Shown: one piece after another, positions 1 through 64,000 of the stretch
Layout of the letters: each line of letters begins with the position of its first letter
Position numbering within the stretch: position 1 is the first letter of the stretch
Source of the DNA: an uncultured virus (IMG/VR IMGVR_UViG_3300037296_000406)
Taxonomy: Duplodnaviria > Heunggongvirae > Uroviricota > Caudoviricetes
IMG/VR virus record: IMGVR_UViG_3300037296_000406
DNA length: 64,000 bases
Direction: 5' to 3' (one strand)
Position numbers and translations under genes: made by a program
The notes under the pieces: generated by a model
Database searches by the model: none
Told to the model about the DNA's origin: nothing
The model's input: only the letters and a program-made list of their open reading frames with translations

Positions 1-465
1 TTAATCTTTATTAATCATAGGAAAAATCGTATAAAAAAATAATGGTAATGTATCTGATTTTTTTATTTTTTCTTTTATTTTTTGTCCAAATGATGTATTT
101 CTAGATGCGATAAAGAAGAATCCAACATAGAACATTAGCAAGTTAGATGTAAGAACCGTATATAAAACTAATGATCCAAAGAACATCGTATTTGAACGAT
201 AAACATTGAATGGTTTTTTAATTAAACCAATGATAGGAATTACTTGCCAAAGTAATATACAGAAGGTGTATACTAAAATTTTGTTAAGCAATGCATCATT
301 TATTGAAAAATCCATTGGGATCTGTTTAGAAAAAAAATATGTTGTCACTAGAATGTTAATGAAAGTTAGTGCTGGAAATACAAATAAGTTTAATAAATTA
401 TAATAATTATCTGGATGTTCTTTTCTAATCTTAATGTACCATTTTACTAGTGTTGTAGTTTTCAT
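1..465 (-). CDS. Hypothetical multi-pass membrane protein
   Basis: ORF 1..516 with about 3 hydrophobic segments. Likely start is MKTTT at 465, 6 nt downstream of a TATACT -10-like box (472-477, minus strand). Confidence 0.6.
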   Translation of the reverse strand: MKTTTLVKWYIKIRKEHPDNYYNLLNLFVFPALTFINILVTTYFFSKQIPMDFSINDALLNKILVYTFCILLWQVIPIIGLIKKPFNVYRSNTMFFGSLVLYTVLTSNLLMFYVGFFFIASRNTSFGQKIKEKIKKSDTLPLFFYTIFPMINKD

Positions 466-526
466 AGAAAAAGTATACCCATTAATTATTATTAAGTTTA
501 ATTTATAAAAGATCATTGTTTTTAAT

Positions 527-555
527 TTGCTTTATTCTGAGAATAAGTATATTAT
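527..555 (+). promoter_or_regulatory. Sigma70-like promoter for the histone gene
   Basis: TTGCTT (527-532), 17 nt, TATTAT (550-555); strong SD AAGGAGG before ATG 586. Confidence 0.5.
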
Positions 556-585
556 ATAAATACATATCATTTATAAGGAGGAATC

Positions 586-780
586 ATGAGTGATGAAAAA
601 AAAGTATCTTTAGTAGTAAATTCAAAAGTTAAAAAGCTGGTAGCAGATAAACATGGTCTTAGATGTTCTGCAGAAGTTATGGATACTCTTACTAAAAAAG
701 TAGAAGAAATTCTTGAGTCTGCCGCAACAAAAGCAAAAGATTCTAAAAGAAAGACTATTAAGTCAGTCGACTTAGATTAA
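586..780 (+). CDS. Bacterial histone-fold protein, Bd0055/HBb-like singlet
   Basis: 64 aa. LVVNSKVKKLV...SAEVMDTLTKKVEEILESAATKAKDSKRKTIKSVDL matches the Bdellovibrio histone pattern (LVVTSKVKKLI...SAE...RKT), including the histone-fold RKT motif. Strong SD. Confidence 0.9.
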   Translation: MSDEKKVSLVVNSKVKKLVADKHGLRCSAEVMDTLTKKVEEILESAATKAKDSKRKTIKSVDLD

Positions 781-1721
781 ATTACTTTAGAAGAAGAGTC
801 TTTTCGTAGGCTCTTCTTATTAAAAACTCCTGATAAAATATGAGTAATCATATCAACAGTAAATCCATTACCTAACATTTTATATCTTTGAGTATTTGAT
901 ATGCCTTCAACTTGAGAGTAGTTATCTGGTACAGTTTGACACCTTTCGCATTCTAATGGCGTGATATATCTAGGACCATTGATATCTGTTACTTGAAAAA
1001 ATCTTTGAGCTGAATACTTCTTGTGCATACTAGCTTCCAAACATTGCATTTTTATTTTTGGAGTATTCATTTCTTTTAATTTTTTATTTTTAGCTTTACC
1101 ATGTCTATCTAACCAAGATAACGCTGCAGGGCTGTAATAGAAATTATTCGCTACAGGTTTTTTTTCCATAATATCTTGAAAATAGATATTCTTATCTTTT
1201 GGAGGTTTTATATCAGGAATATTAGTCCAATATAACCTAGGTCTACTTTGTGCTGTTATAAGTTTTGAGTTTATAAGAATAGGCTCAACTCCCAATTCTT
1301 TAGATATAATATCTTGAAATTCTTGTTTCATATTAACATTTTCTAACAAAAAATATTTTGGTTTTAATTCTTTAACAATACGAACATATTCAAAAAAGAG
1401 TTTACTTCTAGGGTCTTCAAAATTTAATTGTTTACCACTAAAGCTAAAACCTTGACAAGGGCTTCCACCTATAACCAAATCAACACTAGTTACATCAAAT
1501 ATACCTTTTTCTGTTTCTAGTTTTTTTCTTTTGTACTTAACTTTAGTAACATCACCTATTTGATTTATCTCAGGATAATTTGATTGAGCGACTTTTATTG
1601 AATATTTATCTACTTCTGAGGCAAAGTAATTAATCTGACTATCTTTAAATCCCATTTTAGAAAATGCTATTCTCGTACAGGCCATACCATCAAATAAACT
1701 AACTATATTAATTTTTTTCAT
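777..1721 (-). CDS. dcm: DNA (cytosine-5) methyltransferase, no cognate endonuclease nearby
   Basis: Motifs SLFDGMA (I), GGSPCQGFS (IV, catalytic PC), LLENV (VI), QSRPRLYW (VIII), RYKMLGNG (X). Start moved from 1763 to MKKIN at 1721. Confidence 0.93.
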   Translation of the reverse strand: MKKINIVSLFDGMACTRIAFSKMGFKDSQINYFASEVDKYSIKVAQSNYPEINQIGDVTKVKYKRKKLETEKGIFDVTSVDLVIGGSPCQGFSFSGKQLNFEDPRSKLFFEYVRIVKELKPKYFLLENVNMKQEFQDIISKELGVEPILINSKLITAQSRPRLYWTNIPDIKPPKDKNIYFQDIMEKKPVANNFYYSPAALSWLDRHGKAKNKKLKEMNTPKIKMQCLEASMHKKYSAQRFFQVTDINGPRYITPLECERCQTVPDNYSQVEGISNTQRYKMLGNGFTVDMITHILSGVFNKKSLRKDSSSKVI

Positions 1722-1810
1722 AAACAAATAAATGGTTTTTTTATACAAAAACGTGAAGAACAATAATATTTAAATTAGACCAACTCTTAAAAATGTCTAT
1801 TCTATTTCTT

Positions 1811-2560
1811 TTAGAGTTGGTCCTTATTGTATTGACTCTTCGTTCTTCTGCAATATTTAGTTGAACAATGAGTAGCAATTCCGTAATCAGAACATAACCA
1901 TTTGTCAATATCTTTAATCTCAGAAATAGTTTCTTCATGAGTAATCTCTGTAATTGAAACTTCTTCTTTAACATCAAGATACTTTGAAATTTCTTTCTCT
2001 CGAGAATACTCAGTTTTCTTAACTGAGCGTGGTATTGTTTTAACAATCTTATTCCTACATCGATCATTCGCTGTTTTTTCGAATGCCTCTATACACTGGA
2101 TAACAATTTCTCTTTTAAAGCATCGAGGCTCTTTTTTTGAATAAGTTTTTGGCTTTGTCTTCTTTTTAACTAATTTTTTCTTCTTTTTCTTAACTTTGCA
2201 GATAGTACATTTTTCATCTATGCTTTTTTGAACAGAATCTAATTTCTTATCAACCTTTGACTCTACATCAATTAATTTTTTTAATAAAAAATCTTCACTC
2301 TTTTTCAATCTATCAGATACAGCTTTAGTTTCGCTAGGAGAACCAACAACAGTGGTTATTTTTTTCTGATCAATTTTTGCAGACAATACCTTGTTGTCTT
2401 TTTGTACTGAACTCAAGTCTTTTTTAACATCGTCTAATTCTTTTAACATCTTAGCATTTTTTTGACTTTCTCGAAGTTTGTAATCTTTAGCTTTTTTATA
2501 AAGAAATACTCCTCCAAATAGAACTGCTATAATTAAAATAAATTGTAAAATCTTTTTCAT
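1811..2560 (-). CDS. Hypothetical membrane-anchored, Lys-rich coiled-coil protein with Cys-containing C-terminus
   Basis: N-terminal TM helix, coiled coil, poly-Lys run, several Cys; SD AAGGA. Confidence 0.7.
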   Translation of the reverse strand: MKKILQFILIIAVLFGGVFLYKKAKDYKLRESQKNAKMLKELDDVKKDLSSVQKDNKVLSAKIDQKKITTVVGSPSETKAVSDRLKKSEDFLLKKLIDVESKVDKKLDSVQKSIDEKCTICKVKKKKKKLVKKKTKPKTYSKKEPRCFKREIVIQCIEAFEKTANDRCRNKIVKTIPRSVKKTEYSREKEISKYLDVKEEVSITEITHEETISEIKDIDKWLCSDYGIATHCSTKYCRRTKSQYNKDQL

Positions 2561-2695
2561 ATTAAATCCTTGTGTTTACCTTTTATAGTATAACTTATTT
2601 TTATTTAAAATCCAAATAATTTGAATTTTAATTTATGATCTTATAAGAATAATCTATTTTTTATATAATTGGATTGTTTTGGGTATATCAGATTG

Positions 2696-2842
2696 ATGAC
2701 AAGAGAACAATTAATATATAGAGCAATTGCCTACTTCAATTATGAATTCCCTAAAGAACTAACTTCAGGGATCCTTTTTTTTAGAGGAGAAAAGATTTAT
2801 ATTAAAGAGTTTGTAGACGCTGTTAAATTATTTAAAGGATAG
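2696..2842 (+). CDS. Possible 48-aa small protein (below the ORF-track cutoff)
   Basis: Read by hand: MTREQLIYRAIAYFNYEFPKELTSGILFFRGEKIYIKEFVDAVKLFKG*. Its end overlaps an AAGGA...TCCTT stem followed by a T-run. No clear SD. Confidence 0.4.
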   Translation: MTREQLIYRAIAYFNYEFPKELTSGILFFRGEKIYIKEFVDAVKLFKG

Positions 2843-3056
2843 GAAGATAGTCCTTTTTTTTAAATAAAAAAGAATTAAATAAATTTTTACTAGATATAAT
2901 CGCCAACATTGAAAATTTTTAGTTTTAGAAGTGAAATTTCACATATGTATTCAAGTACTTTATTTTTTTTATATTAATTATTACATAAAAACAATACATT
3001 CCAATTTATTTATATACTTTCAGTTTAGGTACTTACAGTTTAATTTGTGCTTGTAT

Positions 3057-3085
3057 TTGATTAATTATTTTTAAAATGGTATATT
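3057..3085 (+). promoter_or_regulatory. Sigma70-like extended -10 promoter
   Basis: TTGATT (3057-3062), 17 nt, TATATT (3080-3085) with TG at 3077-3078; implies a ~170 nt leader before ATG 3260. Confidence 0.6.
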
Positions 3086-3109
3086 ATCTCCATATATATT
3101 ATATAAGTT

Positions 3110-3240
3110 TTTGATTGCTTTCCGAGAGGACTCTTTTGAGTATGGTAAAAATCATTTATTTGAATCATTAATTAAACTATTTTAATAAGATTCAAAGCTA
3201 GTGTAACCCTCTTACCACATAATAAAATTGCTTTGAACTA
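3110..3240 (+). ncRNA. Putative structured 5' leader RNA
   Basis: Stems ACTC/GAGT (3130-3141), TTTGAATC/GATTCAAA (3159-3196), TTCAAAGC/GCTTTGAA (3191-3237), TGGTAA/TTACCA (3143-3148, 3212-3217). Confidence 0.4.
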
Positions 3241-3259
3241 ACTATTAGGATGGTTTACT

Positions 3260-4780
3260 ATGTCAACTAAAGAAATTAACAAAGAACTTATTATTACTGC
3301 TAAAAAACTTTTAAAAGAAAAAGGTTATGAAGTTAAGAATTCACATTTGTATGATGTTTTCGCACAATTATCAGGTCATAAAAATTGGCATATTGCCTCA
3401 AAAAAGAATCAAAATCTAACAGAAATATTAAATCAGGATCTTATAAATAAATCTAGGTTTAATTTAGATTTAAGTTTTCTCAAGGCAGGTGATGATATCC
3501 CTTTTACTTTTTTTGATAATAGATTACCTGCTTGGAATATGTCTATTGCAGGTCAAACGGGATCAGGGAAGTCTATATTGCTAAAGAAAATGATAAACAA
3601 TGAGGTAAATAAAGATCCAAATCTTGTTGTGAGAATTTACAATCAAAATGAAAAAGAATATTCAAACTTTGCAAAATCATTAGGTGGAAAATCTATTAAC
3701 TTTACACCCGATTGTAGATATTCAATTAATTTTTTTGAGATAAATCCAAACAAATCTTATCCAAATAAAGAGAAAAAAAATATAATAAAACAATTATTAA
3801 CCAAATATAGTGTAGATGAAAATAAAATAGATAATCTAATTTATAATTATTATATGTCTATTTATAATGAAAATTTAGAAAATAGAGATCAGGTTTTTAA
3901 AAAAATATTTAAATTTAATATAACTTCGGAAATTAAATCAATAATATCATTGAAAGAAGGAGATTGTGAACCTATGCCTTATGGATTATTACAATTAAAA
4001 ATGATTTTAGATTCTTTTGTTCCAGAAAATTATAAAATATTAAAGAATAAAAATGGATTGGACAAGATTATGGATGAGTTTTTAAAAGATGTTTATAATC
4101 AAGTTGGGAATACATATTCACGATACCCATCAATTTCAGATTTCTTTCTTTACTTAAGAGATGAAAAACTTGATCCTTATTTTCAAAAAGTTAAAGAATG
4201 CTTGAATAGAAACGATGGTTTTATTAAATTTGGCTATAAAACAGATAAAGTTTTTGATGAGAAAATTTTATCTATATCTTTTAAGGGCTTAGAGCAAAAT
4301 AATGAATTATATGGAATGTATAAACAAATTGTAGTTTTATTTCTAGACATGAAATTAAAAAGCTTGGAATGTGATGTTAGAAAGATTAATGCATTTGATG
4401 ATATATGGGAAGCTAGTCCTAAAAGTAATTGGAATCCTATTTTTCATAATATTTTAGGAACTTCTAGAAGAAATAATATAGGAAACATTTCATGTGTTCA
4501 GTCATTATCTGATTATTATATGATTGATGAAAATGAGGGGAGAGGTATTTTAAAAAACTTTCAAAAAATCGTTCAAGGAAAAACAAATTCTAAAATTACA
4601 GATATTTTTTTTAAAAAAGAATTTGGTTTTATTGATGAAGATTTAGAATTATTTGAAAAATATTGTGGAATTAGTCATAGCACAGAAGGTACTGGTTTTT
4701 TATTAATACATGAATATATATTATCTCCATTTCGGTTAAAAGTAACTCCAACTGAATATAATAAATTTACAGATTATTAA
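3260..4780 (+). CDS. VirB4/TraC-like P-loop ATPase domain fused to a small N-terminal helical (Glyoxalase_8-like) domain
   Basis: Walker A GQTGSGKS, INFFE, Walker B-like NAFDDIW, SRRNNIGNISCVQS. N-terminal AKKLL...SHLYDVFAQLSGHKNWHIA pattern. Confidence 0.7.
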   Translation: MSTKEINKELIITAKKLLKEKGYEVKNSHLYDVFAQLSGHKNWHIASKKNQNLTEILNQDLINKSRFNLDLSFLKAGDDIPFTFFDNRLPAWNMSIAGQTGSGKSILLKKMINNEVNKDPNLVVRIYNQNEKEYSNFAKSLGGKSINFTPDCRYSINFFEINPNKSYPNKEKKNIIKQLLTKYSVDENKIDNLIYNYYMSIYNENLENRDQVFKKIFKFNITSEIKSIISLKEGDCEPMPYGLLQLKMILDSFVPENYKILKNKNGLDKIMDEFLKDVYNQVGNTYSRYPSISDFFLYLRDEKLDPYFQKVKECLNRNDGFIKFGYKTDKVFDEKILSISFKGLEQNNELYGMYKQIVVLFLDMKLKSLECDVRKINAFDDIWEASPKSNWNPIFHNILGTSRRNNIGNISCVQSLSDYYMIDENEGRGILKNFQKIVQGKTNSKITDIFFKKEFGFIDEDLELFEKYCGISHSTEGTGFLLIHEYILSPFRLKVTPTEYNKFTDY

Positions 4781-4825
4781 TTGTGACAGATATTCGTCGT
4801 TTAATTAGCTCAGTATTCTTTCAAG

Positions 4826-4853
4826 GGCAGTACGTACTTCTTAGTACTGCTTT
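4826..4853 (+). terminator. Intrinsic terminator-like hairpin
   Basis: GCAGTAC (4827-4833) / GTACTGC (4844-4850), then TTT, between convergent genes. Confidence 0.5.
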
Positions 4854-4952
4854 ATTTAATAAGATTTTATTTTTATATTCAGATATATACTAAGTATATT
4901 GTTTCAAGAAGATTTGTATCTTGTTAATTTCTAATTGTATATTCATAATTAT

Positions 4953-5786
4953 CTAGATCCTGTCCATGTTAAATTTTTTTATTAAATTATTCAGTCCAAG
5001 ATTTAATACTTGATCTAAAGATTCTTTTTCTTTACCATACGCTTCAACATCAAGAACATAACTCCATTTTTTAATTTTTGTATTTTTTAAAAGATTCATC
5101 ATGAAAGAATTAATAGACTCTTTTTTTATTGTATCTTGTTTTTTTTTATTATCAATATCATGACTAACTAATATGTGGCTTAGTTCCTGTGTATCTTGAA
5201 AGCAATAAATATAAATCATTATTTCAATATCTTTTTTATTGGAACAACTATAAATATGCATTTCATTTTTAATAGCTATAGTCTCTCTAGGTTTTTGTTC
5301 TTTAACTTGTTTTTTAAGTTTTGTAATAAGAGTGGATAATACTCTATTTTTAATTTGACTATGTTTTTTTATGATAGTATTTTCATTTATTGATAATTTA
5401 TTTTCATTCAAGGCTAATTGAATAGTTTTAAATATACTAGCGTCTTGTACAATATATTCTTTTTTTCCTACTGTTAGGAGAGTTTTTTGTTTTTCTTTTT
5501 TATTCTCTATATAATAATCTATCTCAATCTTTAATAATTTTTTATTAAATTCTAGTGTTGCATATAGTTCTTTTTCATTGGGTAAATTAATTTTCTTTTT
5601 TGATTTATTTATAATCTTAATTTGATCAACTGTTAGTATCGTTTCTAAGCATCTTTTACAACAAGAGACTCCATCATTAGCATAATATTGAGAACCTTTA
5701 GGAAGGTCTCCACAATGCTCACAGAAGCCTAATTTGCTACTGTTAATAATTCCATCTGATTTACCTAATAGTTTAAATGTTCTCAA
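4953..5786 (-). CDS. Hypothetical protein with N-terminal CxxC...CxxC zinc finger
   Basis: CEHC and CKRC motifs. Probable TTG start at 5786 with SD AAAGGA; upstream TTGACT-N17-TAAAAT (5812-5840, minus strand). Confidence 0.65.
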   Translation of the reverse strand: MRTFKLLGKSDGIINSSKLGFCEHCGDLPKGSQYYANDGVSCCKRCLETILTVDQIKIINKSKKKINLPNEKELYATLEFNKKLLKIEIDYYIENKKEKQKTLLTVGKKEYIVQDASIFKTIQLALNENKLSINENTIIKKHSQIKNRVLSTLITKLKKQVKEQKPRETIAIKNEMHIYSCSNKKDIEIMIYIYCFQDTQELSHILVSHDIDNKKKQDTIKKESINSFMMNLLKNTKIKKWSYVLDVEAYGKEKESLDQVLNLGLNNLIKKFNMDRI

Positions 5787-5896
5787 ATTAATTCCTTTAT
5801 ATAAATATGTTATTTTATCACAAAGATAGAGGAAAGTCAATATCAAAATAGTGCTTAAATTTAGTAATTATAAATAAAATATAGTATATTTCTTTT

Positions 5897-6244
5897 ATGA
5901 TAAATTTGATAAGTAAGATATTAGAAGAAAAACACTTAAATTATATAAAAAAGAGGCTTTCTTCTCACAGTCCTTCTAAGGGCAGGGTGCTAAGTTCTGT
6001 TAAAGATAATCTTGTCAGCGATGAATGGTTTGAAGAGCTACTATCTAATGATTTAGACTATATATTAAATCTTCTTAAAGAACTTAGATCATATAAAGAT
6101 GAATTAATTAATCTTCGTATTAACGACCCTTATTTACAAAATGAAGATTTAGCAGAAGTACAGATAATTGAAGATTCATATAATCAGGATGAATTAATTC
6201 TAACATTAAAGATTGTTTTTTTAGAAGATTTAATCGCTCTTTAA
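5897..6244 (+). CDS. Hypothetical protein
   Basis: 115 aa ORF, acidic and helical; TATATT 6 nt before the ATG. Confidence 0.6.
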   Translation: MINLISKILEEKHLNYIKKRLSSHSPSKGRVLSSVKDNLVSDEWFEELLSNDLDYILNLLKELRSYKDELINLRINDPYLQNEDLAEVQIIEDSYNQDELILTLKIVFLEDLIAL

Positions 6245-6298
6245 AAAAAATCTATTTTAGATCAATAATAAGTATAACAACATTCTAGGAGAATATTT

Positions 6299-6514
6299 AT
6301 GAAAGATATTAGTATTATTAAAATTATTGGATTATTACTGGTTTTAGCACCTTTGTGTTTAATGGGATATATGACAGGAAAGTCGGTTGGTTTTTATAAT
6401 ATGATATTTCCAACACTTGGTATTTTTTCTGCTATTTTCGGGGTGTTGTTGGTTTCAACTGGAAATATTAAAGATTTAAAGGAAAATTTATCACTATTTT
6501 ATAAAAAAAATTAA
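6299..6514 (+). CDS. Small two-TM membrane protein
   Basis: Two hydrophobic helices; SD AGGAG. Confidence 0.7.
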   Translation: MKDISIIKIIGLLLVLAPLCLMGYMTGKSVGFYNMIFPTLGIFSAIFGVLLVSTGNIKDLKENLSLFYKKN

Positions 6515-6618
6515 TACTATATTCAATTTTAATTATATAATTAAAAGAAATACTCAAATCTTGTCTAAGCTGGTGTTGGGCGAGGTAATTTATCACGACT
6601 TACTTTAATTTAAATTTC

Positions 6619-6783
6619 TTATAGCTTATATTTGTTTAAATCTTTTATACTTTTTCTTTGTTTTTCTATTAACTCTCTTAGCTTGCCCTCCGACTCTTTA
6701 CTCATTCCATCATTTGAAGTTATTATTCCTCCTAATGTTTTTGCAGTTTTTGGGAATGGTAATTTATCAATCTCTTCATTCAT
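6619..6783 (-). CDS. 54-aa small protein (below the ORF-track cutoff)
   Basis: Read by hand: MNEEIDKLPFPKTAKTLGGIITSNDGMSKESEGKLRELIEKQRKSIKDLNKYKL*. SD AGGA 7 nt upstream; TGGTATATT extended -10 further upstream. Confidence 0.6.
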   Translation of the reverse strand: MNEEIDKLPFPKTAKTLGGIITSNDGMSKESEGKLRELIEKQRKSIKDLNKYKL

Positions 6784-6895
6784 GTTATTTTCCTATCTTT
6801 AAATATTATTAGATAATATACCATATTTAATTTTAAATTAAGATTTTTTTAAAGAGAAAAATTTAAAATATAATTAATATTGCCACTATTTATGG

Positions 6896-7195
6896 CTATT
6901 TTAAAGTGAAGCTAGTATCTAATTCTAGCTCAATGATGGACTTAAATTTATAATCGCTGTACTTTTCTGAATTAATAGATTGAATATGTAATATTAACGA
7001 ACTAATTTTTCTTTTCAACAGCTCTAACCTTTTAATTGAATCACTCAAATCTTCGATATCGCTCTGAGACCCATCTACTTTTAATCCGTAAGATTCAGAC
7101 ACCTCAACATCCATAATCCACTTACCTGAATTTTCATCTTTATATATTTCTATCAGGTTATTATCATAATTTTTTTTTAAATAATTATCATTCAT
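6896..7195 (-). CDS. Hypothetical protein
   Basis: 99 aa; SD AAGGA; CCATTTA at 7225-7231. Confidence 0.65.
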   Translation of the reverse strand: MNDNYLKKNYDNNLIEIYKDENSGKWIMDVEVSESYGLKVDGSQSDIEDLSDSIKRLELLKRKISSLILHIQSINSEKYSDYKFKSIIELELDTSFTLK

Positions 7196-7382
7196 CTACA
7201 AATCCTTATTTTATTTATTCTTAATAAATGGATAAACAATCTTTTTTGTTAATTTTTTAGAATTTCATTTTGTTTATCTTACATTATTTAAAGGTCAGTA
7301 GGTATAGATAATTGAACTATTTAGTAAATCATTGAAAAATATGTATTATACCATTTATATAGAATATAAGTGGAGATAAAGT

Positions 7383-8858
7383 ATGAATTTTAAAATAACA
7401 AATATTAATGAAAATGATTCTGAAACTAAGTATTTAGATAATATTCCTGATTTTGTTCAAGGGATTATAGAGTTATATAGTTCTATTGACTTAATGGATC
7501 AAATAAAAGACATTAAATTCTATAATAAAGAGATTCTAGACAAGAAAGATATAAATTCTTTTGATGCTTTTTATTTTATAACTAGAGAAAAACTATTAAA
7601 CATTAAATCAGACATATGTAGTTCTTTTGATATATCTTTTGATAAAATGTCTTCTGATGAAAAGTTGTTTTTTAAAGACTTATTCAGTTCATTTAATAAT
7701 TTTAGTACAATAAAAATATCTACCGAAAAGGACCCTTCCGAAATAAGTCTAGGTTATATAAATTATATTTTATATAGTATTATCAGTCAAACTAATAAGA
7801 TATCTGACATTGAGACAATCTACCACTTTATAGATAATCATTATGAATCTAGGTTTTCAGATTTAATTTTAAAATATTCATTAAAAAATAGTTATAGAGA
7901 TATTATCCTAGCTGATATTAATCCTGTCGTTTTTCATGAATATGAAACTCAAGAAAAAGATATTCCATCAATAGATTATATTCTAACACTAAATAGTACT
8001 GAAATTGAAAAATTCTATAAACTTATATGGAATAAGAAATCATTACCTAACAAAAATAATTTAAATTTACAACTCATAAAAAGTGAAAAAGCAACTTCTT
8101 TTATGATTACTGATTATCTAATACGAAATGAATTAAAGTTCGTTAAACAAGAAATATTAGGACACCCATCTTGTCCGAATAGTATTCTAAAATTATCTAT
8201 TGCTATTGAAGAATTTATTCCTTATGCATTAAGTAATAAACAAATTACTGAGGAGTTTCTTTTGGAAATTTACAATAGTGATACAATCTACAATGATTTA
8301 AAAAAAATATACCAGATATTAATGCTACATGATAAATGTTCTAAAAAACTTTCTTTGAGGATAGAAAAAGATTTAAAAATAATGAAAGAAGAAATTTATT
8401 ATGACATATCTTTATTAGAAGATTTTTCTCCAAATATGCAAATGATAATTTTAGAAATGCATCCTGAGTTAAATCCGATAAAACTTAAAGAGTTAAATAA
8501 AAAAAATATTAATTATGACAATTTTAATAAAGATATTATAAAAAGTAATATTGAAAACTATAGTCTAAAAGAACTTCTAGAGATATCTAGTTACGCTAAA
8601 GATTACTTTGATATAAATCAATTAATTGTAAAAAAAATAGGTCAAGCTAATATAGGAGAAATCACCGACGTAATTAACACTTTAGATGAGACTAGTTATG
8701 AAGAAGTAATCTTTAAAAAAATAGCTGAGGATTCTAAAACATGTTCTAAAGATGAAGGGACTTGTATATTAAATACAATTAAAAATAATGAATCAATTAG
8801 CTTAAAAACTAAGGATGAGATTATATTAAATCTGGAATTAAATCCGTTAATAAAATAA
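7383..8858 (+). CDS. Hypothetical helical-repeat protein
   Basis: 491 aa with LRV-like units (ILGHPSCPNSIL, ALSNKQITEEFL, LMLHDKCSKKL); SD GGAG; CCATTTA at 7351-7357. Confidence 0.7.
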   Translation: MNFKITNINENDSETKYLDNIPDFVQGIIELYSSIDLMDQIKDIKFYNKEILDKKDINSFDAFYFITREKLLNIKSDICSSFDISFDKMSSDEKLFFKDLFSSFNNFSTIKISTEKDPSEISLGYINYILYSIISQTNKISDIETIYHFIDNHYESRFSDLILKYSLKNSYRDIILADINPVVFHEYETQEKDIPSIDYILTLNSTEIEKFYKLIWNKKSLPNKNNLNLQLIKSEKATSFMITDYLIRNELKFVKQEILGHPSCPNSILKLSIAIEEFIPYALSNKQITEEFLLEIYNSDTIYNDLKKIYQILMLHDKCSKKLSLRIEKDLKIMKEEIYYDISLLEDFSPNMQMIILEMHPELNPIKLKELNKKNINYDNFNKDIIKSNIENYSLKELLEISSYAKDYFDINQLIVKKIGQANIGEITDVINTLDETSYEEVIFKKIAEDSKTCSKDEGTCILNTIKNNESISLKTKDEIILNLELNPLIK

Positions 8859-8864
8859 TTTTTA

Positions 8865-10016
8865 CTATTTCTTAAAGTTGCTATTACTAATAACTCTTCC
8901 TTTAAATAGATTATTCGGATAAATATTATCTCGAAGCCAATCTTTCTCTGTTTCAGATTCGCTCTCAGATACATAAGTGTACCATGCTCTACTGTCTTTA
9001 TTCCACATATAACCACGAGCTTTTAAAAAATCTTTTGTTTCATAAGGAGTATTGTCTGCAAAAATAATATATTCTTTTACTGTTTTCAAGTTACTGTCAA
9101 TATTTAAAACTTTCTTATTATCACTTTTAGTTTTAGAAAGAACAGTTAAATCTTTAAATCTATTTTTAGAATTCAAAACAACTTTTTCAACAGTCGTTGA
9201 TTTATATTTTGCTAATTTAGTAGTTAATTCATTTTCTATTTTTAGACATTCGGATTCATCTCTAAAGTACTTGTACCAAAATTTAGTATTAGCTTCCCAC
9301 ATAAAGTTGTGAAGATTGAAAATAGATTTTGAATCAAAAGGTGTATTTTTCGCTATTAGAAGGTATTCTTTATTATCAATATTATTATTTAAGTATTGAA
9401 AATACGTCATATCTTCGAGAGGTGTATTTTGTTGTAATAATTCAGCTAAAGCTTTAGTATCATTAATCGCTCTGTGTCCTACAAAATAAAATCCATGATA
9501 TTCACATAAAGATTCTTGATTTTTTTTAGGGAAATTCCAGTCATCCCAATCTAAATCTTTGATAGAGCAAGTCCAAGGAATATCTTTTAATGAATCTATT
9601 TTTTCTTCAACAAAAGGTCTGTCAAATTTACTATTATGTGCAACACAAAAATCTACACTTTCCATATCCTTATCAACTTCATCCCAATCTATTTTCTGAC
9701 CTTCTAGATCTTTATCAGTAATTCCTGTAATACGGATTATTTGTTCATCAAGTTTCTCTTGAGGATCTTCTAAACCGTTAAACTCTTTTAACACTTTTAC
9801 AATTTTACCTGTTTTCATAGAAACTTGTAATTTTAAATATCCGAGTTCTATTATTTTATGTTCTTTAGAGTTTAAACCTGTAGTCTCAACATCAATAACT
9901 AAAATGGTCTTTAGATCTATTATATCGTTGGGACTTAATGATAAACCTACAAAGGGCTTTATTAATATACATCCGTCTTCTTGTAATCCAATTCTTCTAT
10001 ATCTTAGCTTTTCCAT
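8865..10016 (-). CDS. DEDDh 3'-5' exonuclease (DnaQ-like) with two C-terminal repeat domains
   Basis: ExoI IDVETTG, ExoII AHNSKFD, ExoIII HRAINDT; two NTP(F/Y)..K......W.....WY units. Confidence 0.9.
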   Translation of the reverse strand: MEKLRYRRIGLQEDGCILIKPFVGLSLSPNDIIDLKTILVIDVETTGLNSKEHKIIELGYLKLQVSMKTGKIVKVLKEFNGLEDPQEKLDEQIIRITGITDKDLEGQKIDWDEVDKDMESVDFCVAHNSKFDRPFVEEKIDSLKDIPWTCSIKDLDWDDWNFPKKNQESLCEYHGFYFVGHRAINDTKALAELLQQNTPLEDMTYFQYLNNNIDNKEYLLIAKNTPFDSKSIFNLHNFMWEANTKFWYKYFRDESECLKIENELTTKLAKYKSTTVEKVVLNSKNRFKDLTVLSKTKSDNKKVLNIDSNLKTVKEYIIFADNTPYETKDFLKARGYMWNKDSRAWYTYVSESESETEKDWLRDNIYPNNLFKGRVISNSNFKK

Positions 10017-10036
10017 ATAATACCTATATACATTTT

Positions 10037-10675
10037 TTAAATTTTTTCTAAAAATAGTGAAAGGTTATTTGAATATTCCTTTTCATCCTCTAAAAACAAC
10101 TCTTTAGTTAGGGTGTCAAGATCCTGTAAAAATTTGTCGTTATCTTTTAATACAGTTTCTATTCTTGAAAATATTTCTTGATACTTTGATTCTTCTTCTA
10201 GATTATTCATTAAGTGGCTTAAAAATTTTTGTTTACCTATAGTTAATTGAATAGAATTTTCTAAATCTCCTTGATTATCTACTAAATAATTCATTATATA
10301 TTTAGATTTTTTTGAATCTAACAGACTGCATCCTTTACTATCCCAATCGGTCAGGTAGTAACTTTTGTATCTTTTTTTAGAATAATTTTCAACAATAAAC
10401 CAGATATTTACTAAGTCTTGCAATTGTGCATGCTTATGTCTACTGAATAACTGAATTTGGGCTTGCTCGTCTAAATAAAAAAAGACATAATTAAGAATTT
10501 TATTTAAATTATTTTGTATTTCTTGAGTTTTAATAAAGTGGTCAAATATAAAGAATGTAATAACTGTCATCATACTATAAGTCATAAATAATAAATTGTC
10601 TGTTATTAAATACAGTGTTGCAAAATAGGCTGAACCTATGAAAGAAAATACCTTATTAATTAGTAACTTAGTCAT
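10037..10675 (-). CDS. Hypothetical membrane protein
   Basis: Two N-terminal TM helices; CCATTTA 6 nt before the ATG; no SD. Confidence 0.7.
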   Translation of the reverse strand: MTKLLINKVFSFIGSAYFATLYLITDNLLFMTYSMMTVITFFIFDHFIKTQEIQNNLNKILNYVFFYLDEQAQIQLFSRHKHAQLQDLVNIWFIVENYSKKRYKSYYLTDWDSKGCSLLDSKKSKYIMNYLVDNQGDLENSIQLTIGKQKFLSHLMNNLEEESKYQEIFSRIETVLKDNDKFLQDLDTLTKELFLEDEKEYSNNLSLFLEKI

Positions 10676-10757
10676 ATTTATTAAATGGAAAAAAGCACTC
10701 CATGATTTATATTTTTGTTGAATTATTCCATTTAAAATTCTAAATAAGGGGTAAAAG

Positions 10758-13004
10758 TTGGGATATATATTAGTAATCGTTGAATCGCCATCAAAAGCAA
10801 AAACAATAGAGAAGTATTTAGGAAAAGATTATAAAGTAATTGCATCAAAAGGTCATATTTATGATCTACCTCCAAAAGAGCTTGGTATCGATTTACACAA
10901 TAACTTCAAAGAAACTTTGGTAGCGATAAAAGGAAAAGAAGACACTATCAAGTATATAAAGAAGATGGCTAAAGGAGCAGATAAGATTTTACTTGCGCCC
11001 GATCCAGATAGAGAAGGGGAAGCTATTGGTTTTCACCTAAAAAAGGCTGTTGGTTCATCTAAAGAGATTGCTAGAGTTACTTTTAATGCGATTACAAAAG
11101 AAGTTGTACAACATTCTGTAAAAAACCCCACTGAACTCAATAAAAATATGTATGCTTCTCAAAAGACTAGAAGAATTCTAGACAGATTAGTAGGATATAA
11201 AGTTTCTCCCATTCTCTGGGATAAAATTGCAACTGGACTAAGTGCAGGTAGAGTTCAGTCTGTCGCATTAAGAATTATTGTAGAAAGAGAAGATGAAATC
11301 AAAGCATTTAATCCAGAGAAATGGTTTTCTTTAACTGCTACATTAAATAAAGGACAAATTTTCGAAAGTAAATACTTTGGTAAAAACGCTAAAGATAAGA
11401 ATGTATTAAGTGATAAAGAAGAAGTTGAAGCTATTGTTAAAGACATAAAGGATAAACAATTTAAGTTAGTCAGTTCAACAACTAAAGATAAAATCCAAAG
11501 TCCAACTCCTCCATTTACGACTTCTAAATTACAACAAGAAGCTTCAGCTAAATTAGGTTTCTCAGCTAAATTAACTATGCAAATTGCACAAAAGCTTTAT
11601 GAAGGAAAGAGTCTTAAAAATCATGGAACTCATGGTTTGATTACTTATATGAGAACAGATTCTGTTCGAACAGATGATAAAACATTAGATGGACTTAGAG
11701 AATATATTTTAGAAAATTATGGAAAAGAATTATTGTCAGAAGATAAAATAATACATAAAAAGAAAGGTTCTGGTGATGCGAAGACTCAAGACGCCCATGA
11801 ATCAATTAGACCTGCATCATTAAAATTCAAGCCTGATGATATTAAAGATGATTTATCTGAAGAAGAGTACAAATTATATAACCTTATTTGGAATAAGTTC
11901 GTAACATCTCAAATGGCATCGGCTATTATTGAAAACACTACTTATATTTTTGACTGTGCTGGTCACCACTTTAAGACTAGTGGTAATGTTTTAAAATTCT
12001 CTGGATTTAAGACTGTTTACGATGAAGAAAAAAAAGAAAAAAAATCTAAGAAAGGTGAAGATGATAATGAGGAATCTAATGCGGAACTTCCTTTAATAAT
12101 TCAAGATGAATTAGTTAATCAAGAAAAAGATGCAATATCAAAAGAGAATCTAACTTCTCCTCCAGCAAGATATAGTGAAGCAACTTTAGTAAAAGAGTTA
12201 GAAGATAAAGGCGTTGGTAGACCAAGTACATATGCGGCTATTATTGAAAACATTAAAAATAAAAAATATGTAGAACATTTTCAGAAAAGATTTAGACCAA
12301 CAGAACTTGGTGAAGTTTTATGTAAAATGTTAATTAAATATTTTCCATTAACTTTCGATGTTAAGTTTACAGCTAAAATTGAAAAAGAACTTGACTCTAT
12401 AGAAGAAGGTACTGAGAAGTGGACTGAAGTTTTAAATAATTTCTGGAATGGTCTTCATGAAAAAATAAATGAAGCATATCAAAAAATGCCATCGTTAAAA
12501 CCTTTAGGAATTCCAACTGGTCAAGAATGCTCAAAGTGTGAATTGGGTAAGTTAACTTTTATTTGGAAAAAAAATATTTCATTTCTAGATTGCGATAGGT
12601 GTGAATATTCTTCAAAAGCTGAACTTGAAAAAATTGGTCATTTTAAAGAAAAGTCTCTTGGTGCCAATCAAAAACCTTGTATTAAATGTGGTGGAATTAT
12701 GGAAATAAAAAGTGGTAAATATGGAGAATTTTGGGCATGTACAAACTATCCAGATTGTAAAAAAACTATGCCAGTTACTACGGGGGTAAAATGTCCTCAA
12801 TGTAATAAGGGCGAATTCGTCAAGAAAGTTTCAAAAAAAGGAAATACATTTTGGGGATGTTCTAATTTCCCTAATTGTAAAAGCGTACTTTGGGGAGAAC
12901 CCGTAGTTCAAGCTTGTGTCCACTGCAGACATCCTTTATTATATAAAGATAATAGAAGCGGAAAACTACAATGCGCTAGTGCTCAATGTAAGAAATATAA
13001 TTAA
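10758..13004 (+). CDS. topA: DNA topoisomerase I (type IA) with C-terminal zinc ribbons
   Basis: VIVESPSKAKTI, DPDREGEAI, SAGRVQS, catalytic LITYMRTDS, GVGRPSTYA, C4 Zn ribbons; TTG start with SD. Confidence 0.97.
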   Translation: MGYILVIVESPSKAKTIEKYLGKDYKVIASKGHIYDLPPKELGIDLHNNFKETLVAIKGKEDTIKYIKKMAKGADKILLAPDPDREGEAIGFHLKKAVGSSKEIARVTFNAITKEVVQHSVKNPTELNKNMYASQKTRRILDRLVGYKVSPILWDKIATGLSAGRVQSVALRIIVEREDEIKAFNPEKWFSLTATLNKGQIFESKYFGKNAKDKNVLSDKEEVEAIVKDIKDKQFKLVSSTTKDKIQSPTPPFTTSKLQQEASAKLGFSAKLTMQIAQKLYEGKSLKNHGTHGLITYMRTDSVRTDDKTLDGLREYILENYGKELLSEDKIIHKKKGSGDAKTQDAHESIRPASLKFKPDDIKDDLSEEEYKLYNLIWNKFVTSQMASAIIENTTYIFDCAGHHFKTSGNVLKFSGFKTVYDEEKKEKKSKKGEDDNEESNAELPLIIQDELVNQEKDAISKENLTSPPARYSEATLVKELEDKGVGRPSTYAAIIENIKNKKYVEHFQKRFRPTELGEVLCKMLIKYFPLTFDVKFTAKIEKELDSIEEGTEKWTEVLNNFWNGLHEKINEAYQKMPSLKPLGIPTGQECSKCELGKLTFIWKKNISFLDCDRCEYSSKAELEKIGHFKEKSLGANQKPCIKCGGIMEIKSGKYGEFWACTNYPDCKKTMPVTTGVKCPQCNKGEFVKKVSKKGNTFWGCSNFPNCKSVLWGEPVVQACVHCRHPLLYKDNRSGKLQCASAQCKKYN

Positions 13005-13075
13005 ATGATCTTATAATTATTATTTTTTTTAATTTTGTATTTTTTATTAGTATATAACACTAATAAGGAGTTACA

Positions 13076-13555
13076 ATGAACATCAGTACAATTGCACAAG
13101 GTTACGTATTAGGGAAATTATATTTATTCTTATTTAAATGCTTAAGTATTTTATTCATCCCTGTTATTATACTATATTTTTGTTTTATTTTCTCGTTTAC
13201 ATATAAGCCTTCGCCAAAAGAGCTTGAAAATTATCCCCCTCTATTATCTTCGGAGTTTGTTCAAGAAAGTACTTCACACCTCAGATATAATGTTAGAGTA
13301 GTATTAGCTAGCTTTGCTCCAATGAATGTAAATCACTTTAACGATCTTTCTCCTGAACAGATTAAGAATTTTCCAAAAATGAAAGATGCTTTTTTAACAA
13401 AGACTGAGCCAAATATTTTCAGAGAATTTGCTATATTTCTACCTAGGTATCAAAAGGGTTTAACACGTCTTTATGGAAAAATAACTAAAAAAATAGTTGC
13501 TCATTTTAAAGATAAGCCTATTGCTAAATTAAATTGGGATATTACTAAAAAGTAA
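13076..13555 (+). CDS. Hypothetical membrane-anchored protein
   Basis: N-terminal TM segment; SD AAGGAG. Confidence 0.7.
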   Translation: MNISTIAQGYVLGKLYLFLFKCLSILFIPVIILYFCFIFSFTYKPSPKELENYPPLLSSEFVQESTSHLRYNVRVVLASFAPMNVNHFNDLSPEQIKNFPKMKDAFLTKTEPNIFREFAIFLPRYQKGLTRLYGKITKKIVAHFKDKPIAKLNWDITKK

Positions 13556-13589
13556 TAGAGATCATTTTAATTTACCCATTTAGAGATTT

Positions 13590-14384
13590 ATGAGTACGAA
13601 AATAATTTCATTAGTAAATCAAAAAGGTGGTGTAGGTAAAACTACAAGTTCTATTAATATCGCTAGTGCATTATCTAAGAGAGAAAAAAAAGTCTTGTTA
13701 ATTGATTTAGACCCTCAAGGAAATTGTTCTACTGGTTTAGGTGTTAAGAAAGAACTTTTTCACTCAGCAAATATATATCACTGCTTATTGGGATCCAAAA
13801 ATATTAAAGACTGTATTTATTCAACTTCTAATGATTTATTAGATCTTATGCCTTCCGATATAAATCTTTCTGCGACTGAATTAGATTTAGCTAATGAAAT
13901 GGCTAGAGAATCTCGACTAAAAAACTCTTTAGAAGAAATAAAAGGTGTATATGATATAATTATAATTGATTGTCCACCATCTTTAAGTTTACTTACAATC
14001 AATGCCCTAAATGCTAGTACTCACTATATAGTTCCTATGTTGCCTGAGATGTATTCACTAGAAGGATTCTCTCATATTCAACGAACCACTCAAAAAGTTC
14101 AACAATTTTTAGGAAATCCTATTATAAATTTAGGTGTTCTACTTACTATGGTTGATAAAAGAAATAATCTACATAAAGAAATGAGTACTTATTTAAGAAA
14201 CAATATTAAATCTTATATGTTTGAAAATGTAATACCTAGAAACATTAAATTATCAGAAGCTGTTAATTTTGGAAAAAGTATTTTTGATTATAATAAAAAA
14301 GCAATAGGAGCTTTAGCCTATGAATTAGTAGCTGAAGAGTTGCTTAATCAAGTTGGTGAAGATAAAGAGGATAATAATGAATAA
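13590..14384 (+). CDS. parA: ParA/Soj partition ATPase
   Basis: Deviant Walker A NQKGGVGKTT, IDLDPQGN, IIDCPPSL, IPRNIKLSEA. Confidence 0.96.
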   Translation: MSTKIISLVNQKGGVGKTTSSINIASALSKREKKVLLIDLDPQGNCSTGLGVKKELFHSANIYHCLLGSKNIKDCIYSTSNDLLDLMPSDINLSATELDLANEMARESRLKNSLEEIKGVYDIIIIDCPPSLSLLTINALNASTHYIVPMLPEMYSLEGFSHIQRTTQKVQQFLGNPIINLGVLLTMVDKRNNLHKEMSTYLRNNIKSYMFENVIPRNIKLSEAVNFGKSIFDYNKKAIGALAYELVAEELLNQVGEDKEDNNE

Positions 14385-15234
14385 AAAAAGTTTGATTGGT
14401 AATGGTGTAAATAGTTTCTTTAATCAAGAAAATGATGCTTCAACTCCTGAGGGAGACTCTCTAGTAGAATTAGATGTTGATTTAATTATAGAAAATGAAT
14501 TTCAGCCGAGAACAGCTTTTGATGATGATAAAATTCTTGAACTAAGTCATTCAATAAAAGAAAATGGAATACTCCAACCTCTTACTGTAATAATAAATAA
14601 AGAAGGGAAGTATGAATTAATTGCCGGAGAAAGAAGGCTTAGGGCTTCTCGTCTAGCTGGATTAGAAAAAGTTCCTGTTATAATTAAAAACAATGTTACT
14701 TCTGAAAATAGGAGTTTACTTGCTATATTAGAGAATCTTCAAAGAGAAGATCTTAACTGTGTTGAACTAGCCGTATCTTATAAAAAGACTATGAGTGATT
14801 TTAAATTAAGTCAAGAACAATTATCTCAGAAATTGGGAGTTGCTAGAGCGAGCATAGCGAATTCACTCAGAATACTTAACTTGCCAGAAAAGGTTCTTGG
14901 ATATCTAGAAAAAGGTAAAATAAGCTTAGGTCATGGTAAAATTCTTGCAGGATTAAAAAGCACTGAGCAATGTATTTCTCTTGCAGAAAAAGTTGTTTAT
15001 GGAGAACTATCCGTAAAAAAATTATCAGAATTACTCAAAAAAGATTCTTTAAAAAATCAACCCACTAATGAAAGTATTTCAAATATTAAGTATAAAGAAC
15101 AGCAAAAAGAATTAATTATGTCAACAGGATTAGCTTTTGAAATCAAAGATAAGAAAGATGCTGGTGGAAAAATAGTTTTACACTTTAGTAATGATGAAGA
15201 ACTTAAGAAAATATTAGAATCTTTTTCTAAATAA
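14377..15234 (+). CDS. parB: ParB/Spo0J partition protein
   Basis: FQPRT, GILQPL, IAGERRLRA (CTP-binding arginine patch), ENLQREDLN, HTH. Start moved to ATG 14377 with SD GAGG, overlapping the parA end. Confidence 0.96.
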   Translation: MNKKSLIGNGVNSFFNQENDASTPEGDSLVELDVDLIIENEFQPRTAFDDDKILELSHSIKENGILQPLTVIINKEGKYELIAGERRLRASRLAGLEKVPVIIKNNVTSENRSLLAILENLQREDLNCVELAVSYKKTMSDFKLSQEQLSQKLGVARASIANSLRILNLPEKVLGYLEKGKISLGHGKILAGLKSTEQCISLAEKVVYGELSVKKLSELLKKDSLKNQPTNESISNIKYKEQQKELIMSTGLAFEIKDKKDAGGKIVLHFSNDEELKKILESFSK

Positions 15235-15236
15235 TA

Positions 15237-15818
15237 TTATTTTTTATTTAAATAATTAACTAAATAAATTGCAGCAGATTGTGAAGTACCTCTGAGGCTC
15301 TGAATACAATCGTTATCATTGTCTTTATCTTCTTTTATAACTTTATTTCCAAAATTTGAATAATTTTCACTATTTCCTATACAATATAAATTTTCAATAT
15401 TATATACACATGGATATACCTTGTGTATATCTATATTTTTTTTATCGTTGCCAGAAGACACAATAATTTTAATACCTAAATTACTCGCTAGATCAATTAA
15501 ATATTTTTCTTTTTTTGATTCTTTTTCTCCACTACTTGTATAGACAATATAGTCAACTTTAGATGCTATAGCTTCTTTTAAAGATTTTATTCTTCCATCA
15601 AATGTATTTTTGTGATTTAAGCTAATAATCTTAATGTTTTTATTAAACTTAGTTAATATACAAGCTATGTCGGTTCCATGATAATCATCAATCTTAGATT
15701 CTAATCCTATAACTTGTTTTTGAATATCTTCGTTTAAAGGATAAACTCCAGTATCTATAAGAGCTACTGTTTGAGCTTGTGCTAAGGTGATCATTGTCAT
15801 CATTATAATTATTATCAT
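15237..15818 (-). CDS. Minimal subtilisin-like (S8) serine protease, probably secreted
   Basis: Triad motifs VALIDTG, HGT and GTSQSA, plus oxyanion SSGN. Signal-like N-terminus from an ATG near 15818 (start uncertain). Confidence 0.8.
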   Translation of the reverse strand: MIIIIMMTMITLAQAQTVALIDTGVYPLNEDIQKQVIGLESKIDDYHGTDIACILTKFNKNIKIISLNHKNTFDGRIKSLKEAIASKVDYIVYTSSGEKESKKEKYLIDLASNLGIKIIVSSGNDKKNIDIHKVYPCVYNIENLYCIGNSENYSNFGNKVIKEDKDNDNDCIQSLRGTSQSAAIYLVNYLNKK

Positions 15819-15960
15819 AAATTGTATATACCTCAAAAATATTAAATTAATTAAAATTATATAATGATCTTTCATATAATATTTTCTTTATACAAAAAAT
15901 AAAAATATTCTTTTTTTTACCCATTTAGATTTTAATAATTAAATTGATAAGGAGATTTAA

Positions 15961-16347
15961 ATGGCTAAGAAAAAAGTAAATGGTTACAAGTACAAGATGT
16001 TAAAACCTGCAGACTATGACATGTTGAAAGGAATGACTCAAGAAGAGTTAGAAAAATCTTTTGTTAAAGCAAGAAAAAATGAACAGGCTGCTAAGAAAAA
16101 TAAAAAAGAAGATGAAGATTTAGTTGCTCTTAATGATAAAATTAAAAAGTACCGTTCAGAGAACATGCCAAAAAAGGTAAGTGAACTTCAAGATGAAATT
16201 AAAGAAATAAAAAAAGAAGTGGACGTTGATATTTACGATGAGCTTGAAGATAAAAAAGCATTATCAAAAGGTCATTCAAATATTGTAAAAGAATTTACTG
16301 AAACACAATCCGCAATATTAGAAATATTGAGAATGAGAGAAATTTAA
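15961..16347 (+). CDS. Hypothetical charged coiled-coil protein
   Basis: 128 aa; SD AAGGAG; CCATTTA at 15921-15927. Confidence 0.75.
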   Translation: MAKKKVNGYKYKMLKPADYDMLKGMTQEELEKSFVKARKNEQAAKKNKKEDEDLVALNDKIKKYRSENMPKKVSELQDEIKEIKKEVDVDIYDELEDKKALSKGHSNIVKEFTETQSAILEILRMREI

Positions 16348-16354
16348 AATATTT

Positions 16355-16378
16355 AGCCCTCTTAGTTGAGGGTTTTTT
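16355..16378 (+). terminator. Intrinsic terminator
   Basis: AGCCCTC-TTAGTT-GAGGGTT followed by a T-run. Confidence 0.7.
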
Positions 16379-17282
16379 ATTTTTTTAAATTTATATCTTT
16401 TAATCTTTCGTTCAACAATTTTTCAGCATTAATCTCTTCGTACTTTTCACCATCGCCTCTACAGCTATCGATGCACTTTAATGTTGCTTTTGGATTTGGA
16501 TGACAAAAAAATGGCATAGAGAACCTTCTATTGTTTTTATCTGAAGGATTTACAACTCTATGTGTTGTTGCTTTGAATTCATCATTAGTAATTCTAGTTA
16601 ACATGTCTCCAGAGTCAATAATTAAATAATTATAATTAGCTTCTATTGGAATCCAAACACCATCTTTCCCTAGTATCTCAAGACCTGTCTCCGAGGCTCC
16701 GGGCATAATTGTTATTAAGTTTATGTCTTCGTGTGCAGAAGCCCTTACATGACCCTTTTTAGCGTCTTTACCATCTAGTGGAGGATAATGAATGATTCTT
16801 AATACCGAATTCATATTAGTCATAATTTCTTTTAAATATTCTGGTGAAGTATCTAATCCTTTACCTAATAAAGCTTCTAATAAAATTTCGCTCATATTAT
16901 ACATTTGTCGATAGAGTTCTTTCATTGTTTTATTAAATTTAATATCATCTGTCCAAATATTTTTTATAGAGGTATGACTTAAAGCATCTTCATTGACGAC
17001 CTGAAAAAACTCTTTTAGATCATACCTTTTACTATCTTTTGCTTTTTCTATTCCAAAAGGAATATATCCCGATTGGAGAATCTTTTTATTTTTAAACTTA
17101 TTTTTATATTCAGTAGTTTTTAAAAAAAATTTTTCTACTTCTTTATATGAGTCAGAAATTAACTTGTCAGAAATAGGATGGTTTTTCATTATAACAAAAC
17201 CTGTATCTCTAAGACCTGTTTTTAAATCGTTGATAAAATGTTTTTCTTTACAATCTAAATAATCTAATGTTAAAACTTTCAA
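16377..17282 (-). CDS. 2-oxoglutarate/Fe(II) dioxygenase, isopenicillin-N-synthase-like family
   Basis: TGFVIMKNHPI, LRIIHYPP, HED...H iron triad, RFS motif; TTG start with SD AGGAG. Confidence 0.92.
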   Translation of the reverse strand: MKVLTLDYLDCKEKHFINDLKTGLRDTGFVIMKNHPISDKLISDSYKEVEKFFLKTTEYKNKFKNKKILQSGYIPFGIEKAKDSKRYDLKEFFQVVNEDALSHTSIKNIWTDDIKFNKTMKELYRQMYNMSEILLEALLGKGLDTSPEYLKEIMTNMNSVLRIIHYPPLDGKDAKKGHVRASAHEDINLITIMPGASETGLEILGKDGVWIPIEANYNYLIIDSGDMLTRITNDEFKATTHRVVNPSDKNNRRFSMPFFCHPNPKATLKCIDSCRGDGEKYEEINAEKLLNERLKDINLKK

Positions 17283-17335
17283 AAAAATCTCCTTTTAATA
17301 TTAATTAAATGGATTGTATTTCTTTATTTTATCAG

Positions 17336-17689
17336 TTATTCATTTTTATTTAATATTTTTGGTAAAAGAGCAAAAATAAGTAAAAATAAATAAACTGGAA
17401 TAAATAGTCTTAAATAATTTGATATATCTTGTTTACTAAATGATTCAACAACTATCTTATAAATATCGGGAGTAACAAATTTCATAAAAAATAAAGGAAC
17501 GAATGTCATTGACCCAAATATGTAAACCGCGATTAAGTGTGTTTTTGTTTTTTCAACAATTTCTTTTTTAGATTTTTTGTACAATACAATAACTTGAAAT
17601 GGTGTAATTAAAATAATTAAAGAAAAAAACAGTAAACCAACATAAAAAATAGGCATTAAAAAAATACATGAAACAAAATTAAAATCCAT
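17336..17689 (-). CDS. Three-TM membrane protein
   Basis: Hydrophobic segments; SD AAGGAG. Confidence 0.7.
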   Translation of the reverse strand: MDFNFVSCIFLMPIFYVGLLFFSLIILITPFQVIVLYKKSKKEIVEKTKTHLIAVYIFGSMTFVPLFFMKFVTPDIYKIVVESFSKQDISNYLRLFIPVYLFLLIFALLPKILNKNE

Positions 17690-17736
17690 AAAATCTCCTT
17701 AATTAAAATGTACCCCTTAAAATATAAAAAATTAAT

Positions 17737-20454
17737 TTATACTTTTTTTACATCTCTTTTTCTGACTATAGAAATCTCTTTTCTGGTAATCTTATTGTGA
17801 CAAGAGCCACATATCATCATTAAGTTATCTTTATGGTTAATATGTTTTTTTATTCCATTAATAATAACTTCTTTAATTTGACCTTGTTTTTGATCAATTA
17901 TATGATGAGTCTCTTGAACAGGATTATTATCACATAAAGGACAGATAATACCCCTCACGTTAGAATTATATCGACTCTTCTTCAAAGGAGCATACTTCTT
18001 GTTATAATTTTTTGCAACACGTATCAAATCTTCAGGTAATCCACATGATAAAGCGACATCGATTCCATAAGAACCTTCACCAACACCATCAACTAATTTT
18101 CGAGTAAAAGATAACTTTCCAATGTTATCAATATAAGTATCCATATTTTTAATACATATATTATCGTACTGAATTAGTTTTGGTCCCATTTTATGATAAT
18201 GAGTCGCAAAAAAAGTCAAACCTTTATTATCTTCTTTCGATAAGTAATCTAAAGTAGAGAACGCTAACGCTTCGCCATCTTCAGCAGAAGTTCCCCTTCC
18301 TATCTCATCGAATAAAAATAAAGATCGTTGTTCTGTATATCTTAATGATTCATTTAACTCTTTCATCTCCATTGTAAATGTAGATAACCCTTCAGACAAA
18401 GAATCGTATGTTGTCATTCTTGTGAGAATATTTTGAAAAGTTGTTAATTCAGAACCTTTATCTGAGGAAATAAAGCAACCAATTTGAGCCATTATTATAT
18501 TCAGAGCTAAAGCTTTTAATACAGTTGATTTACCAGAAGAGTTTGCTCCGTAAATACACATAATATCTTTATCTTTATCAAAAAAAATATCATTTGGAGT
18601 ATATTCTTCTTCTAATCTAAAGTTATTTTCAACAACAGGGTGCCTTAAATTTTTTATGTTCAAAAATGAGTGTTCACTTTCTATTAATGTAGGCTTGTTG
18701 TAATCTCTTTCTTGAGATATTCTAGCAAAGTTATTTAAAACATCTACCTTAGAAATTTCTTCACTTATAGAATGTAAATCTTTTCCAAATAATTCTGATA
18801 CCTTGGACAAGAACAATCTCCACTCTTTAAAAGCTTTCATTTTATATCTTTGCATATCTAAAAAAGCTTTGTTGGATACGTTAATCCATTCATCATCAAT
18901 AACTTCAACTTCAGATGCTAGAATTTTAAAACTTACTATTTGATTCAGTTTTTTTGTTTTACAATTAAAACTTTTAGGACCCTTTAGTTTATAGCTTTCT
19001 TTAGTTTGTATTATCTCTTTAAATTTTTTCTTATTATCTATAAGAAATTCTTGTGCTTTAATATCATATTCTTTTTTTAAAGAATTCATATCTTCATGTG
19101 ATTTTTCCCACTTTTCTTTTCTTTCTAGTAGAGATTTTGCAAAATCTCCTTTAAAATAAAGATAACTATTTTCAGTCTCTAAAGAAAGTTCCTCGAAGTC
19201 TATATTTTCACTAAGATACTTTATTATTGTATCAACTGTTTTATGGGTTTCATTATTTTCTGTCTTTAATATTGAATGAATGCTTAATAGACTACTATAT
19301 AGATTAGATATATCCATAGGGTCTATAGTACCTAAAAAAATTCTTCTTGACATTCTTGCGATATCATAAACTTTTTTAAGCTCTTTATAATCTGTTTTAT
19401 TTTTAATATATTTTTCAACAACAGTATATCTAGCTTCAATCTCATCGATATTAATGAGAGGCTCTCTTAACCACTCTCTAAGTTTCCTTCTACCCATAGC
19501 AGTATAACACTTATCTAAGCAGTAAGCTAAAGAGTCTTCTTCAGAACCTGATTGATTTTCGAATACCTCTAAAGATTTTAAACCGTTCATAGGAATAAGA
19601 AGATGATTAGTTTTGTTATATATTTCTGGTTCTGATAGTTTTCTTAATAGAGAAGTACTGTATTCTGTAGAAGATAAGTGGTCTACGAGATTAGCTAAAG
19701 ATAATGTAGCAAAACGCCATTTATCCAATCCTAATGTAGATATATGATATTCAGGGTTCGATGTTGGTGTATCAAGATTGTACAAGTGAGAAAGAACTCT
19801 CCCTGAGTCAGCTAAGTTTTTAATATTCATCTTACTCTTATTGTGAACAAATTTAAATTTCTTTGTATTTATTTTTAAATCCCCAAAAACAAGAATCTCT
19901 GTTGGATTAAAATTATTTAAATAATCGTTCAAATCTTGTTCTAATATTTCCGTAACCTTAACTGCACCAGTACTCAAGTCAACGAGAGATATTCCTATAA
20001 TGTTATCTTGTTTAATTAAGCATGCATAGTAATTATTTTTCTCTTCAGATAAGTTTTCAACGATTGTTCCCGGAGTAAGAATCTTCTCAATAAATCTTGG
20101 CACTCCTTTATTCTGATCGGATTTTCTTCCATTTATTTTTTGTGAAACTACTATAACAGTATTTCCATTGTTTACTAATTTTTTAAAATAAAAATCTGAT
20201 ACAGAAACATTAAATCCGCACATCGCTGGACTTTTAGGGTCTGCTTTATTTCTTTTTGTTTTCTTAATATCTAATATTCTATGAGCTTTTTCAACATGAC
20301 CTAATTCGTTCTTAGACCATATTTCATAAAAATCTCCTACTTGGTAACATATTATTGCTTCTGGATTTTTATACTGTATAGAGAAGTAGTGTTGATACAT
20401 TGGAGACAATGCTTGAAACTCTTTAGGTAAAATTAAAGATTCTTTTTCACTCAC
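17737..20454 (-). CDS. mutS: MutS-family ATPase with C-terminal HNH endonuclease (MutS7-like)
   Basis: Mismatch motif QVGDFYE, TAMGRRKL, RHPVVE, Walker A GANSSGKST, STFTMEM, DEIGRGTS, FATHYH. C-terminus CPLC...ETHHI...NL..ICGSCHN. Confidence 0.93.
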   Translation of the reverse strand: MSEKESLILPKEFQALSPMYQHYFSIQYKNPEAIICYQVGDFYEIWSKNELGHVEKAHRILDIKKTKRNKADPKSPAMCGFNVSVSDFYFKKLVNNGNTVIVVSQKINGRKSDQNKGVPRFIEKILTPGTIVENLSEEKNNYYACLIKQDNIIGISLVDLSTGAVKVTEILEQDLNDYLNNFNPTEILVFGDLKINTKKFKFVHNKSKMNIKNLADSGRVLSHLYNLDTPTSNPEYHISTLGLDKWRFATLSLANLVDHLSSTEYSTSLLRKLSEPEIYNKTNHLLIPMNGLKSLEVFENQSGSEEDSLAYCLDKCYTAMGRRKLREWLREPLINIDEIEARYTVVEKYIKNKTDYKELKKVYDIARMSRRIFLGTIDPMDISNLYSSLLSIHSILKTENNETHKTVDTIIKYLSENIDFEELSLETENSYLYFKGDFAKSLLERKEKWEKSHEDMNSLKKEYDIKAQEFLIDNKKKFKEIIQTKESYKLKGPKSFNCKTKKLNQIVSFKILASEVEVIDDEWINVSNKAFLDMQRYKMKAFKEWRLFLSKVSELFGKDLHSISEEISKVDVLNNFARISQERDYNKPTLIESEHSFLNIKNLRHPVVENNFRLEEEYTPNDIFFDKDKDIMCIYGANSSGKSTVLKALALNIIMAQIGCFISSDKGSELTTFQNILTRMTTYDSLSEGLSTFTMEMKELNESLRYTEQRSLFLFDEIGRGTSAEDGEALAFSTLDYLSKEDNKGLTFFATHYHKMGPKLIQYDNICIKNMDTYIDNIGKLSFTRKLVDGVGEGSYGIDVALSCGLPEDLIRVAKNYNKKYAPLKKSRYNSNVRGIICPLCDNNPVQETHHIIDQKQGQIKEVIINGIKKHINHKDNLMMICGSCHNKITRKEISIVRKRDVKKV

Positions 20455-20465
20455 AATTCCCTTCT

Positions 20466-20678
20466 TTATATTTTAGTAGTATGTTTTTTTTCTTTATTTT
20501 CAACTGACCTCTTATAATCAGATTTTTTCTTTTTCATTCTCTTCTTTTCACTTTTTGATACATGATGTTGTCTATCTTTAATTTCTATAATTAAGTTAGA
20601 TTCACGAATCTTCTTTTTAAATTTTGATAACATTTTATTTTCGTTACCTTTATAATCATCTAATTCTAGTTTTATCAT
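20466..20678 (-). CDS. rpsU: Ribosomal protein bS21 homolog
   Basis: 70 aa, basic. KMLSKFKKKI...IIEIKDRQHHVSKSEKKRMKKK fits the bS21 pattern (AL++FK++...E++.R.++.KPSE++). Confidence 0.75.
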   Translation of the reverse strand: MIKLELDDYKGNENKMLSKFKKKIRESNLIIEIKDRQHHVSKSEKKRMKKKKSDYKRSVENKEKKHTTKI

Positions 20679-20680
20679 AA

Positions 20681-20917
20681 TTAATCCATTACATCGTCTA
20701 AAGTTTTCATCTTTCTCATTTCGGAAGGTCTCATACTATGGTATTGCATTTTATTTTCGTAAGTATCTATGGGCAAGCAAAGATGTGATGATTTCGTCTT
20801 CAAGTCTTCATTACCATTAGCCACACATGCGTATGCGTAATCAGTCGCTTTATAGTTTCTGCTTGCACAACCAAATATACTTGTAAGTATAACTAAATTT
20901 AAAATAATCATTTTCAT
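20681..20917 (-). CDS. Small lipoprotein
   Basis: Lipobox IFGC; SD GAGG. Confidence 0.7.
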   Translation of the reverse strand: MKMIILNLVILTSIFGCASRNYKATDYAYACVANGNEDLKTKSSHLCLPIDTYENKMQYHSMRPSEMRKMKTLDDVMD

Positions 20918-20934
20918 ATAAACCTCTTTTTTAT

Positions 20935-21603
20935 TTATCTTTCTGTTCTTAATTTAGGTCTCAAAAAATATTCTAAACCTTTTGAGTTATCTTCCATAAT
21001 AAGCGTACCGTTAGGAAATCTTATTATTTTTAAACTATGTGTAGTAAATGGAAAAGAACACGTTTCTTGAGGAGATAAATTTACATTTTCTACAGTAGGA
21101 TATAAATTTACATTTTCTACAGTTAAGTCAAATTGATACGTTCTTATTTCTTCAATAATATCATTAGGGTCTATTGAGTCAGTTCCATTATTAGGATTAT
21201 AAGGGTCTAAAATGCTATAATTAACATCCTCTACACTAATTACATTTGAATTATCAGATCCAACTGAAACAAAACTTAAGTCAAACTTCCCATCCCAAGT
21301 TCCTGAGCATTCCTCTATTGATTTTAGCCAAGTATAGTTTACTAATTTAAACACAAAAGTACCTTCAATTAAACTAGGAATAGAATCTTCATCTTCCAAA
21401 ATAACATTACTATCAAATTTTACATCCCTAGAACCGTCTATTTTAGTCCAAACCAATTCTCCAATAGGTCTTGCGCTTGTTGTTTCATAAACAACATCAA
21501 AAAAAGATTGTTGCTCAAACTCAGTTTTCTCTTCTTCAACTTCTTGACCGCAAGAGCCTAGTACTGTTAGTATTAGTATAATAAGTAAAAATTTAATCTT
21601 CAT
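20935..21603 (-). CDS. Acidic lipoprotein
   Basis: Lipobox LGSC; internal 9-aa duplication. Confidence 0.75.
   Translation of the reverse strand: MKIKFLLIILILTVLGSCGQEVEEEKTEFEQQSFFDVVYETTSARPIGELVWTKIDGSRDVKFDSNVILEDEDSIPSLIEGTFVFKLVNYTWLKSIEECSGTWDGKFDLSFVSVGSDNSNVISVEDVNYSILDPYNPNNGTDSIDPNDIIEEIRTYQFDLTVENVNLYPTVENVNLSPQETCSFPFTTHSLKIIRFPNGTLIMEDNSKGLEYFLRPKLRTER
21075..21123. repeat. 22-bp exact direct repeat, 27-bp period, in frame
   Basis: ATAAATTTACATTTTCTACAGT at 21075-21096 and 21102-21123, encoding TVENVNL twice. Confidence 0.9.
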
Positions 21604-21838
21604 CTTTTTTTTCTAATCCTTCATTAAATAATTTAACTGCAGAATCCCATTCTTCATCATTAACTCCTGCTTTCCTTCTTTCAAAAGTATTAACAATGTC
21701 AACATCTTGAATAATACATGAGAAAATCTTTTGAAATTCATCTTTTCGATGACCACCTGTTAATACCTTATCGTCTAAAATTTTTTCGATAAGAACTAGA
21801 AGTGGTTTCATTTTCTCTTGTTTACTCTCTAGATTCAC
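21593..21838 (-). CDS. Hypothetical protein
   Basis: 81 aa; GTG start; SD AGGGG; CCATTTA at 21857-21863. Confidence 0.7.
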   Translation of the reverse strand: MNLESKQEKMKPLLVLIEKILDDKVLTGGHRKDEFQKIFSCIIQDVDIVNTFERRKAGVNDEEWDSAVKLFNEGLEKKDED

Positions 21839-21923
21839 GATCTACCCCTTTATATATAAATGGAGATTAATAAAAATTATACAATAAAAGAATAAATTTT
21901 GTTATATTCCTTTATTGTATTAA

Positions 21924-24455
21924 TTATCTTGATGGAGTTAATACAACTCTTATATTTGCTGGTGCAAAAAATATTCTTGCTGCTTGCTGAAGATCTCCCG
22001 CATATAAAGATGCAATTCTTTGAGCAATAGATGCCGTACCTTGTAAAGCTGCACCTGTAAGACTATCTTCAAGTACTTCTGAATTTTGGAAAGGGGCAAT
22101 AAAGTTTTGAGATAATGCTCCAATCGCTCCTGAAGTAAATGAACTTATGAAAGCTCCTAAAAGTAATTTACCTCTAGTATCTCTAACTTCTCCTTTTAGT
22201 CCCGGAGACAAGTCCGCAGAACCAATATCAAAGCTTACATCAACAACTCTTCCACCGACAGATACAGTGTCTAATGTAATATTCATAGTATATGTATCAA
22301 CATCGAATCCTCCTGTTGTTCCAAAAGCTATACTATTTCTTGGAATAACAATTTTACCAGACAAGTCATATACATCTGTGGTAATTTTAACTCTAACTTT
22401 TTGTCCAGAACCTTTATCCGTTGTTAAAATTCTTGTTAATAATAATCCCGGAACAACTAGGTCAGGAGCTAATTCAAAAGGTCTCAAATCGTTATTTTCC
22501 GAAACAATAAGAGCTTTGACTCCACCTTGATTCGCACCACCTTGAGCTAATGCTGAATTTAACGAAGATGTTTGACCCGCAAGTGTATCACCTGCATTTA
22601 AAAATTCTTTTTCAATTCTTTTCTGTTCAGCTATATCATCAGCTTTCTTTCTTCTCATTAGTTTAATAATTTTTATTTGGTCTGGAGACAACTCTTTTCC
22701 ATCTATTCCAGTCATTCCTTTTTTTCTAGACCTAGCTATTTTAGTTTTGTTTTTTTGTTTTTGAATAAATATTAATGGTTTAATGTCTTTACATCTAGTC
22801 CAATTGGATTCAGACACAGTCATTCCTGAAGGATATATAGTCTGAAAATCTACACCTATTTGGTCTATAGTTGATTGCATTCCAGTTATTAATTTTGCTA
22901 ATCTATCTTTTTGTTTTTGCAAAGTCTCCTGTAATTCTGATAATCTCTTTTGTAATTCTGCAAATCTTTGTAAAGCCGCTTGTTGCGCAGGTGTTAGTGG
23001 AAGACCTTGTGATAACCTTTCTGCTGCCTCTCTAGCCGCGGCCTGTGCTCTAGCTAATTCTTCTCTCATTGCATCCATCTCTGCTTGCCTTTTAGCTATA
23101 TCATCAGCTAAGGCTCTACCAAGAGCTTCCTTATCTACACCAGATGATATATTTCCAAATTCTGCTCTTGTTCCTAATAACTTTTCTTCAGATTCTGATA
23201 AAGTTCTACCTAAGGCTTTTTTCAATAAAGCACCTGCGAGTTCATTGTTCCCTGCTCTCTTTGCTTCAGCTGCCTTTCTAAGAGTTTCGCCATCTATATT
23301 GACTAAGTCTGCTTCCTCTGGAGTAAGTTCTTCTCCATTTAGTTGCTTTAATAAAGCATCTGCAATATCTGTCTCACCTAAGAATCTAGCATCAAGAATT
23401 TTTCTTGCAGTATCTCTTTTTCTTGGGTCAGAAGACAATAAAGCTTCTGCAATTGCATAGTCGGGGTCATCAATACTGATTTCACCTTTTAAAAATCTTC
23501 TTAACAGTTCTTCTTCTTCAGGAGAAAGATTTTCAGCATTCATTAAATTTTTAATAAAATCAGGATTATTTAATGCTTCAGCTAGTAGCTTATTAATGAT
23601 TCCTTTCATTTTTGGGTCTGTTAGCATTTTAATTAATAATTCAGGTGAACAGTTTTCAAGTAAAGCCTTAAACACTTGCACATCCTCACTTGTCAATCCT
23701 AGATAGGTCTCTAAACCATTTGGAGTGATTATTGCTTGCCTAAGTTTTGATTGATTTTTAAGCAATTCTATTACTTTTTCATTCAATAATTTATTTCCAA
23801 TAACTTCAGCTATAAATCTATTTCCACCACTTGTAACTATTTGTTTTTCAAATGTATCTTTACATTCTGGCTCGGCACTAAATAATTCATTATATAACTT
23901 TTTTTCTTCTGCAGAAAGCAATCCATTATCTAATAATTTCTGAGCTAGATTTAGTTCTTCGGGAGATAAACCTAAAAGATTATTCTCTAAACAGTATTTA
24001 AGTCTTTTCTTTTCGTTAAGTCCAAGAGTCTCTCCCTTCTTTAACTTATTTAATAAAATTAAACACTCACCAGACTTAGGATTTATATCATCATCTTCTA
24101 GCTGATTGTTACCTCTCCCGTTATCTTCACCAAATCCTTGTATTTTTGACAGTGGATTCCCCGTAATATCAGTATTATATGGAATTTCTTGGGCTGTTAC
24201 AACTAACTTCTTTGAAATTTCAGTGTCATAGTTTTTAATCCCATCAATAGGATTAAATGTACTATTAAAAATTTGATATGCTGCGATTCCCGCAATAAAA
24301 ACAAAAAATGCTGTTACTAGAATCTTTTTAACAGCCTTAGGGCTACCAAATTTAATCTTACCAGTATCTGGGTCTTTCATTTTATTGAAAATTTTGTCTG
24401 CTATTTTAAGTAAAGCAGTTCGTATTCCCATTAACAATTGCATTAAAAATTTCAT
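21924..24455 (-). CDS. Extended VirB10/TrbI/DotG-like T4SS core protein
   Basis: N-terminal TM, long helical and coiled-coil stalk, C-terminal TrbI-type domain (VVPGLLLT...VKITTDVY...VIPRNSIAFG...GLKGEV followed by helical antenna). Confidence 0.85.
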   Translation of the reverse strand: MKFLMQLLMGIRTALLKIADKIFNKMKDPDTGKIKFGSPKAVKKILVTAFFVFIAGIAAYQIFNSTFNPIDGIKNYDTEISKKLVVTAQEIPYNTDITGNPLSKIQGFGEDNGRGNNQLEDDDINPKSGECLILLNKLKKGETLGLNEKKRLKYCLENNLLGLSPEELNLAQKLLDNGLLSAEEKKLYNELFSAEPECKDTFEKQIVTSGGNRFIAEVIGNKLLNEKVIELLKNQSKLRQAIITPNGLETYLGLTSEDVQVFKALLENCSPELLIKMLTDPKMKGIINKLLAEALNNPDFIKNLMNAENLSPEEEELLRRFLKGEISIDDPDYAIAEALLSSDPRKRDTARKILDARFLGETDIADALLKQLNGEELTPEEADLVNIDGETLRKAAEAKRAGNNELAGALLKKALGRTLSESEEKLLGTRAEFGNISSGVDKEALGRALADDIAKRQAEMDAMREELARAQAAAREAAERLSQGLPLTPAQQAALQRFAELQKRLSELQETLQKQKDRLAKLITGMQSTIDQIGVDFQTIYPSGMTVSESNWTRCKDIKPLIFIQKQKNKTKIARSRKKGMTGIDGKELSPDQIKIIKLMRRKKADDIAEQKRIEKEFLNAGDTLAGQTSSLNSALAQGGANQGGVKALIVSENNDLRPFELAPDLVVPGLLLTRILTTDKGSGQKVRVKITTDVYDLSGKIVIPRNSIAFGTTGGFDVDTYTMNITLDTVSVGGRVVDVSFDIGSADLSPGLKGEVRDTRGKLLLGAFISSFTSGAIGALSQNFIAPFQNSEVLEDSLTGAALQGTASIAQRIASLYAGDLQQAARIFFAPANIRVVLTPSR

Positions 24456-24477
24456 TATTAAACCTCTTTAATTTTAA

Positions 24478-25509
24478 TTATAAATTAAATCCTCTTTTCT
24501 TCAAGCTACTAAAGTAAGGTAGTAAATCAATCATCATGTATTGATAGTGTCCTGAGGATTTATCAAGTAACATAAAATACACGTACCTACTTTTTATAAC
24601 ATATTCTTTATCAATATTGACGCTTAGTTTAAACCTTAGCGTTGGTCCTTTATATATTTCTGAAAATTTTGTAGATTGTAGTTTTAAGAAATCATATTTT
24701 ATTGGAATTTGATTAACTTGTAAATTATCTAGCATTTTCATCGCTAATTGAGCATCTGGTGAATTAGATTGTTGATAATGAATTTCAACGCCAAACACAA
24801 CCCAATTTGAATTTGAAGATGCGACCATATCATGAACTCTGATTCCATGAATATTCTTTCTTGGAAGACCTTCAGATGTTTCTATAATAGTATCTTCTGG
24901 TGTCATTATTTTAGATTGAGGGTTTAGTAATCCATACTTTTCTTTTACATAATATACTTTAGGGTAAGGGTTAACACCCGTTTTTGGGCATGATAAAGCT
25001 ACAAGATTTATTAAAAATGTTTTATCGTTACTTTTTGTAACTAGCCTTAAAGCAGATTCCCAGTGATTATTTTCAGGTATTTTATCTTTAAGTCTTATTA
25101 AAACCCCTCTATTATTTTGAAATTGTGTTGCTTCAAAATAAGCATTATCATCAATTATAACTCTTTGTAATTCATCTCTGTAACTTTCATCTAGTGCGAT
25201 GGTTACAGCAGCACTATAACACATTCTTATATGAAGAACATCACCATGTGCCATTCTAACATCCTGAATCTTGGGACTGTCTCTTTCAACAAGAAAGCCT
25301 AAGTCCGATGCTTGGTTTGTTACTGGAGCAGGTTGATAAATCTTTCTTCTTTTTTTAGAAGTTTTTTTCTGAGTCAATTCTTCAACGGATATTTTATTGT
25401 TTTCTAGTGACTTAAGCATAGCTGCTTCTTCTTTAGTGATAGTATTTTTTGCAGCAAAAGCTGTTGAAGATATCATCATTGCTATCAAAATCTTAATTAT
25501 ATATTTCAT
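24478..25509 (-). CDS. Secreted protein, putative VirB9/TraK-like core component
   Basis: Signal peptide (AFA); HIRMCYSAAVTIAL...LVTKSNDKTFLINL beta-sandwich pattern; lies between VirB8-like and VirB10-like genes. Start at ATG 25509 with SD GGAG. Confidence 0.55.
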   Translation of the reverse strand: MKYIIKILIAMMISSTAFAAKNTITKEEAAMLKSLENNKISVEELTQKKTSKKRRKIYQPAPVTNQASDLGFLVERDSPKIQDVRMAHGDVLHIRMCYSAAVTIALDESYRDELQRVIIDDNAYFEATQFQNNRGVLIRLKDKIPENNHWESALRLVTKSNDKTFLINLVALSCPKTGVNPYPKVYYVKEKYGLLNPQSKIMTPEDTIIETSEGLPRKNIHGIRVHDMVASSNSNWVVFGVEIHYQQSNSPDAQLAMKMLDNLQVNQIPIKYDFLKLQSTKFSEIYKGPTLRFKLSVNIDKEYVIKSRYVYFMLLDKSSGHYQYMMIDLLPYFSSLKKRGFNL

Positions 25510-25519
25510 TACAACTCCA

Positions 25520-26230
25520 TTATAATTCAATTTGTTCTCCTGAAATTGGGTCTACGATATGTTTAAACATTATCCCTTCAACTATTAAACCTTCAGGATT
25601 ATGTTTCTTAGCTCCAATATATCTAACAGTCATTTCTATTGTTGGTTGAGTTTTTTGCATTCTACCAATCTTTCTTTTACTGAGATATCCCGTAAATATT
25701 ATTTTCCAAGATTCTTTGCCATCAATTTTTCTAATTTTTAAATTTTGGGAATCAGCTACATAGAATTTACTGTAATTGCCTATTTCGATACTGCTTCTTA
25801 TTTTATCTATTGCTGCCAATCTTGCTTCATATGTTTTCTGAAAAATACCTTCTGTATGATTTGCTATGTATTCAAAGAAAGGTTGGGCATCTTCTTTAGT
25901 TCTAGGAAATAACCTAGTCGTAAACGTTAAAGCAAAACTTTTAAGTAGATTATCTATATCAACTACATCTGCTTTATCTAGAGTTTTAAGGATTACAGGT
26001 CTGTCTAAATCGAACGACCTTGGACACATTACTTGAGGAATAGAGTCGTCTGTTGCCATATGATATATCGAATAAATATTGTGAAAAACCATTAAAGCAA
26101 CTAGTCCAATAAGAATTCCCATTGCATTTAACAGGCTAATTCTAGCTGAATCTTTTTTATCTAATTCAGCTAGATCTGATTTATCTATTAATGACTCATC
26201 ATTCAAATTGTTATCGTTTTCATCACTCAT
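25520..26230 (-). CDS. VirB8/TrbF/DotI-like bitopic T4SS protein
   Basis: Single TM, NTF2-like layout, C-terminal NPEGLIV (NPxG signature). Confidence 0.7.
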   Translation of the reverse strand: MSDENDNNLNDESLIDKSDLAELDKKDSARISLLNAMGILIGLVALMVFHNIYSIYHMATDDSIPQVMCPRSFDLDRPVILKTLDKADVVDIDNLLKSFALTFTTRLFPRTKEDAQPFFEYIANHTEGIFQKTYEARLAAIDKIRSSIEIGNYSKFYVADSQNLKIRKIDGKESWKIIFTGYLSKRKIGRMQKTQPTIEMTVRYIGAKKHNPEGLIVEGIMFKHIVDPISGEQIEL

Positions 26231-26259
26231 TATTTCCTCTTATTTTTTAATATTATTTT

Positions 26260-26595
26260 TTATTCTGCAGAAGTCTTTTTAGCTTTCTTCGAAGGAACCT
26301 CTGGAACAACATCTTCTTGAATCACAGGTTCAACAAGGTCTTTATCAACTAATGGTTCTTTTTTAGATAACCTGTTTGAATACTTTGGAAGACCAACAAC
26401 TAACGCAGTTAATACCCCAGCAACTAACATCAAACCTTTTCCTGAAACTAATCCTGCAACAACCATTGCAACAAGAACATACAAAATTACTGTTTCATAT
26501 CCTTTTATTTTAGGTAGCAATTTTAACTTTACTTGAGATTCAACCTTATCCGTTGAATCTTTAATCTTTTTAGACACTTCATTAATTTTTTTCAT
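26260..26595 (-). CDS. Two-TM membrane protein
   Basis: Hydrophobic hairpin; SD AGGAG; in the putative T4SS operon. Confidence 0.7.
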   Translation of the reverse strand: MKKINEVSKKIKDSTDKVESQVKLKLLPKIKGYETVILYVLVAMVVAGLVSGKGLMLVAGVLTALVVGLPKYSNRLSKKEPLVDKDLVEPVIQEDVVPEVPSKKAKKTSAE

Positions 26596-26608
26596 ATCAA
26601 TCTCCTAT

Positions 26609-27676
26609 TTATTGTCCTGATACAGAACTTTCTTCTATTTTTACTTTAGGGTCATCCGAAGTCACAATAATCATCGGAAATGTACTTTGGTCACATCTAA
26701 TTTTATGACCTAAAACAGGAATTTCTTTATCTCCTATTCTAACTGATTTAGCTAAAACCGAACCAACAATTTTTATAACTTTCCCAGATGCATCTCGTTC
26801 TTCTTCAATAACCTCAACAGGTGTTTTTTGAAGATTATAGTTTTTAATCTTTGGTTTAGTACCTAATGCTCTATATACTCTAAAATCTGGAAAACATAAA
26901 GCAGTTAAGAAAACTTTTTGTCCTACAAGGGAAACAGATAAAGGATCAATATCTTTTATAGTTTCTTTAACGTCCTTACTTGCTAAGATATTAGTAGATC
27001 CTACTATTTCATAAGTAATATCTTGAGTATCACACACAACTGACTGCTTATCTCCTCTAACTCCATAAAAGTAAGCTACATTTGAATTCTCTTCAGAAGT
27101 TTTAACATTTGTTACTGATATAGTTTGTCTAATAAATGGCTCTAATATTTTATTCGATTTTGGGTCCATACATGTTCCAGATACAATTAAATCTTTATTT
27201 ATGTATTGTGTAAAATTGCTTACAGATACTTCTTTTATAATCATTTTAGTTATTTCAGGAATAGAAATTGTGGCATTGAAATTAACTAACTCTTTAATTG
27301 CTCCAACTCTATCAATAGATATTCTTGATAAATCACACTTGACATATTCACGAGTTTTTCTTATAATACCTTCTAAACTTTCTTGAGATATACTAGACAC
27401 AACGATTTGGTCTTCAGCCAAGTTACTTCTAGGATTATCATAAAAATCTGCACAAACTCCTGTAACTCTTACAGTAGTTCCTTTCATTCCGAAATATCCT
27501 AATTCATAAAAACGTCCAAAAACAAAAGCAGTTAAGATTACCCATGGAATTGGGTTTCCGAAAACTACTCTTAAGATTTTCTTTAAAAATTGAGCAATCT
27601 TATAAGCCATTCTCTGTAAAAAATTTCTTTTTTTGCCATCTTTTGTAAATTCTTCATTTTCTTCTTGTTTTTCCAT
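26609..27676 (-). CDS. Membrane-anchored protein with three repeated Cys-pair beta domains
   Basis: TM followed by VRVTGVC...VKCD, LIVSGTC...VVCD and VFLTALC...IRCD. Start MEKQE at 27676 with SD AGGTG; CCATTTA at 27709-27715. Confidence 0.7.
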   Translation of the reverse strand: MEKQEENEEFTKDGKKRNFLQRMAYKIAQFLKKILRVVFGNPIPWVILTAFVFGRFYELGYFGMKGTTVRVTGVCADFYDNPRSNLAEDQIVVSSISQESLEGIIRKTREYVKCDLSRISIDRVGAIKELVNFNATISIPEITKMIIKEVSVSNFTQYINKDLIVSGTCMDPKSNKILEPFIRQTISVTNVKTSEENSNVAYFYGVRGDKQSVVCDTQDITYEIVGSTNILASKDVKETIKDIDPLSVSLVGQKVFLTALCFPDFRVYRALGTKPKIKNYNLQKTPVEVIEEERDASGKVIKIVGSVLAKSVRIGDKEIPVLGHKIRCDQSTFPMIIVTSDDPKVKIEESSVSGQ

Positions 27677-27749
27677 GCTATACACCTTTATAGTTAATTT
27701 CAACTAATTAAATGGAAAGTTTATTAATTATTAGCTACATTTTATTTTA

Positions 27750-28448
27750 TTATTTACGGTTTCTACTCTTAGCTACCTTCTTAGCTACCTTCTTAGCTAC
27801 TTTCTTAGTTGCTTTCTTAGCTACTTTCTTAGCTACCTTCTTAGCTACTTTCTTAGTTGCTTTCTTAGCTACTTTCTTAGCTACTTTCTTAGCTACCTTC
27901 TTAGCTACTTTCTTAGTTGCTTTCTTAGCTACTTTCTTAGCTACTTTCTTAGCTACCTTCTTAGCTACTTTCTTAGTTGCTTTCTTAGCTACTTTCTTAG
28001 TTGCTTTCTTAGCTACTTTCTTAGTTGCTTTCTTAGCTACTTTCTTAGTTGCTTTCTTAGCTACTTTCTTAGTTTCTGTCTCTGCTTCTTTTTTCGCTTG
28101 AACTTCATCTTCGTGGTCTTTTTTAGTTTTAAGCTTAAATTTACCTCTTTTATATTTTGGAATATGTTTAACTTCATAGTATTCAACGTCAACGTAACTA
28201 TGAGCTTCTAGAAGTTCAGTAGCTTTAATCATAGCTTCATCAACAGTTCCTGTAAATTCTTCTTCATATAGAGTCTTATGCATCCCGAGACCAGTCTCTT
28301 CGTCTCTCATTGGATAAAGTACTCTAAGTGACCATATATTATTCTTAGCATCGATCATTTTGACTTCTTTAAGTAACGATGGTGCTACCTTTTCGTCTTG
28401 AATGAACTGATCACTTGTTGCTGCTACTATTTTAATTCGTTGACTCAT
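27750..28448 (-). CDS. Histone H1-like protein: globular N-domain plus KKVA/KKAT tail
   Basis: 25 tandem KK(VA/AT) tetrapeptides; start MSQRIK at 28448 with SD AAGGAG. Confidence 0.85.
   Translation of the reverse strand: MSQRIKIVAATSDQFIQDEKVAPSLLKEVKMIDAKNNIWSLRVLYPMRDEETGLGMHKTLYEEEFTGTVDEAMIKATELLEAHSYVDVEYYEVKHIPKYKRGKFKLKTKKDHEDEVQAKKEAETETKKVAKKATKKVAKKATKKVAKKATKKVAKKATKKVAKKVAKKVAKKVAKKATKKVAKKVAKKVAKKVAKKATKKVAKKVAKKVAKKATKKVAKKVAKKVAKSRNRK
27771..28070. repeat. Coding 12-bp tandem repeat (25 units) with a 60-bp higher-order period
   Basis: Units TTAGCTAC(T/C)TTC and TTAGTTGCTTTC; 27841-27900 is identical to 27901-27960. Confidence 0.95.
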
Positions 28449-28498
28449 AAATAAAACTCCTTGTTTACTCTTATATTCGTTTTCTATGATTAAAAGCC

Positions 28499-28526
28499 AA
28501 AAAAAATACCACAAAAGTGGTATTTT
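28499..28526 (-). terminator. Intrinsic terminator
   Basis: Perfect 10-bp stem AAAATACCAC-AAAA-GTGGTATTTT with a U-run on the minus strand. Confidence 0.75.
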
Positions 28527-28546
28527 CTTTATAGTAATAGTATTTT

Positions 28547-28978
28547 TTAGGGCTTAAATATTGTTTGATAGAATTCTCTATAAGAACCTGTGTTGTTTTT
28601 ACATAAAACTCTAAGAGGTAATTTATCAGTAAAAACGATAAGTTTACTTGGTTGAATAGTAACTTCTCCTAAATCTGATTGACATTCTGTAATATTAGGA
28701 TCAATGGCAACATCACCATTTCTTGTAGTAGTAGGTCTGGTTATTTCTATTTTTCCATCTGAAATATTTGGTCCGTCGATTGTTACTTCCTGATAATCAA
28801 TTTTGTCAACATCTACAGAAGAACTAAAATAAACCAATGATTTATTGGGTTCAGATGATGTTGAAGCGGTTACGTATTCATTGAGTTTTAAACTCATTTG
28901 TCTGTGTTTAGCTTTATCAGCACCAAAAGATATGTTAGTAAATGTAATTGCTAATATTAAAAATAAAATTTTTTTCAT
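28547..28978 (-). CDS. Secreted hypothetical protein
   Basis: Signal peptide (SFG/A); SD AAGGAG; CCATTTA at 29000-29006. Confidence 0.75.
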   Translation of the reverse strand: MKKILFLILAITFTNISFGADKAKHRQMSLKLNEYVTASTSSEPNKSLVYFSSSVDVDKIDYQEVTIDGPNISDGKIEITRPTTTRNGDVAIDPNITECQSDLGEVTIQPSKLIVFTDKLPLRVLCKNNTGSYREFYQTIFKP

Positions 28979-29049
28979 TCTTAAATCTCCTTCATATATT
29001 AAATGGAAGTATTTACAACTATTCTTTCAATATTTAATGCATTTTTTTA

Positions 29050-30810
29050 TTAAAAATTATCGTTCTTAAGAAGATATCTTACAGAAGAATCTATTTTTTT
29101 ATATAATTTTATGCCTTTTGTTGAATACGGAGCATCACTTCCTCCCGGTTGACCCGGACCAACTTTTAAAGCATCCCACTTGTATTCATTGAAATAAACA
29201 ACAGGTTCAAGAGCAAACTCTGAATTTATGCCTTGAGTGTTTGAATCTTGTTTCTTTACACAATACTTGCTTTCTTCAAACTTTGGAAGGTCATTATTTC
29301 CACCTGTACCTGCTAGTCCAGCTTCTGCTGAAGATATTAGATTGTCAATGTCATAAACAAATAATATTGCATCTCCCTGAGTTGTTCCGCTCGTACCTGC
29401 TGTGGGAACAATTATGTCCTGATTAGCTTCAAATCTCTTAGTAATTGTTTCTACTGAACAATTATCTGGACTACATAATAATAATTCAGTTCCAAAATTT
29501 CTATCTTGATATGTCCCTGAAGAACTCCATGGAATTCTCCTGTCTGGGTCTTCAGCGATAGAAACATCTGAGCATGAATTACCTATCTCTCCATAAGTTA
29601 TCCAAAATTCTAATATGGGACTTAAAACCTCAAAGTCTCCAAAGATAGAACACTCTTCGAAAAAACCTGTTTCAGCAACTTCCCAAGTAGAACCCGGAAG
29701 AGGCTCTAGAGTGTCCTCATCTAACCCCGGTTGTTCAAAAATTAAATCAGATAAACCAACAAATCTCCAACCCGGACCAGTTGGACCAGAAGAATATTGT
29801 TGACAAATTTGTTCTAACTCTCCGTTTCTCTCAGCATCTCTTATTACTTTTTCCTGTAATTGAACTGTTGTATTAAAAGCAAAAGCTCCACCACTCATTC
29901 CATTATCTTCGTCAAATGGTGTCGGACTAGATTCTGCAGGGTAACTACATCTTGAATTGTCAGAGTAAACTTCCCAAGGATTAGAAGCTCCTGCTTCTGG
30001 ATAAGAAGAAATCCCTTCTACTGTTCTGTTTAAATCTCTAGTACCCCAACAACTACTTGCGATAGAGTATTCACAATTATTTCCACCCCATTTATTTGTG
30101 CATGGTTTTCCCGCTACTGAAGAACCAAGCGGAAGAGATTCCCACTGACACTCTGCTTTAACTTTTCTTTTAACACATTTATATTTCTGAGATGTTCCTG
30201 TACACTTTTGTTTAAACTTAACTCTCTCAACATTTACTAACGAAAATTCTGTTTCAATAAAATCTAGATCAGATGTCTCTTCTAGACAACTAAATGAAGT
30301 TCTTTGAATTTCTTCAACGTCTTCTTCAACACACCTATCTGCAGGCAAATTAATATCAGCAGTTCTTCTACTTAAGAATTGGTTCTTATAGAATTCGCCA
30401 TACTCTGAAGCTAACACCTTTTCTGCACATATTTCAGATGCAGATTTTCCACTAACACCTTCATATCCGTCAATTGTCAGATTGACGTCATCAAAAACGT
30501 CTCCTACTAAAACAAAGTCTGCAGAATTAAATCCTTGTCTTTTAGATTGTAAATTTACAAATAAGTCTTTACCTGATGTATCGTTATTATTAACAGAGAA
30601 AAATAAAGCTCGAGGTTCTTGGTTACTTGGTAAGTTTATTTGAATTTCATCTTCATTAAAATCTCCTGCATCTATAAATGTCATATTTGATTTTTCTAAA
30701 TATATTGAAGAGTTAAAATCTGGTCTACATTCTCCAAAACCACAAACAACATTTTTTGTTGCTGCAAAACTACTCATATTTAAAGCTAATATAATTAATA
30801 TAATTTTCAT
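29050..30810 (-). CDS. Secreted Cys-rich frame protein, paralog C (586 aa)
   Basis: Signal peptide; N- and C-terminal regions shared with the two upstream genes; ends KKIDSSVRYLLKNDNF. Confidence 0.85.
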   Translation of the reverse strand: MKIILIILALNMSSFAATKNVVCGFGECRPDFNSSIYLEKSNMTFIDAGDFNEDEIQINLPSNQEPRALFFSVNNNDTSGKDLFVNLQSKRQGFNSADFVLVGDVFDDVNLTIDGYEGVSGKSASEICAEKVLASEYGEFYKNQFLSRRTADINLPADRCVEEDVEEIQRTSFSCLEETSDLDFIETEFSLVNVERVKFKQKCTGTSQKYKCVKRKVKAECQWESLPLGSSVAGKPCTNKWGGNNCEYSIASSCWGTRDLNRTVEGISSYPEAGASNPWEVYSDNSRCSYPAESSPTPFDEDNGMSGGAFAFNTTVQLQEKVIRDAERNGELEQICQQYSSGPTGPGWRFVGLSDLIFEQPGLDEDTLEPLPGSTWEVAETGFFEECSIFGDFEVLSPILEFWITYGEIGNSCSDVSIAEDPDRRIPWSSSGTYQDRNFGTELLLCSPDNCSVETITKRFEANQDIIVPTAGTSGTTQGDAILFVYDIDNLISSAEAGLAGTGGNNDLPKFEESKYCVKKQDSNTQGINSEFALEPVVYFNEYKWDALKVGPGQPGGSDAPYSTKGIKLYKKIDSSVRYLLKNDNF

Positions 30811-33800
30811 TATAGTAGCTCCTCTTTTAAGAAATTTCTAACAGATGAATCAACTTTTTTAAATATGTTAATTTTCTTTCCATTATCTTCAATAGGTTGA
30901 GGTTGTGCTCCTGTAGTCTCTACCTTAATTGCTTGCCAGTTATATTTTCTGAATTGAACAACTGGATCTGATGCAAAAGGAGAATCGGAACCTTCTGTGT
31001 TGGCATCTTGAATCTTATAGCAATATCTAACTTCATTTATTGTTGGTAGATCATTAACACCTTTAGTTGCATTACTTCCTTTAGTTGCTGATGCTACGAT
31101 ATTTTCTGCATCATAAATAAACATTATACCTTCACCTTGTTGTGTTCCTCGTAAATCATCATCCAGACTTATATTCGGTGTCATAGTTGCATTAATATTT
31201 TCGACATTACTTTTTATTGAACAATCACCTATTGAGCATATTACGCTTTCAACACCAAACTCTGCTTTTCTCTCAAACCCAACGTTCTTCCAATCAATCA
31301 GTCTATTTTCTGGGTCGTATTTATAATCTATGTTGTCACATCTATCGTCATCAGGATCGAATGCTATATGGGTCGTTACATAGTCCTCTTCTATTTTTTC
31401 ATGATATATAGGACATTGCTGTCCAACTTTTACATATTGTAATCCCCATAAAGATTCATCAGGAGATGTAAAATCTTCAGGATTGTATGTTGGCGCTGTT
31501 CTAGATATTTCTGGTTCTCCGTAAATATCATAGAATCCCGGACCATCTTGACCGATTACATTTGCCAAACCTTCTTGAGCTGGTGGAAGTGTTGGTCCCG
31601 CATTTGATGGAACTACTTGAACTTTAATATTATCATAATAAGAAGGATATTCTCTTTGAAAAGATCTTAACTCTAATATAGATGAACTTGACTGAGCTTG
31701 AAATACAAAGTCAATAGGTTCTCTTTTTCTAGCTGTTATCTTAGTATCTCCCTGCTCAACATCATCTCTAACCCAAACCCATCCTCGATAAACAGATTCT
31801 CTTGTTGGATTTGATCTTAAAGAACCAACTGAAACATTTGAGTTGGATGCTTGGTGGTAACATCCTAATCCAATAAATGAATCAGGAGTTGTACAATTAT
31901 TATTATCATTCATGATCAGACCAAATCTACAAGAAACTTTCCAATTTCCAGATACTATATTATTAAATCCTTTAGAATTACAGAATGGTTGATTTTCAAA
32001 ATTAGAATAGTTTTGTTGTGTAAGATTCATTATATCATATCTACCAAAAGAGATATCACTTGATGTTCCAAAAACCTCTTTTGCATTTTCTTTATTCGTT
32101 ACGAGATTCATACAGTTTTCTGTATTTATCATACAAATTCTAGTTTCTTTAGCCTCTATGCTAGTGTAAGCTCTACTTTTCATATTCTTATTAGTTGTTA
32201 AATCTAAATCTTTTTCATTGTATATTGAATCATTTGTCCAGTATGGGGAGTTGTAACTCCAAACATCTGTATTAGTGGCTAATCTAGATACTAGTGTCCA
32301 TCCACCTCCATCACTTGTCATATCACAGTAAACCTGAAATGGGTCTATAGGTCCATTTTGCCCATCTGGGTCAATAAAATATTTTCCACTTTCAATAATA
32401 TTTCCATTTTTTTGTAAATCGCTACAAGACTTAAAGTACAAATAAGCTTCTGGACTTTCACCATTTTCATCTACAAGTATAGGCTTATTTTCTACAGGAT
32501 AAATACTTCTAATAGGTTCATCTTTTGGCTTAGGAGTACCTGAAGTCGTTACTTGAACTTCTGTTATCATTGTTGACTTTCTACCAAAGTTAGGGTCATC
32601 ACAAATCATTTTTAAATAACCTGTAAATGTTCCACCAGCTTGAGGATTTGCTTTCACAGTAACAAAACAATCTTCTCCTGCAGCTAATTCATCTGGACAA
32701 GAATTTACTTCCAATTGGAAGTGAGGCGATAGTACTTCAGAAGTTGAGCCTGTATCTGACCCAATAAAAGGTTCTTCACAGTTTACTGCAGGTCTATTTT
32801 CTTCTCTATTGACAATTCTAAAATCATTAAATGGTTGAAAAGATGTATTTATCTGTTTGTAAGTAATTTGTACTCCGTAAACAAATTTTCCACGACACCC
32901 ACCTCTTAAGTCACCCGTAGTTCTTTTTTCACTTGTATATTGTTGATCACTAGAAGTTCTTATATGGTTATCAAACAAAGCTTTAGGGTTATTTGAGCAA
33001 GTCCCTTTGTAACACCAACGAGAGCATCTCCCGCTTTTACTTCCATCACAAGTCAAGGTGTTAAATAGTGCGCTACTGAAATAATCCGCATCGTTACAAC
33101 CAAAATCAGTTGTAGAACCTTGAATATAACCATAATCAAATGTTACAGATCCTCCAACCCCAATTCTTCCAAAGTGTTTATATGTTGGTACGCTGTCTAA
33201 CCAAGCAGGATTTATAAATCCTGCCGGAGTAATATCTTGTTGATAAATCTTGTTTAATTTTGGAATATCAGAATAAACATTAACTTGTCCAGCACTTCCA
33301 ATATTATCTTCAACCGATTGAGAAAAAACTCCTGTCACTCTATATTTTTTTCCAATTTCTGTAGGAATGATTTGGTTGGCGCTAGGAACGTCAGTTAAAT
33401 TAGATAAGTCTGGCGTTAAAGTTGTTTTTTTAATGTCAATAAACCCATTACTTCCAGATGGAGATTCGATTAGGTAATTTAAATTATCACTAATTAGATA
33501 ATCATACCTTAAAAAAACTTTTGCTCCTGTTCCATGTTCTGTTGGTCGACCATCGATAGAACCAGTTCCTTCAATGATAGGCGAGTGAATAAAAAATGGT
33601 ACACCATTTGTGTAAGCGTTAGTTTCTCTATAATTTATTCTTACACCATAAACAAATTTTCCACCACAACCCTTTCTCAAGTCTCTAGTAATTCTATCAA
33701 ATCCAGTGTACACCTGATTTGATTGCTTTAAAAATCCATTGAATATACCAGCTGCATTCCTACTATTTTGACATTGCCCTTTATAGCAAAATCTTTTACA

Positions 33801-36800
33801 TCTTCCGCTTTTTTTTCCATCACAAGCTATTAAATTAAAATTTTCTCCACTAAAATAATCAGCATTTGCACAACCAAAGTCTCTAGTAGAACCTTGGACA
33901 GAAGAATTGAAAAATGGTTGCTTTAAAGACATATCGTAATTATTATTTTCTTCAAGTGCGAAATCATAAAATGAATTAGAGCTTTTAAAAGTTGAACCTT
34001 TAGCTATTATAGTTCCATTAAGAATTAGTTTATTCTGAATTTCCATCTGATATATACAATTCTCTTTAGGTTTAAAAGTTAAACTTCCACCAGCTTCTAT
34101 AGTTACGTTCTGGAAAAAATATCTTTGTGAACAGTTTGAGAAGGTTATATGTTCACCGTCTCCTATTACAAGATTTGGTGCTAACGGATTAGCATTTACC
34201 TTTATCTTTTCGAAACTCCATTGACTTTTACCTTCAAGATCCCAAGAACTCGAATCTTGTGTAAAGTTACTGTTTGTTATTAGATTTGTTTCTTCTTCAA
34301 TTTCTTCGTTTAAATCATATGTCAAATTGTTACACATATATTTTAAAAGACCTTTCTCTTTCTTATCTAGATACTCAGATTCTAGCATTTGAAATTTTTT
34401 AGATTCTGATTCTGATTCGTAAGTACTATACTCTCCAACTTGACTATCTTCGATACTACCATCAGCATTAATCCAATATCTTTTTCCATTAATAAAATTT
34501 ATTATTTCTCTCTCAGTTCCATATAAACTTGGAATATTACTATTGAGTTTCGAAGATACTAGTCTTCCAGCAAATCCAAATTCACCATCATTTCCTGACT
34601 GTCCATTAGAAACACTTCCTGAAGATATTCCACCTAAACCACCTTTACCTGAACTTCCGCCGTTTAAAACTATTTCTAATTCTTCAGATAATTCTCCACC
34701 ATATTCTAAAAATAAGTTACCGCCAGAACCACCTGCTCCACCGCCTCCTCCAGAACCACCTTGACCTGAAGGTTGTCCACTAAAACCATTTTCACCATCA
34801 TTTCCTGATAGGTTAATTGAACCTTCACCTTCTATATTACCTAAGACAACAAATAACATTGATTGTCCGTGTTTAGCTCTTTGTCCACCTTTACCTGAGG
34901 CTCCCGAGCCAATACCACAACTTCCTGCGTTATTATTTGTCGGAATTGATTCTCCAGCAACTAGAAGTGTAGCTTCATTTCCATTTTGACCAGATAAATT
35001 CAGACAAGGGACATCTCCTTGAGAACCCCCTCCACCGTTTCCATCAGATGATATTCCACCGATATATCCTGTATCTTGATTTCCACCAGAACCACCAGAT
35101 GGTTGACCGACTGTAAAAGAGTAAACCTTATTCATAAGAGAGTTATTTTCCGAATAATTATCTCCAACAAAATCTCCATTTCCAGAACCATTTATCAACC
35201 CATTGTTTATAAAATTATTTTTAATAATTATTTTAGTTAAAGCTATAGATCCGTCTTCTAAATTTAATACTCCACCTTCTTCTATATTTAAAGAATCATA
35301 AATATATGTATTTCCTGAAATTAAGTTAACACTTTCACCTGAAGCTATTATTACATCACCTAAACTTCCACTAGCATTTTCAATTCCTTGAATTATTGCG
35401 CTTGAATCCATAACTTCATATGAAGCTGTTACTGGATTATAAACATAAACTTTATCTTCTACAGCATCAATAATTCTTGCAGTTTGTAAGCCACCTTTAA
35501 ATGATATTTCAGAAAAAGTAGCACCATCTTGAGACAATGCTGTGTAGCCATAAGATTTTTTACCTTTAAATTTATAAAGTTCTGGGTAATCATTTAAATT
35601 TATTTGAAATAAACTACTGTTTGGATAGCTTACTGAATTAAATTCTGAAGTCCAAGCCTGCACTAAATCACCCTCTCTTTTAACTTTTACTTTTGAAGTG
35701 CTACCTGACCATCCTCCTGAATTTGAACCAATTAATTTACTTTGTAAAACTTTACGTTCTCCAGCATTAACATTAGAAGCTCCTTCAGTAGATGAACTCC
35801 CATCTACATAGACTAAATTCCAGTTATTAGAAGCTCCAAAATTTCCACCTTTATCTCGAGAAACTATTAAATAATGATTTTTATTATTTATTCTTGTAAA
35901 TGCTATTATTATTCCAATAGAGTCATCATCAGAATTTGGTGATGATAATGTTGCCTCATGCTCGTATTCATCAAAATTTTGAGCACTAACAAATCCTATA
36001 AAATTAGAACTGTTGACTGTATCTCTCACGAAAGTACTATTATAAATCCAAGCTCCTGCCTGAGAGTATCCATAAGGTGATGTTCCTGCTGGATGAAAGT
36101 AAGAACCACCATCAAACCTTGTCCATGTTGAAAAAATTTGGTCAGTAGAAGGAGGAATGTATTGTGACAATGCCGATTCTAGTTCTGCTCTATCTGTTCC
36201 ATAAATCAAAGCATTTTCTACAGGACTTTGAGTAGATGAATATTTAAGTCTCCAGTTACATGTAATTTCAATCATAGGTGATAAACAAATATCTTGAAAA
36301 GCTACTCCTAAACATTTATTTTTACCTCTTAATCTTCTTGCTGTGACAGAAGGGTCATTTGTGTTTAGTACATTGTAATCCTGATCTCCTCCACACTGAA
36401 AAACATTAAAAGCATTCTTCTGAATATTTTGAACATCTGAAAATACACATCTATCTTCTGGTAAATTTCCACCTTGAGATTGAGATAATAACCTTGCTGT
36501 TTCAAATTCTAATTTAGCTAATTCGCCATAAATCCCTCTTTTAGTATAATCCGCACAAACTTGAGACGATGACCTACCTACTGTAGGAGAGTATCCGTCT
36601 AAATTCATTGTTACGTCTTTAAATAAATCTCCGATTAATATAGAGTCAGCAGAATTATTTTGATTTGTTGTGGCTTGTAATTTAATATCTATGCTAGCTG
36701 GAAAATAAAGGTCAGAGCTATCCATATATATTCTTAATGACCTAGGAATTTCTCCATTAGTTGTTCTTACTATGACATAATTATCTTGGTTGTTGTTACC

Positions 36801-36956
36801 TAAATCAAAAGAAGAATGAAATATTTTATCAAAGCTATTTTCAGGGACAAAATCAGATGAACAGGTGTCTCTCCCACAAGAAATTGAGCTAACTGGCTGA
36901 GCATAAACGCTAACCGTAAAAGAGATAAATAAAATCAAATACTTACATATATTCAT
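30810..36956 (-). CDS. Giant secreted adhesin-like frame protein, paralog B (2048 aa)
   Basis: Signal peptide; lectin/TSP-C-like segment (DDDSIGIIIAF), Gly-rich region, CBM-like and Ig-like domains, two Cys-rich repeats, fibrinogen-like domain (KSCSDL...SGKYFIDPDG...VYCDMTSDGGGWTLV); ends KKVDSSVRNFLKEELL. Confidence 0.9.
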   Translation of the reverse strand: MNICKYLILFISFTVSVYAQPVSSISCGRDTCSSDFVPENSFDKIFHSSFDLGNNNQDNYVIVRTTNGEIPRSLRIYMDSSDLYFPASIDIKLQATTNQNNSADSILIGDLFKDVTMNLDGYSPTVGRSSSQVCADYTKRGIYGELAKLEFETARLLSQSQGGNLPEDRCVFSDVQNIQKNAFNVFQCGGDQDYNVLNTNDPSVTARRLRGKNKCLGVAFQDICLSPMIEITCNWRLKYSSTQSPVENALIYGTDRAELESALSQYIPPSTDQIFSTWTRFDGGSYFHPAGTSPYGYSQAGAWIYNSTFVRDTVNSSNFIGFVSAQNFDEYEHEATLSSPNSDDDSIGIIIAFTRINNKNHYLIVSRDKGGNFGASNNWNLVYVDGSSSTEGASNVNAGERKVLQSKLIGSNSGGWSGSTSKVKVKREGDLVQAWTSEFNSVSYPNSSLFQINLNDYPELYKFKGKKSYGYTALSQDGATFSEISFKGGLQTARIIDAVEDKVYVYNPVTASYEVMDSSAIIQGIENASGSLGDVIIASGESVNLISGNTYIYDSLNIEEGGVLNLEDGSIALTKIIIKNNFINNGLINGSGNGDFVGDNYSENNSLMNKVYSFTVGQPSGGSGGNQDTGYIGGISSDGNGGGGSQGDVPCLNLSGQNGNEATLLVAGESIPTNNNAGSCGIGSGASGKGGQRAKHGQSMLFVVLGNIEGEGSINLSGNDGENGFSGQPSGQGGSGGGGGAGGSGGNLFLEYGGELSEELEIVLNGGSSGKGGLGGISSGSVSNGQSGNDGEFGFAGRLVSSKLNSNIPSLYGTEREIINFINGKRYWINADGSIEDSQVGEYSTYESESESKKFQMLESEYLDKKEKGLLKYMCNNLTYDLNEEIEEETNLITNSNFTQDSSSWDLEGKSQWSFEKIKVNANPLAPNLVIGDGEHITFSNCSQRYFFQNVTIEAGGSLTFKPKENCIYQMEIQNKLILNGTIIAKGSTFKSSNSFYDFALEENNNYDMSLKQPFFNSSVQGSTRDFGCANADYFSGENFNLIACDGKKSGRCKRFCYKGQCQNSRNAAGIFNGFLKQSNQVYTGFDRITRDLRKGCGGKFVYGVRINYRETNAYTNGVPFFIHSPIIEGTGSIDGRPTEHGTGAKVFLRYDYLISDNLNYLIESPSGSNGFIDIKKTTLTPDLSNLTDVPSANQIIPTEIGKKYRVTGVFSQSVEDNIGSAGQVNVYSDIPKLNKIYQQDITPAGFINPAWLDSVPTYKHFGRIGVGGSVTFDYGYIQGSTTDFGCNDADYFSSALFNTLTCDGSKSGRCSRWCYKGTCSNNPKALFDNHIRTSSDQQYTSEKRTTGDLRGGCRGKFVYGVQITYKQINTSFQPFNDFRIVNREENRPAVNCEEPFIGSDTGSTSEVLSPHFQLEVNSCPDELAAGEDCFVTVKANPQAGGTFTGYLKMICDDPNFGRKSTMITEVQVTTSGTPKPKDEPIRSIYPVENKPILVDENGESPEAYLYFKSCSDLQKNGNIIESGKYFIDPDGQNGPIDPFQVYCDMTSDGGGWTLVSRLATNTDVWSYNSPYWTNDSIYNEKDLDLTTNKNMKSRAYTSIEAKETRICMINTENCMNLVTNKENAKEVFGTSSDISFGRYDIMNLTQQNYSNFENQPFCNSKGFNNIVSGNWKVSCRFGLIMNDNNNCTTPDSFIGLGCYHQASNSNVSVGSLRSNPTRESVYRGWVWVRDDVEQGDTKITARKREPIDFVFQAQSSSSILELRSFQREYPSYYDNIKVQVVPSNAGPTLPPAQEGLANVIGQDGPGFYDIYGEPEISRTAPTYNPEDFTSPDESLWGLQYVKVGQQCPIYHEKIEEDYVTTHIAFDPDDDRCDNIDYKYDPENRLIDWKNVGFERKAEFGVESVICSIGDCSIKSNVENINATMTPNISLDDDLRGTQQGEGIMFIYDAENIVASATKGSNATKGVNDLPTINEVRYCYKIQDANTEGSDSPFASDPVVQFRKYNWQAIKVETTGAQPQPIEDNGKKINIFKKVDSSVRNFLKEELL

Positions 36957-37003
36957 ATACTATTACCTTATTATATAAATGTATAATAACGCTCCTTTTA
37001 CAA

Positions 37004-39730
37004 TTAAAAAATTTCATTTTTCATAAGATATCTAACAGAAGAGTCTATTTTCTTATAGTATTTAATATCTTTCCCATTATTCCTTGGAGTTTGACCAAAG
37101 TTTCCTTCATCAATTATATTAATTGGCTTCCAGTTGTATTTAATAAAATTAACTTTAGGATTGGATGCCCAAGGACTATCTATTCCTAGAGTATTTGCAT
37201 CACTTATTTTAGCACAAGACCTTTGTTCTTCTTTTAGTGGTAAATTATTGATACCTATATCACCACCTCTTCCGTTCATTGCTGTTCCAGATAAGTTGGT
37301 AAAGTCATAAATAAAGACAACACCTTCTCCTTGTTGTGTCCCATTTGTACCTGAGCCTAAGTTAAAATCTACTAAATTCTTTTCTTTTTCTTCGGTTGTA
37401 AAATCTACTAAACAATTTCCCGCAGAACATTGAACTAATTCTGTTCCAAATTCTGGCTTTCTCTCAAAGTTAACAAACTCCCATCGAATTAGTTTACTGC
37501 TAGGATCTTCTGGGATATAAACATCATCACATAAATTATCATTATCATCATAACCAATATTACTAGCCAAATGTTCAGCTTTTTCAATAGAGAAATATTC
37601 GGGACATGATTTTCCTAAACCAATATATCTAATTCTCCAATCAGATTCTTCAGGAACTGTATAATATCTCTCATCAATCCCCGGAGATGTTAAATTAGCA
37701 TTGACAGATGCTAAATCATAATATCCATGCCCTTGAGAACCACTAACACAGCCTTCTGTAGCCGATGAAGGACATTTTAAATCCGAAGGAGGCTTAATTG
37801 ATGGACCTGATGTAGGACTTAGTTGAGTTACAATTATTTTATCAAAAATAGCTCCGTGTTCTGGAATCAATGTTTTTAATTCGATAACACTGTTTTGACT
37901 ATTTGCTCTAAAAACAAAATCAATTGACTTACTCTCAAATCTGTTTGATGGGTTGATATCAATTTTTTTAACAAGAATAGGCTCTTTAATTTCAGGAACA
38001 ACTAGACCTGATTCGTAGACCATATCCGCAGGTTCATATCCATAAAACCATTTTCCTGAAACGAAGTCTGGTGATATTGATTCAACTTGTGTTGAGCTAA
38101 AACAGTTTTTTCCATTCTCATAGTCTTCTTGACATTTTTGCCATGAAAAAGTTAAAGTATCGAATCTCCAGTAAAAACCATCTATAAATTTTGTTTCTGG
38201 AGCTGGAGCAGATGCAATTGATGGTTGAATAAAATCTTGATATGCCATCAAAGATATTTTTTCATTTAATGTTGAAGTAAAGTTACCAAAATCATCTTCA
38301 CAATCTCTTTTTAAAAAGCTTTCTTTTAGCCCGTATGATTGAGGAAAGGCTCTCACTGTTACTTCACAAGTGCCACCAGACTCTAAATTATTAACGCCAC
38401 ATGTTTGATTAATGATTGAAAATGATGAAGTGTCTCCTGATATGTATACTACTGAACAATTAATTGCATCTCTAGAATCTTTATTCTTTATAGTAAAAGT
38501 TTTACTTTCAGAAGACAAAGGAATTTTTAAAAATCCAAAGTCGTATGGAGCACTATCTATAGTTAAAAAAACAGGTTTAATACTACCATTTTCAAATATA
38601 TTTTCAGAATATAGAGCTGTTGTTTTACTAATATCTGAAAAGACTGAAACTTTTCCACTATCGACATTTAAATTGTTTTCATCTTTTCGCCATACAGCTT
38701 GTACTCTATAATCATTCCCCGGAGTTGTGCTAATAACTTGTTGAGCTGAAGCTATTTGTGAAAAATCTTCAAGGTCAGGTAATAATTTAATAGATTCAGT
38801 ATCATCCCAAACGGCTGAGTTACTAGACCAACCTGCTATATTAAAATAAAATTCTCCATTCTGTATTATATCAAAGGGTTCTTGAACTCCATCTATATAA
38901 CTTAAATTATTACAAATAAATTTTCTATAAGCAGGGTCGTTTTGGTTTTCATTATATTCTTGCTCTGGTAAAGTTAATATTCTTACTTCTTTTTTTAGGT
39001 CAGAGGTATCGAAAGAACCTTCTATTTGAGTTGGGAAAGTGTATTTTACTCTGTATGTACACTCTACTTTAACTGTCTTACTTAGACAAACATTAATATA
39101 ACCAAGACCTAAACATCTATTTTTACCTTTAATTCTAGATACAATTACCGATGGATTATTTGTGTCTTCAATTTCTGTATATCCGTCATCACACTGAAAC
39201 TTATCAAATAAGTTATCTACATCGAAGGATACGCAATCTTCTTTAGGCAGGTTAGGCTCTAAAAACCTAGCTTCGTCAAATGATGTTTTAAGTTCTGATC
39301 CGAAAGCTCCTAAATCTTCTTTTTCGTACTCTTCATAACAAAGTTTACTACTATTTTTTCCATCAACACCAGAGTAGCCATTAAGGTTAATTTCTATATT
39401 ATTTAAAAAATCACCTAAAATTAAAAAATCACCCGCATTATTATCATCATTATTTGGAGTTAAATTCACAGTCAAATTTTTGCCCACAATACTATTATTC
39501 TCAACAGAAAGTCTTAGGCTTCTAGGTCCACCATTTTCATTAACTTTTACAATAATATCATCAGGGTTATTTTGACCGACATCAATACTAGTGTAATATA
39601 GTTTATCTACTTGCCTCTCGGGTAAAAAATCGGGATTACAAGAGCTTTCATTACAATCAATAATTTTTGTTCCTGCGATAGAAACAGGTATTGTAATTAA
39701 GAATAAGATCAAATAGACAATATTACGCAT
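37004..39730 (-). CDS. Secreted frame protein, paralog A (908 aa)
   Basis: Signal peptide; CBM-like and Ig-like (YDFG...TFTIKN...LESGGTCEVTVRAFP) inserts; ends KKIDSSVRYLMKNEIF. Confidence 0.88.
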   Translation of the reverse strand: MRNIVYLILFLITIPVSIAGTKIIDCNESSCNPDFLPERQVDKLYYTSIDVGQNNPDDIIVKVNENGGPRSLRLSVENNSIVGKNLTVNLTPNNDDNNAGDFLILGDFLNNIEINLNGYSGVDGKNSSKLCYEEYEKEDLGAFGSELKTSFDEARFLEPNLPKEDCVSFDVDNLFDKFQCDDGYTEIEDTNNPSVIVSRIKGKNRCLGLGYINVCLSKTVKVECTYRVKYTFPTQIEGSFDTSDLKKEVRILTLPEQEYNENQNDPAYRKFICNNLSYIDGVQEPFDIIQNGEFYFNIAGWSSNSAVWDDTESIKLLPDLEDFSQIASAQQVISTTPGNDYRVQAVWRKDENNLNVDSGKVSVFSDISKTTALYSENIFENGSIKPVFLTIDSAPYDFGFLKIPLSSESKTFTIKNKDSRDAINCSVVYISGDTSSFSIINQTCGVNNLESGGTCEVTVRAFPQSYGLKESFLKRDCEDDFGNFTSTLNEKISLMAYQDFIQPSIASAPAPETKFIDGFYWRFDTLTFSWQKCQEDYENGKNCFSSTQVESISPDFVSGKWFYGYEPADMVYESGLVVPEIKEPILVKKIDINPSNRFESKSIDFVFRANSQNSVIELKTLIPEHGAIFDKIIVTQLSPTSGPSIKPPSDLKCPSSATEGCVSGSQGHGYYDLASVNANLTSPGIDERYYTVPEESDWRIRYIGLGKSCPEYFSIEKAEHLASNIGYDDNDNLCDDVYIPEDPSSKLIRWEFVNFERKPEFGTELVQCSAGNCLVDFTTEEKEKNLVDFNLGSGTNGTQQGEGVVFIYDFTNLSGTAMNGRGGDIGINNLPLKEEQRSCAKISDANTLGIDSPWASNPKVNFIKYNWKPINIIDEGNFGQTPRNNGKDIKYYKKIDSSVRYLMKNEIF

Positions 39731-39769
39731 ATATATTATAAATGGATTTAATAACGTTTAATTTGATGA

Positions 39770-41983
39770 TTAATAAGAGGGTCCTTTGGATTTTTCTATA
39801 TAGCCATCTTCTTCAATAACAGAAGATTCTGTATTATTCCATATTGGGTATTCTTGTTGATTTCTTATTTTTTCTGTATTATCTTGCTTTATTTCAAGAT
39901 AACGTTCTTCAAGAGATTTTACTTTATAATTTTTAAGTTCAATTACTTCGACTTCTCCTGATCCTCTAAGAATACTTTTATCATCTGTATTGTATTTTTC
40001 TATTTTATCTTTATTCTTTTTTCTTAAAACTTTATTTAGTTCTTCTTGTATTTTAATCTTTTGTCTAAACTCTTCTTTTTCTTTATCTAATTTTAATTTC
40101 ATTTCTTTTTTCTTAATTTCTTCAATTTTAATTTTATAATCATTGTAAAAATTACTATAATCAGATGTTTCTGTATCCTTATCTAACGACTGCTCCATTA
40201 AAGAATTGATTTTATCTTTAGTCTCTTTTACAACTGAAGATGTATCTCGTAATTTTATCTTAAATTTAGGAACTATACTTTTAGGTAATTCTTTTTTTAC
40301 TAATTCTACATCTTTTTTTACAATTATAATTTTATTTTTTTTACTATTTTTAATTTCCATTAAAGTTCGACCATCTGCCATTACTTTCGCTTGTTCAGCT
40401 CTTAGCTTATTAGCTCTTAACCTGCTTAACTTATTTTTAATAGCTTTCTCTTCTTTCTTTAAATTTTTATTTTTTGCTTTAATTATTATTTTTTTAAAAA
40501 CAGCTTTCTCTTTTCTCAATATATTCATTGCTTTTTTTTCATTTAAAGATTTTGTTGAATATACAGTTATCTTATTTTTATCGAGATCTTTTCCATATTT
40601 TTTCTTAATTTTCTTTGCTACTTTGTCTATAGAACTTCTTCTCATTCTTAAAAGTCTTTTAGCCCAATGAAATTCTTTAACAGCTTTCTCTTTTGTTATT
40701 TCTTTTTTTTCATATAAATCTATAAAATAATCAACACTGCGTAATGTTTCTTTAATTCGCATTTCTCTTGATTTTAAATACTTTATATCTTTAATATCTA
40801 GTTCAGTTCTATTTACAAACTTTTCATTTATTAATGCCTTACTAACAGTAACTTCATTTGGTAAATCTTTTTTAACTTCTTTCTTTCGAACTTCTTCAAT
40901 AGTATAAAATGGCAAAACTGAATGTCCTTCTAAAGAATTTAGGTCTTTACCTTCTTTTTTATTTTCTTTATTAATAAAAGAAGATAATTCTTTTTTCAAT
41001 TTTTCTTTGTCTACCTCATCAATTGAGTTGTTTTTTCTAATAATAACATCCGATTCAATTAAAGATTCTACACGTTCAACATCACTTTCGACATCCATAT
41101 AATCAAAAGAGCTTTCTCTAATTTCTTTTTTAGATGTTGTTTCATATGTTTGAACCTTTGAATATTTTTTATTTTTATCATCTTTAGAGAAAATATTAAA
41201 ATCACTAATTAGCGAAACAAAAACCCTTACGTTATTTTCCTCTCTTTGATTTCCGATTCCACTTCCCATCCCTAATCTAGTTTTTAATGAATAAAGATCT
41301 AAAGTAAAATGATTTAATAGTTCTGTAGATTTTCTATTTATCATAGAATCATGTAATAATTCCGCGCCCCAAGTTAAATCATCGTTTATATAATAGGATA
41401 AACCTAAACCAAATTGGTCTCTTTCTGATTGGTTAATATCACGATAAATACTATTATCTAAAAAAATCTTTCCAACTGTATAATTTAAATTAAGTTTTTT
41501 ATTTAAAGATTTACCACCTACAATTCTACCACCGAACCCTCCTGAACGGGACCCAGAAGTAAATTCTCCGTTGCCCATTGATAATATATACACAGGAATA
41601 ATTGAAAAATAGTCAAAAATATTAATTTTAGCTTCTAAGTAAATATCACTAAATCCAGTATACTGATCAATATTAGACTTTGAATCTGTAATAGTAGAAA
41701 TGTATGGCGCAGATATTCCTAATTCTAAAAAACTATTTAAACCATACACTGCAGAAAAATCTAAGTCATTAATGCCACCTACTTTAGAATCTTCTTCTAC
41801 ATATGGATTAGAACCCAAAGAATAAGAAAAAGAAGTCTGTAGATACCCTTGCCTTAATATTTTATAGTCTGATATAGATTCATATGTAGACTTGTCAGAA
41901 TTTCTGAATTTAGATTGTATATCTAAAGCATAAACATTTTGTATTGTAAAAAGAGCTATTGCTAAGTATTTTAATTGATTCAT
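39770..41983 (-). CDS. Putative outer-membrane beta-barrel protein with long Lys-rich C-terminal region
   Basis: Signal peptide; ~250 aa of amphipathic strands (LELGISAPY, SDIYLEAKI, QFGLGLSYY) followed by charged helical sequence. Confidence 0.7.
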   Translation of the reverse strand: MNQLKYLAIALFTIQNVYALDIQSKFRNSDKSTYESISDYKILRQGYLQTSFSYSLGSNPYVEEDSKVGGINDLDFSAVYGLNSFLELGISAPYISTITDSKSNIDQYTGFSDIYLEAKINIFDYFSIIPVYILSMGNGEFTSGSRSGGFGGRIVGGKSLNKKLNLNYTVGKIFLDNSIYRDINQSERDQFGLGLSYYINDDLTWGAELLHDSMINRKSTELLNHFTLDLYSLKTRLGMGSGIGNQREENNVRVFVSLISDFNIFSKDDKNKKYSKVQTYETTSKKEIRESSFDYMDVESDVERVESLIESDVIIRKNNSIDEVDKEKLKKELSSFINKENKKEGKDLNSLEGHSVLPFYTIEEVRKKEVKKDLPNEVTVSKALINEKFVNRTELDIKDIKYLKSREMRIKETLRSVDYFIDLYEKKEITKEKAVKEFHWAKRLLRMRRSSIDKVAKKIKKKYGKDLDKNKITVYSTKSLNEKKAMNILRKEKAVFKKIIIKAKNKNLKKEEKAIKNKLSRLRANKLRAEQAKVMADGRTLMEIKNSKKNKIIIVKKDVELVKKELPKSIVPKFKIKLRDTSSVVKETKDKINSLMEQSLDKDTETSDYSNFYNDYKIKIEEIKKKEMKLKLDKEKEEFRQKIKIQEELNKVLRKKNKDKIEKYNTDDKSILRGSGEVEVIELKNYKVKSLEERYLEIKQDNTEKIRNQQEYPIWNNTESSVIEEDGYIEKSKGPSY

Positions 41984-42008
41984 ATTATTGCTATACCCTT
42001 TTTTTTAA

Positions 42009-43049
42009 TTATAATAAAGCTTTTTTCAAGTCTTCTTCATTATAATTTTTTCTATTGATCATATTGTTTATTTCAGCAATTAATTTTATTTTTAATTTTA
42101 AGTCTTTTACTGATCCTAATTTATTCAATGTCGCTAATACTAAAAGTATATTTCTACTCCCTTTAATAAAAGACTTTATAGCTAAATATTCTTCTTTTCT
42201 ATTTGATAAATTAGTACCATTTAAAATCTCTGATTCGGTTAACCCATGATCTTGTATCTTTAAGTTATATTTAATATTAATTTTTTCTTGTTTAGCTATT
42301 AAAAAATTATATATTCTTTTTGATTCGTTTGATTCATTATTTTTTATTCTACTTAAAAATGTGTTAACTTGAACATACCCATTTTCCCATAATAGCTGGT
42401 ATCTTTCATTATTATCTTGCTTCATTTCCATCAACAATCTTCTGTTAAATTTTTGACGGTCAGTCATATCTCCTCGTATTTTAACGGAAAGATAATTTGT
42501 AGATAGTCCTCTTTCTGATATTTCTTTTTCAATATCTTGGCGCTCTTTTAGCATATTTTTATAATTAGAACTAAATTTATTAAACTGTCTTGCAATATCA
42601 GGAGACGATGGTTTATCAACAATTGAATAATATTCTAAATTTTCAACAAGTTCCATCTTTAATGAAGTAGAAAAAGAACTACTTATATTCTCATTACTAG
42701 AATAATCTTGATTAAAACTTGTTAAATCTAGATAAAAAATTTTGTAGTCATCTTTGGATAAAATTGTTCCTAGAAAAAAAGAATCATTAATATCTTTTAG
42801 TATTACTGTTGTATGTTCTTTGATTTCTTTTATGGCTTTTCTTTTATTAGCTAAACTTTTTAAATCTTCTCGAGAAAGACGTTCAGCAAAATTTTGCTTT
42901 AATGCGCAATATGGACCAATGCCTGCGACGATTGATTCAGGATTTGTCAATCTTGTCGAACAGATAGGACACTCAATATATTCTTTTTTTAATTTCTCTT
43001 TCTTTTTTTCTATTTTTTCTTTTTTCTCTGAAAGTCTTCTAAATATCAT
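42009..43049 (-). CDS. DUF6011-like zinc-binding domain protein
   Basis: CPICSTRLTNPESIVAGIGPYC matches the CxxCxxxLTxPxSxxxGIGPxC pattern. Confidence 0.75.
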   Translation of the reverse strand: MIFRRLSEKKEKIEKKKEKLKKEYIECPICSTRLTNPESIVAGIGPYCALKQNFAERLSREDLKSLANKRKAIKEIKEHTTVILKDINDSFFLGTILSKDDYKIFYLDLTSFNQDYSSNENISSSFSTSLKMELVENLEYYSIVDKPSSPDIARQFNKFSSNYKNMLKERQDIEKEISERGLSTNYLSVKIRGDMTDRQKFNRRLLMEMKQDNNERYQLLWENGYVQVNTFLSRIKNNESNESKRIYNFLIAKQEKINIKYNLKIQDHGLTESEILNGTNLSNRKEEYLAIKSFIKGSRNILLVLATLNKLGSVKDLKLKIKLIAEINNMINRKNYNEEDLKKALL

Positions 43050-43058
43050 ATATCCTCT

Positions 43059-46000
43059 TTATTGTTTTAAGTATAAGTGTTTTTCATCTTCTTTACAAAC
43101 CCCTAGTGGTGCTCCTAATATTTGAGCATTGTAAGTTGAACTCTCTAATAATTCAATAGAATTAATATAAACATTTTCTGAATTATTATTGTTATTTATT
43201 CTAAGATATAATTCTGTTGCTTTAGCTCTAAAAACAAAAACGACATCGGTATTATTAAAATCTGTTCTATACTTATATTTTAAATTTATATTATCATAAA
43301 TAAGAGGCTCCTGTTGTGGAGAATCTTCTTTTATTATATTAACAATCTCATATATTTCACTTTCATTACTAGAGTTAATTAATTGTAAATTCATGTCGAT
43401 GTCTGTTTTTGCTACAGATAACGATTTCAAGTTAGTTACAATTTTGTATTTGTTTCCAATAGTCAATCCAGTTATTTTTGAACTTAATCCTTCTGGTAAT
43501 CCTGATGTACTTGAAAGTAACACTCTATTATTATCTCCATCGTAAGCAACTGGAGATATAAAGTATGGATTATCTGTGTTCCAAAAACTATTAACGACTG
43601 AAGCTCCCGTAAAATAACTGTTTTGTCCTAAAATATTATTTGGGATATCACTAAAAGATTCCACCGCCATAGGAACAAGTATTGGATTAACTGGCATTTG
43701 TGAAAAATAAGTTGGTAAAATATCAGAAGATTCATTCTTACAGTATAGAACACCTTCCATGTCATTTGAGAATATTTTTGTGTAATCTAATTCTGATTCT
43801 TTAGTATTTATAATAGAAGCGTTTATATTATATACACCAATTGGATTCATTCCAGAAAATCTTTCTTCTCTATCTTTTATATATACATCTAAAGGATTTA
43901 TATTAAATCCACTACCTATTAAGAACAATCCCTGCATTCCTGATTTTATAGTATTTATGTCCGTAAAATTAGTTTGAATGATTGAATTATGAACCATCGC
44001 TTTTGCTCCAGAAACAACACTTCCTGTATCTGTCTCTAATCCCATGAGAGTAACAATATTTTTCTCAAATACAGTATCTTCAGCACTTGTTTGAATACAA
44101 ATAAAGTTGTCTAAATAATAGTTAGAAGAATTGAGTACAATCTCTTCCAATCCATGGTCGTTGTAGTTACAATCTAATAAAGTTGAACCTATCTTCATAT
44201 CCTTTGTTAATACATTTATCATTGAGTTCTGTACTTCTTTTTCTGGTTTAATTCCTTCAATCATTATACTTCTTAATGTAGAATTATTTACCCTAAATAA
44301 ACCTTCGTTATTTTGATATTCTATAATAGTAGTCATGTCATTATTGTTTGACGAAATCGATGACTTATCTAGTTCTAAAGATGTTCCTGAACTAGATATT
44401 ACGATATCTACATTATTAGTTTCTATTATAATATTGTCTAATAACAACTCACTATTTTCAATTGCATTAATTAATATTATATTATCTGAATCACATCTTA
44501 CACTATTTTCAAAATTTTTGGCAATTATTTTGCTTCCGTTAGAGCTTGATAATTTTATTTGCCCTGAAATATTTAAGCAGTCATCTAGAACAATATCTTT
44601 TGTTATTAGGATCTCTTGTGATATACATTTTTTACCAAAAATAAATTCATTAGGGTTTGATTCATCAACCTCTAGTTTAGATTCATCATCAACCCAAGAA
44701 CAAAAAGGAACTATATTTCCTACAGGTTCACAAAGTTCTTTACTCTCTTTAGTTTTACATGAAGAAGATTTTGACAACTGGTCTAATAAAGACTCCTTAT
44801 CGAAGGAACCTTTTGGAAATGGATCTATACTATTCGGAATCCCATCTTTATCAGTATCTAGGAAGCTATTCGAGTCTAGAGGGTCTGTACCTTCAGTTCT
44901 TTCATAAATATCTAAAACTAAGTCTCCATCTGTATCAGCTAATTCTGGATTTGAACCAAAAACATATTCTTCATAATCTGTTAATCCGTCATTATCTCTA
45001 TCATAATTTTTATAGTAACAGTCAGAAAATCCACAATAATCAATCTCTCCAAAACCTACTGGTGCGTCTGCAGGTATAAATGTTGCATCATTAAAAAGAT
45101 TTGTTCTCGAAACGAATGGCAAGTCGTCGTCATCACAACTTTTCTTTTCATATCTATAAACAATATTACCAACTCTCTTAGAAACAAAATCTTCTAAATC
45201 GATAAGTTGGTTAAGGTTGCTTCCTGCAAAAGATGGAGAGTTAAATCTTGTTTTATACAATCCACCAAAGCAATTATCTTGTCTATCTCCATCAATATCA
45301 TTATCGTTAAAGTCTCCAATCCTATCACTATCAATATCAGAATCTTCATTTTCATTAAAAGGGAAATAATCTAAACCTTCTTCTTTTTGATAAAAACAAT
45401 TTATTACATCTACAGAACCATCTACGACTATAATTGGAACAAAAGTGGGGTCTGGTTCACAAGACATTGTATTTTCGTTATAAATTTCTCCAGCTTGACA
45501 AGGAGCTACCGGTCTTATATCTTCTAAAGTTAATGGATTATGAGAAGGTCCTACAATTAATCCGTCACTAACTCTAATACAAGTCAATACACCTTGGTCT
45601 ACAAAATCGTTATCAGAATCAGAATCTACGATATATCCACTTCTACCTAAACTTCCATACTCGTATTTAAAAATATTATCTTGATTATCATAATAGTAAG
45701 CCATGTTTGCAAAACTATCTCCATCGATGTCAAAGTATCTCCACTTTTCGTCTCTTACGTTATCTGATGGAAAATCATCCCAATTATCTGGTACTCCATC
45801 ATTATCGATGTCAAAGTCAGTTAAATTATCTGGTAAAGTATCTCCATCAATATCTTGCCATTCTTCACTATCCCATGGATACAAATCATTTCTTCCTGTA
45901 GATCCATTAGTTGAATAATCTTCATATTTACATTTTTGAACACTATAAGAGTTACAACTACTTTCTGCTTGTAAAATAATATTAGCACATGTTGTAGAAT

Positions 46001-47891
46001 TTGATGCCACACAAACATCATTTATAATAAAAGTGTTTGGATCAATACAGCCTGCACTAGGCGGAACATTATCTTCAATGCAACTTCTGTATAACTTATC
46101 GTTAGTATCTCTTTCTGAAAAACATAATTGCTCCTCTTCAAATGTTGTAGCAACATCAAGACAACTTGGGTTAGACGAATTTGAGTTATTTATTTTAATG
46201 CTAGTTAAAATCTCTTCGTTTATTTCACAAAAAGAATCTTGAATATCATCTTCATCCAAGTCTAAAAAATTTCTTCTCCATATTCCATTTGATGGTGAAC
46301 ATGAAAAACTTCCATTAAATCGACCATCTCCATCTAAGTCATTACTTGTTATGTCTGGTACGTTATCGCCATTGATGTCAGAGAACCCTCTATTGTTTTT
46401 AGGTAAAGAATCCCAAAAATCAGGCGTTCCATCATTATCGTCGTCTTCATCGGCATTGTCTCCAATTAAATCGTTATCATAATCTGACCACTCTAGAGGG
46501 TCATATTTAAATCTATCTAAGACATCTAATACACCGTCTCCGTCGTCATCTAAATCAGTTTTATGCCCAATATTGTCTCCGTCTATATCAAAATATTCAA
46601 AAGCTTCTGTATTTAAATCATCAAAGATATTAGGAACACCATCGTTGTCCATATCCGCATCTAATCTAAAAAAAACTTCATTAGATTTAATACCTAAAAA
46701 TAGTTTTTCTTCAGGAGATATTGGAAACAAAGAATCTGGAATTCTATCTTTATCATAATCAGAAAAAGTTGTTCCATCCAAGCTATCTTGATCAAATACA
46801 TCAGGAACCATATCTCCATCATCATCTTCATCAGCATTATCTCCGATACCATCTCCATCTGTATCATCCCATTCAAATCTATCTTCTGGGAATTTATCTC
46901 TGTTACAGTCTAATGAAGAACTCAAATCAAGAGGAATGCAATTTACAAAACCATCGTTATCAATATCGCTATCAGTATTATCTCCGATACCATCTCCATC
47001 TGTATCTTTACTTTCTAGAGGATTTAAAGGAAAAGGATCCGAATTGTCGCCAACACCATCGCCATCTGAGTCTAACCATTCATTTGGATTAAAAGGAAAA
47101 GCGTCTTCTATATTACTATATCCATCGCCATCTGAGTCAAATATAGCTAATTTGTTTGAAGGGAACTCTTCCCAAGAATCAGGAAAAGAATCATTATCGT
47201 CATCAGGATCTATATTATTTCCCAGAATATCTAAATCATCATCAGCCCATTCTGTTTTATCATAAGGAAAAACATCTTGTAGGTTAGGAACTAAATCTCC
47301 GTCTATATCGAAATCTGATTCATTAGGAATTAAATCTCCGTCTATATCGAACAAACCATTTTTATTCCAAAATAAATCATCAAAAACATTAGGAGCACCA
47401 TCATTATCTATATCTTCATCATGAACGGTATCTCCGAGAGTGTCTCTATCGACATCAAAAAATTCTTCAGTATCATTTTTAAAACCAATACTCTCGAACT
47501 GATCTGGAACACCATCGTTATCATCGTCATCGTCATAATTATCTCCGATAGTATCACCATCAAAGTCAGCTTGTTCTCTAGGGTCTTCTGGTGCCCAGTC
47601 GGTATTGTCGCCAACACCATCGCCATCTGAATCTAACCATTCATATTTATCTTTAGGAAAAGCGTCAATTTCATTTAAGAATCCATCGTTATCTATGTCA
47701 GGGTCTTGGCAATCTAATACGCCGTCGCCATCTGTATCTAAAGCTAAACAAGATTCTGGGTTTTCTGGATTAAAGGGATTCCCAACCTCAGTATTACGAG
47801 AGTTTTCAGGAGCATCTTGCGTATCTTCTTTCTGTGCACAAGATACCAAAAACATAGAGATAATTAAAAAGATAGTTAAATTCTTTAACAT
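43059..47891 (-). CDS. Large lipoprotein with many thrombospondin type-3-like Ca-binding repeats, a beta-helix-like region and a C-terminal CBM-like domain
   Basis: Lipobox LVSC; dozens of DxDxDG...D.FP.D..EW.D units; DGLTDYEE/ADTDGD units; GLTIGNKYKI...FVFRAK...YINSIEL. Confidence 0.9.
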   Translation of the reverse strand: MLKNLTIFLIISMFLVSCAQKEDTQDAPENSRNTEVGNPFNPENPESCLALDTDGDGVLDCQDPDIDNDGFLNEIDAFPKDKYEWLDSDGDGVGDNTDWAPEDPREQADFDGDTIGDNYDDDDDNDGVPDQFESIGFKNDTEEFFDVDRDTLGDTVHDEDIDNDGAPNVFDDLFWNKNGLFDIDGDLIPNESDFDIDGDLVPNLQDVFPYDKTEWADDDLDILGNNIDPDDDNDSFPDSWEEFPSNKLAIFDSDGDGYSNIEDAFPFNPNEWLDSDGDGVGDNSDPFPLNPLESKDTDGDGIGDNTDSDIDNDGFVNCIPLDLSSSLDCNRDKFPEDRFEWDDTDGDGIGDNADEDDDGDMVPDVFDQDSLDGTTFSDYDKDRIPDSLFPISPEEKLFLGIKSNEVFFRLDADMDNDGVPNIFDDLNTEAFEYFDIDGDNIGHKTDLDDDGDGVLDVLDRFKYDPLEWSDYDNDLIGDNADEDDDNDGTPDFWDSLPKNNRGFSDINGDNVPDITSNDLDGDGRFNGSFSCSPSNGIWRRNFLDLDEDDIQDSFCEINEEILTSIKINNSNSSNPSCLDVATTFEEEQLCFSERDTNDKLYRSCIEDNVPPSAGCIDPNTFIINDVCVASNSTTCANIILQAESSCNSYSVQKCKYEDYSTNGSTGRNDLYPWDSEEWQDIDGDTLPDNLTDFDIDNDGVPDNWDDFPSDNVRDEKWRYFDIDGDSFANMAYYYDNQDNIFKYEYGSLGRSGYIVDSDSDNDFVDQGVLTCIRVSDGLIVGPSHNPLTLEDIRPVAPCQAGEIYNENTMSCEPDPTFVPIIVVDGSVDVINCFYQKEEGLDYFPFNENEDSDIDSDRIGDFNDNDIDGDRQDNCFGGLYKTRFNSPSFAGSNLNQLIDLEDFVSKRVGNIVYRYEKKSCDDDDLPFVSRTNLFNDATFIPADAPVGFGEIDYCGFSDCYYKNYDRDNDGLTDYEEYVFGSNPELADTDGDLVLDIYERTEGTDPLDSNSFLDTDKDGIPNSIDPFPKGSFDKESLLDQLSKSSSCKTKESKELCEPVGNIVPFCSWVDDESKLEVDESNPNEFIFGKKCISQEILITKDIVLDDCLNISGQIKLSSSNGSKIIAKNFENSVRCDSDNIILINAIENSELLLDNIIIETNNVDIVISSSGTSLELDKSSISSNNNDMTTIIEYQNNEGLFRVNNSTLRSIMIEGIKPEKEVQNSMINVLTKDMKIGSTLLDCNYNDHGLEEIVLNSSNYYLDNFICIQTSAEDTVFEKNIVTLMGLETDTGSVVSGAKAMVHNSIIQTNFTDINTIKSGMQGLFLIGSGFNINPLDVYIKDREERFSGMNPIGVYNINASIINTKESELDYTKIFSNDMEGVLYCKNESSDILPTYFSQMPVNPILVPMAVESFSDIPNNILGQNSYFTGASVVNSFWNTDNPYFISPVAYDGDNNRVLLSSTSGLPEGLSSKITGLTIGNKYKIVTNLKSLSVAKTDIDMNLQLINSSNESEIYEIVNIIKEDSPQQEPLIYDNINLKYKYRTDFNNTDVVFVFRAKATELYLRINNNNNSENVYINSIELLESSTYNAQILGAPLGVCKEDEKHLYLKQ

Positions 47892-47915
47892 TGATATACT
47901 TTCCCTTATTATGAT

Positions 47916-47924
47916 TAAATGGGG
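47916..47924 (-). promoter_or_regulatory. Representative copy of the recurrent CCATTTA promoter-like motif (here CCCCATTTA)
   Basis: One of 19 exact intergenic or 5'-proximal copies, all in sense orientation to the downstream gene (listed in findings). Confidence 0.75.
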
Positions 47925-47938
47925 ATATTTTGCTTAAA

Positions 47939-49612
47939 TCACGCAGGAAATTCGATATCTTTTAAAAAGATCTTAAGTTTACTTCCATTTGAATAAGTAT
48001 CTCCAATAATAGAGAACTCATGTTCTTCAGAAATTATTTTATTATATTTAGAAAAAAGCTCTTTAGATGCAAAAAAACATATAATAGAAATATTGTCGTC
48101 AATTTCTATTTTAAAGTGCTCTTCTTTTAGTATTTTATAATCTTTTATTTTTTTTAAATTATTAATTTTTATAATTGGTCTATCGTTACCTTTTCCAAAA
48201 GGTTCCATTGAGTAAAGTAGTTTAATAAATGCATCATCAATATCTTTGTGTTCAATATCGACTTCTGACTCACTTATACTGCCGACTTTCTTTCCAATCA
48301 TAAAATCTTTAATTAAAGATTTTACTAAATCAACTTTACTTTCTTCTACAGAGAATCCTAATGCAAAATCATGACCACCACCTTCAATATTTTTTCCTAA
48401 AATATCAATTAAAGGTGTTAATTCTATTCCAGATAAGGATCTCATCGAAGCTTTTCTTTTTCCATCATCGCCTAAACCACCAAGAACTAATACAGGTTTC
48501 TCTAATTCATAACAAAACCTTGTAGCTAAAAGTCCTATGATTCCTAAATTATAATCTTTGTCATCAAGAATTAACAATTCCTCATTAAAAGAATCTTTAA
48601 GCATTAATTTAGCTTCATCATAATATTTTTTAGTCATATCTTTTCTATTTTTATTATTTGACATTAGTTCTTTAACTTTTTCAAAAGAATTTAAAGTATC
48701 ATCAGTTAATAAAGATATTACCCAATCTGGATTTCCAATTCTTCCGGCTGAATTTAGTATTGGAGATAACTGCTGTCCAACATCCATTGCGTTAGGATAT
48801 TCAAAAAAATTAACATTATCTAATAATAAATTTAAGCCAACAATATTTGTTTCAAACAAATACTCCAAGCCATGTTCGACAATCATTCTATTATCGCCTT
48901 TTAATGGCATCATATCTGATATTATAGTTATCATAGCTAAAACTAAGTAATCCACCATCTTCTGTCTTTTCCCTTCAGAAAATATTGTACTATTAATAGC
49001 TCTTAAAAAATAGAAAGCAACTCCGCCTCCAGATAAACCTTGCAGATTATTTGGATCTTTAGTTATAAATTTAGGATTAATAATAGCTACAGCATTAGGT
49101 ATTTTATCTAATTGCACAGTATGATGATCAGTTATTATAACATCAATATTCGCTTTTTTTAAATCATCTACTGCTTTCTTTGCTGTAATTCCAGTATCCA
49201 CTGAAATAATTAGGTCTGGGGCATATTCTTCAATCATTTTCTTTACAGTATTATCATTGAATCCGTATCCATCACTTTTTCTGTCAGGAATGAAAAAATC
49301 AACATTAGCGTTTGCTCTTAAAAGATATAAGTAAATCATTGATGTAGCAACCATTCCGTCAACATCGTAATCCCCAAAAACAACAATTTTCTCATCCGAT
49401 ATTAATGCTTTCTTAATTCTCTTTAATGCTTTCTTCATTGTTGGAAATTTTAGAGGATTATCTAATTTGTATTCTTTCTTAAAATATTTTAAAATATTAT
49501 CTTCGGTATCTATTCCACGATTATATAATAAAGTACTTATACTTTTTGGTATTTTATAGAACTTGCTTAAAGCTGTAATACTAGCTAAATCTTTATTATC
49601 ATATTTTTTCAT
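47939..49612 (-). CDS. recJ: RecJ-like ssDNA exonuclease (DHH family)
   Basis: FGDYDVDG, PDRKSDGYG, VDTG, TDHH, INP, NSAGR, GGGH. Confidence 0.93.
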   Translation of the reverse strand: MKKYDNKDLASITALSKFYKIPKSISTLLYNRGIDTEDNILKYFKKEYKLDNPLKFPTMKKALKRIKKALISDEKIVVFGDYDVDGMVATSMIYLYLLRANANVDFFIPDRKSDGYGFNDNTVKKMIEEYAPDLIISVDTGITAKKAVDDLKKANIDVIITDHHTVQLDKIPNAVAIINPKFITKDPNNLQGLSGGGVAFYFLRAINSTIFSEGKRQKMVDYLVLAMITIISDMMPLKGDNRMIVEHGLEYLFETNIVGLNLLLDNVNFFEYPNAMDVGQQLSPILNSAGRIGNPDWVISLLTDDTLNSFEKVKELMSNNKNRKDMTKKYYDEAKLMLKDSFNEELLILDDKDYNLGIIGLLATRFCYELEKPVLVLGGLGDDGKRKASMRSLSGIELTPLIDILGKNIEGGGHDFALGFSVEESKVDLVKSLIKDFMIGKKVGSISESEVDIEHKDIDDAFIKLLYSMEPFGKGNDRPIIKINNLKKIKDYKILKEEHFKIEIDDNISIICFFASKELFSKYNKIISEEHEFSIIGDTYSNGSKLKIFLKDIEFPA

Positions 49613-49618
49613 AGTTAA

Positions 49619-50365
49619 TTATTTTGGAAATTCGTTATACATATATGTTGGTTGAAGTTCAAAGGCTTTTCTAAAGAAAACTACACTTCGTTCTTTATCA
49701 TCTTCAATCCAATCTTTAATTCTAATATTTAATCCAGCCCATATTCTATCCATATATGCTACTTCTTTTGCAGATGAACCTGTTATAGTTATCAAAAAAC
49801 CTATCGGTGTTGCAAAAACTATTGACTTGTCCAAATCTTCTTTTCTAATAATTCCATTTGATACTATCAGTTTGGTTAAAATATCAGTCTTAACTCTAAG
49901 TGGATGAAAATGTATAACTAAAACTGCGAAAATTATTTGAATAATAATATTTATTATAAGAATAATTCCAATAGCAGTTAAACGTATTTTTGTTTCAATT
50001 TTATTTAATTTAGCTTCTTTATTATCTTTTTCTGAACTTGCTACTGTATAATAATAACTGTCCATTCTATCAAAAAAATTGTCAACATCACTTGCAACTT
50101 TAACTCTATTGTGAAAGTTTATATCTTTACTATATGTTTTGTTTATTTTATAAGCACCAATAATTATTGGAACAAATAATAGAAGAGCTATTATGTAGTC
50201 TCTTTTTATTTGATTTGAAAACCATTTTTCTTCAGTTATTTTATAACATCTTTTCAATAATTTATTAAAAGACAAGACTCTAAAACTTGGAATTAAGTAT
50301 AATAATATTATCCAAAATAATTTAAACATCTTCGAAAATATTGATACTTTTTTTTCTTCTTCCAT
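49619..50365 (-). CDS. Membrane protein, distant paralog of 50408..51136
   Basis: TM helices; HPLR...ATPIG...RIWAGLN...FELQP; CCATTTA at 50391-50397. Confidence 0.7.
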   Translation of the reverse strand: MEEEKKVSIFSKMFKLFWIILLYLIPSFRVLSFNKLLKRCYKITEEKWFSNQIKRDYIIALLLFVPIIIGAYKINKTYSKDINFHNRVKVASDVDNFFDRMDSYYYTVASSEKDNKEAKLNKIETKIRLTAIGIILIINIIIQIIFAVLVIHFHPLRVKTDILTKLIVSNGIIRKEDLDKSIVFATPIGFLITITGSSAKEVAYMDRIWAGLNIRIKDWIEDDKERSVVFFRKAFELQPTYMYNEFPK

Positions 50366-50407
50366 GATTTCCTTATTATTTTCATTTATATAAATGGATT
50401 TTTTTAA

Positions 50408-51136
50408 TTAAATATCTGATGATTTAAATATAATCTTAGGGGGTAGCTCATATTTACCCGGAATGATAAATTTCCGTTTATCTTCAGGAATTAATACGGG
50501 CTCTGAAGGAGCATAGTTAATTGTATTCCAAAACTTAGTTTCTCTAACGAATTTATAAACATCACATTGATAGGTCTCAAAGTAAAGAGCATGAGGCGTC
50601 CAGACAACTTTCCATGGGTTACCATCCTCGTCAACTTTATTTGCATTTAAAAGAACATCTTGAATCTCTTTTTGTTTTTTAAATGCTGGATGTTTTGACA
50701 TAAGATTTGCACCTAAAATAGAAAACATATACGCATATAAAATAACTTCAAAGTCAGTTAATTTAATAGGTTGATAACGAATTGAGTTATATGATCTCTT
50801 TAAAAAAGAGAATGTTTTTTTGATAGGAGTATCTCCTTTTAATGGAAGAACTACTCTTTGAACGTATAATTGATATCTGTCCTTATTATTGTAAATATTT
50901 AAGCCCGAATATATTACACCTAAAAATAAAGGTAAAAAGATTAGAACATTAAGGAGAAGGTGATTCCTTTTTCTTAATTTAAGAGTTGAACGTTCATTAG
51001 TTCTACTGTAAATCAAATATACTATATAATTATAGTAGTCAAATCTTTTTCTGACTACAAACGGATAGTTTAGTAATTTTCTTACGTAGAACCAAACTTT
51101 CCTTAAAATTATTTTAAACCAATTACCTGAATTCAT
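50408..51136 (-). CDS. Membrane protein, distant paralog of 49619..50365
   Basis: TM helices; HPAF...WTPHA...KFWNTIN...YELPP; CCATTTA at 51166-51172. Confidence 0.7.
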   Translation of the reverse strand: MNSGNWFKIILRKVWFYVRKLLNYPFVVRKRFDYYNYIVYLIYSRTNERSTLKLRKRNHLLLNVLIFLPLFLGVIYSGLNIYNNKDRYQLYVQRVVLPLKGDTPIKKTFSFLKRSYNSIRYQPIKLTDFEVILYAYMFSILGANLMSKHPAFKKQKEIQDVLLNANKVDEDGNPWKVVWTPHALYFETYQCDVYKFVRETKFWNTINYAPSEPVLIPEDKRKFIIPGKYELPPKIIFKSSDI

Positions 51137-51206
51137 TATGTCCTTAATATTATTATACGATAAATTAAATGGATTTTTTAGATAAAAGACCTATATCAAT
51201 TATAAA

Positions 51207-52631
51207 TTATTCATCATCTTCAAGATCATCGGTATTATCTAATTGAATTCTAAGTTCCTTATAAAAATCTTTATTGTTTCCAATAAATTCTAAAGCGTTA
51301 TTAAACTGATTAAAAAATTGAGTTTTTGACGAAAGACTCCACTGATTGTCTGTTGGTAATTCCGCGCACATAACATGATTAGGGCTTGCTGTACAATCTT
51401 TAATGGGTAAGCCAACCATTAAACCAAGTTGTCTTGCTATTAGAGCAGTTAATCCATCTCTAGTTATACCTCCATTTCCTCCATCACATAAAGCATTATT
51501 TGCATCAAAACAAGAGGATCTTAAGATTAAAGAAAAATTTCTTTTGTAGGCTTGATTTATAAACATTACTGAATTTGGATCTGCAGGCGATAAATCATTA
51601 TCTGTAATAAATCCGTTTATATCAACATCGGGCCAAATCATTACATAACTTTTTGACCTCTCAGCTAACTCTGTTCTTTCAAAGTAAAATGGAATTGATG
51701 ATTCTGGAGTAGTTTGTTCTTCTTTTGAGAAATAATTACATCCTAAAATTGTTGAACAAGATATTTCATTTAATGATTCAATTACATCTTGCATAAAAAA
51801 AGTATTGTTTTTTTGTCCATTGGGACTTGCTAACGCTAGTGTTTTATCCATCCAAGGTTTTTCTAAACATGATGAGGCATAAGCTCCATCATTATAAAAA
51901 TTTGAATTATTTTCTATTGTAATTAAATGAGAAGTTAATGCTTGATAATAAGATGATCTATTCTGTGAATTCCATTGTTCATCTTTAGATTCTGGACATA
52001 GAACATCGTTTGGACTTGATATACAGTCCACTGGAGGCATCTGAAGAACTAAACCTAACTGCCTAGCAACTAATGCATTTAAGCCATCTATACCTAATTG
52101 TCCGCAAGAGAATCCACCTTCTCCATCAAAACACGATGCTCTAAATATCATATAAAATTTTCTTTTAAATTTAGAATTTACTATCGAGATTGCATTTCTA
52201 TCAGGAATATTATTTAAACCTCCAAAGTTGGTATTAACAAAGTCTTCAAATTTTGAATCTTCCCAAATTAATATAAAACTGTCATAATCTTGTTGATTTA
52301 AATTTGAAGGTCTTATTGGTTGTAATAACTCTGAGTTTTTAGTTTTAAATCTAAAATAATTTTCACCTAATCTAGATTCTAATTCTATTTTTCTAATTAT
52401 ATCTTGTATTGTTTTTTTATCAAATGTGTTATTTCTATTTGGGTTAGTTGGATCTGAAGTTGCAAAATATAAATCTCTATCTATCCACCTTAAGCAGTTT
52501 ATTTCCCAATCAGTAATTAAAGATATATCCGAAGAAGTATCATCATTCGTGTCGTCATCTGTTTTAGTTCCGCATGAAACAATCGAGAAACTTAATACAA
52601 ATATGAAAAATATATTTATTTTTTTTATCAT
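51207..52631 (-). CDS. Lipoprotein with two tandem zincin-like domains lacking HExxH
   Basis: Lipobox IVSC; internal duplication (NNTF, RASCFD/RSSCFD, ALVARQLGL/ALIARQLGL). Confidence 0.8.
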   Translation of the reverse strand: MIKKINIFFIFVLSFSIVSCGTKTDDDTNDDTSSDISLITDWEINCLRWIDRDLYFATSDPTNPNRNNTFDKKTIQDIIRKIELESRLGENYFRFKTKNSELLQPIRPSNLNQQDYDSFILIWEDSKFEDFVNTNFGGLNNIPDRNAISIVNSKFKRKFYMIFRASCFDGEGGFSCGQLGIDGLNALVARQLGLVLQMPPVDCISSPNDVLCPESKDEQWNSQNRSSYYQALTSHLITIENNSNFYNDGAYASSCLEKPWMDKTLALASPNGQKNNTFFMQDVIESLNEISCSTILGCNYFSKEEQTTPESSIPFYFERTELAERSKSYVMIWPDVDINGFITDNDLSPADPNSVMFINQAYKRNFSLILRSSCFDANNALCDGGNGGITRDGLTALIARQLGLMVGLPIKDCTASPNHVMCAELPTDNQWSLSSKTQFFNQFNNALEFIGNNKDFYKELRIQLDNTDDLEDDE

Positions 52632-52638
52632 AATAATA

Positions 52639-54354
52639 TTAATAAATGTGTTCTAAATTCTCTGTTAATCCATTAAATTTAAAATAAGGAGTTCTTCTAA
52701 CTGGCTTATTTCCAAAACTTTGAATTAGAGTACTCAGTCCCGCAGTTCCTCCATATTGATTTAAATATTGATTAATAGTGAATGTTTTTTGTGCATTAAA
52801 ATAAACCCATCCAGTTAATCCTTGACTTTGTTCATTTGCATCTAGACAAGCTTCAGCTTTCTTTGAAACTAATTCATAATTTCCACTTCCACCCGAGCTT
52901 CTTGAATAAACTCTCATACAACCTTCCATTTTGAAAGTTACAGTTCTTATTCCATTAAAATGTCCTGTTATATTTCTTAAAGAATCTTCTGGAATGTAGT
53001 TGAAATAGCTAAAGAAAGTATCTGTAGTATCAAATTGAGTAGTTAATTTATCTTGCTTTGATAAAAATAATTTTTGATTGGTTTGAGGGTGACATATAGA
53101 AAGAAAACCTTCACTATTATTGGCTGTTTCTTTTTCAGCTTCAGCTGCTAATGGTGCAAAAGGAATCCCTGTTATCTCTTGACAAGTTGGTTTATATGGC
53201 GTAATTAAAGAAATTCCTTGCGGGTTATTATATAAAGCATTTTGAGTTAAATCCATAATAAATTCTAAATCCCAAGGAGTACCTGCAGGAAGGTTATTAA
53301 TCTCAAAAGTTCTTCCGTCGGTTAAATTCTGAAGAGAGTTGTTCATTCTTATTTTTAGATTAAAGTCGGTGTCGGTGTCTAATGATACGGTTTTTACATA
53401 ATAATTTTGACCTCTAACTATAGAAACTTCACCTTTTTCTTTAAATCTATCTAAGTCAATTGGATTTTCAAAAAACAATTCTTGTTCTATAACAATTTTA
53501 GGTCTATTTTTAAAAAGTATTCTCAGATCAGATTGAGTTGCTTCTGGCTGGTCATCTTCTCTTAATGTGAAAAATGAAAAGTTTTGATTTGGTACATTAT
53601 CATCTCCATCAAAATAAAAATTAAATCTATCTTGTAGAGAGAAATCTGTTATATCATCAGAATAATCGATAAAAAAGTCTGTAACTGGAGTTTGCAAATA
53701 ACTTTCAAATTCAATAACAACTGGAGTTTGACCTTGTATATCAGCACTTTCTGCTGATATAGATATTTCATGAAGATATCTCTTACCGACTTCGTCATTG
53801 ACTGAATAAAATTGTCCCTGAAACATTGCATTTATAAGAGGTAGGAAAGCTCTATTTTCAAACACTTCCATTGTTCCAGTAAAAGATGCTACATCTTGTC
53901 CATTTAATTCTTTTTTCTTATATCTATAGATATAATTTGTATTAGCATTAGCTTCTACTTCAATAAACGGTATAGTACTAAAATTTTCTTCAAGGAATGA
54001 TGTCGGATTATCTTTTTGATTCATTGATTCTTTTATAATATTAATAGCTGCATTTTTTGTTAAGTTAAGAAATGATGAGTACGCAGGAATTACTTGTCCA
54101 AATATTCCACCTCTTAAATTATCAGCAGTTATATCTTTCCATTCTTTTTCAATAGGACTATAAAAAGTAGTGTCTACAAAATTTAATGCAAGATTTACTT
54201 GTTGTCCATCAATGTCTCCAATGTTTTTTGTACATTTTGCATCATCAACATTAGTTGCGCTTGAACATGGAGACTCATCATCGCTACTTTGAGAACAAGC
54301 TCCGAGAGCAATTAGCATACATAGCGTAATAAGTGTCTTAATCAGTTTATTCAT
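52639..54354 (-). CDS. Hypothetical lipoprotein
   Basis: Lipobox LGAC; SD AGGAG; CCATTTA at 54376-54382. Confidence 0.8.
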   Translation of the reverse strand: MNKLIKTLITLCMLIALGACSQSSDDESPCSSATNVDDAKCTKNIGDIDGQQVNLALNFVDTTFYSPIEKEWKDITADNLRGGIFGQVIPAYSSFLNLTKNAAINIIKESMNQKDNPTSFLEENFSTIPFIEVEANANTNYIYRYKKKELNGQDVASFTGTMEVFENRAFLPLINAMFQGQFYSVNDEVGKRYLHEISISAESADIQGQTPVVIEFESYLQTPVTDFFIDYSDDITDFSLQDRFNFYFDGDDNVPNQNFSFFTLREDDQPEATQSDLRILFKNRPKIVIEQELFFENPIDLDRFKEKGEVSIVRGQNYYVKTVSLDTDTDFNLKIRMNNSLQNLTDGRTFEINNLPAGTPWDLEFIMDLTQNALYNNPQGISLITPYKPTCQEITGIPFAPLAAEAEKETANNSEGFLSICHPQTNQKLFLSKQDKLTTQFDTTDTFFSYFNYIPEDSLRNITGHFNGIRTVTFKMEGCMRVYSRSSGGSGNYELVSKKAEACLDANEQSQGLTGWVYFNAQKTFTINQYLNQYGGTAGLSTLIQSFGNKPVRRTPYFKFNGLTENLEHIY

Positions 54355-54438
54355 TATAGAACTCTCCTACTTAACTAAATGGAGATTATTTGAATAAAAA
54401 AAATACATAAAAGCTATTTTCTAGATTAAATAAATAAA

Positions 54439-54981
54439 TTATTTAATACGTAAAGGAATATCAAAAAACAAATAAGGCAAGTAAAATTCTCTAGAACCTT
54501 TATTTAGCGGTTTAACATCTATTTTAAGTCTGTCTAAGACCTCTTTATTTACGTATAGATTCATTTTATAATCACCAAAATTTATTTCTAACTCTACTAT
54601 ATCATGAAAAACTAATTGAGCTTTTTCTATAGATATTTCATCTGAAAATTCTACAATAAGTCTTCGTACCATTTGATTTTTTCTTCTATTAAAGAAAAAG
54701 TTTATTTCTTCTAATTTTTCTGCCGAAGCGATAATAGGGTTAATTGAAAATAATTCTCTTTCAATCATAACTCTTCGTTCTATTCTTGCCAACCAAAATA
54801 AATAATTAAAAACAACAGAATTTAAATCATGCGCCTTTTTTTCAAATTTCAATCGATTTTGCCTAAAATAAAAGTAAGTTCTATAAGCATAATTTATTGG
54901 GGACAATTTACCCTTTAAAAGGTCAGTATCTAAGCCTTCTCTAAATCCAATCAAGTCTGAAAGTACCTGTTTATCTATCAT
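54439..54981 (-). CDS. Hypothetical protein
   Basis: Start moved to MIDKQ at 54981: SD GGAG at 54987-54990, and CCCATTTA at 55015-55022 falls inside the longer ORF. Confidence 0.7.
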   Translation of the reverse strand: MIDKQVLSDLIGFREGLDTDLLKGKLSPINYAYRTYFYFRQNRLKFEKKAHDLNSVVFNYLFWLARIERRVMIERELFSINPIIASAEKLEEINFFFNRRKNQMVRRLIVEFSDEISIEKAQLVFHDIVELEINFGDYKMNLYVNKEVLDRLKIDVKPLNKGSREFYLPYLFFDIPLRIK

Positions 54982-55097
54982 TAAAACTCCATCTTTTATT
55001 TGTTTATCTATCGCTAAATGGGAAAATTTCATCATTTTTTTTTTATTTTTCTATTTATAGGAATAAGTAACATAATTAATTAAAAAAAAGAGGATTT

Positions 55098-57107
55098 ATG
55101 GTTAAAGAAATTAAGAGAAAAACTAAAGTTAGCGAAGCTAAAATTGAAGAGAAAGACCAAAGATGGCACACTAGAAACAGAATCACTTTAGTTTTTGGAT
55201 CTAATGATTTAGAAAATTTAAGTACTTATTTATATGATAAAGATCTTAATATAGAGTTTAAGGAGTTAGATTTTCATCAGGCAAAATCAAAAGCTATTGA
55301 AGAATTGCTCGATAATTGCATTGATGAATTTTATAGAGGTCATGTTACTGAGGTTCATGTAGAACTAAAAAAAGATAAAAAAACTGTCGTTGTTCAAGAC
55401 AATGGAATTGGATTTCCTGTAAACAAGATAGTTGACGTTTACTCTAAGTTTAGAACAGGTTCTAAATTTAAAGATGAGGGTTTAGATAAAAAAGGCTTTC
55501 TTAATCGTACTTTAGGTCAAAATGGTCTAGGCGCCGCGGCGACATGCTTAACTTCTGATTACTTTAAAGCAACAGTTAGGCATCACAACTCAAAAAAAGA
55601 ACAGACAGTTGAGTTTATAGATGGTGCTCTTAAGACAAAAAATTCTAAAGTTAAAAAATACAGAGGAGCTTCTGGAGTTAAAATTGAACTACAACTATCT
55701 ACTGAAGTATATAAAGACAATATTATAGATGAGCAATTATTAAGAAAAAGAATAATTGATTTAACTTATAACAACCCCGGATTAGTCTTTTATTTCAATG
55801 AAGAAAAATTTGTATCTAAAAAAGGATTAAGTGATTTAGCAATGATGGTAGATAAACAGACAGGTCAAACTCTGGGAGAAGATACTTTTATTCAAGAAGT
55901 TAAATTACAGAATAAAAAAGGTACAGCGAAAGGTAAGTATGATGTCTCAATATCAGTTGCTTACGAAACAAAATCTTATGAAAAAGAAAAGTTTATATCT
56001 TTCGTAAACTCTACACCTACATACGATGGTGGCTTTCATCATGACAGAGTAAAGCGAATATTTATAAATGAAGTTAAAGAAAAATTAAAAAGAGAAGCGA
56101 GTAAGAATAAAGTTGAATTAATGGATAGCGACATTGTTTCTGGTTTAGTTTTTATTATTGGGATAATTATGCCAAACCCTAGGTTTGAGTCTCAGACAAA
56201 AAGAAAACTTGTAAGAGATTGGCCTCTTGAAAAAAGTATTGAAGAATTAATTAAAGATAATATAGTTAAATTTTTCAAAAGAAACAAAGAATACTTAGAA
56301 GCTGTTATTGAAAGAGCTAAATCTAGAAATAAATTCGAAGTTTTAAAAGATGCATCAAAAATTGCAAAAAAAGTAAATAGTGCAAAAATCGCAAAACTCC
56401 TTGATGCTAATGAGAGAAAGGATAGAAGTAAATGTTCTTTATTTATCTGCGAAGGCGATTCTGCTATTGGTGGGTTAAGATCTTCTAGAGATAAACTCTA
56501 TCATGGAGGAATAGCGCTTAAAGGTAAGCCTATGAACGTTCTTCAGGCATCACTCAATGATATCCTTAATAATAAAGAATTCACTGATATAATGGGCTCT
56601 ATCGGTCTTACATTGGGTCAAAAAGCTGAGGGTAAGTCTTTAAGATTCGCTAATATTGTTTTTCTAGCAGATTCTGATGTTGATGGTGGACATATTAATA
56701 CACTTTTAACTAATTTCTTTTATAGATTTTGGCCTGAATTGTTTCACGAAGGTAGAATTCAGGTAACTAAAGCTCCTTTATTTGAGGTAGTTACTTCTAC
56801 TGGAAAAAGATTATTTGCGGAAAGCGATTCTGAGCTTGCTAATATTAAAAAAGACAAAAGGGTTACGATAAAAAACATTATGAGAAATAAAGGACTTGGT
56901 GAAATGAGCGATGAAGCTTGGACTTACATTTTGTCAAAAGATAAATACACTGTAATTTATTCTAATGATAAAGAAGAATCTACAGAGATGCTTGACATTT
57001 GTTTCGGAAAAGATGCACAGGCGAGAAAAGACTTATTACTTGCAAGTAATAAAGCAAATCCTAGTAAGTCAAAAAAAATAACTAAAAAGAAAGTAACTAA
57101 AAAATAA
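55098..57107 (+). CDS. Type IIA topoisomerase B subunit (GHKL ATPase plus TOPRIM)
   Basis: EELLDNCIDE, DNGIG, GQNGLG, FESQTK, EGDSA, LKGK, DSDVDG, RNKGLGEM. Confidence 0.95.
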   Translation: MVKEIKRKTKVSEAKIEEKDQRWHTRNRITLVFGSNDLENLSTYLYDKDLNIEFKELDFHQAKSKAIEELLDNCIDEFYRGHVTEVHVELKKDKKTVVVQDNGIGFPVNKIVDVYSKFRTGSKFKDEGLDKKGFLNRTLGQNGLGAAATCLTSDYFKATVRHHNSKKEQTVEFIDGALKTKNSKVKKYRGASGVKIELQLSTEVYKDNIIDEQLLRKRIIDLTYNNPGLVFYFNEEKFVSKKGLSDLAMMVDKQTGQTLGEDTFIQEVKLQNKKGTAKGKYDVSISVAYETKSYEKEKFISFVNSTPTYDGGFHHDRVKRIFINEVKEKLKREASKNKVELMDSDIVSGLVFIIGIIMPNPRFESQTKRKLVRDWPLEKSIEELIKDNIVKFFKRNKEYLEAVIERAKSRNKFEVLKDASKIAKKVNSAKIAKLLDANERKDRSKCSLFICEGDSAIGGLRSSRDKLYHGGIALKGKPMNVLQASLNDILNNKEFTDIMGSIGLTLGQKAEGKSLRFANIVFLADSDVDGGHINTLLTNFFYRFWPELFHEGRIQVTKAPLFEVVTSTGKRLFAESDSELANIKKDKRVTIKNIMRNKGLGEMSDEAWTYILSKDKYTVIYSNDKEESTEMLDICFGKDAQARKDLLLASNKANPSKSKKITKKKVTKK

Positions 57108-57128
57108 GTAACCAATACGGAGATAATT

Positions 57129-58529
57129 ATGAGTAAAGAAGACAACAAATCAATTAATAGTTTAGCTAAAATCAGTTTAAAGGATTTAGTTCAACAAGAA
57201 TACAGAATATATCAACTATATACGTTGATGGATAGAGCACTGCCTTATTTAAGAGATGGATTAAAGCCTTCTCAAAGAAGAATACTTTATACATTATTTA
57301 AAAATCAGAATAAAGGGTTACTTAAAGTTTCTTCTGCAACAGGATTAGTTCTATCTTTACATCCGCATGGACCAGCTTCTGTTGAATCTGCCATTGTTAA
57401 TTTAGCTCAAGACTATACATTTTCTAATAACTATCCTCTTGTTGAAAAGAAAGGATATTTTGGAGAAAGAATGGAGAACCAGCCTGCAGCTTCAAGATAC
57501 ATTGAATGTAAACTTAGTAGTATTTCTAAATTTTTATTATTTGATGATATGAATCAGGTTAATATGATTCCTAATTATGATGAACGAATGCTAGAACCTC
57601 AATCACTTTTACCTAAACTTCCATTAATGTTACTTAACGGTGCAGAAGGTATAGCGACAGGATACAGTTGTATGATACCATCATTCCACCATAAAGATAT
57701 TATTGATAGTATGATTGAGTTTGTTAAAACTGGTAAAGCTAAAAAAATTAAAGCTTGGGTTGATAACTATAAAGAAAATATTAAATATGATAAAGATAGA
57801 AACAGATACATATTTAACATGAAAATAGAAAGACTTAAGAAAAAAACTGGTGGTTTTGGATATTATATAACAGAGCTACCAAGAGGATATAATGCAACTA
57901 AAATAAATAATCACTTAAATAAATTAGTGGATGATGATTTTATAAAAGATTATATTGATAGTACTGTTAAGAACAATGTTATGATTGAATTAGTTTTTAA
58001 GAAAGGAAGCCGAATTAGTCTAGAAAATGTTATATCTCGAGTTAGTGCAACATCTACTCTAGTCCCTAACTACACATTAATCTCAGATGAGGGTGTTGAA
58101 GTTTTTGTTACTCCTGAATCTATTATAGAGATTTTCACAACTCAAAGATTAGGCGTTGTGAAAAGAAGATATGAACTGCTTTTAGAAGATGCTAAAAATA
58201 GAATTCAAAAGAATAATGAAATCATTAGATTTATTAAAGAAAAACATTATGATATAGCACAAAAGAAGCAAGATAAAGCTGACTATCTTAAGTATCTTAA
58301 AAGTAAAAAATTCGTTCATTATGATTATCTTGCAGAAATGAGTATATACAGAATGACTAAAGACGAAGTTTTAAAAAGAGCTTTAATGATTAAGGAAGAT
58401 TCTCCTAAAATAAAAGAATTTGAAGGTATTATTAAAAGCAAGAAAAAAATTCAAGATAAACTTTTTGAAGAACTTATAGAAGTTAAAGAAGTTTTAAGTA
58501 ATTTTTTAAGAGATAAAAATAGAAAATAA
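57129..58529 (+). CDS. Type IIA topoisomerase A subunit lacking the C-terminal pinwheel
   Basis: RALPYLRDGLKPSQRR, HPHG, catalytic AASRY, LLNGAEGIATG; only 466 aa. Confidence 0.95.
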   Translation: MSKEDNKSINSLAKISLKDLVQQEYRIYQLYTLMDRALPYLRDGLKPSQRRILYTLFKNQNKGLLKVSSATGLVLSLHPHGPASVESAIVNLAQDYTFSNNYPLVEKKGYFGERMENQPAASRYIECKLSSISKFLLFDDMNQVNMIPNYDERMLEPQSLLPKLPLMLLNGAEGIATGYSCMIPSFHHKDIIDSMIEFVKTGKAKKIKAWVDNYKENIKYDKDRNRYIFNMKIERLKKKTGGFGYYITELPRGYNATKINNHLNKLVDDDFIKDYIDSTVKNNVMIELVFKKGSRISLENVISRVSATSTLVPNYTLISDEGVEVFVTPESIIEIFTTQRLGVVKRRYELLLEDAKNRIQKNNEIIRFIKEKHYDIAQKKQDKADYLKYLKSKKFVHYDYLAEMSIYRMTKDEVLKRALMIKEDSPKIKEFEGIIKSKKKIQDKLFEELIEVKEVLSNFLRDKNRK

Positions 58530-58532
58530 TAT

Positions 58533-58562
58533 AAAGGTATTAATAATAAAGTTACTACCTTT
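58533..58562. terminator. Possible bidirectional terminator
   Basis: AAAGGTA...TACCTTT inverted repeat between convergent genes. Confidence 0.45.
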
Positions 58563-60811
58563 TAAAAATTGAAATTTAAAAATTGTAATTGATAAAAAAC
58601 TCCAGATTGACCGTCAACAATATATATAATATCTCCTGTTTCAGAGTAGTGAATACCGGTTAGTCCTTTCAAGTCGGGTAAATTACCAATGCTCGCACTG
58701 ATATATTCTCCTTCAGGATTATTAACTTTAAAGGTATAAGGAATACCAACGTTGTTATTTTCGAATAAATTTGACCAAACATAAACAAAATTATTATCAT
58801 TATCTACGGCATATATACTATCGCCTTTAACTGAAAAGTCATTTACATTATCTAAACCAAAGACTACATTTTTGTAATCTCCAGCTCCGCCAGCCGATCC
58901 ACTTAATATAATTAGTTTATCAAAGTCTTCTTGACCGATAACACTTTCGGCAGAACAAGAACCTGTACCAAATGTTAGTGAATTACAGACTGGACTAGAA
59001 CCTTTTAATGGAATATCATCAAACATTAATATTCGAGATCTTAAAGCTACTTGAGTTCCTAAGTCTGATATCGTAAAGAAATCTTCATTTGATAAAACTA
59101 AGAACTTAACATCTCCATTAGCCTTTGTCATCTTACTTAATTTTGTAGGATTTTTAAAATATCTTTTTAATAAAGTCGCATCAGAGATTATATTAGAGAA
59201 AGTTCCTGTTAAAATACTATTGTCATTATCATAAAAATCTTGTAAAGATAAAGTTTGTGAATAGTTTTGTTGACCTAAAACTCCTGACCATCTACAAAGA
59301 GATGTCAACCATGAAGAGTCGTTACAGTCATAAAAATCGTTTAAATCTGTCCCATCTCCGTTAAAAGCTCCATAGAAATTTCCTACTTTAACGACTCTAT
59401 TGTTCAATGTGTCAGCTATATATAAATCTGATTCGTCAACTAATAAACCTGTCGGATTATTTAATGAAGCTTCGCCAGAAGATAGCGTATAGCTAGTAAA
59501 ATCATCTGAAGTTTTTTTACCAAAAACTTTTTGAAAAGAACATTTTACAGGTTTTAAAAAATTAGGAATTATAGCTGGATCACATCCAATTATACTCAAA
59601 TCTATATCTTCTGTTGTATTTCCCGGAGAAAACAAAACATCTTCATAAAGAACCACTCTATCATTTCCAGTATCGCTTACTATCAATTGACCTCTATTGT
59701 ATAAAACTTCTGTAGGTTGAGTTAGACATTGATTACCTTTTACAATGCAAGAATTGTTTTGCCATTTACAAAAACTAGGATAACCGCCAAAACCTAAATC
59801 ATGGTCAGCATTGCAATCTTCTTCTGATAAGAAAACCGCACATTCATTATTATGCCCTTCACATGACAACGTGTCAAATTGTGAAGGTTGTCCTAAAACA
59901 TTATGAGCAGATAAAGGAGCACCTTGATTACTCAGATAACAATTATATATGTATATATCTCGATTTCCTTCATCTTGCGCCTCATCACTTGATAGTAACT
60001 GTTGTAAACAACTTCTTAAATTTGCATTTTCCCAAATTACAATCCTGTTATTATCTGTATCTGAAACAAATGCCATTGAACCACTTGAGTCTGCTGTAAT
60101 TCTTCCTTTAGGTATTGTACTTGTAGGAATTCCCGGGTCAAATGTTCTTAAGTTAGCTATATCACCAACAGTACCTGAAGATGAAGCATAATTAAATCTT
60201 TTTTTCTCCCAAAAGTCTTGTGGGGATGGAACTCCTGAACTAATTCCTCCGCTTGTTGATATTATCGTTATTTGTGATGAAGAAGACCAGTTTCCAAGAA
60301 CTTGCTCTCCTGTTAATTGAGTCGGATTTAAGAATCCTTCTAGAACAACGAAACCGTAGTAAAAATATGTATTTCCTTCTCTAATATCAGTATCCTCAAA
60401 AGAAGTATCTTTTAGCCTTGCGATTTCAAAATTGATAACTCCTAAATTGTTTTGAGGGCTATTCAATCCTACTCTAGTTTCTTCAGAATCAAAAACACTA
60501 TCTTGTTCTAGTCTAAAAATAACAACAACGTATTCTTCTGTTGAATATAAGTTAGGAACATTCCAAGTTAAAGTGATTTTACCATTATCTTCAAAACTTT
60601 CAGTAGGACAATCAGATTCTGGGTCTAAATTAGGACATCCTTTAAAATTAATCAAGGGTCTTACTACATTTATTCCGTCTATGTTGGAACCCGGAGAGCC
60701 CGGATCAAAAACAAATCCGTCATTCTCATCAGATTCTTCTTCAGCTTTAGAGCATCCTGTTAACCCGAAAACTGTGAAAGAAAGTAGAATTAATATTAAT
60801 ATTTTTTTCAT
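58562..60811 (-). CDS. Lipoprotein with FnIII-like domain and NHL beta-propeller repeats
   Basis: Lipobox LTGC; VSDTDNNRIV, VSDTGNDRVV, IADTLNNRVV and VLGQ motifs; CCATTTA 8 nt before the ATG. Confidence 0.88.
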   Translation of the reverse strand: MKKILILILLSFTVFGLTGCSKAEEESDENDGFVFDPGSPGSNIDGINVVRPLINFKGCPNLDPESDCPTESFEDNGKITLTWNVPNLYSTEEYVVVIFRLEQDSVFDSEETRVGLNSPQNNLGVINFEIARLKDTSFEDTDIREGNTYFYYGFVVLEGFLNPTQLTGEQVLGNWSSSSQITIISTSGGISSGVPSPQDFWEKKRFNYASSSGTVGDIANLRTFDPGIPTSTIPKGRITADSSGSMAFVSDTDNNRIVIWENANLRSCLQQLLSSDEAQDEGNRDIYIYNCYLSNQGAPLSAHNVLGQPSQFDTLSCEGHNNECAVFLSEEDCNADHDLGFGGYPSFCKWQNNSCIVKGNQCLTQPTEVLYNRGQLIVSDTGNDRVVLYEDVLFSPGNTTEDIDLSIIGCDPAIIPNFLKPVKCSFQKVFGKKTSDDFTSYTLSSGEASLNNPTGLLVDESDLYIADTLNNRVVKVGNFYGAFNGDGTDLNDFYDCNDSSWLTSLCRWSGVLGQQNYSQTLSLQDFYDNDNSILTGTFSNIISDATLLKRYFKNPTKLSKMTKANGDVKFLVLSNEDFFTISDLGTQVALRSRILMFDDIPLKGSSPVCNSLTFGTGSCSAESVIGQEDFDKLIILSGSAGGAGDYKNVVFGLDNVNDFSVKGDSIYAVDNDNNFVYVWSNLFENNNVGIPYTFKVNNPEGEYISASIGNLPDLKGLTGIHYSETGDIIYIVDGQSGVFYQLQFLNFNF

Positions 60812-60843
60812 CTATATATTAAATGGATTTATTTAAACAAGAA

Positions 60844-60875
60844 AAGGTGTCTTTTATATAAAAAAAAGACACCTT
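60844..60875. terminator. Intrinsic terminator
   Basis: Perfect 12-bp stem AAGGTGTCTTTT / AAAAGACACCTT. Confidence 0.75.
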
Positions 60876-60903
60876 GTTTTTTATTTTTATAGTTAATTAA
60901 ATG

Positions 60904-61437
60904 TTATTTGAGTATTTCCGCCCCATCTTTTCCAATTCCAATTTCTTTACCTACAACTTCTTTTAAAACATTTTCTACTGTTTCTTTAATGAACATTTCT
61001 TTTTTTGAATTAAACATTTTGTCTTGTTCATCAGATAAACCTGTTATGATTTTTTCTTCTAGTAAAGGAATAAAAGGACCTTCAATTAGAGCTTTAGTTA
61101 TTTCTTGCTTAATTAGATTTTCTTGGTCAACAAGCTTGTCGGCAAGAACTTTATTAATCACATCTTTATACTGATCTAGTTCTTTTTTAGCCTCAATATA
61201 AACATCTTTTTTTATTTCTTCAATTAGAGCTTCTTTACCTTTATCCATAACCTCTTTCTTAAGTTCTTCTCTCATTTCAGCTTGAAGTTCTTTTTTTAGA
61301 TTGTTTTTTAGTACGTCTTGCTGAATTTTCAATTCAATCATTTCTTTTTTCATTTCTTCACTATGCTTTTTCAAATCACTCGATGTTGCACAAGATGTGA
61401 TTAGAGTTAAAGCAAGTAAACTTAGTAATGTTTTCAT
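60904..61437 (-). CDS. Coiled-coil lipoprotein
   Basis: Lipobox ITSC; SD AGGAG. Confidence 0.78.
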   Translation of the reverse strand: MKTLLSLLALTLITSCATSSDLKKHSEEMKKEMIELKIQQDVLKNNLKKELQAEMREELKKEVMDKGKEALIEEIKKDVYIEAKKELDQYKDVINKVLADKLVDQENLIKQEITKALIEGPFIPLLEEKIITGLSDEQDKMFNSKKEMFIKETVENVLKEVVGKEIGIGKDGAEILK

Positions 61438-61449
61438 TAATTTCTCCTA

Positions 61450-61959
61450 TTATTTATTATTAATTTTTATATTATAAGCTTTTTCACAGTAAGAGTCTGG
61501 AATTATAGTTCCCATCATATCTGCATTACTGTTATTTGCTGGGTTTGTATCTGCGCTACAGACTGGATTTCCGCAACTCATATCAAGAGTATCTGCTCTA
61601 AATTTACATTTCCTTGAAGAATTAAACTCAAAGAAAAAAGAGTATCTATAACCACTGTCATCAATATACCGAACATTCAACATCTCAGGTTTAAAAAATC
61701 TGTAACTTCTTTCATACTCTTTTAACATTTTACTTTCAATTTGAGATAGTGTTGCTAAATCCACTTTACCTACATCATCCATAGACAATTCTGAAATTTT
61801 CATAATTTGACCTTGAATTATTTGTTTCATCAATGGCATAATTTCAAATTTTATTTTATTTTTATCATACAGTTTTAAAAAATCATCTTTAGATATTTTT
61901 TCTGCTGATAAAACATTAAACGAACTTATGATAATAATAAGTGCAATAATTTTTTTCAT
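61450..61959 (-). CDS. Secreted hypothetical protein
   Basis: Signal peptide; four Cys near the C-terminus; start overlaps the upstream stop. Confidence 0.75.
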   Translation of the reverse strand: MKKIIALIIIISSFNVLSAEKISKDDFLKLYDKNKIKFEIMPLMKQIIQGQIMKISELSMDDVGKVDLATLSQIESKMLKEYERSYRFFKPEMLNVRYIDDSGYRYSFFFEFNSSRKCKFRADTLDMSCGNPVCSADTNPANNSNADMMGTIIPDSYCEKAYNIKINNK

Positions 61960-62408
61960 TATAAACCTACCCTGTCATTAAAATCTTTTAGTTGTAATCT
62001 CTCTTTTATTCTTGGACCAATACCCTGACCATTAGGAAGAAGTCTTGGAGGAATTACTTGCCTTACTTTTCTAAAGTATAAAGATTCTTTTTTTTCATTT
62101 TTTTGTTGCTCTAATAAATTGTACTTTTTAATTTGGTCTTTTAAAAAAAGTTCTTGATTTTCAAATTCTGCACCATACTTACTTTCATAATGACCTTTTA
62201 TTAAGAAACCTACTGTTCCTGCAACCGCACAATAAATAGCCGCATTCTTCATTTCTTCGCCTTCAGTTCCAGTACTATAACCTACAGCGGCACCTATAGC
62301 ACATCCTGCAGTTGGTTCAAAGTACTCCCATTCAAATATCCCTGCGTTAGCTTTTTGCATATTTGAAATTCCTAGTAGTAAAATTAAGCTTATAATTATT
62401 TTTTTCAT
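61959..62408 (-). CDS. Secreted glycine-zipper protein, paralog 2
   Basis: KANAG...FEPTAGCAIGAAVG...YCAVAGTVG. Confidence 0.78.
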   Translation of the reverse strand: MKKIIISLILLLGISNMQKANAGIFEWEYFEPTAGCAIGAAVGYSTGTEGEEMKNAAIYCAVAGTVGFLIKGHYESKYGAEFENQELFLKDQIKKYNLLEQQKNEKKESLYFRKVRQVIPPRLLPNGQGIGPRIKERLQLKDFNDRVGL

Positions 62409-62862
62409 ATATCCTCTTTTTAATTATGGTGCTTTAAGCAATATTTTCTTTGTTGGAGAAAATACACTTCCGTCTGGTTGTTCTTGAGCTTCTTCTATCT
62501 GTTCAGCTTCTATTGCATAATAATCGTCAATGATTCCTAAATTAGCTTTTTCAGCTTGACGGACAACCCTTACTCTTACTTCATCTTTTAATCTTTGTAT
62601 CCTATCTTCATGAACAATATCTACCTTCTTTCTCCAATATTGATTCATAGTGTAACCTAATATGGCTCCACCTAAACAATAGAGACCTGCTTGTGTTGCA
62701 TCTCCATCACCACTGATGCCTACGGCTCCACCGACTGCACAAAGAACTGTTGGTTCAAACCAATTAGAACTATAAAAACCTGCATTAGCTTTTGGGCTAA
62801 CAAATAATAGTGTGAATGTTAATGTTAAAAATAATTTTTTCATATATCCTCTTTTTAATTAT
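62400..62862. repeat. 28-bp exact direct repeat covering stop codon, SD and start of two paralogs
   Basis: TTTTTTCATATATCCTCTTTTTAATTAT at 62400-62427 and 62835-62862. Confidence 0.9.
62424..62843 (-). CDS. Secreted glycine-zipper protein, paralog 1
   Basis: KANAG...FEPTVLCAVGGAVG...YCLGGAILG. Confidence 0.78.
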   Translation of the reverse strand: MKKLFLTLTFTLLFVSPKANAGFYSSNWFEPTVLCAVGGAVGISGDGDATQAGLYCLGGAILGYTMNQYWRKKVDIVHEDRIQRLKDEVRVRVVRQAEKANLGIIDDYYAIEAEQIEEAQEQPDGSVFSPTKKILLKAP

Positions 62863-63629
62863 TGATCGTTTGGTAAAATACTAAGTTCACGACTCTTTTT
62901 GTCTAATAGTAATTTTTCACCCGGATTTAAAACTCTTTCTGATGACCATATCATATAGAAACCGGGTTTATTTTCCCATTCACCTTTTTCATCAACTCTA
63001 GGAAATGAATTCTCAACAATATACTTTATTTCTCTATATCCTAAAAAGTCAGGTGGTAAATTTTGTTTTTCTTGGTCTGCAGCGTCATAGATAGCATCAA
63101 ACTGACCTCTAACGATGACTGTAGTATTCATTGACATTGGAACTGGAAATGTGAGTATCTCATCAATTAAAAACACAATTGATTTCCTGTCTTGACTTAA
63201 AAGATTGTACATATCGCTTGATTGAGCATATTTTTTTTCGTTTAAACCTCTTTCAGGTCCTTTTGACATAAAAATAGCCTTCCACTTTGCATCTGATAGT
63301 CTTGCCTTATCATATCTTTTTGAACCATCTTTTTCTGTTACTAACTTATGAAAATCAAAAATTTGCTCATTTCTTGTTAAGTGCACATATTCTTCAATAA
63401 ACATTTGCATTTTAGCATCATGATTAATTGGATGAGCTGCCGATTGAATATATACTGCTGGGTAATGAGTTTCAATTTGTGGAATACATGAAACGGCATC
63501 TCTATCTTTAGCCCATTTTTCATTTATTACATTTTTAAAAATAGAGCTTCCGAAAGCAATGATAGTAAATATGATTAATAAATAAACTCTTCTTGAGAAT
63601 AGTTCAATTTCTTTAGTTTCTTTTTCCAC
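62859..63629 (-). CDS. Second VirB8-like bitopic protein
   Basis: TM then CIP; KMQMFIEEYV; C-terminal NKPGFYM; same layout as 25520..26230. GTG start with SD GGAGG; CCATTTA at 63647-63653. Confidence 0.55.
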   Translation of the reverse strand: MEKETKEIELFSRRVYLLIIFTIIAFGSSIFKNVINEKWAKDRDAVSCIPQIETHYPAVYIQSAAHPINHDAKMQMFIEEYVHLTRNEQIFDFHKLVTEKDGSKRYDKARLSDAKWKAIFMSKGPERGLNEKKYAQSSDMYNLLSQDRKSIVFLIDEILTFPVPMSMNTTVIVRGQFDAIYDAADQEKQNLPPDFLGYREIKYIVENSFPRVDEKGEWENKPGFYMIWSSERVLNPGEKLLLDKKSRELSILPNDQ

Positions 63630-63680
63630 TACTTCCTCCAGTCACATAAATGGTAAATATATAAAATATCCATTCGTTTT

Positions 63681-63965
63681 TTAAGATCTTTCTACATAGT
63701 TTTGGATATTTTCTATATTATAATCTATCTTTTTTATTAACTCTTCTTTTTTGTCTTCATCAGTATTCTTGATCATTTGCTTCATTGTATATGTATGAGA
63801 AATTTTTTCTTGAATTTTATAAATTCTTTCTAGCATTAATTTTTCACTTGTAGTGAGTTCATCTAGAAAACCTTTTTTTCTTGCTCTTTTTTTATCATAA
63901 GTTTCTTCGCCTGAAACTTCTTTTTGGACTATTTCTGCGTAACCCATTAGATTTAAATTCTTCAA
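63681..63965 (-). CDS. Hypothetical protein
   Basis: 94 aa charged ORF; start uncertain. Confidence 0.55.
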   Translation of the reverse strand: MKNLNLMGYAEIVQKEVSGEETYDKKRARKKGFLDELTTSEKLMLERIYKIQEKISHTYTMKQMIKNTDEDKKEELIKKIDYNIENIQNYVERS

Positions 63966-64000
63966 TTTATAAATAAGTCTCTTTTTTTCAAATCTTCCAG

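Follow-up and report, generated by a model that had tools for sequence, protein, structure and literature searches.

Three tandem exported paralogs with a conserved two-part frame around variable inserts, candidate adhesins for target-cell contact

The window, i.e., the whole 64,000-nucleotide stretch of DNA that was analysed, is assigned to an uncultured salt-lake bacterium of a predatory type and encodes three co-directional and near-contiguous paralogous genes (P0001, P0002, and P0003; Table 1), the last two of which share 1 nt. In all three products, a Sec-type signal peptide lacking a lipobox was read by eye; the products contain 22, 42, and 18 cysteines, respectively. A 737-aa ORF situated 39 nt upstream of P0001 encodes a protein with a beta-rich N-terminal part of ~260 aa followed by a long Lys/Glu-rich region; it is the putative barrel of the initial annotation. 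On the other side, a terminator-like hairpin is the probable end of the paralog transcription unit, judging from the sequence, and stands between the paralogs and a set of VirB10-like genes.

Table 1. Features of the paralog locus and of its surroundings in the window.
Feature	Position (nt)	Strand	Residues (aa)	Description
P0001	37004..39730	minus	908	ORF, exported paralog
P0001 N frame	39050-39730	minus	1-227
P0001 cargo			228-662	Ig-like/choice-of-anchor-D module at 391-469
P0001 C frame	37007-37744	minus	663-908
P0002	30810..36956	minus	2048	ORF, exported paralog
P0002 N frame	36249-36956	minus	1-236
P0002 cargo			237-1800	Tail-fibre-type module 249-507; Ig-like module ~1380-1455; fibrinogen-like module 1505-1730; also Gly-rich repeats and an internally duplicated Cys-rich module
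P0002 C frame	30813-31556	minus	1801-2048
P0003	29050..30810	minus	586	ORF, exported paralog; structure-modelled protein
P0003 N frame	30133-30810	minus	1-226
P0003 middle			227-340	Short, 5 Cys
P0003 C frame	29053-29790	minus	341-586
143-aa ORF	28547..28978	minus	143	Signal peptide; last gene before the hairpin; no family found
Terminator-like hairpin	28498..28531	minus		15 pairs and T run; consensus scan only (8 sites found vs 6.1 expected)
737-aa ORF	39770..41983	minus	737	Signal peptide; no family found
346-aa protein	42009..43049	minus	346	DUF6011-type CxxC...GPxC zinc ribbon
1610-aa lipoprotein	43059..47891	minus	1610	Thrombospondin-type-3 calcium-binding repeats
843-aa protein	21924..24455	minus	843	C-terminal TrbI/VirB10 domain, aa 664-838
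Four genes	24478..27703	minus	350, 236, 111, 364	Order beside the VirB10-like gene kept in genome G443
506-aa ORF	3260-4780		506	FtsK/HerA-like

The three proteins share an N-terminal part of ~225 aa (N frame; 30-36% pairwise identity over 225-239 aa, BLASTP E-values of 3e-29 to 5e-42) and a C-terminal part of ~245 aa (C frame; 32-39% identity over 246-310 aa, E-values of 7e-33 to 4e-62), with the C terminus being the most conserved part. The alignments confirm the common frames proposed by the initial annotation and display the motifs it quoted (PRSL, DGY, FGTE..CS..C, GT.QG, F(I/V)YD, N(D/N)LP, and KK(I/V)DSSVR), although the C frame is longer than the ~170 aa it gave. The C frame consists of two sub-parts, and the last ~145 aa alone are kept in distant relatives. 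No long DNA repeats linking the three genes were found; the duplications are old, and nothing points to cassettes having been exchanged recently. No alternative cargo occurred in the contigs of four salt-lake runs, which were at least 99% alike in 93 of 100 pieces of the stretch. One joint in these contigs (34686 to 38306), with a shorter side of 21 letters only, is probably spurious.

Purpose-built frame HMMs delimited middles of 114 aa in P0003, 435 aa in P0001, and 1564 aa in P0002, against the ~150 to 1600 aa proposed initially. The middles of P0001 and P0002 are partly related because three additional modules are common to both (BLASTP E-values of 2e-11, 2e-7, and 0.002). The P0002 cargo includes a fibrinogen-like/GGGWT module and a phage tail-fibre module (phrog_33406, 2.4e-27), Ig-like modules occur in both P0001 and P0002, and the cargo of relatives includes PA14, NHL, He_PIG, fn3, and Big_13. 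All inserts that could be named are of binding or Ig type, in agreement with the receptor-binding cargo suggested initially, but no cargo could be named in 55 of the 63 relatives scanned, and the term "binding module" therefore holds for a minority only. Enzymatic or toxin families were found neither in P0001-P0003 nor in the 63 relatives.

The frames define an undescribed, unnamed family. Neither frame matched Pfam, NCBIfam, PHROG, or PDB (the initial annotation had not recognised a known family either), a PDB sequence search with the C frame gave no match, and the ESM Atlas gave no usable match. At E ≤ 1e-3, a profile search recovered 185 of 1.84 billion cluster representatives; 72 were recovered at E ≤ 1e-30. 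Locus scans of genome, metagenome, and viral contigs and a tblastn search of a plasmid collection found no relatives. The family was found in 2 of the 401 genomes sampled from the phylum, in 1 of 238 from the order, and in none of the four nearest genomes. It occurs in three forms, namely as fused proteins, as bare N+C proteins without an insert (e.g., the 444-aa P0036), and in a split form in which neighbouring genes encode the N part with its cargo and, separately, a C protein of ~270 aa. Among 155 family proteins, 69 are fused, 47 are N-only, and 39 are C-only; inserts range from none to 1564 aa with a median of 166 aa (own frame HMMs). The C-only proteins have signal peptides of their own. 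Since the profiles of N-only and C-only proteins share the signal peptide only, an origin of one frame by duplication of the other was rejected.

The split form is known as adjacent genes from one genome, G110, where a gene for a 630-aa N-only protein overlaps the gene for a 267-aa C-only protein by 4 nt and a second N-only/C-only pair follows, with one opposite-strand gene separating them. The cysteine content of the family follows a parity rule, counted on related sequences with the mature-protein starts set by hand. The number of cysteines is odd in 34 of 37 N-only proteins and in 23 of 25 C-only proteins (exactly five in 21), whereas it is even in all 31 fused proteins (37 listed, six without a landmark dropped). 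Of 40 fused proteins (69 considered, 29 dropped), 35 have an odd number in the C frame, and 35 have an odd number on the N side. Odd counts in the separate parts against even counts in the fused proteins therefore predict a disulfide joining the two parts, probably between a cysteine that closely follows the N frame and the C frame's fifth cysteine, which is unpaired. Independent occurrence of the two parts, which the initial annotation had named as counting against its reading, is literally observed, yet the genomic context and the cysteine parity turn it into evidence for interaction.

The AlphaFold2 model of P0003, built from a 149-sequence alignment (a 7-sequence alignment gave a pLDDT of 40.2), has a mean pLDDT of 88.2 with both frames at 87-98, but a pTM of only 0.66 and a low-confidence middle. 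In the model, the N frame comprises short beta strands, four helices, and a long hairpin, and the C frame is mostly beta. Alignment against all of PDB returned generic beta-solenoid rows in which the matched model ranges start at residues 16-18 and end at 568-586, and the N-C contact suggested here is read from these first and last aligned residues rather than from model coordinates. The likenesses include HMW1, EtpA, hemolysin TPS domains, and the UpaB passenger, all at Z 4.2-4.8, a band that, according to the tool, marks a common arrangement. With Foldseek, neither PDB nor BFVD yielded a match at E ≤ 0.001 (best E 1.3). The modelled fold may resemble monomeric beta-helix adhesins such as autotransporter passengers and TpsA domains, but Pfam detected no translocator barrel or TPS family in P0001-P0003. 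Many disulfides are unusual for autotransporter and two-partner-secretion adhesins of this type. The adjacent split genes, the cysteine parity, and the fold-match ranges spanning both ends make it very probable that the two halves work as one base, as originally suggested.

The TrbI/VirB10-domain gene lies 4.6 kb downstream of the paralogs. Its 843-aa product has an N-terminal membrane helix, a long coiled Ala/Glu-rich linker, and a domain matching PF03743 (E 7.8e-10, 39.3 bits, cut-off 35; 41.1 bits for the G443 homolog). Beside it, the 350- and 236-aa genes are also kept in G110, and BLAST identities for the four-gene set are 19-29%, with E-values of 5e-21 to 4e-9 for the 350- and 236-aa genes and 3e-5 for the 364-aa gene (G443 only); the 111-aa gene was without a match among the matches listed. 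By position and topology, the 350-aa product may be VirB9-like and the 236-aa product VirB8-like, and no PDB relatives were found for the profiles of these two genes. PDB sequence searches with the VirB10-like, 350-aa, and 506-aa proteins gave no match either. The scanned ORFs of the window, which is part of a 519-kb contig, had no Pfam or NCBIfam match to VirB4 ATPase, coupling protein, VirB8, or VirB9 families, and the 506-aa ORF encodes the sole Walker-A protein without an assignment in the window. VirB4, VirD4, and relaxase were found neither in the window nor on the G110 and G443 contigs with frame genes, and PF03135 and PF02534 are absent from contigs C104 of G110 and C2 of G443. The distance between the frame genes and the VirB10-like gene is 128 kb in G110 and 65 kb in G443. 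A 246-aa OMP-like gene and a 1125-aa lipoprotein gene in G110 were considered as orthologs of the 737- and 1610-aa genes of the window and rejected because they share no sequence similarity.

Cysteine-rich front and back parts around differing binding modules make these proteins look like a new surface adhesin scaffold. We give roughly even chances to the reading that the paralogs are target-cell adhesins, in which a disulfide-stapled two-part base displays variable binding domains. After Sec export, the N and C domains of each disulfide-rich protein would assemble into a single base from which the insert would be held out as a variable ligand-binding module, and the three paralogs may provide one cell with three binding specificities for the surfaces of other cells. 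Their likeliest use would be to contact a target cell, be it a recipient or prey, because the paralogs adjoin the gene set with the VirB10/TrbI-domain protein. A similar design is known from TraN of F-like conjugative plasmids, in which, according to excerpts of the source, 22 conserved cysteines are present, conserved N- and C-terminal parts surround a variable centre with the C part folding back onto the N part, and the variable middle "tip" determines which recipient surface protein is bound (PMC9246713). As far as that description goes, both are exported and cysteine-rich (P0001 also has 22 cysteines), and both traN and the paralogs adjoin conjugation-type genes. The likeness is one of shared design rather than homology: no Pfam TraN match was obtained for P0001-P0003 at E ≤ 0.1 or for the 63 relatives at E ≤ 0.001, the neighbours seen are VirB10-like and unnamed genes rather than an F-type tra operon, the inserts amount to entire additional domains and reach 1564 aa, and the frame family also exists as two separate proteins.

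Alternatively, the paralogs may be prey-recognition adhesins of predatory Bacteriovoracaceae, unrelated to the VirB10-like genes, with the base on the predator surface and the cargo binding prey glycans. This is rather unlikely, although a ParC-like gene is 59-62% identical to those of Bacteriovoracaceae MAGs, the cargo is lectin-like and of tail-fibre type, and the terminator-like site stands between the paralogs and the VirB10-like unit. (A plasmid nature of the window was considered and not retained, the short ParC being usual for this order.) The mosaic adhesive trimer (MAT) fibres of Bdellovibrio bacteriovorus, as presented in excerpts of the source, similarly combine an invariant anchoring domain with exchangeable tips, including lectin folds and phage-like parts, in the exported repertoire of a predator lineage; their variable domain is C-terminal on a trimeric beta-helix fibre, however, whereas that of the paralogs is internal between two conserved ends (PMC10769870). 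Pfam detected neither S74 nor another MAT-type family in P0001-P0003. The distribution of the frame family given above argues for sporadic occurrence and against a core trait of predation, integrase, transposase, DnaB, ParA, and LPD1 genes occur at the G110 and G443 loci, and predation by the organism is itself deduced from relatives.

It is improbable that the paralogs are ordinary multidomain proteins with independent, non-touching frames, a middle shaped by domain gain and loss, and stand-alone forms that act alone. The frequency of N-only and C-only proteins, the pTM, and the low-confidence middle would suit such proteins, but the parity rule, the 4-nt overlap in G110, the fold matches covering both termini, and the insert-free N+C proteins speak against them.

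It is highly improbable that the three paralogs form a heterotrimer or cap a pilus or a type IV secretion channel, with their C-terminal motif serving for assembly or sorting. The three co-directional genes, the TrbI/VirB10 domain as a likeness to VirB/D4-type systems, and a weak fold row (Z 5.3, inside the noise band given by the tool itself) with an outer-membrane-complex chain of the Legionella Dot T4SS fit this proposal of the initial annotation, but relatives have one (G443) or two (G110) copies of the frame gene rather than three, and no pilin, VirB4, or VirD4 was seen. The sorting-signal idea finds no support either, as the motif is modelled as a confident internal helix (575-585) and is followed by variable tails in C-only proteins.

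Secreted effectors or enzymes, in which the frames would serve for delivery or translocation and the insert would be a toxin or hydrolase payload, are the least probable. Polymorphic toxins join a conserved N-terminal trafficking part to a toxin that varies at the C terminus, with an immunity gene adjacent. A payload varying between conserved parts and the mobile-element-like surroundings in relatives are outweighed by the conserved C terminus, which departs from a trafficking-N/toxin-C layout, by the lack of toxin or enzymatic families, by named inserts that are all of binding or Ig type, and by insert-free members.

Returning to target-cell adhesins, a more specific and doubtful version is that the proteins represent a new architecture, a beta-solenoid base made of two non-homologous pieces and one locking disulfide, delivered as a single chain or as two co-secreted chains, and serving as the target-recognition module of an atypical VirB10/TrbI machine on mobile elements of predatory Bacteriovoracales. 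If so, the inserted domain would determine the cells with which contact is made, be it for attack or for the transfer of DNA or protein. Should the adhesin reading hold, the family would be a natural "plug-in" display scaffold in which two small conserved pieces, even when supplied as separate chains, accommodate inserts of 0 to ~1600 residues, and which would be of interest to protein engineers. It would also bear on the choice of target cells by predatory bacteria or their mobile elements and on how adhesin specificity evolves through domain insertion rather than end-swapping. The frame family would also offer names and testable roles for ~185 protein clusters that are now without annotation.

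The three exported paralogs P0001, P0002, and P0003 share a conserved N-terminal part ("N frame"; 30-36% identity across 225-239 aa, E 3e-29 to 5e-42) and a conserved C-terminal part ("C frame"; 32-39% identity across 246-310 aa, E 7e-33 to 4e-62) in all three pairwise BLASTP comparisons, which bears out the common ends proposed in the initial annotation. The C frame exists as proposed, but it is about 245 aa long, more than the earlier estimate of about 170 residues. Based on the frame HMMs built here, the variable middles ("cargo") are 114, 435, and 1564 aa, and three middle modules are common to P0001 and P0002. The paralogs are considered old because no long DNA repeats were found between the three genes.

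Neither frame has a match in Pfam, NCBIfam, or PHROGs, in agreement with the earlier statement that the frame is not a recognised family; the C-frame profile also had no match among PDB sequences, and an ESM Atlas search returned nothing. Against 1.84 billion cluster representatives, the frame profile identified 185 proteins at E ≤ 1e-3, of which 169 remain at ≤ 1e-10 and 72 at ≤ 1e-30, and the ten family clusters that were looked up are metagenome-derived and either unnamed or "hypothetical". A search of species-representative genomes picked up the C frame in none of the 4 nearest, 1 of 238 from the order, and 2 of 401 sampled from the phylum, counts to be read as "not found" rather than "absent" because the genome search scores few first-look candidates per genome. 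The window stretch itself occurs whole in one salt-lake metagenome run (possibly its source) and in part in 16 others, with no RNA run among those listed. Contigs from four of these metagenome runs are all but identical to the window, with no alternative cargo.

Separate N and C HMMs divided 155 family proteins into 69 with both frames ("fused"), 47 N-only, and 39 C-only, some of the single-frame proteins being fragments (e.g., P0040, a piece of a 913-aa protein). Many single-frame proteins are full-length: some two dozen C-only proteins of ~270 aa consist of a signal peptide and the C frame, and in N-only proteins of 440-710 aa a signal peptide and the N frame are followed by other C-terminal parts. 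In profile-profile alignments of N-only against C-only proteins, the signal peptides alone align, and thus the N-only proteins contain no hidden C frame. The same alignments ruled out the two frames as duplicates of each other. The distance between the frames in fused proteins ranges from none to 1564 aa (median 166), and P0036 (444 aa) is fused without an insert. The split forms adjoin each other in the related genome G110, where a 630-aa N-only gene and a 267-aa C-only gene overlap by 4 nt, followed by a 562-aa N-only gene, one opposite-strand gene, and a second 267-aa C-only gene. Another relative, G443, has one fused gene (670 aa).

The cysteine content of these proteins depends on their form. 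Exactly 5 Cys occur in 21 of 25 complete C-only proteins, with 7 in two and 6 in two (odd in 23/25), and the count is odd in 34 of 37 N-only proteins and even in 31/31 fused proteins (37 listed, 6 without the C-x(3-6)-C landmark left out); these counts come from mutually related sequences and are not independent trials, and the parity rule stands across representatives less than 50% identical. In a second count on all 69 fused proteins (40 with the landmark used, 29 left out), the C frame has 5 Cys in 26/40 and an odd number in 35/40, and the part before the C frame likewise has an odd number in 35/40. The N frame proper usually contains 8 Cys in these 40 proteins, and the odd Cys sits directly behind it. 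Most simply, this parity would reflect a single disulfide that links the N side to the C frame and would be intramolecular in the fused form and intermolecular in the split form.

An AF2 model of P0003 from 7 sequences had a pLDDT of 40.2, and the model used here, from 149 family members, has a mean pLDDT of 88.2 and a pTM of 0.66. The N frame (residues 20-225, pLDDT 91-98) is modelled as eight short strands, four helices, and a long hairpin, the middle (residues 227-310) has a pLDDT of 49-65, and the C frame (residues 340-586, mostly 87-98) is mostly beta with a terminal helix (575-585) that includes the KKIDSSVRYL motif. Foldseek found no match to this model in the PDB (best E 1.3) or BFVD (best E 0.2). 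Among 48,161 PDB representatives, one chain reached Z ≥ 8 and 20 chains reached Z ≥ 5. The CsgA curli fibril ranks first (Z 9.4, yet with an rmsd of 9.1 Å), and the remaining rows are beta-solenoids, including the C-terminal domain of CAP (Z 6.9, 96 residues aligned at an rmsd of 2.8 Å), SufB/SufD, TBCC/RP2, UreD, TPS domains, an autotransporter passenger, and tailspikes. Since Z 7-8 is typical of models without a true match according to the alignment tool, the P0003 model is read as a beta-solenoid-like arrangement without a known relative. Judged by the first and last aligned residues, which are all that the alignment reports, nearly all PDB rows extend from model residues 16-18 to 568-586, an indication that the final strand and helix of the C frame pack against the N-frame solenoid.

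The P0002 cargo includes a fibrinogen/intelectin-like module (aa ~1505-1730; Pfam 1.3e-8, NCBIfam GGGWT 4.4e-18, phrog_1325 6.3e-21, and PDB fibrinogen/tenascin/intelectin) and a module common to phage tail-fibre and virion proteins (aa 249-507; phrog_33406, 2.4e-27). An Ig-like "choice-of-anchor D" module in P0001 and P0002 is under the family cut-off. The non-frame part has a Pfam match in 8 of 63 relatives scanned and none in the other 55, the matches being PA14/GLEYA, NHL, He_PIG (two proteins), fn3, Big_13, and Lcl_C (under cut-off). No enzyme or toxin family was found in the cargo of the paralogs or of these 63 relatives. The P0002 cargo also contains an internal duplication encoding a Cys-rich "GC.GKFVYGV" module, present twice.

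The window (G+C ~30%) is part of a 518,954-bp contig, and its ParC-like gene shares 59-62% identity with those of Bacteriovoracaceae MAGs. Genomes G003 and G110 both combine a single GyrA (825-826 aa) with one short ParC (476-491 aa); the short form looks normal in the order containing Bacteriovoracaceae, which makes the window stretch chromosomal. Co-directional minus-strand genes span 47891 to 21924. The best terminator-like hairpin of 28.1-48.1 kb is directly behind the 143-aa gene, which points to the paralogs and the VirB10-like genes probably being separate transcription units. Among NCBIfam entries, the 1610-aa lipoprotein scores best against MtsC, a cell-cohesion protein of Myxococcus (2.9e-29, far under cut-off). 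Upstream, window 1-15300 encodes a C5 DNA methylase, an FtsK/HerA-like ATPase, an RNase T-type exonuclease, topoisomerase IA, and ParA/ParB; homologs of the methylase and exonuclease are close to frame genes in G110 or G443.

Features of the window, in order of descending position
Feature	Position	Strand	Description
ParC-like subunit	57129-58529	+	only 466 aa
474-aa protein	51207-52631	-	two ~240-aa repeats
RecJ-like exonuclease	47939-49612	-	phage type (phrog_2484, 2.8e-84)
1610-aa lipoprotein	43059-47891	-	thrombospondin-type-3 calcium-binding repeats throughout
346-aa protein	after 1610-aa lipoprotein gene	-	DUF6011 zinc ribbon
737-aa protein	between 346-aa protein gene and P0001	-	exported
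P0001	37004-39730	-	908-aa paralog
P0002	30810-36956	-	2048-aa paralog
Duplication in P0002 cargo	32860-33695		~771 nt apart, 75% identity across 65 nt
P0003	29050-30810	-	586-aa paralog
143-aa protein	after P0003	-	exported
Lys/Ala-repeat basic protein	27750-28514	-	between paralog unit and VirB10-like genes; C-terminal half a KKVAKKAT-type repeat run, histone-H1/AlgP-like
ORF overlapping Lys/Ala-repeat gene	27712-28101	+	mirror image of repeat
Two membrane proteins, then two more proteins	before VirB10-like gene	-	
VirB10-like protein	21924-24455	-	843 aa, TrbI/VirB10 domain
FtsK/HerA-like ATPase	3260-4780		

The 843-aa protein is above the Pfam TrbI threshold (39.3 bits vs 35), as is its G443 copy, and has the usual VirB10 layout, in which a membrane helix and a long linker precede the C-terminal domain. 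Its gene and the upstream 350- and 236-aa genes keep their order in G110 and G443 (19-33% identity). For the 364-aa gene, a match is listed in G443 only (E 3e-5), and the 111-aa gene has no match listed, with small genes at its position in the relatives. By gene order and topology alone, the 236-aa protein is VirB8-like and the 350-aa protein VirB9-like; profiles of both found no PDB relative. Families of VirB4, coupling proteins, and relaxases were seen neither in the window nor on the G110 and G443 contigs carrying the VirB10-like gene. On these contigs, the frame genes are 128 kb (G110) and 65 kb (G443) from the VirB10-like gene, and integrases, transposases, DnaB-like helicases, ParA, an LPD1 protein, and methylases are also encoded. 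Window genes shared with these contigs include the phage-type RecJ, the duplicated 474-aa protein, an NHL protein, the exonuclease, and the methylase. A RecJ-like copy (28% identity) adjoins the VirB10-like set in G110 (L018 15832-17511), and the RecJ-like gene seems to be part of the VirB10-like module rather than housekeeping repair. The 474-aa protein has no family match, and its single-repeat homologs are beside the G110 frame genes and beside the G443 VirB10-like set and an M23 peptidase. Also beside the G110 frame genes (L007 2302-4422, minus strand), a 706-aa protein starts with a CxxC...GPxC zinc ribbon as in the window DUF6011 protein (E 0.005) and ends with an LPD1 "polyvalent protein" domain (1.3e-13).

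The nearest known proteins in design are F-type TraN and the Bdellovibrio MAT fibres; P0001-P0003 matched neither family by sequence. TraN has a variable tip, 22 Cys, and conserved N and C parts that pack against each other (PMC9246713), and TraN variants are the subject of a later paper (PMC13104618). MAT fibres combine an invariant anchor with exchangeable C-terminal tips (PMC10769870). Taken together, the results fit a two-piece, disulfide-stapled base displaying an inserted binding module. The paralogs may plausibly act for the neighbouring VirB10-type machine in contacting a recipient or target, a role that the sporadic, mobile-element-like distribution slightly favours over an also plausible one in prey recognition. 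On this reading they make up an exported, adhesin-like protein family of which this genome has three specificities.
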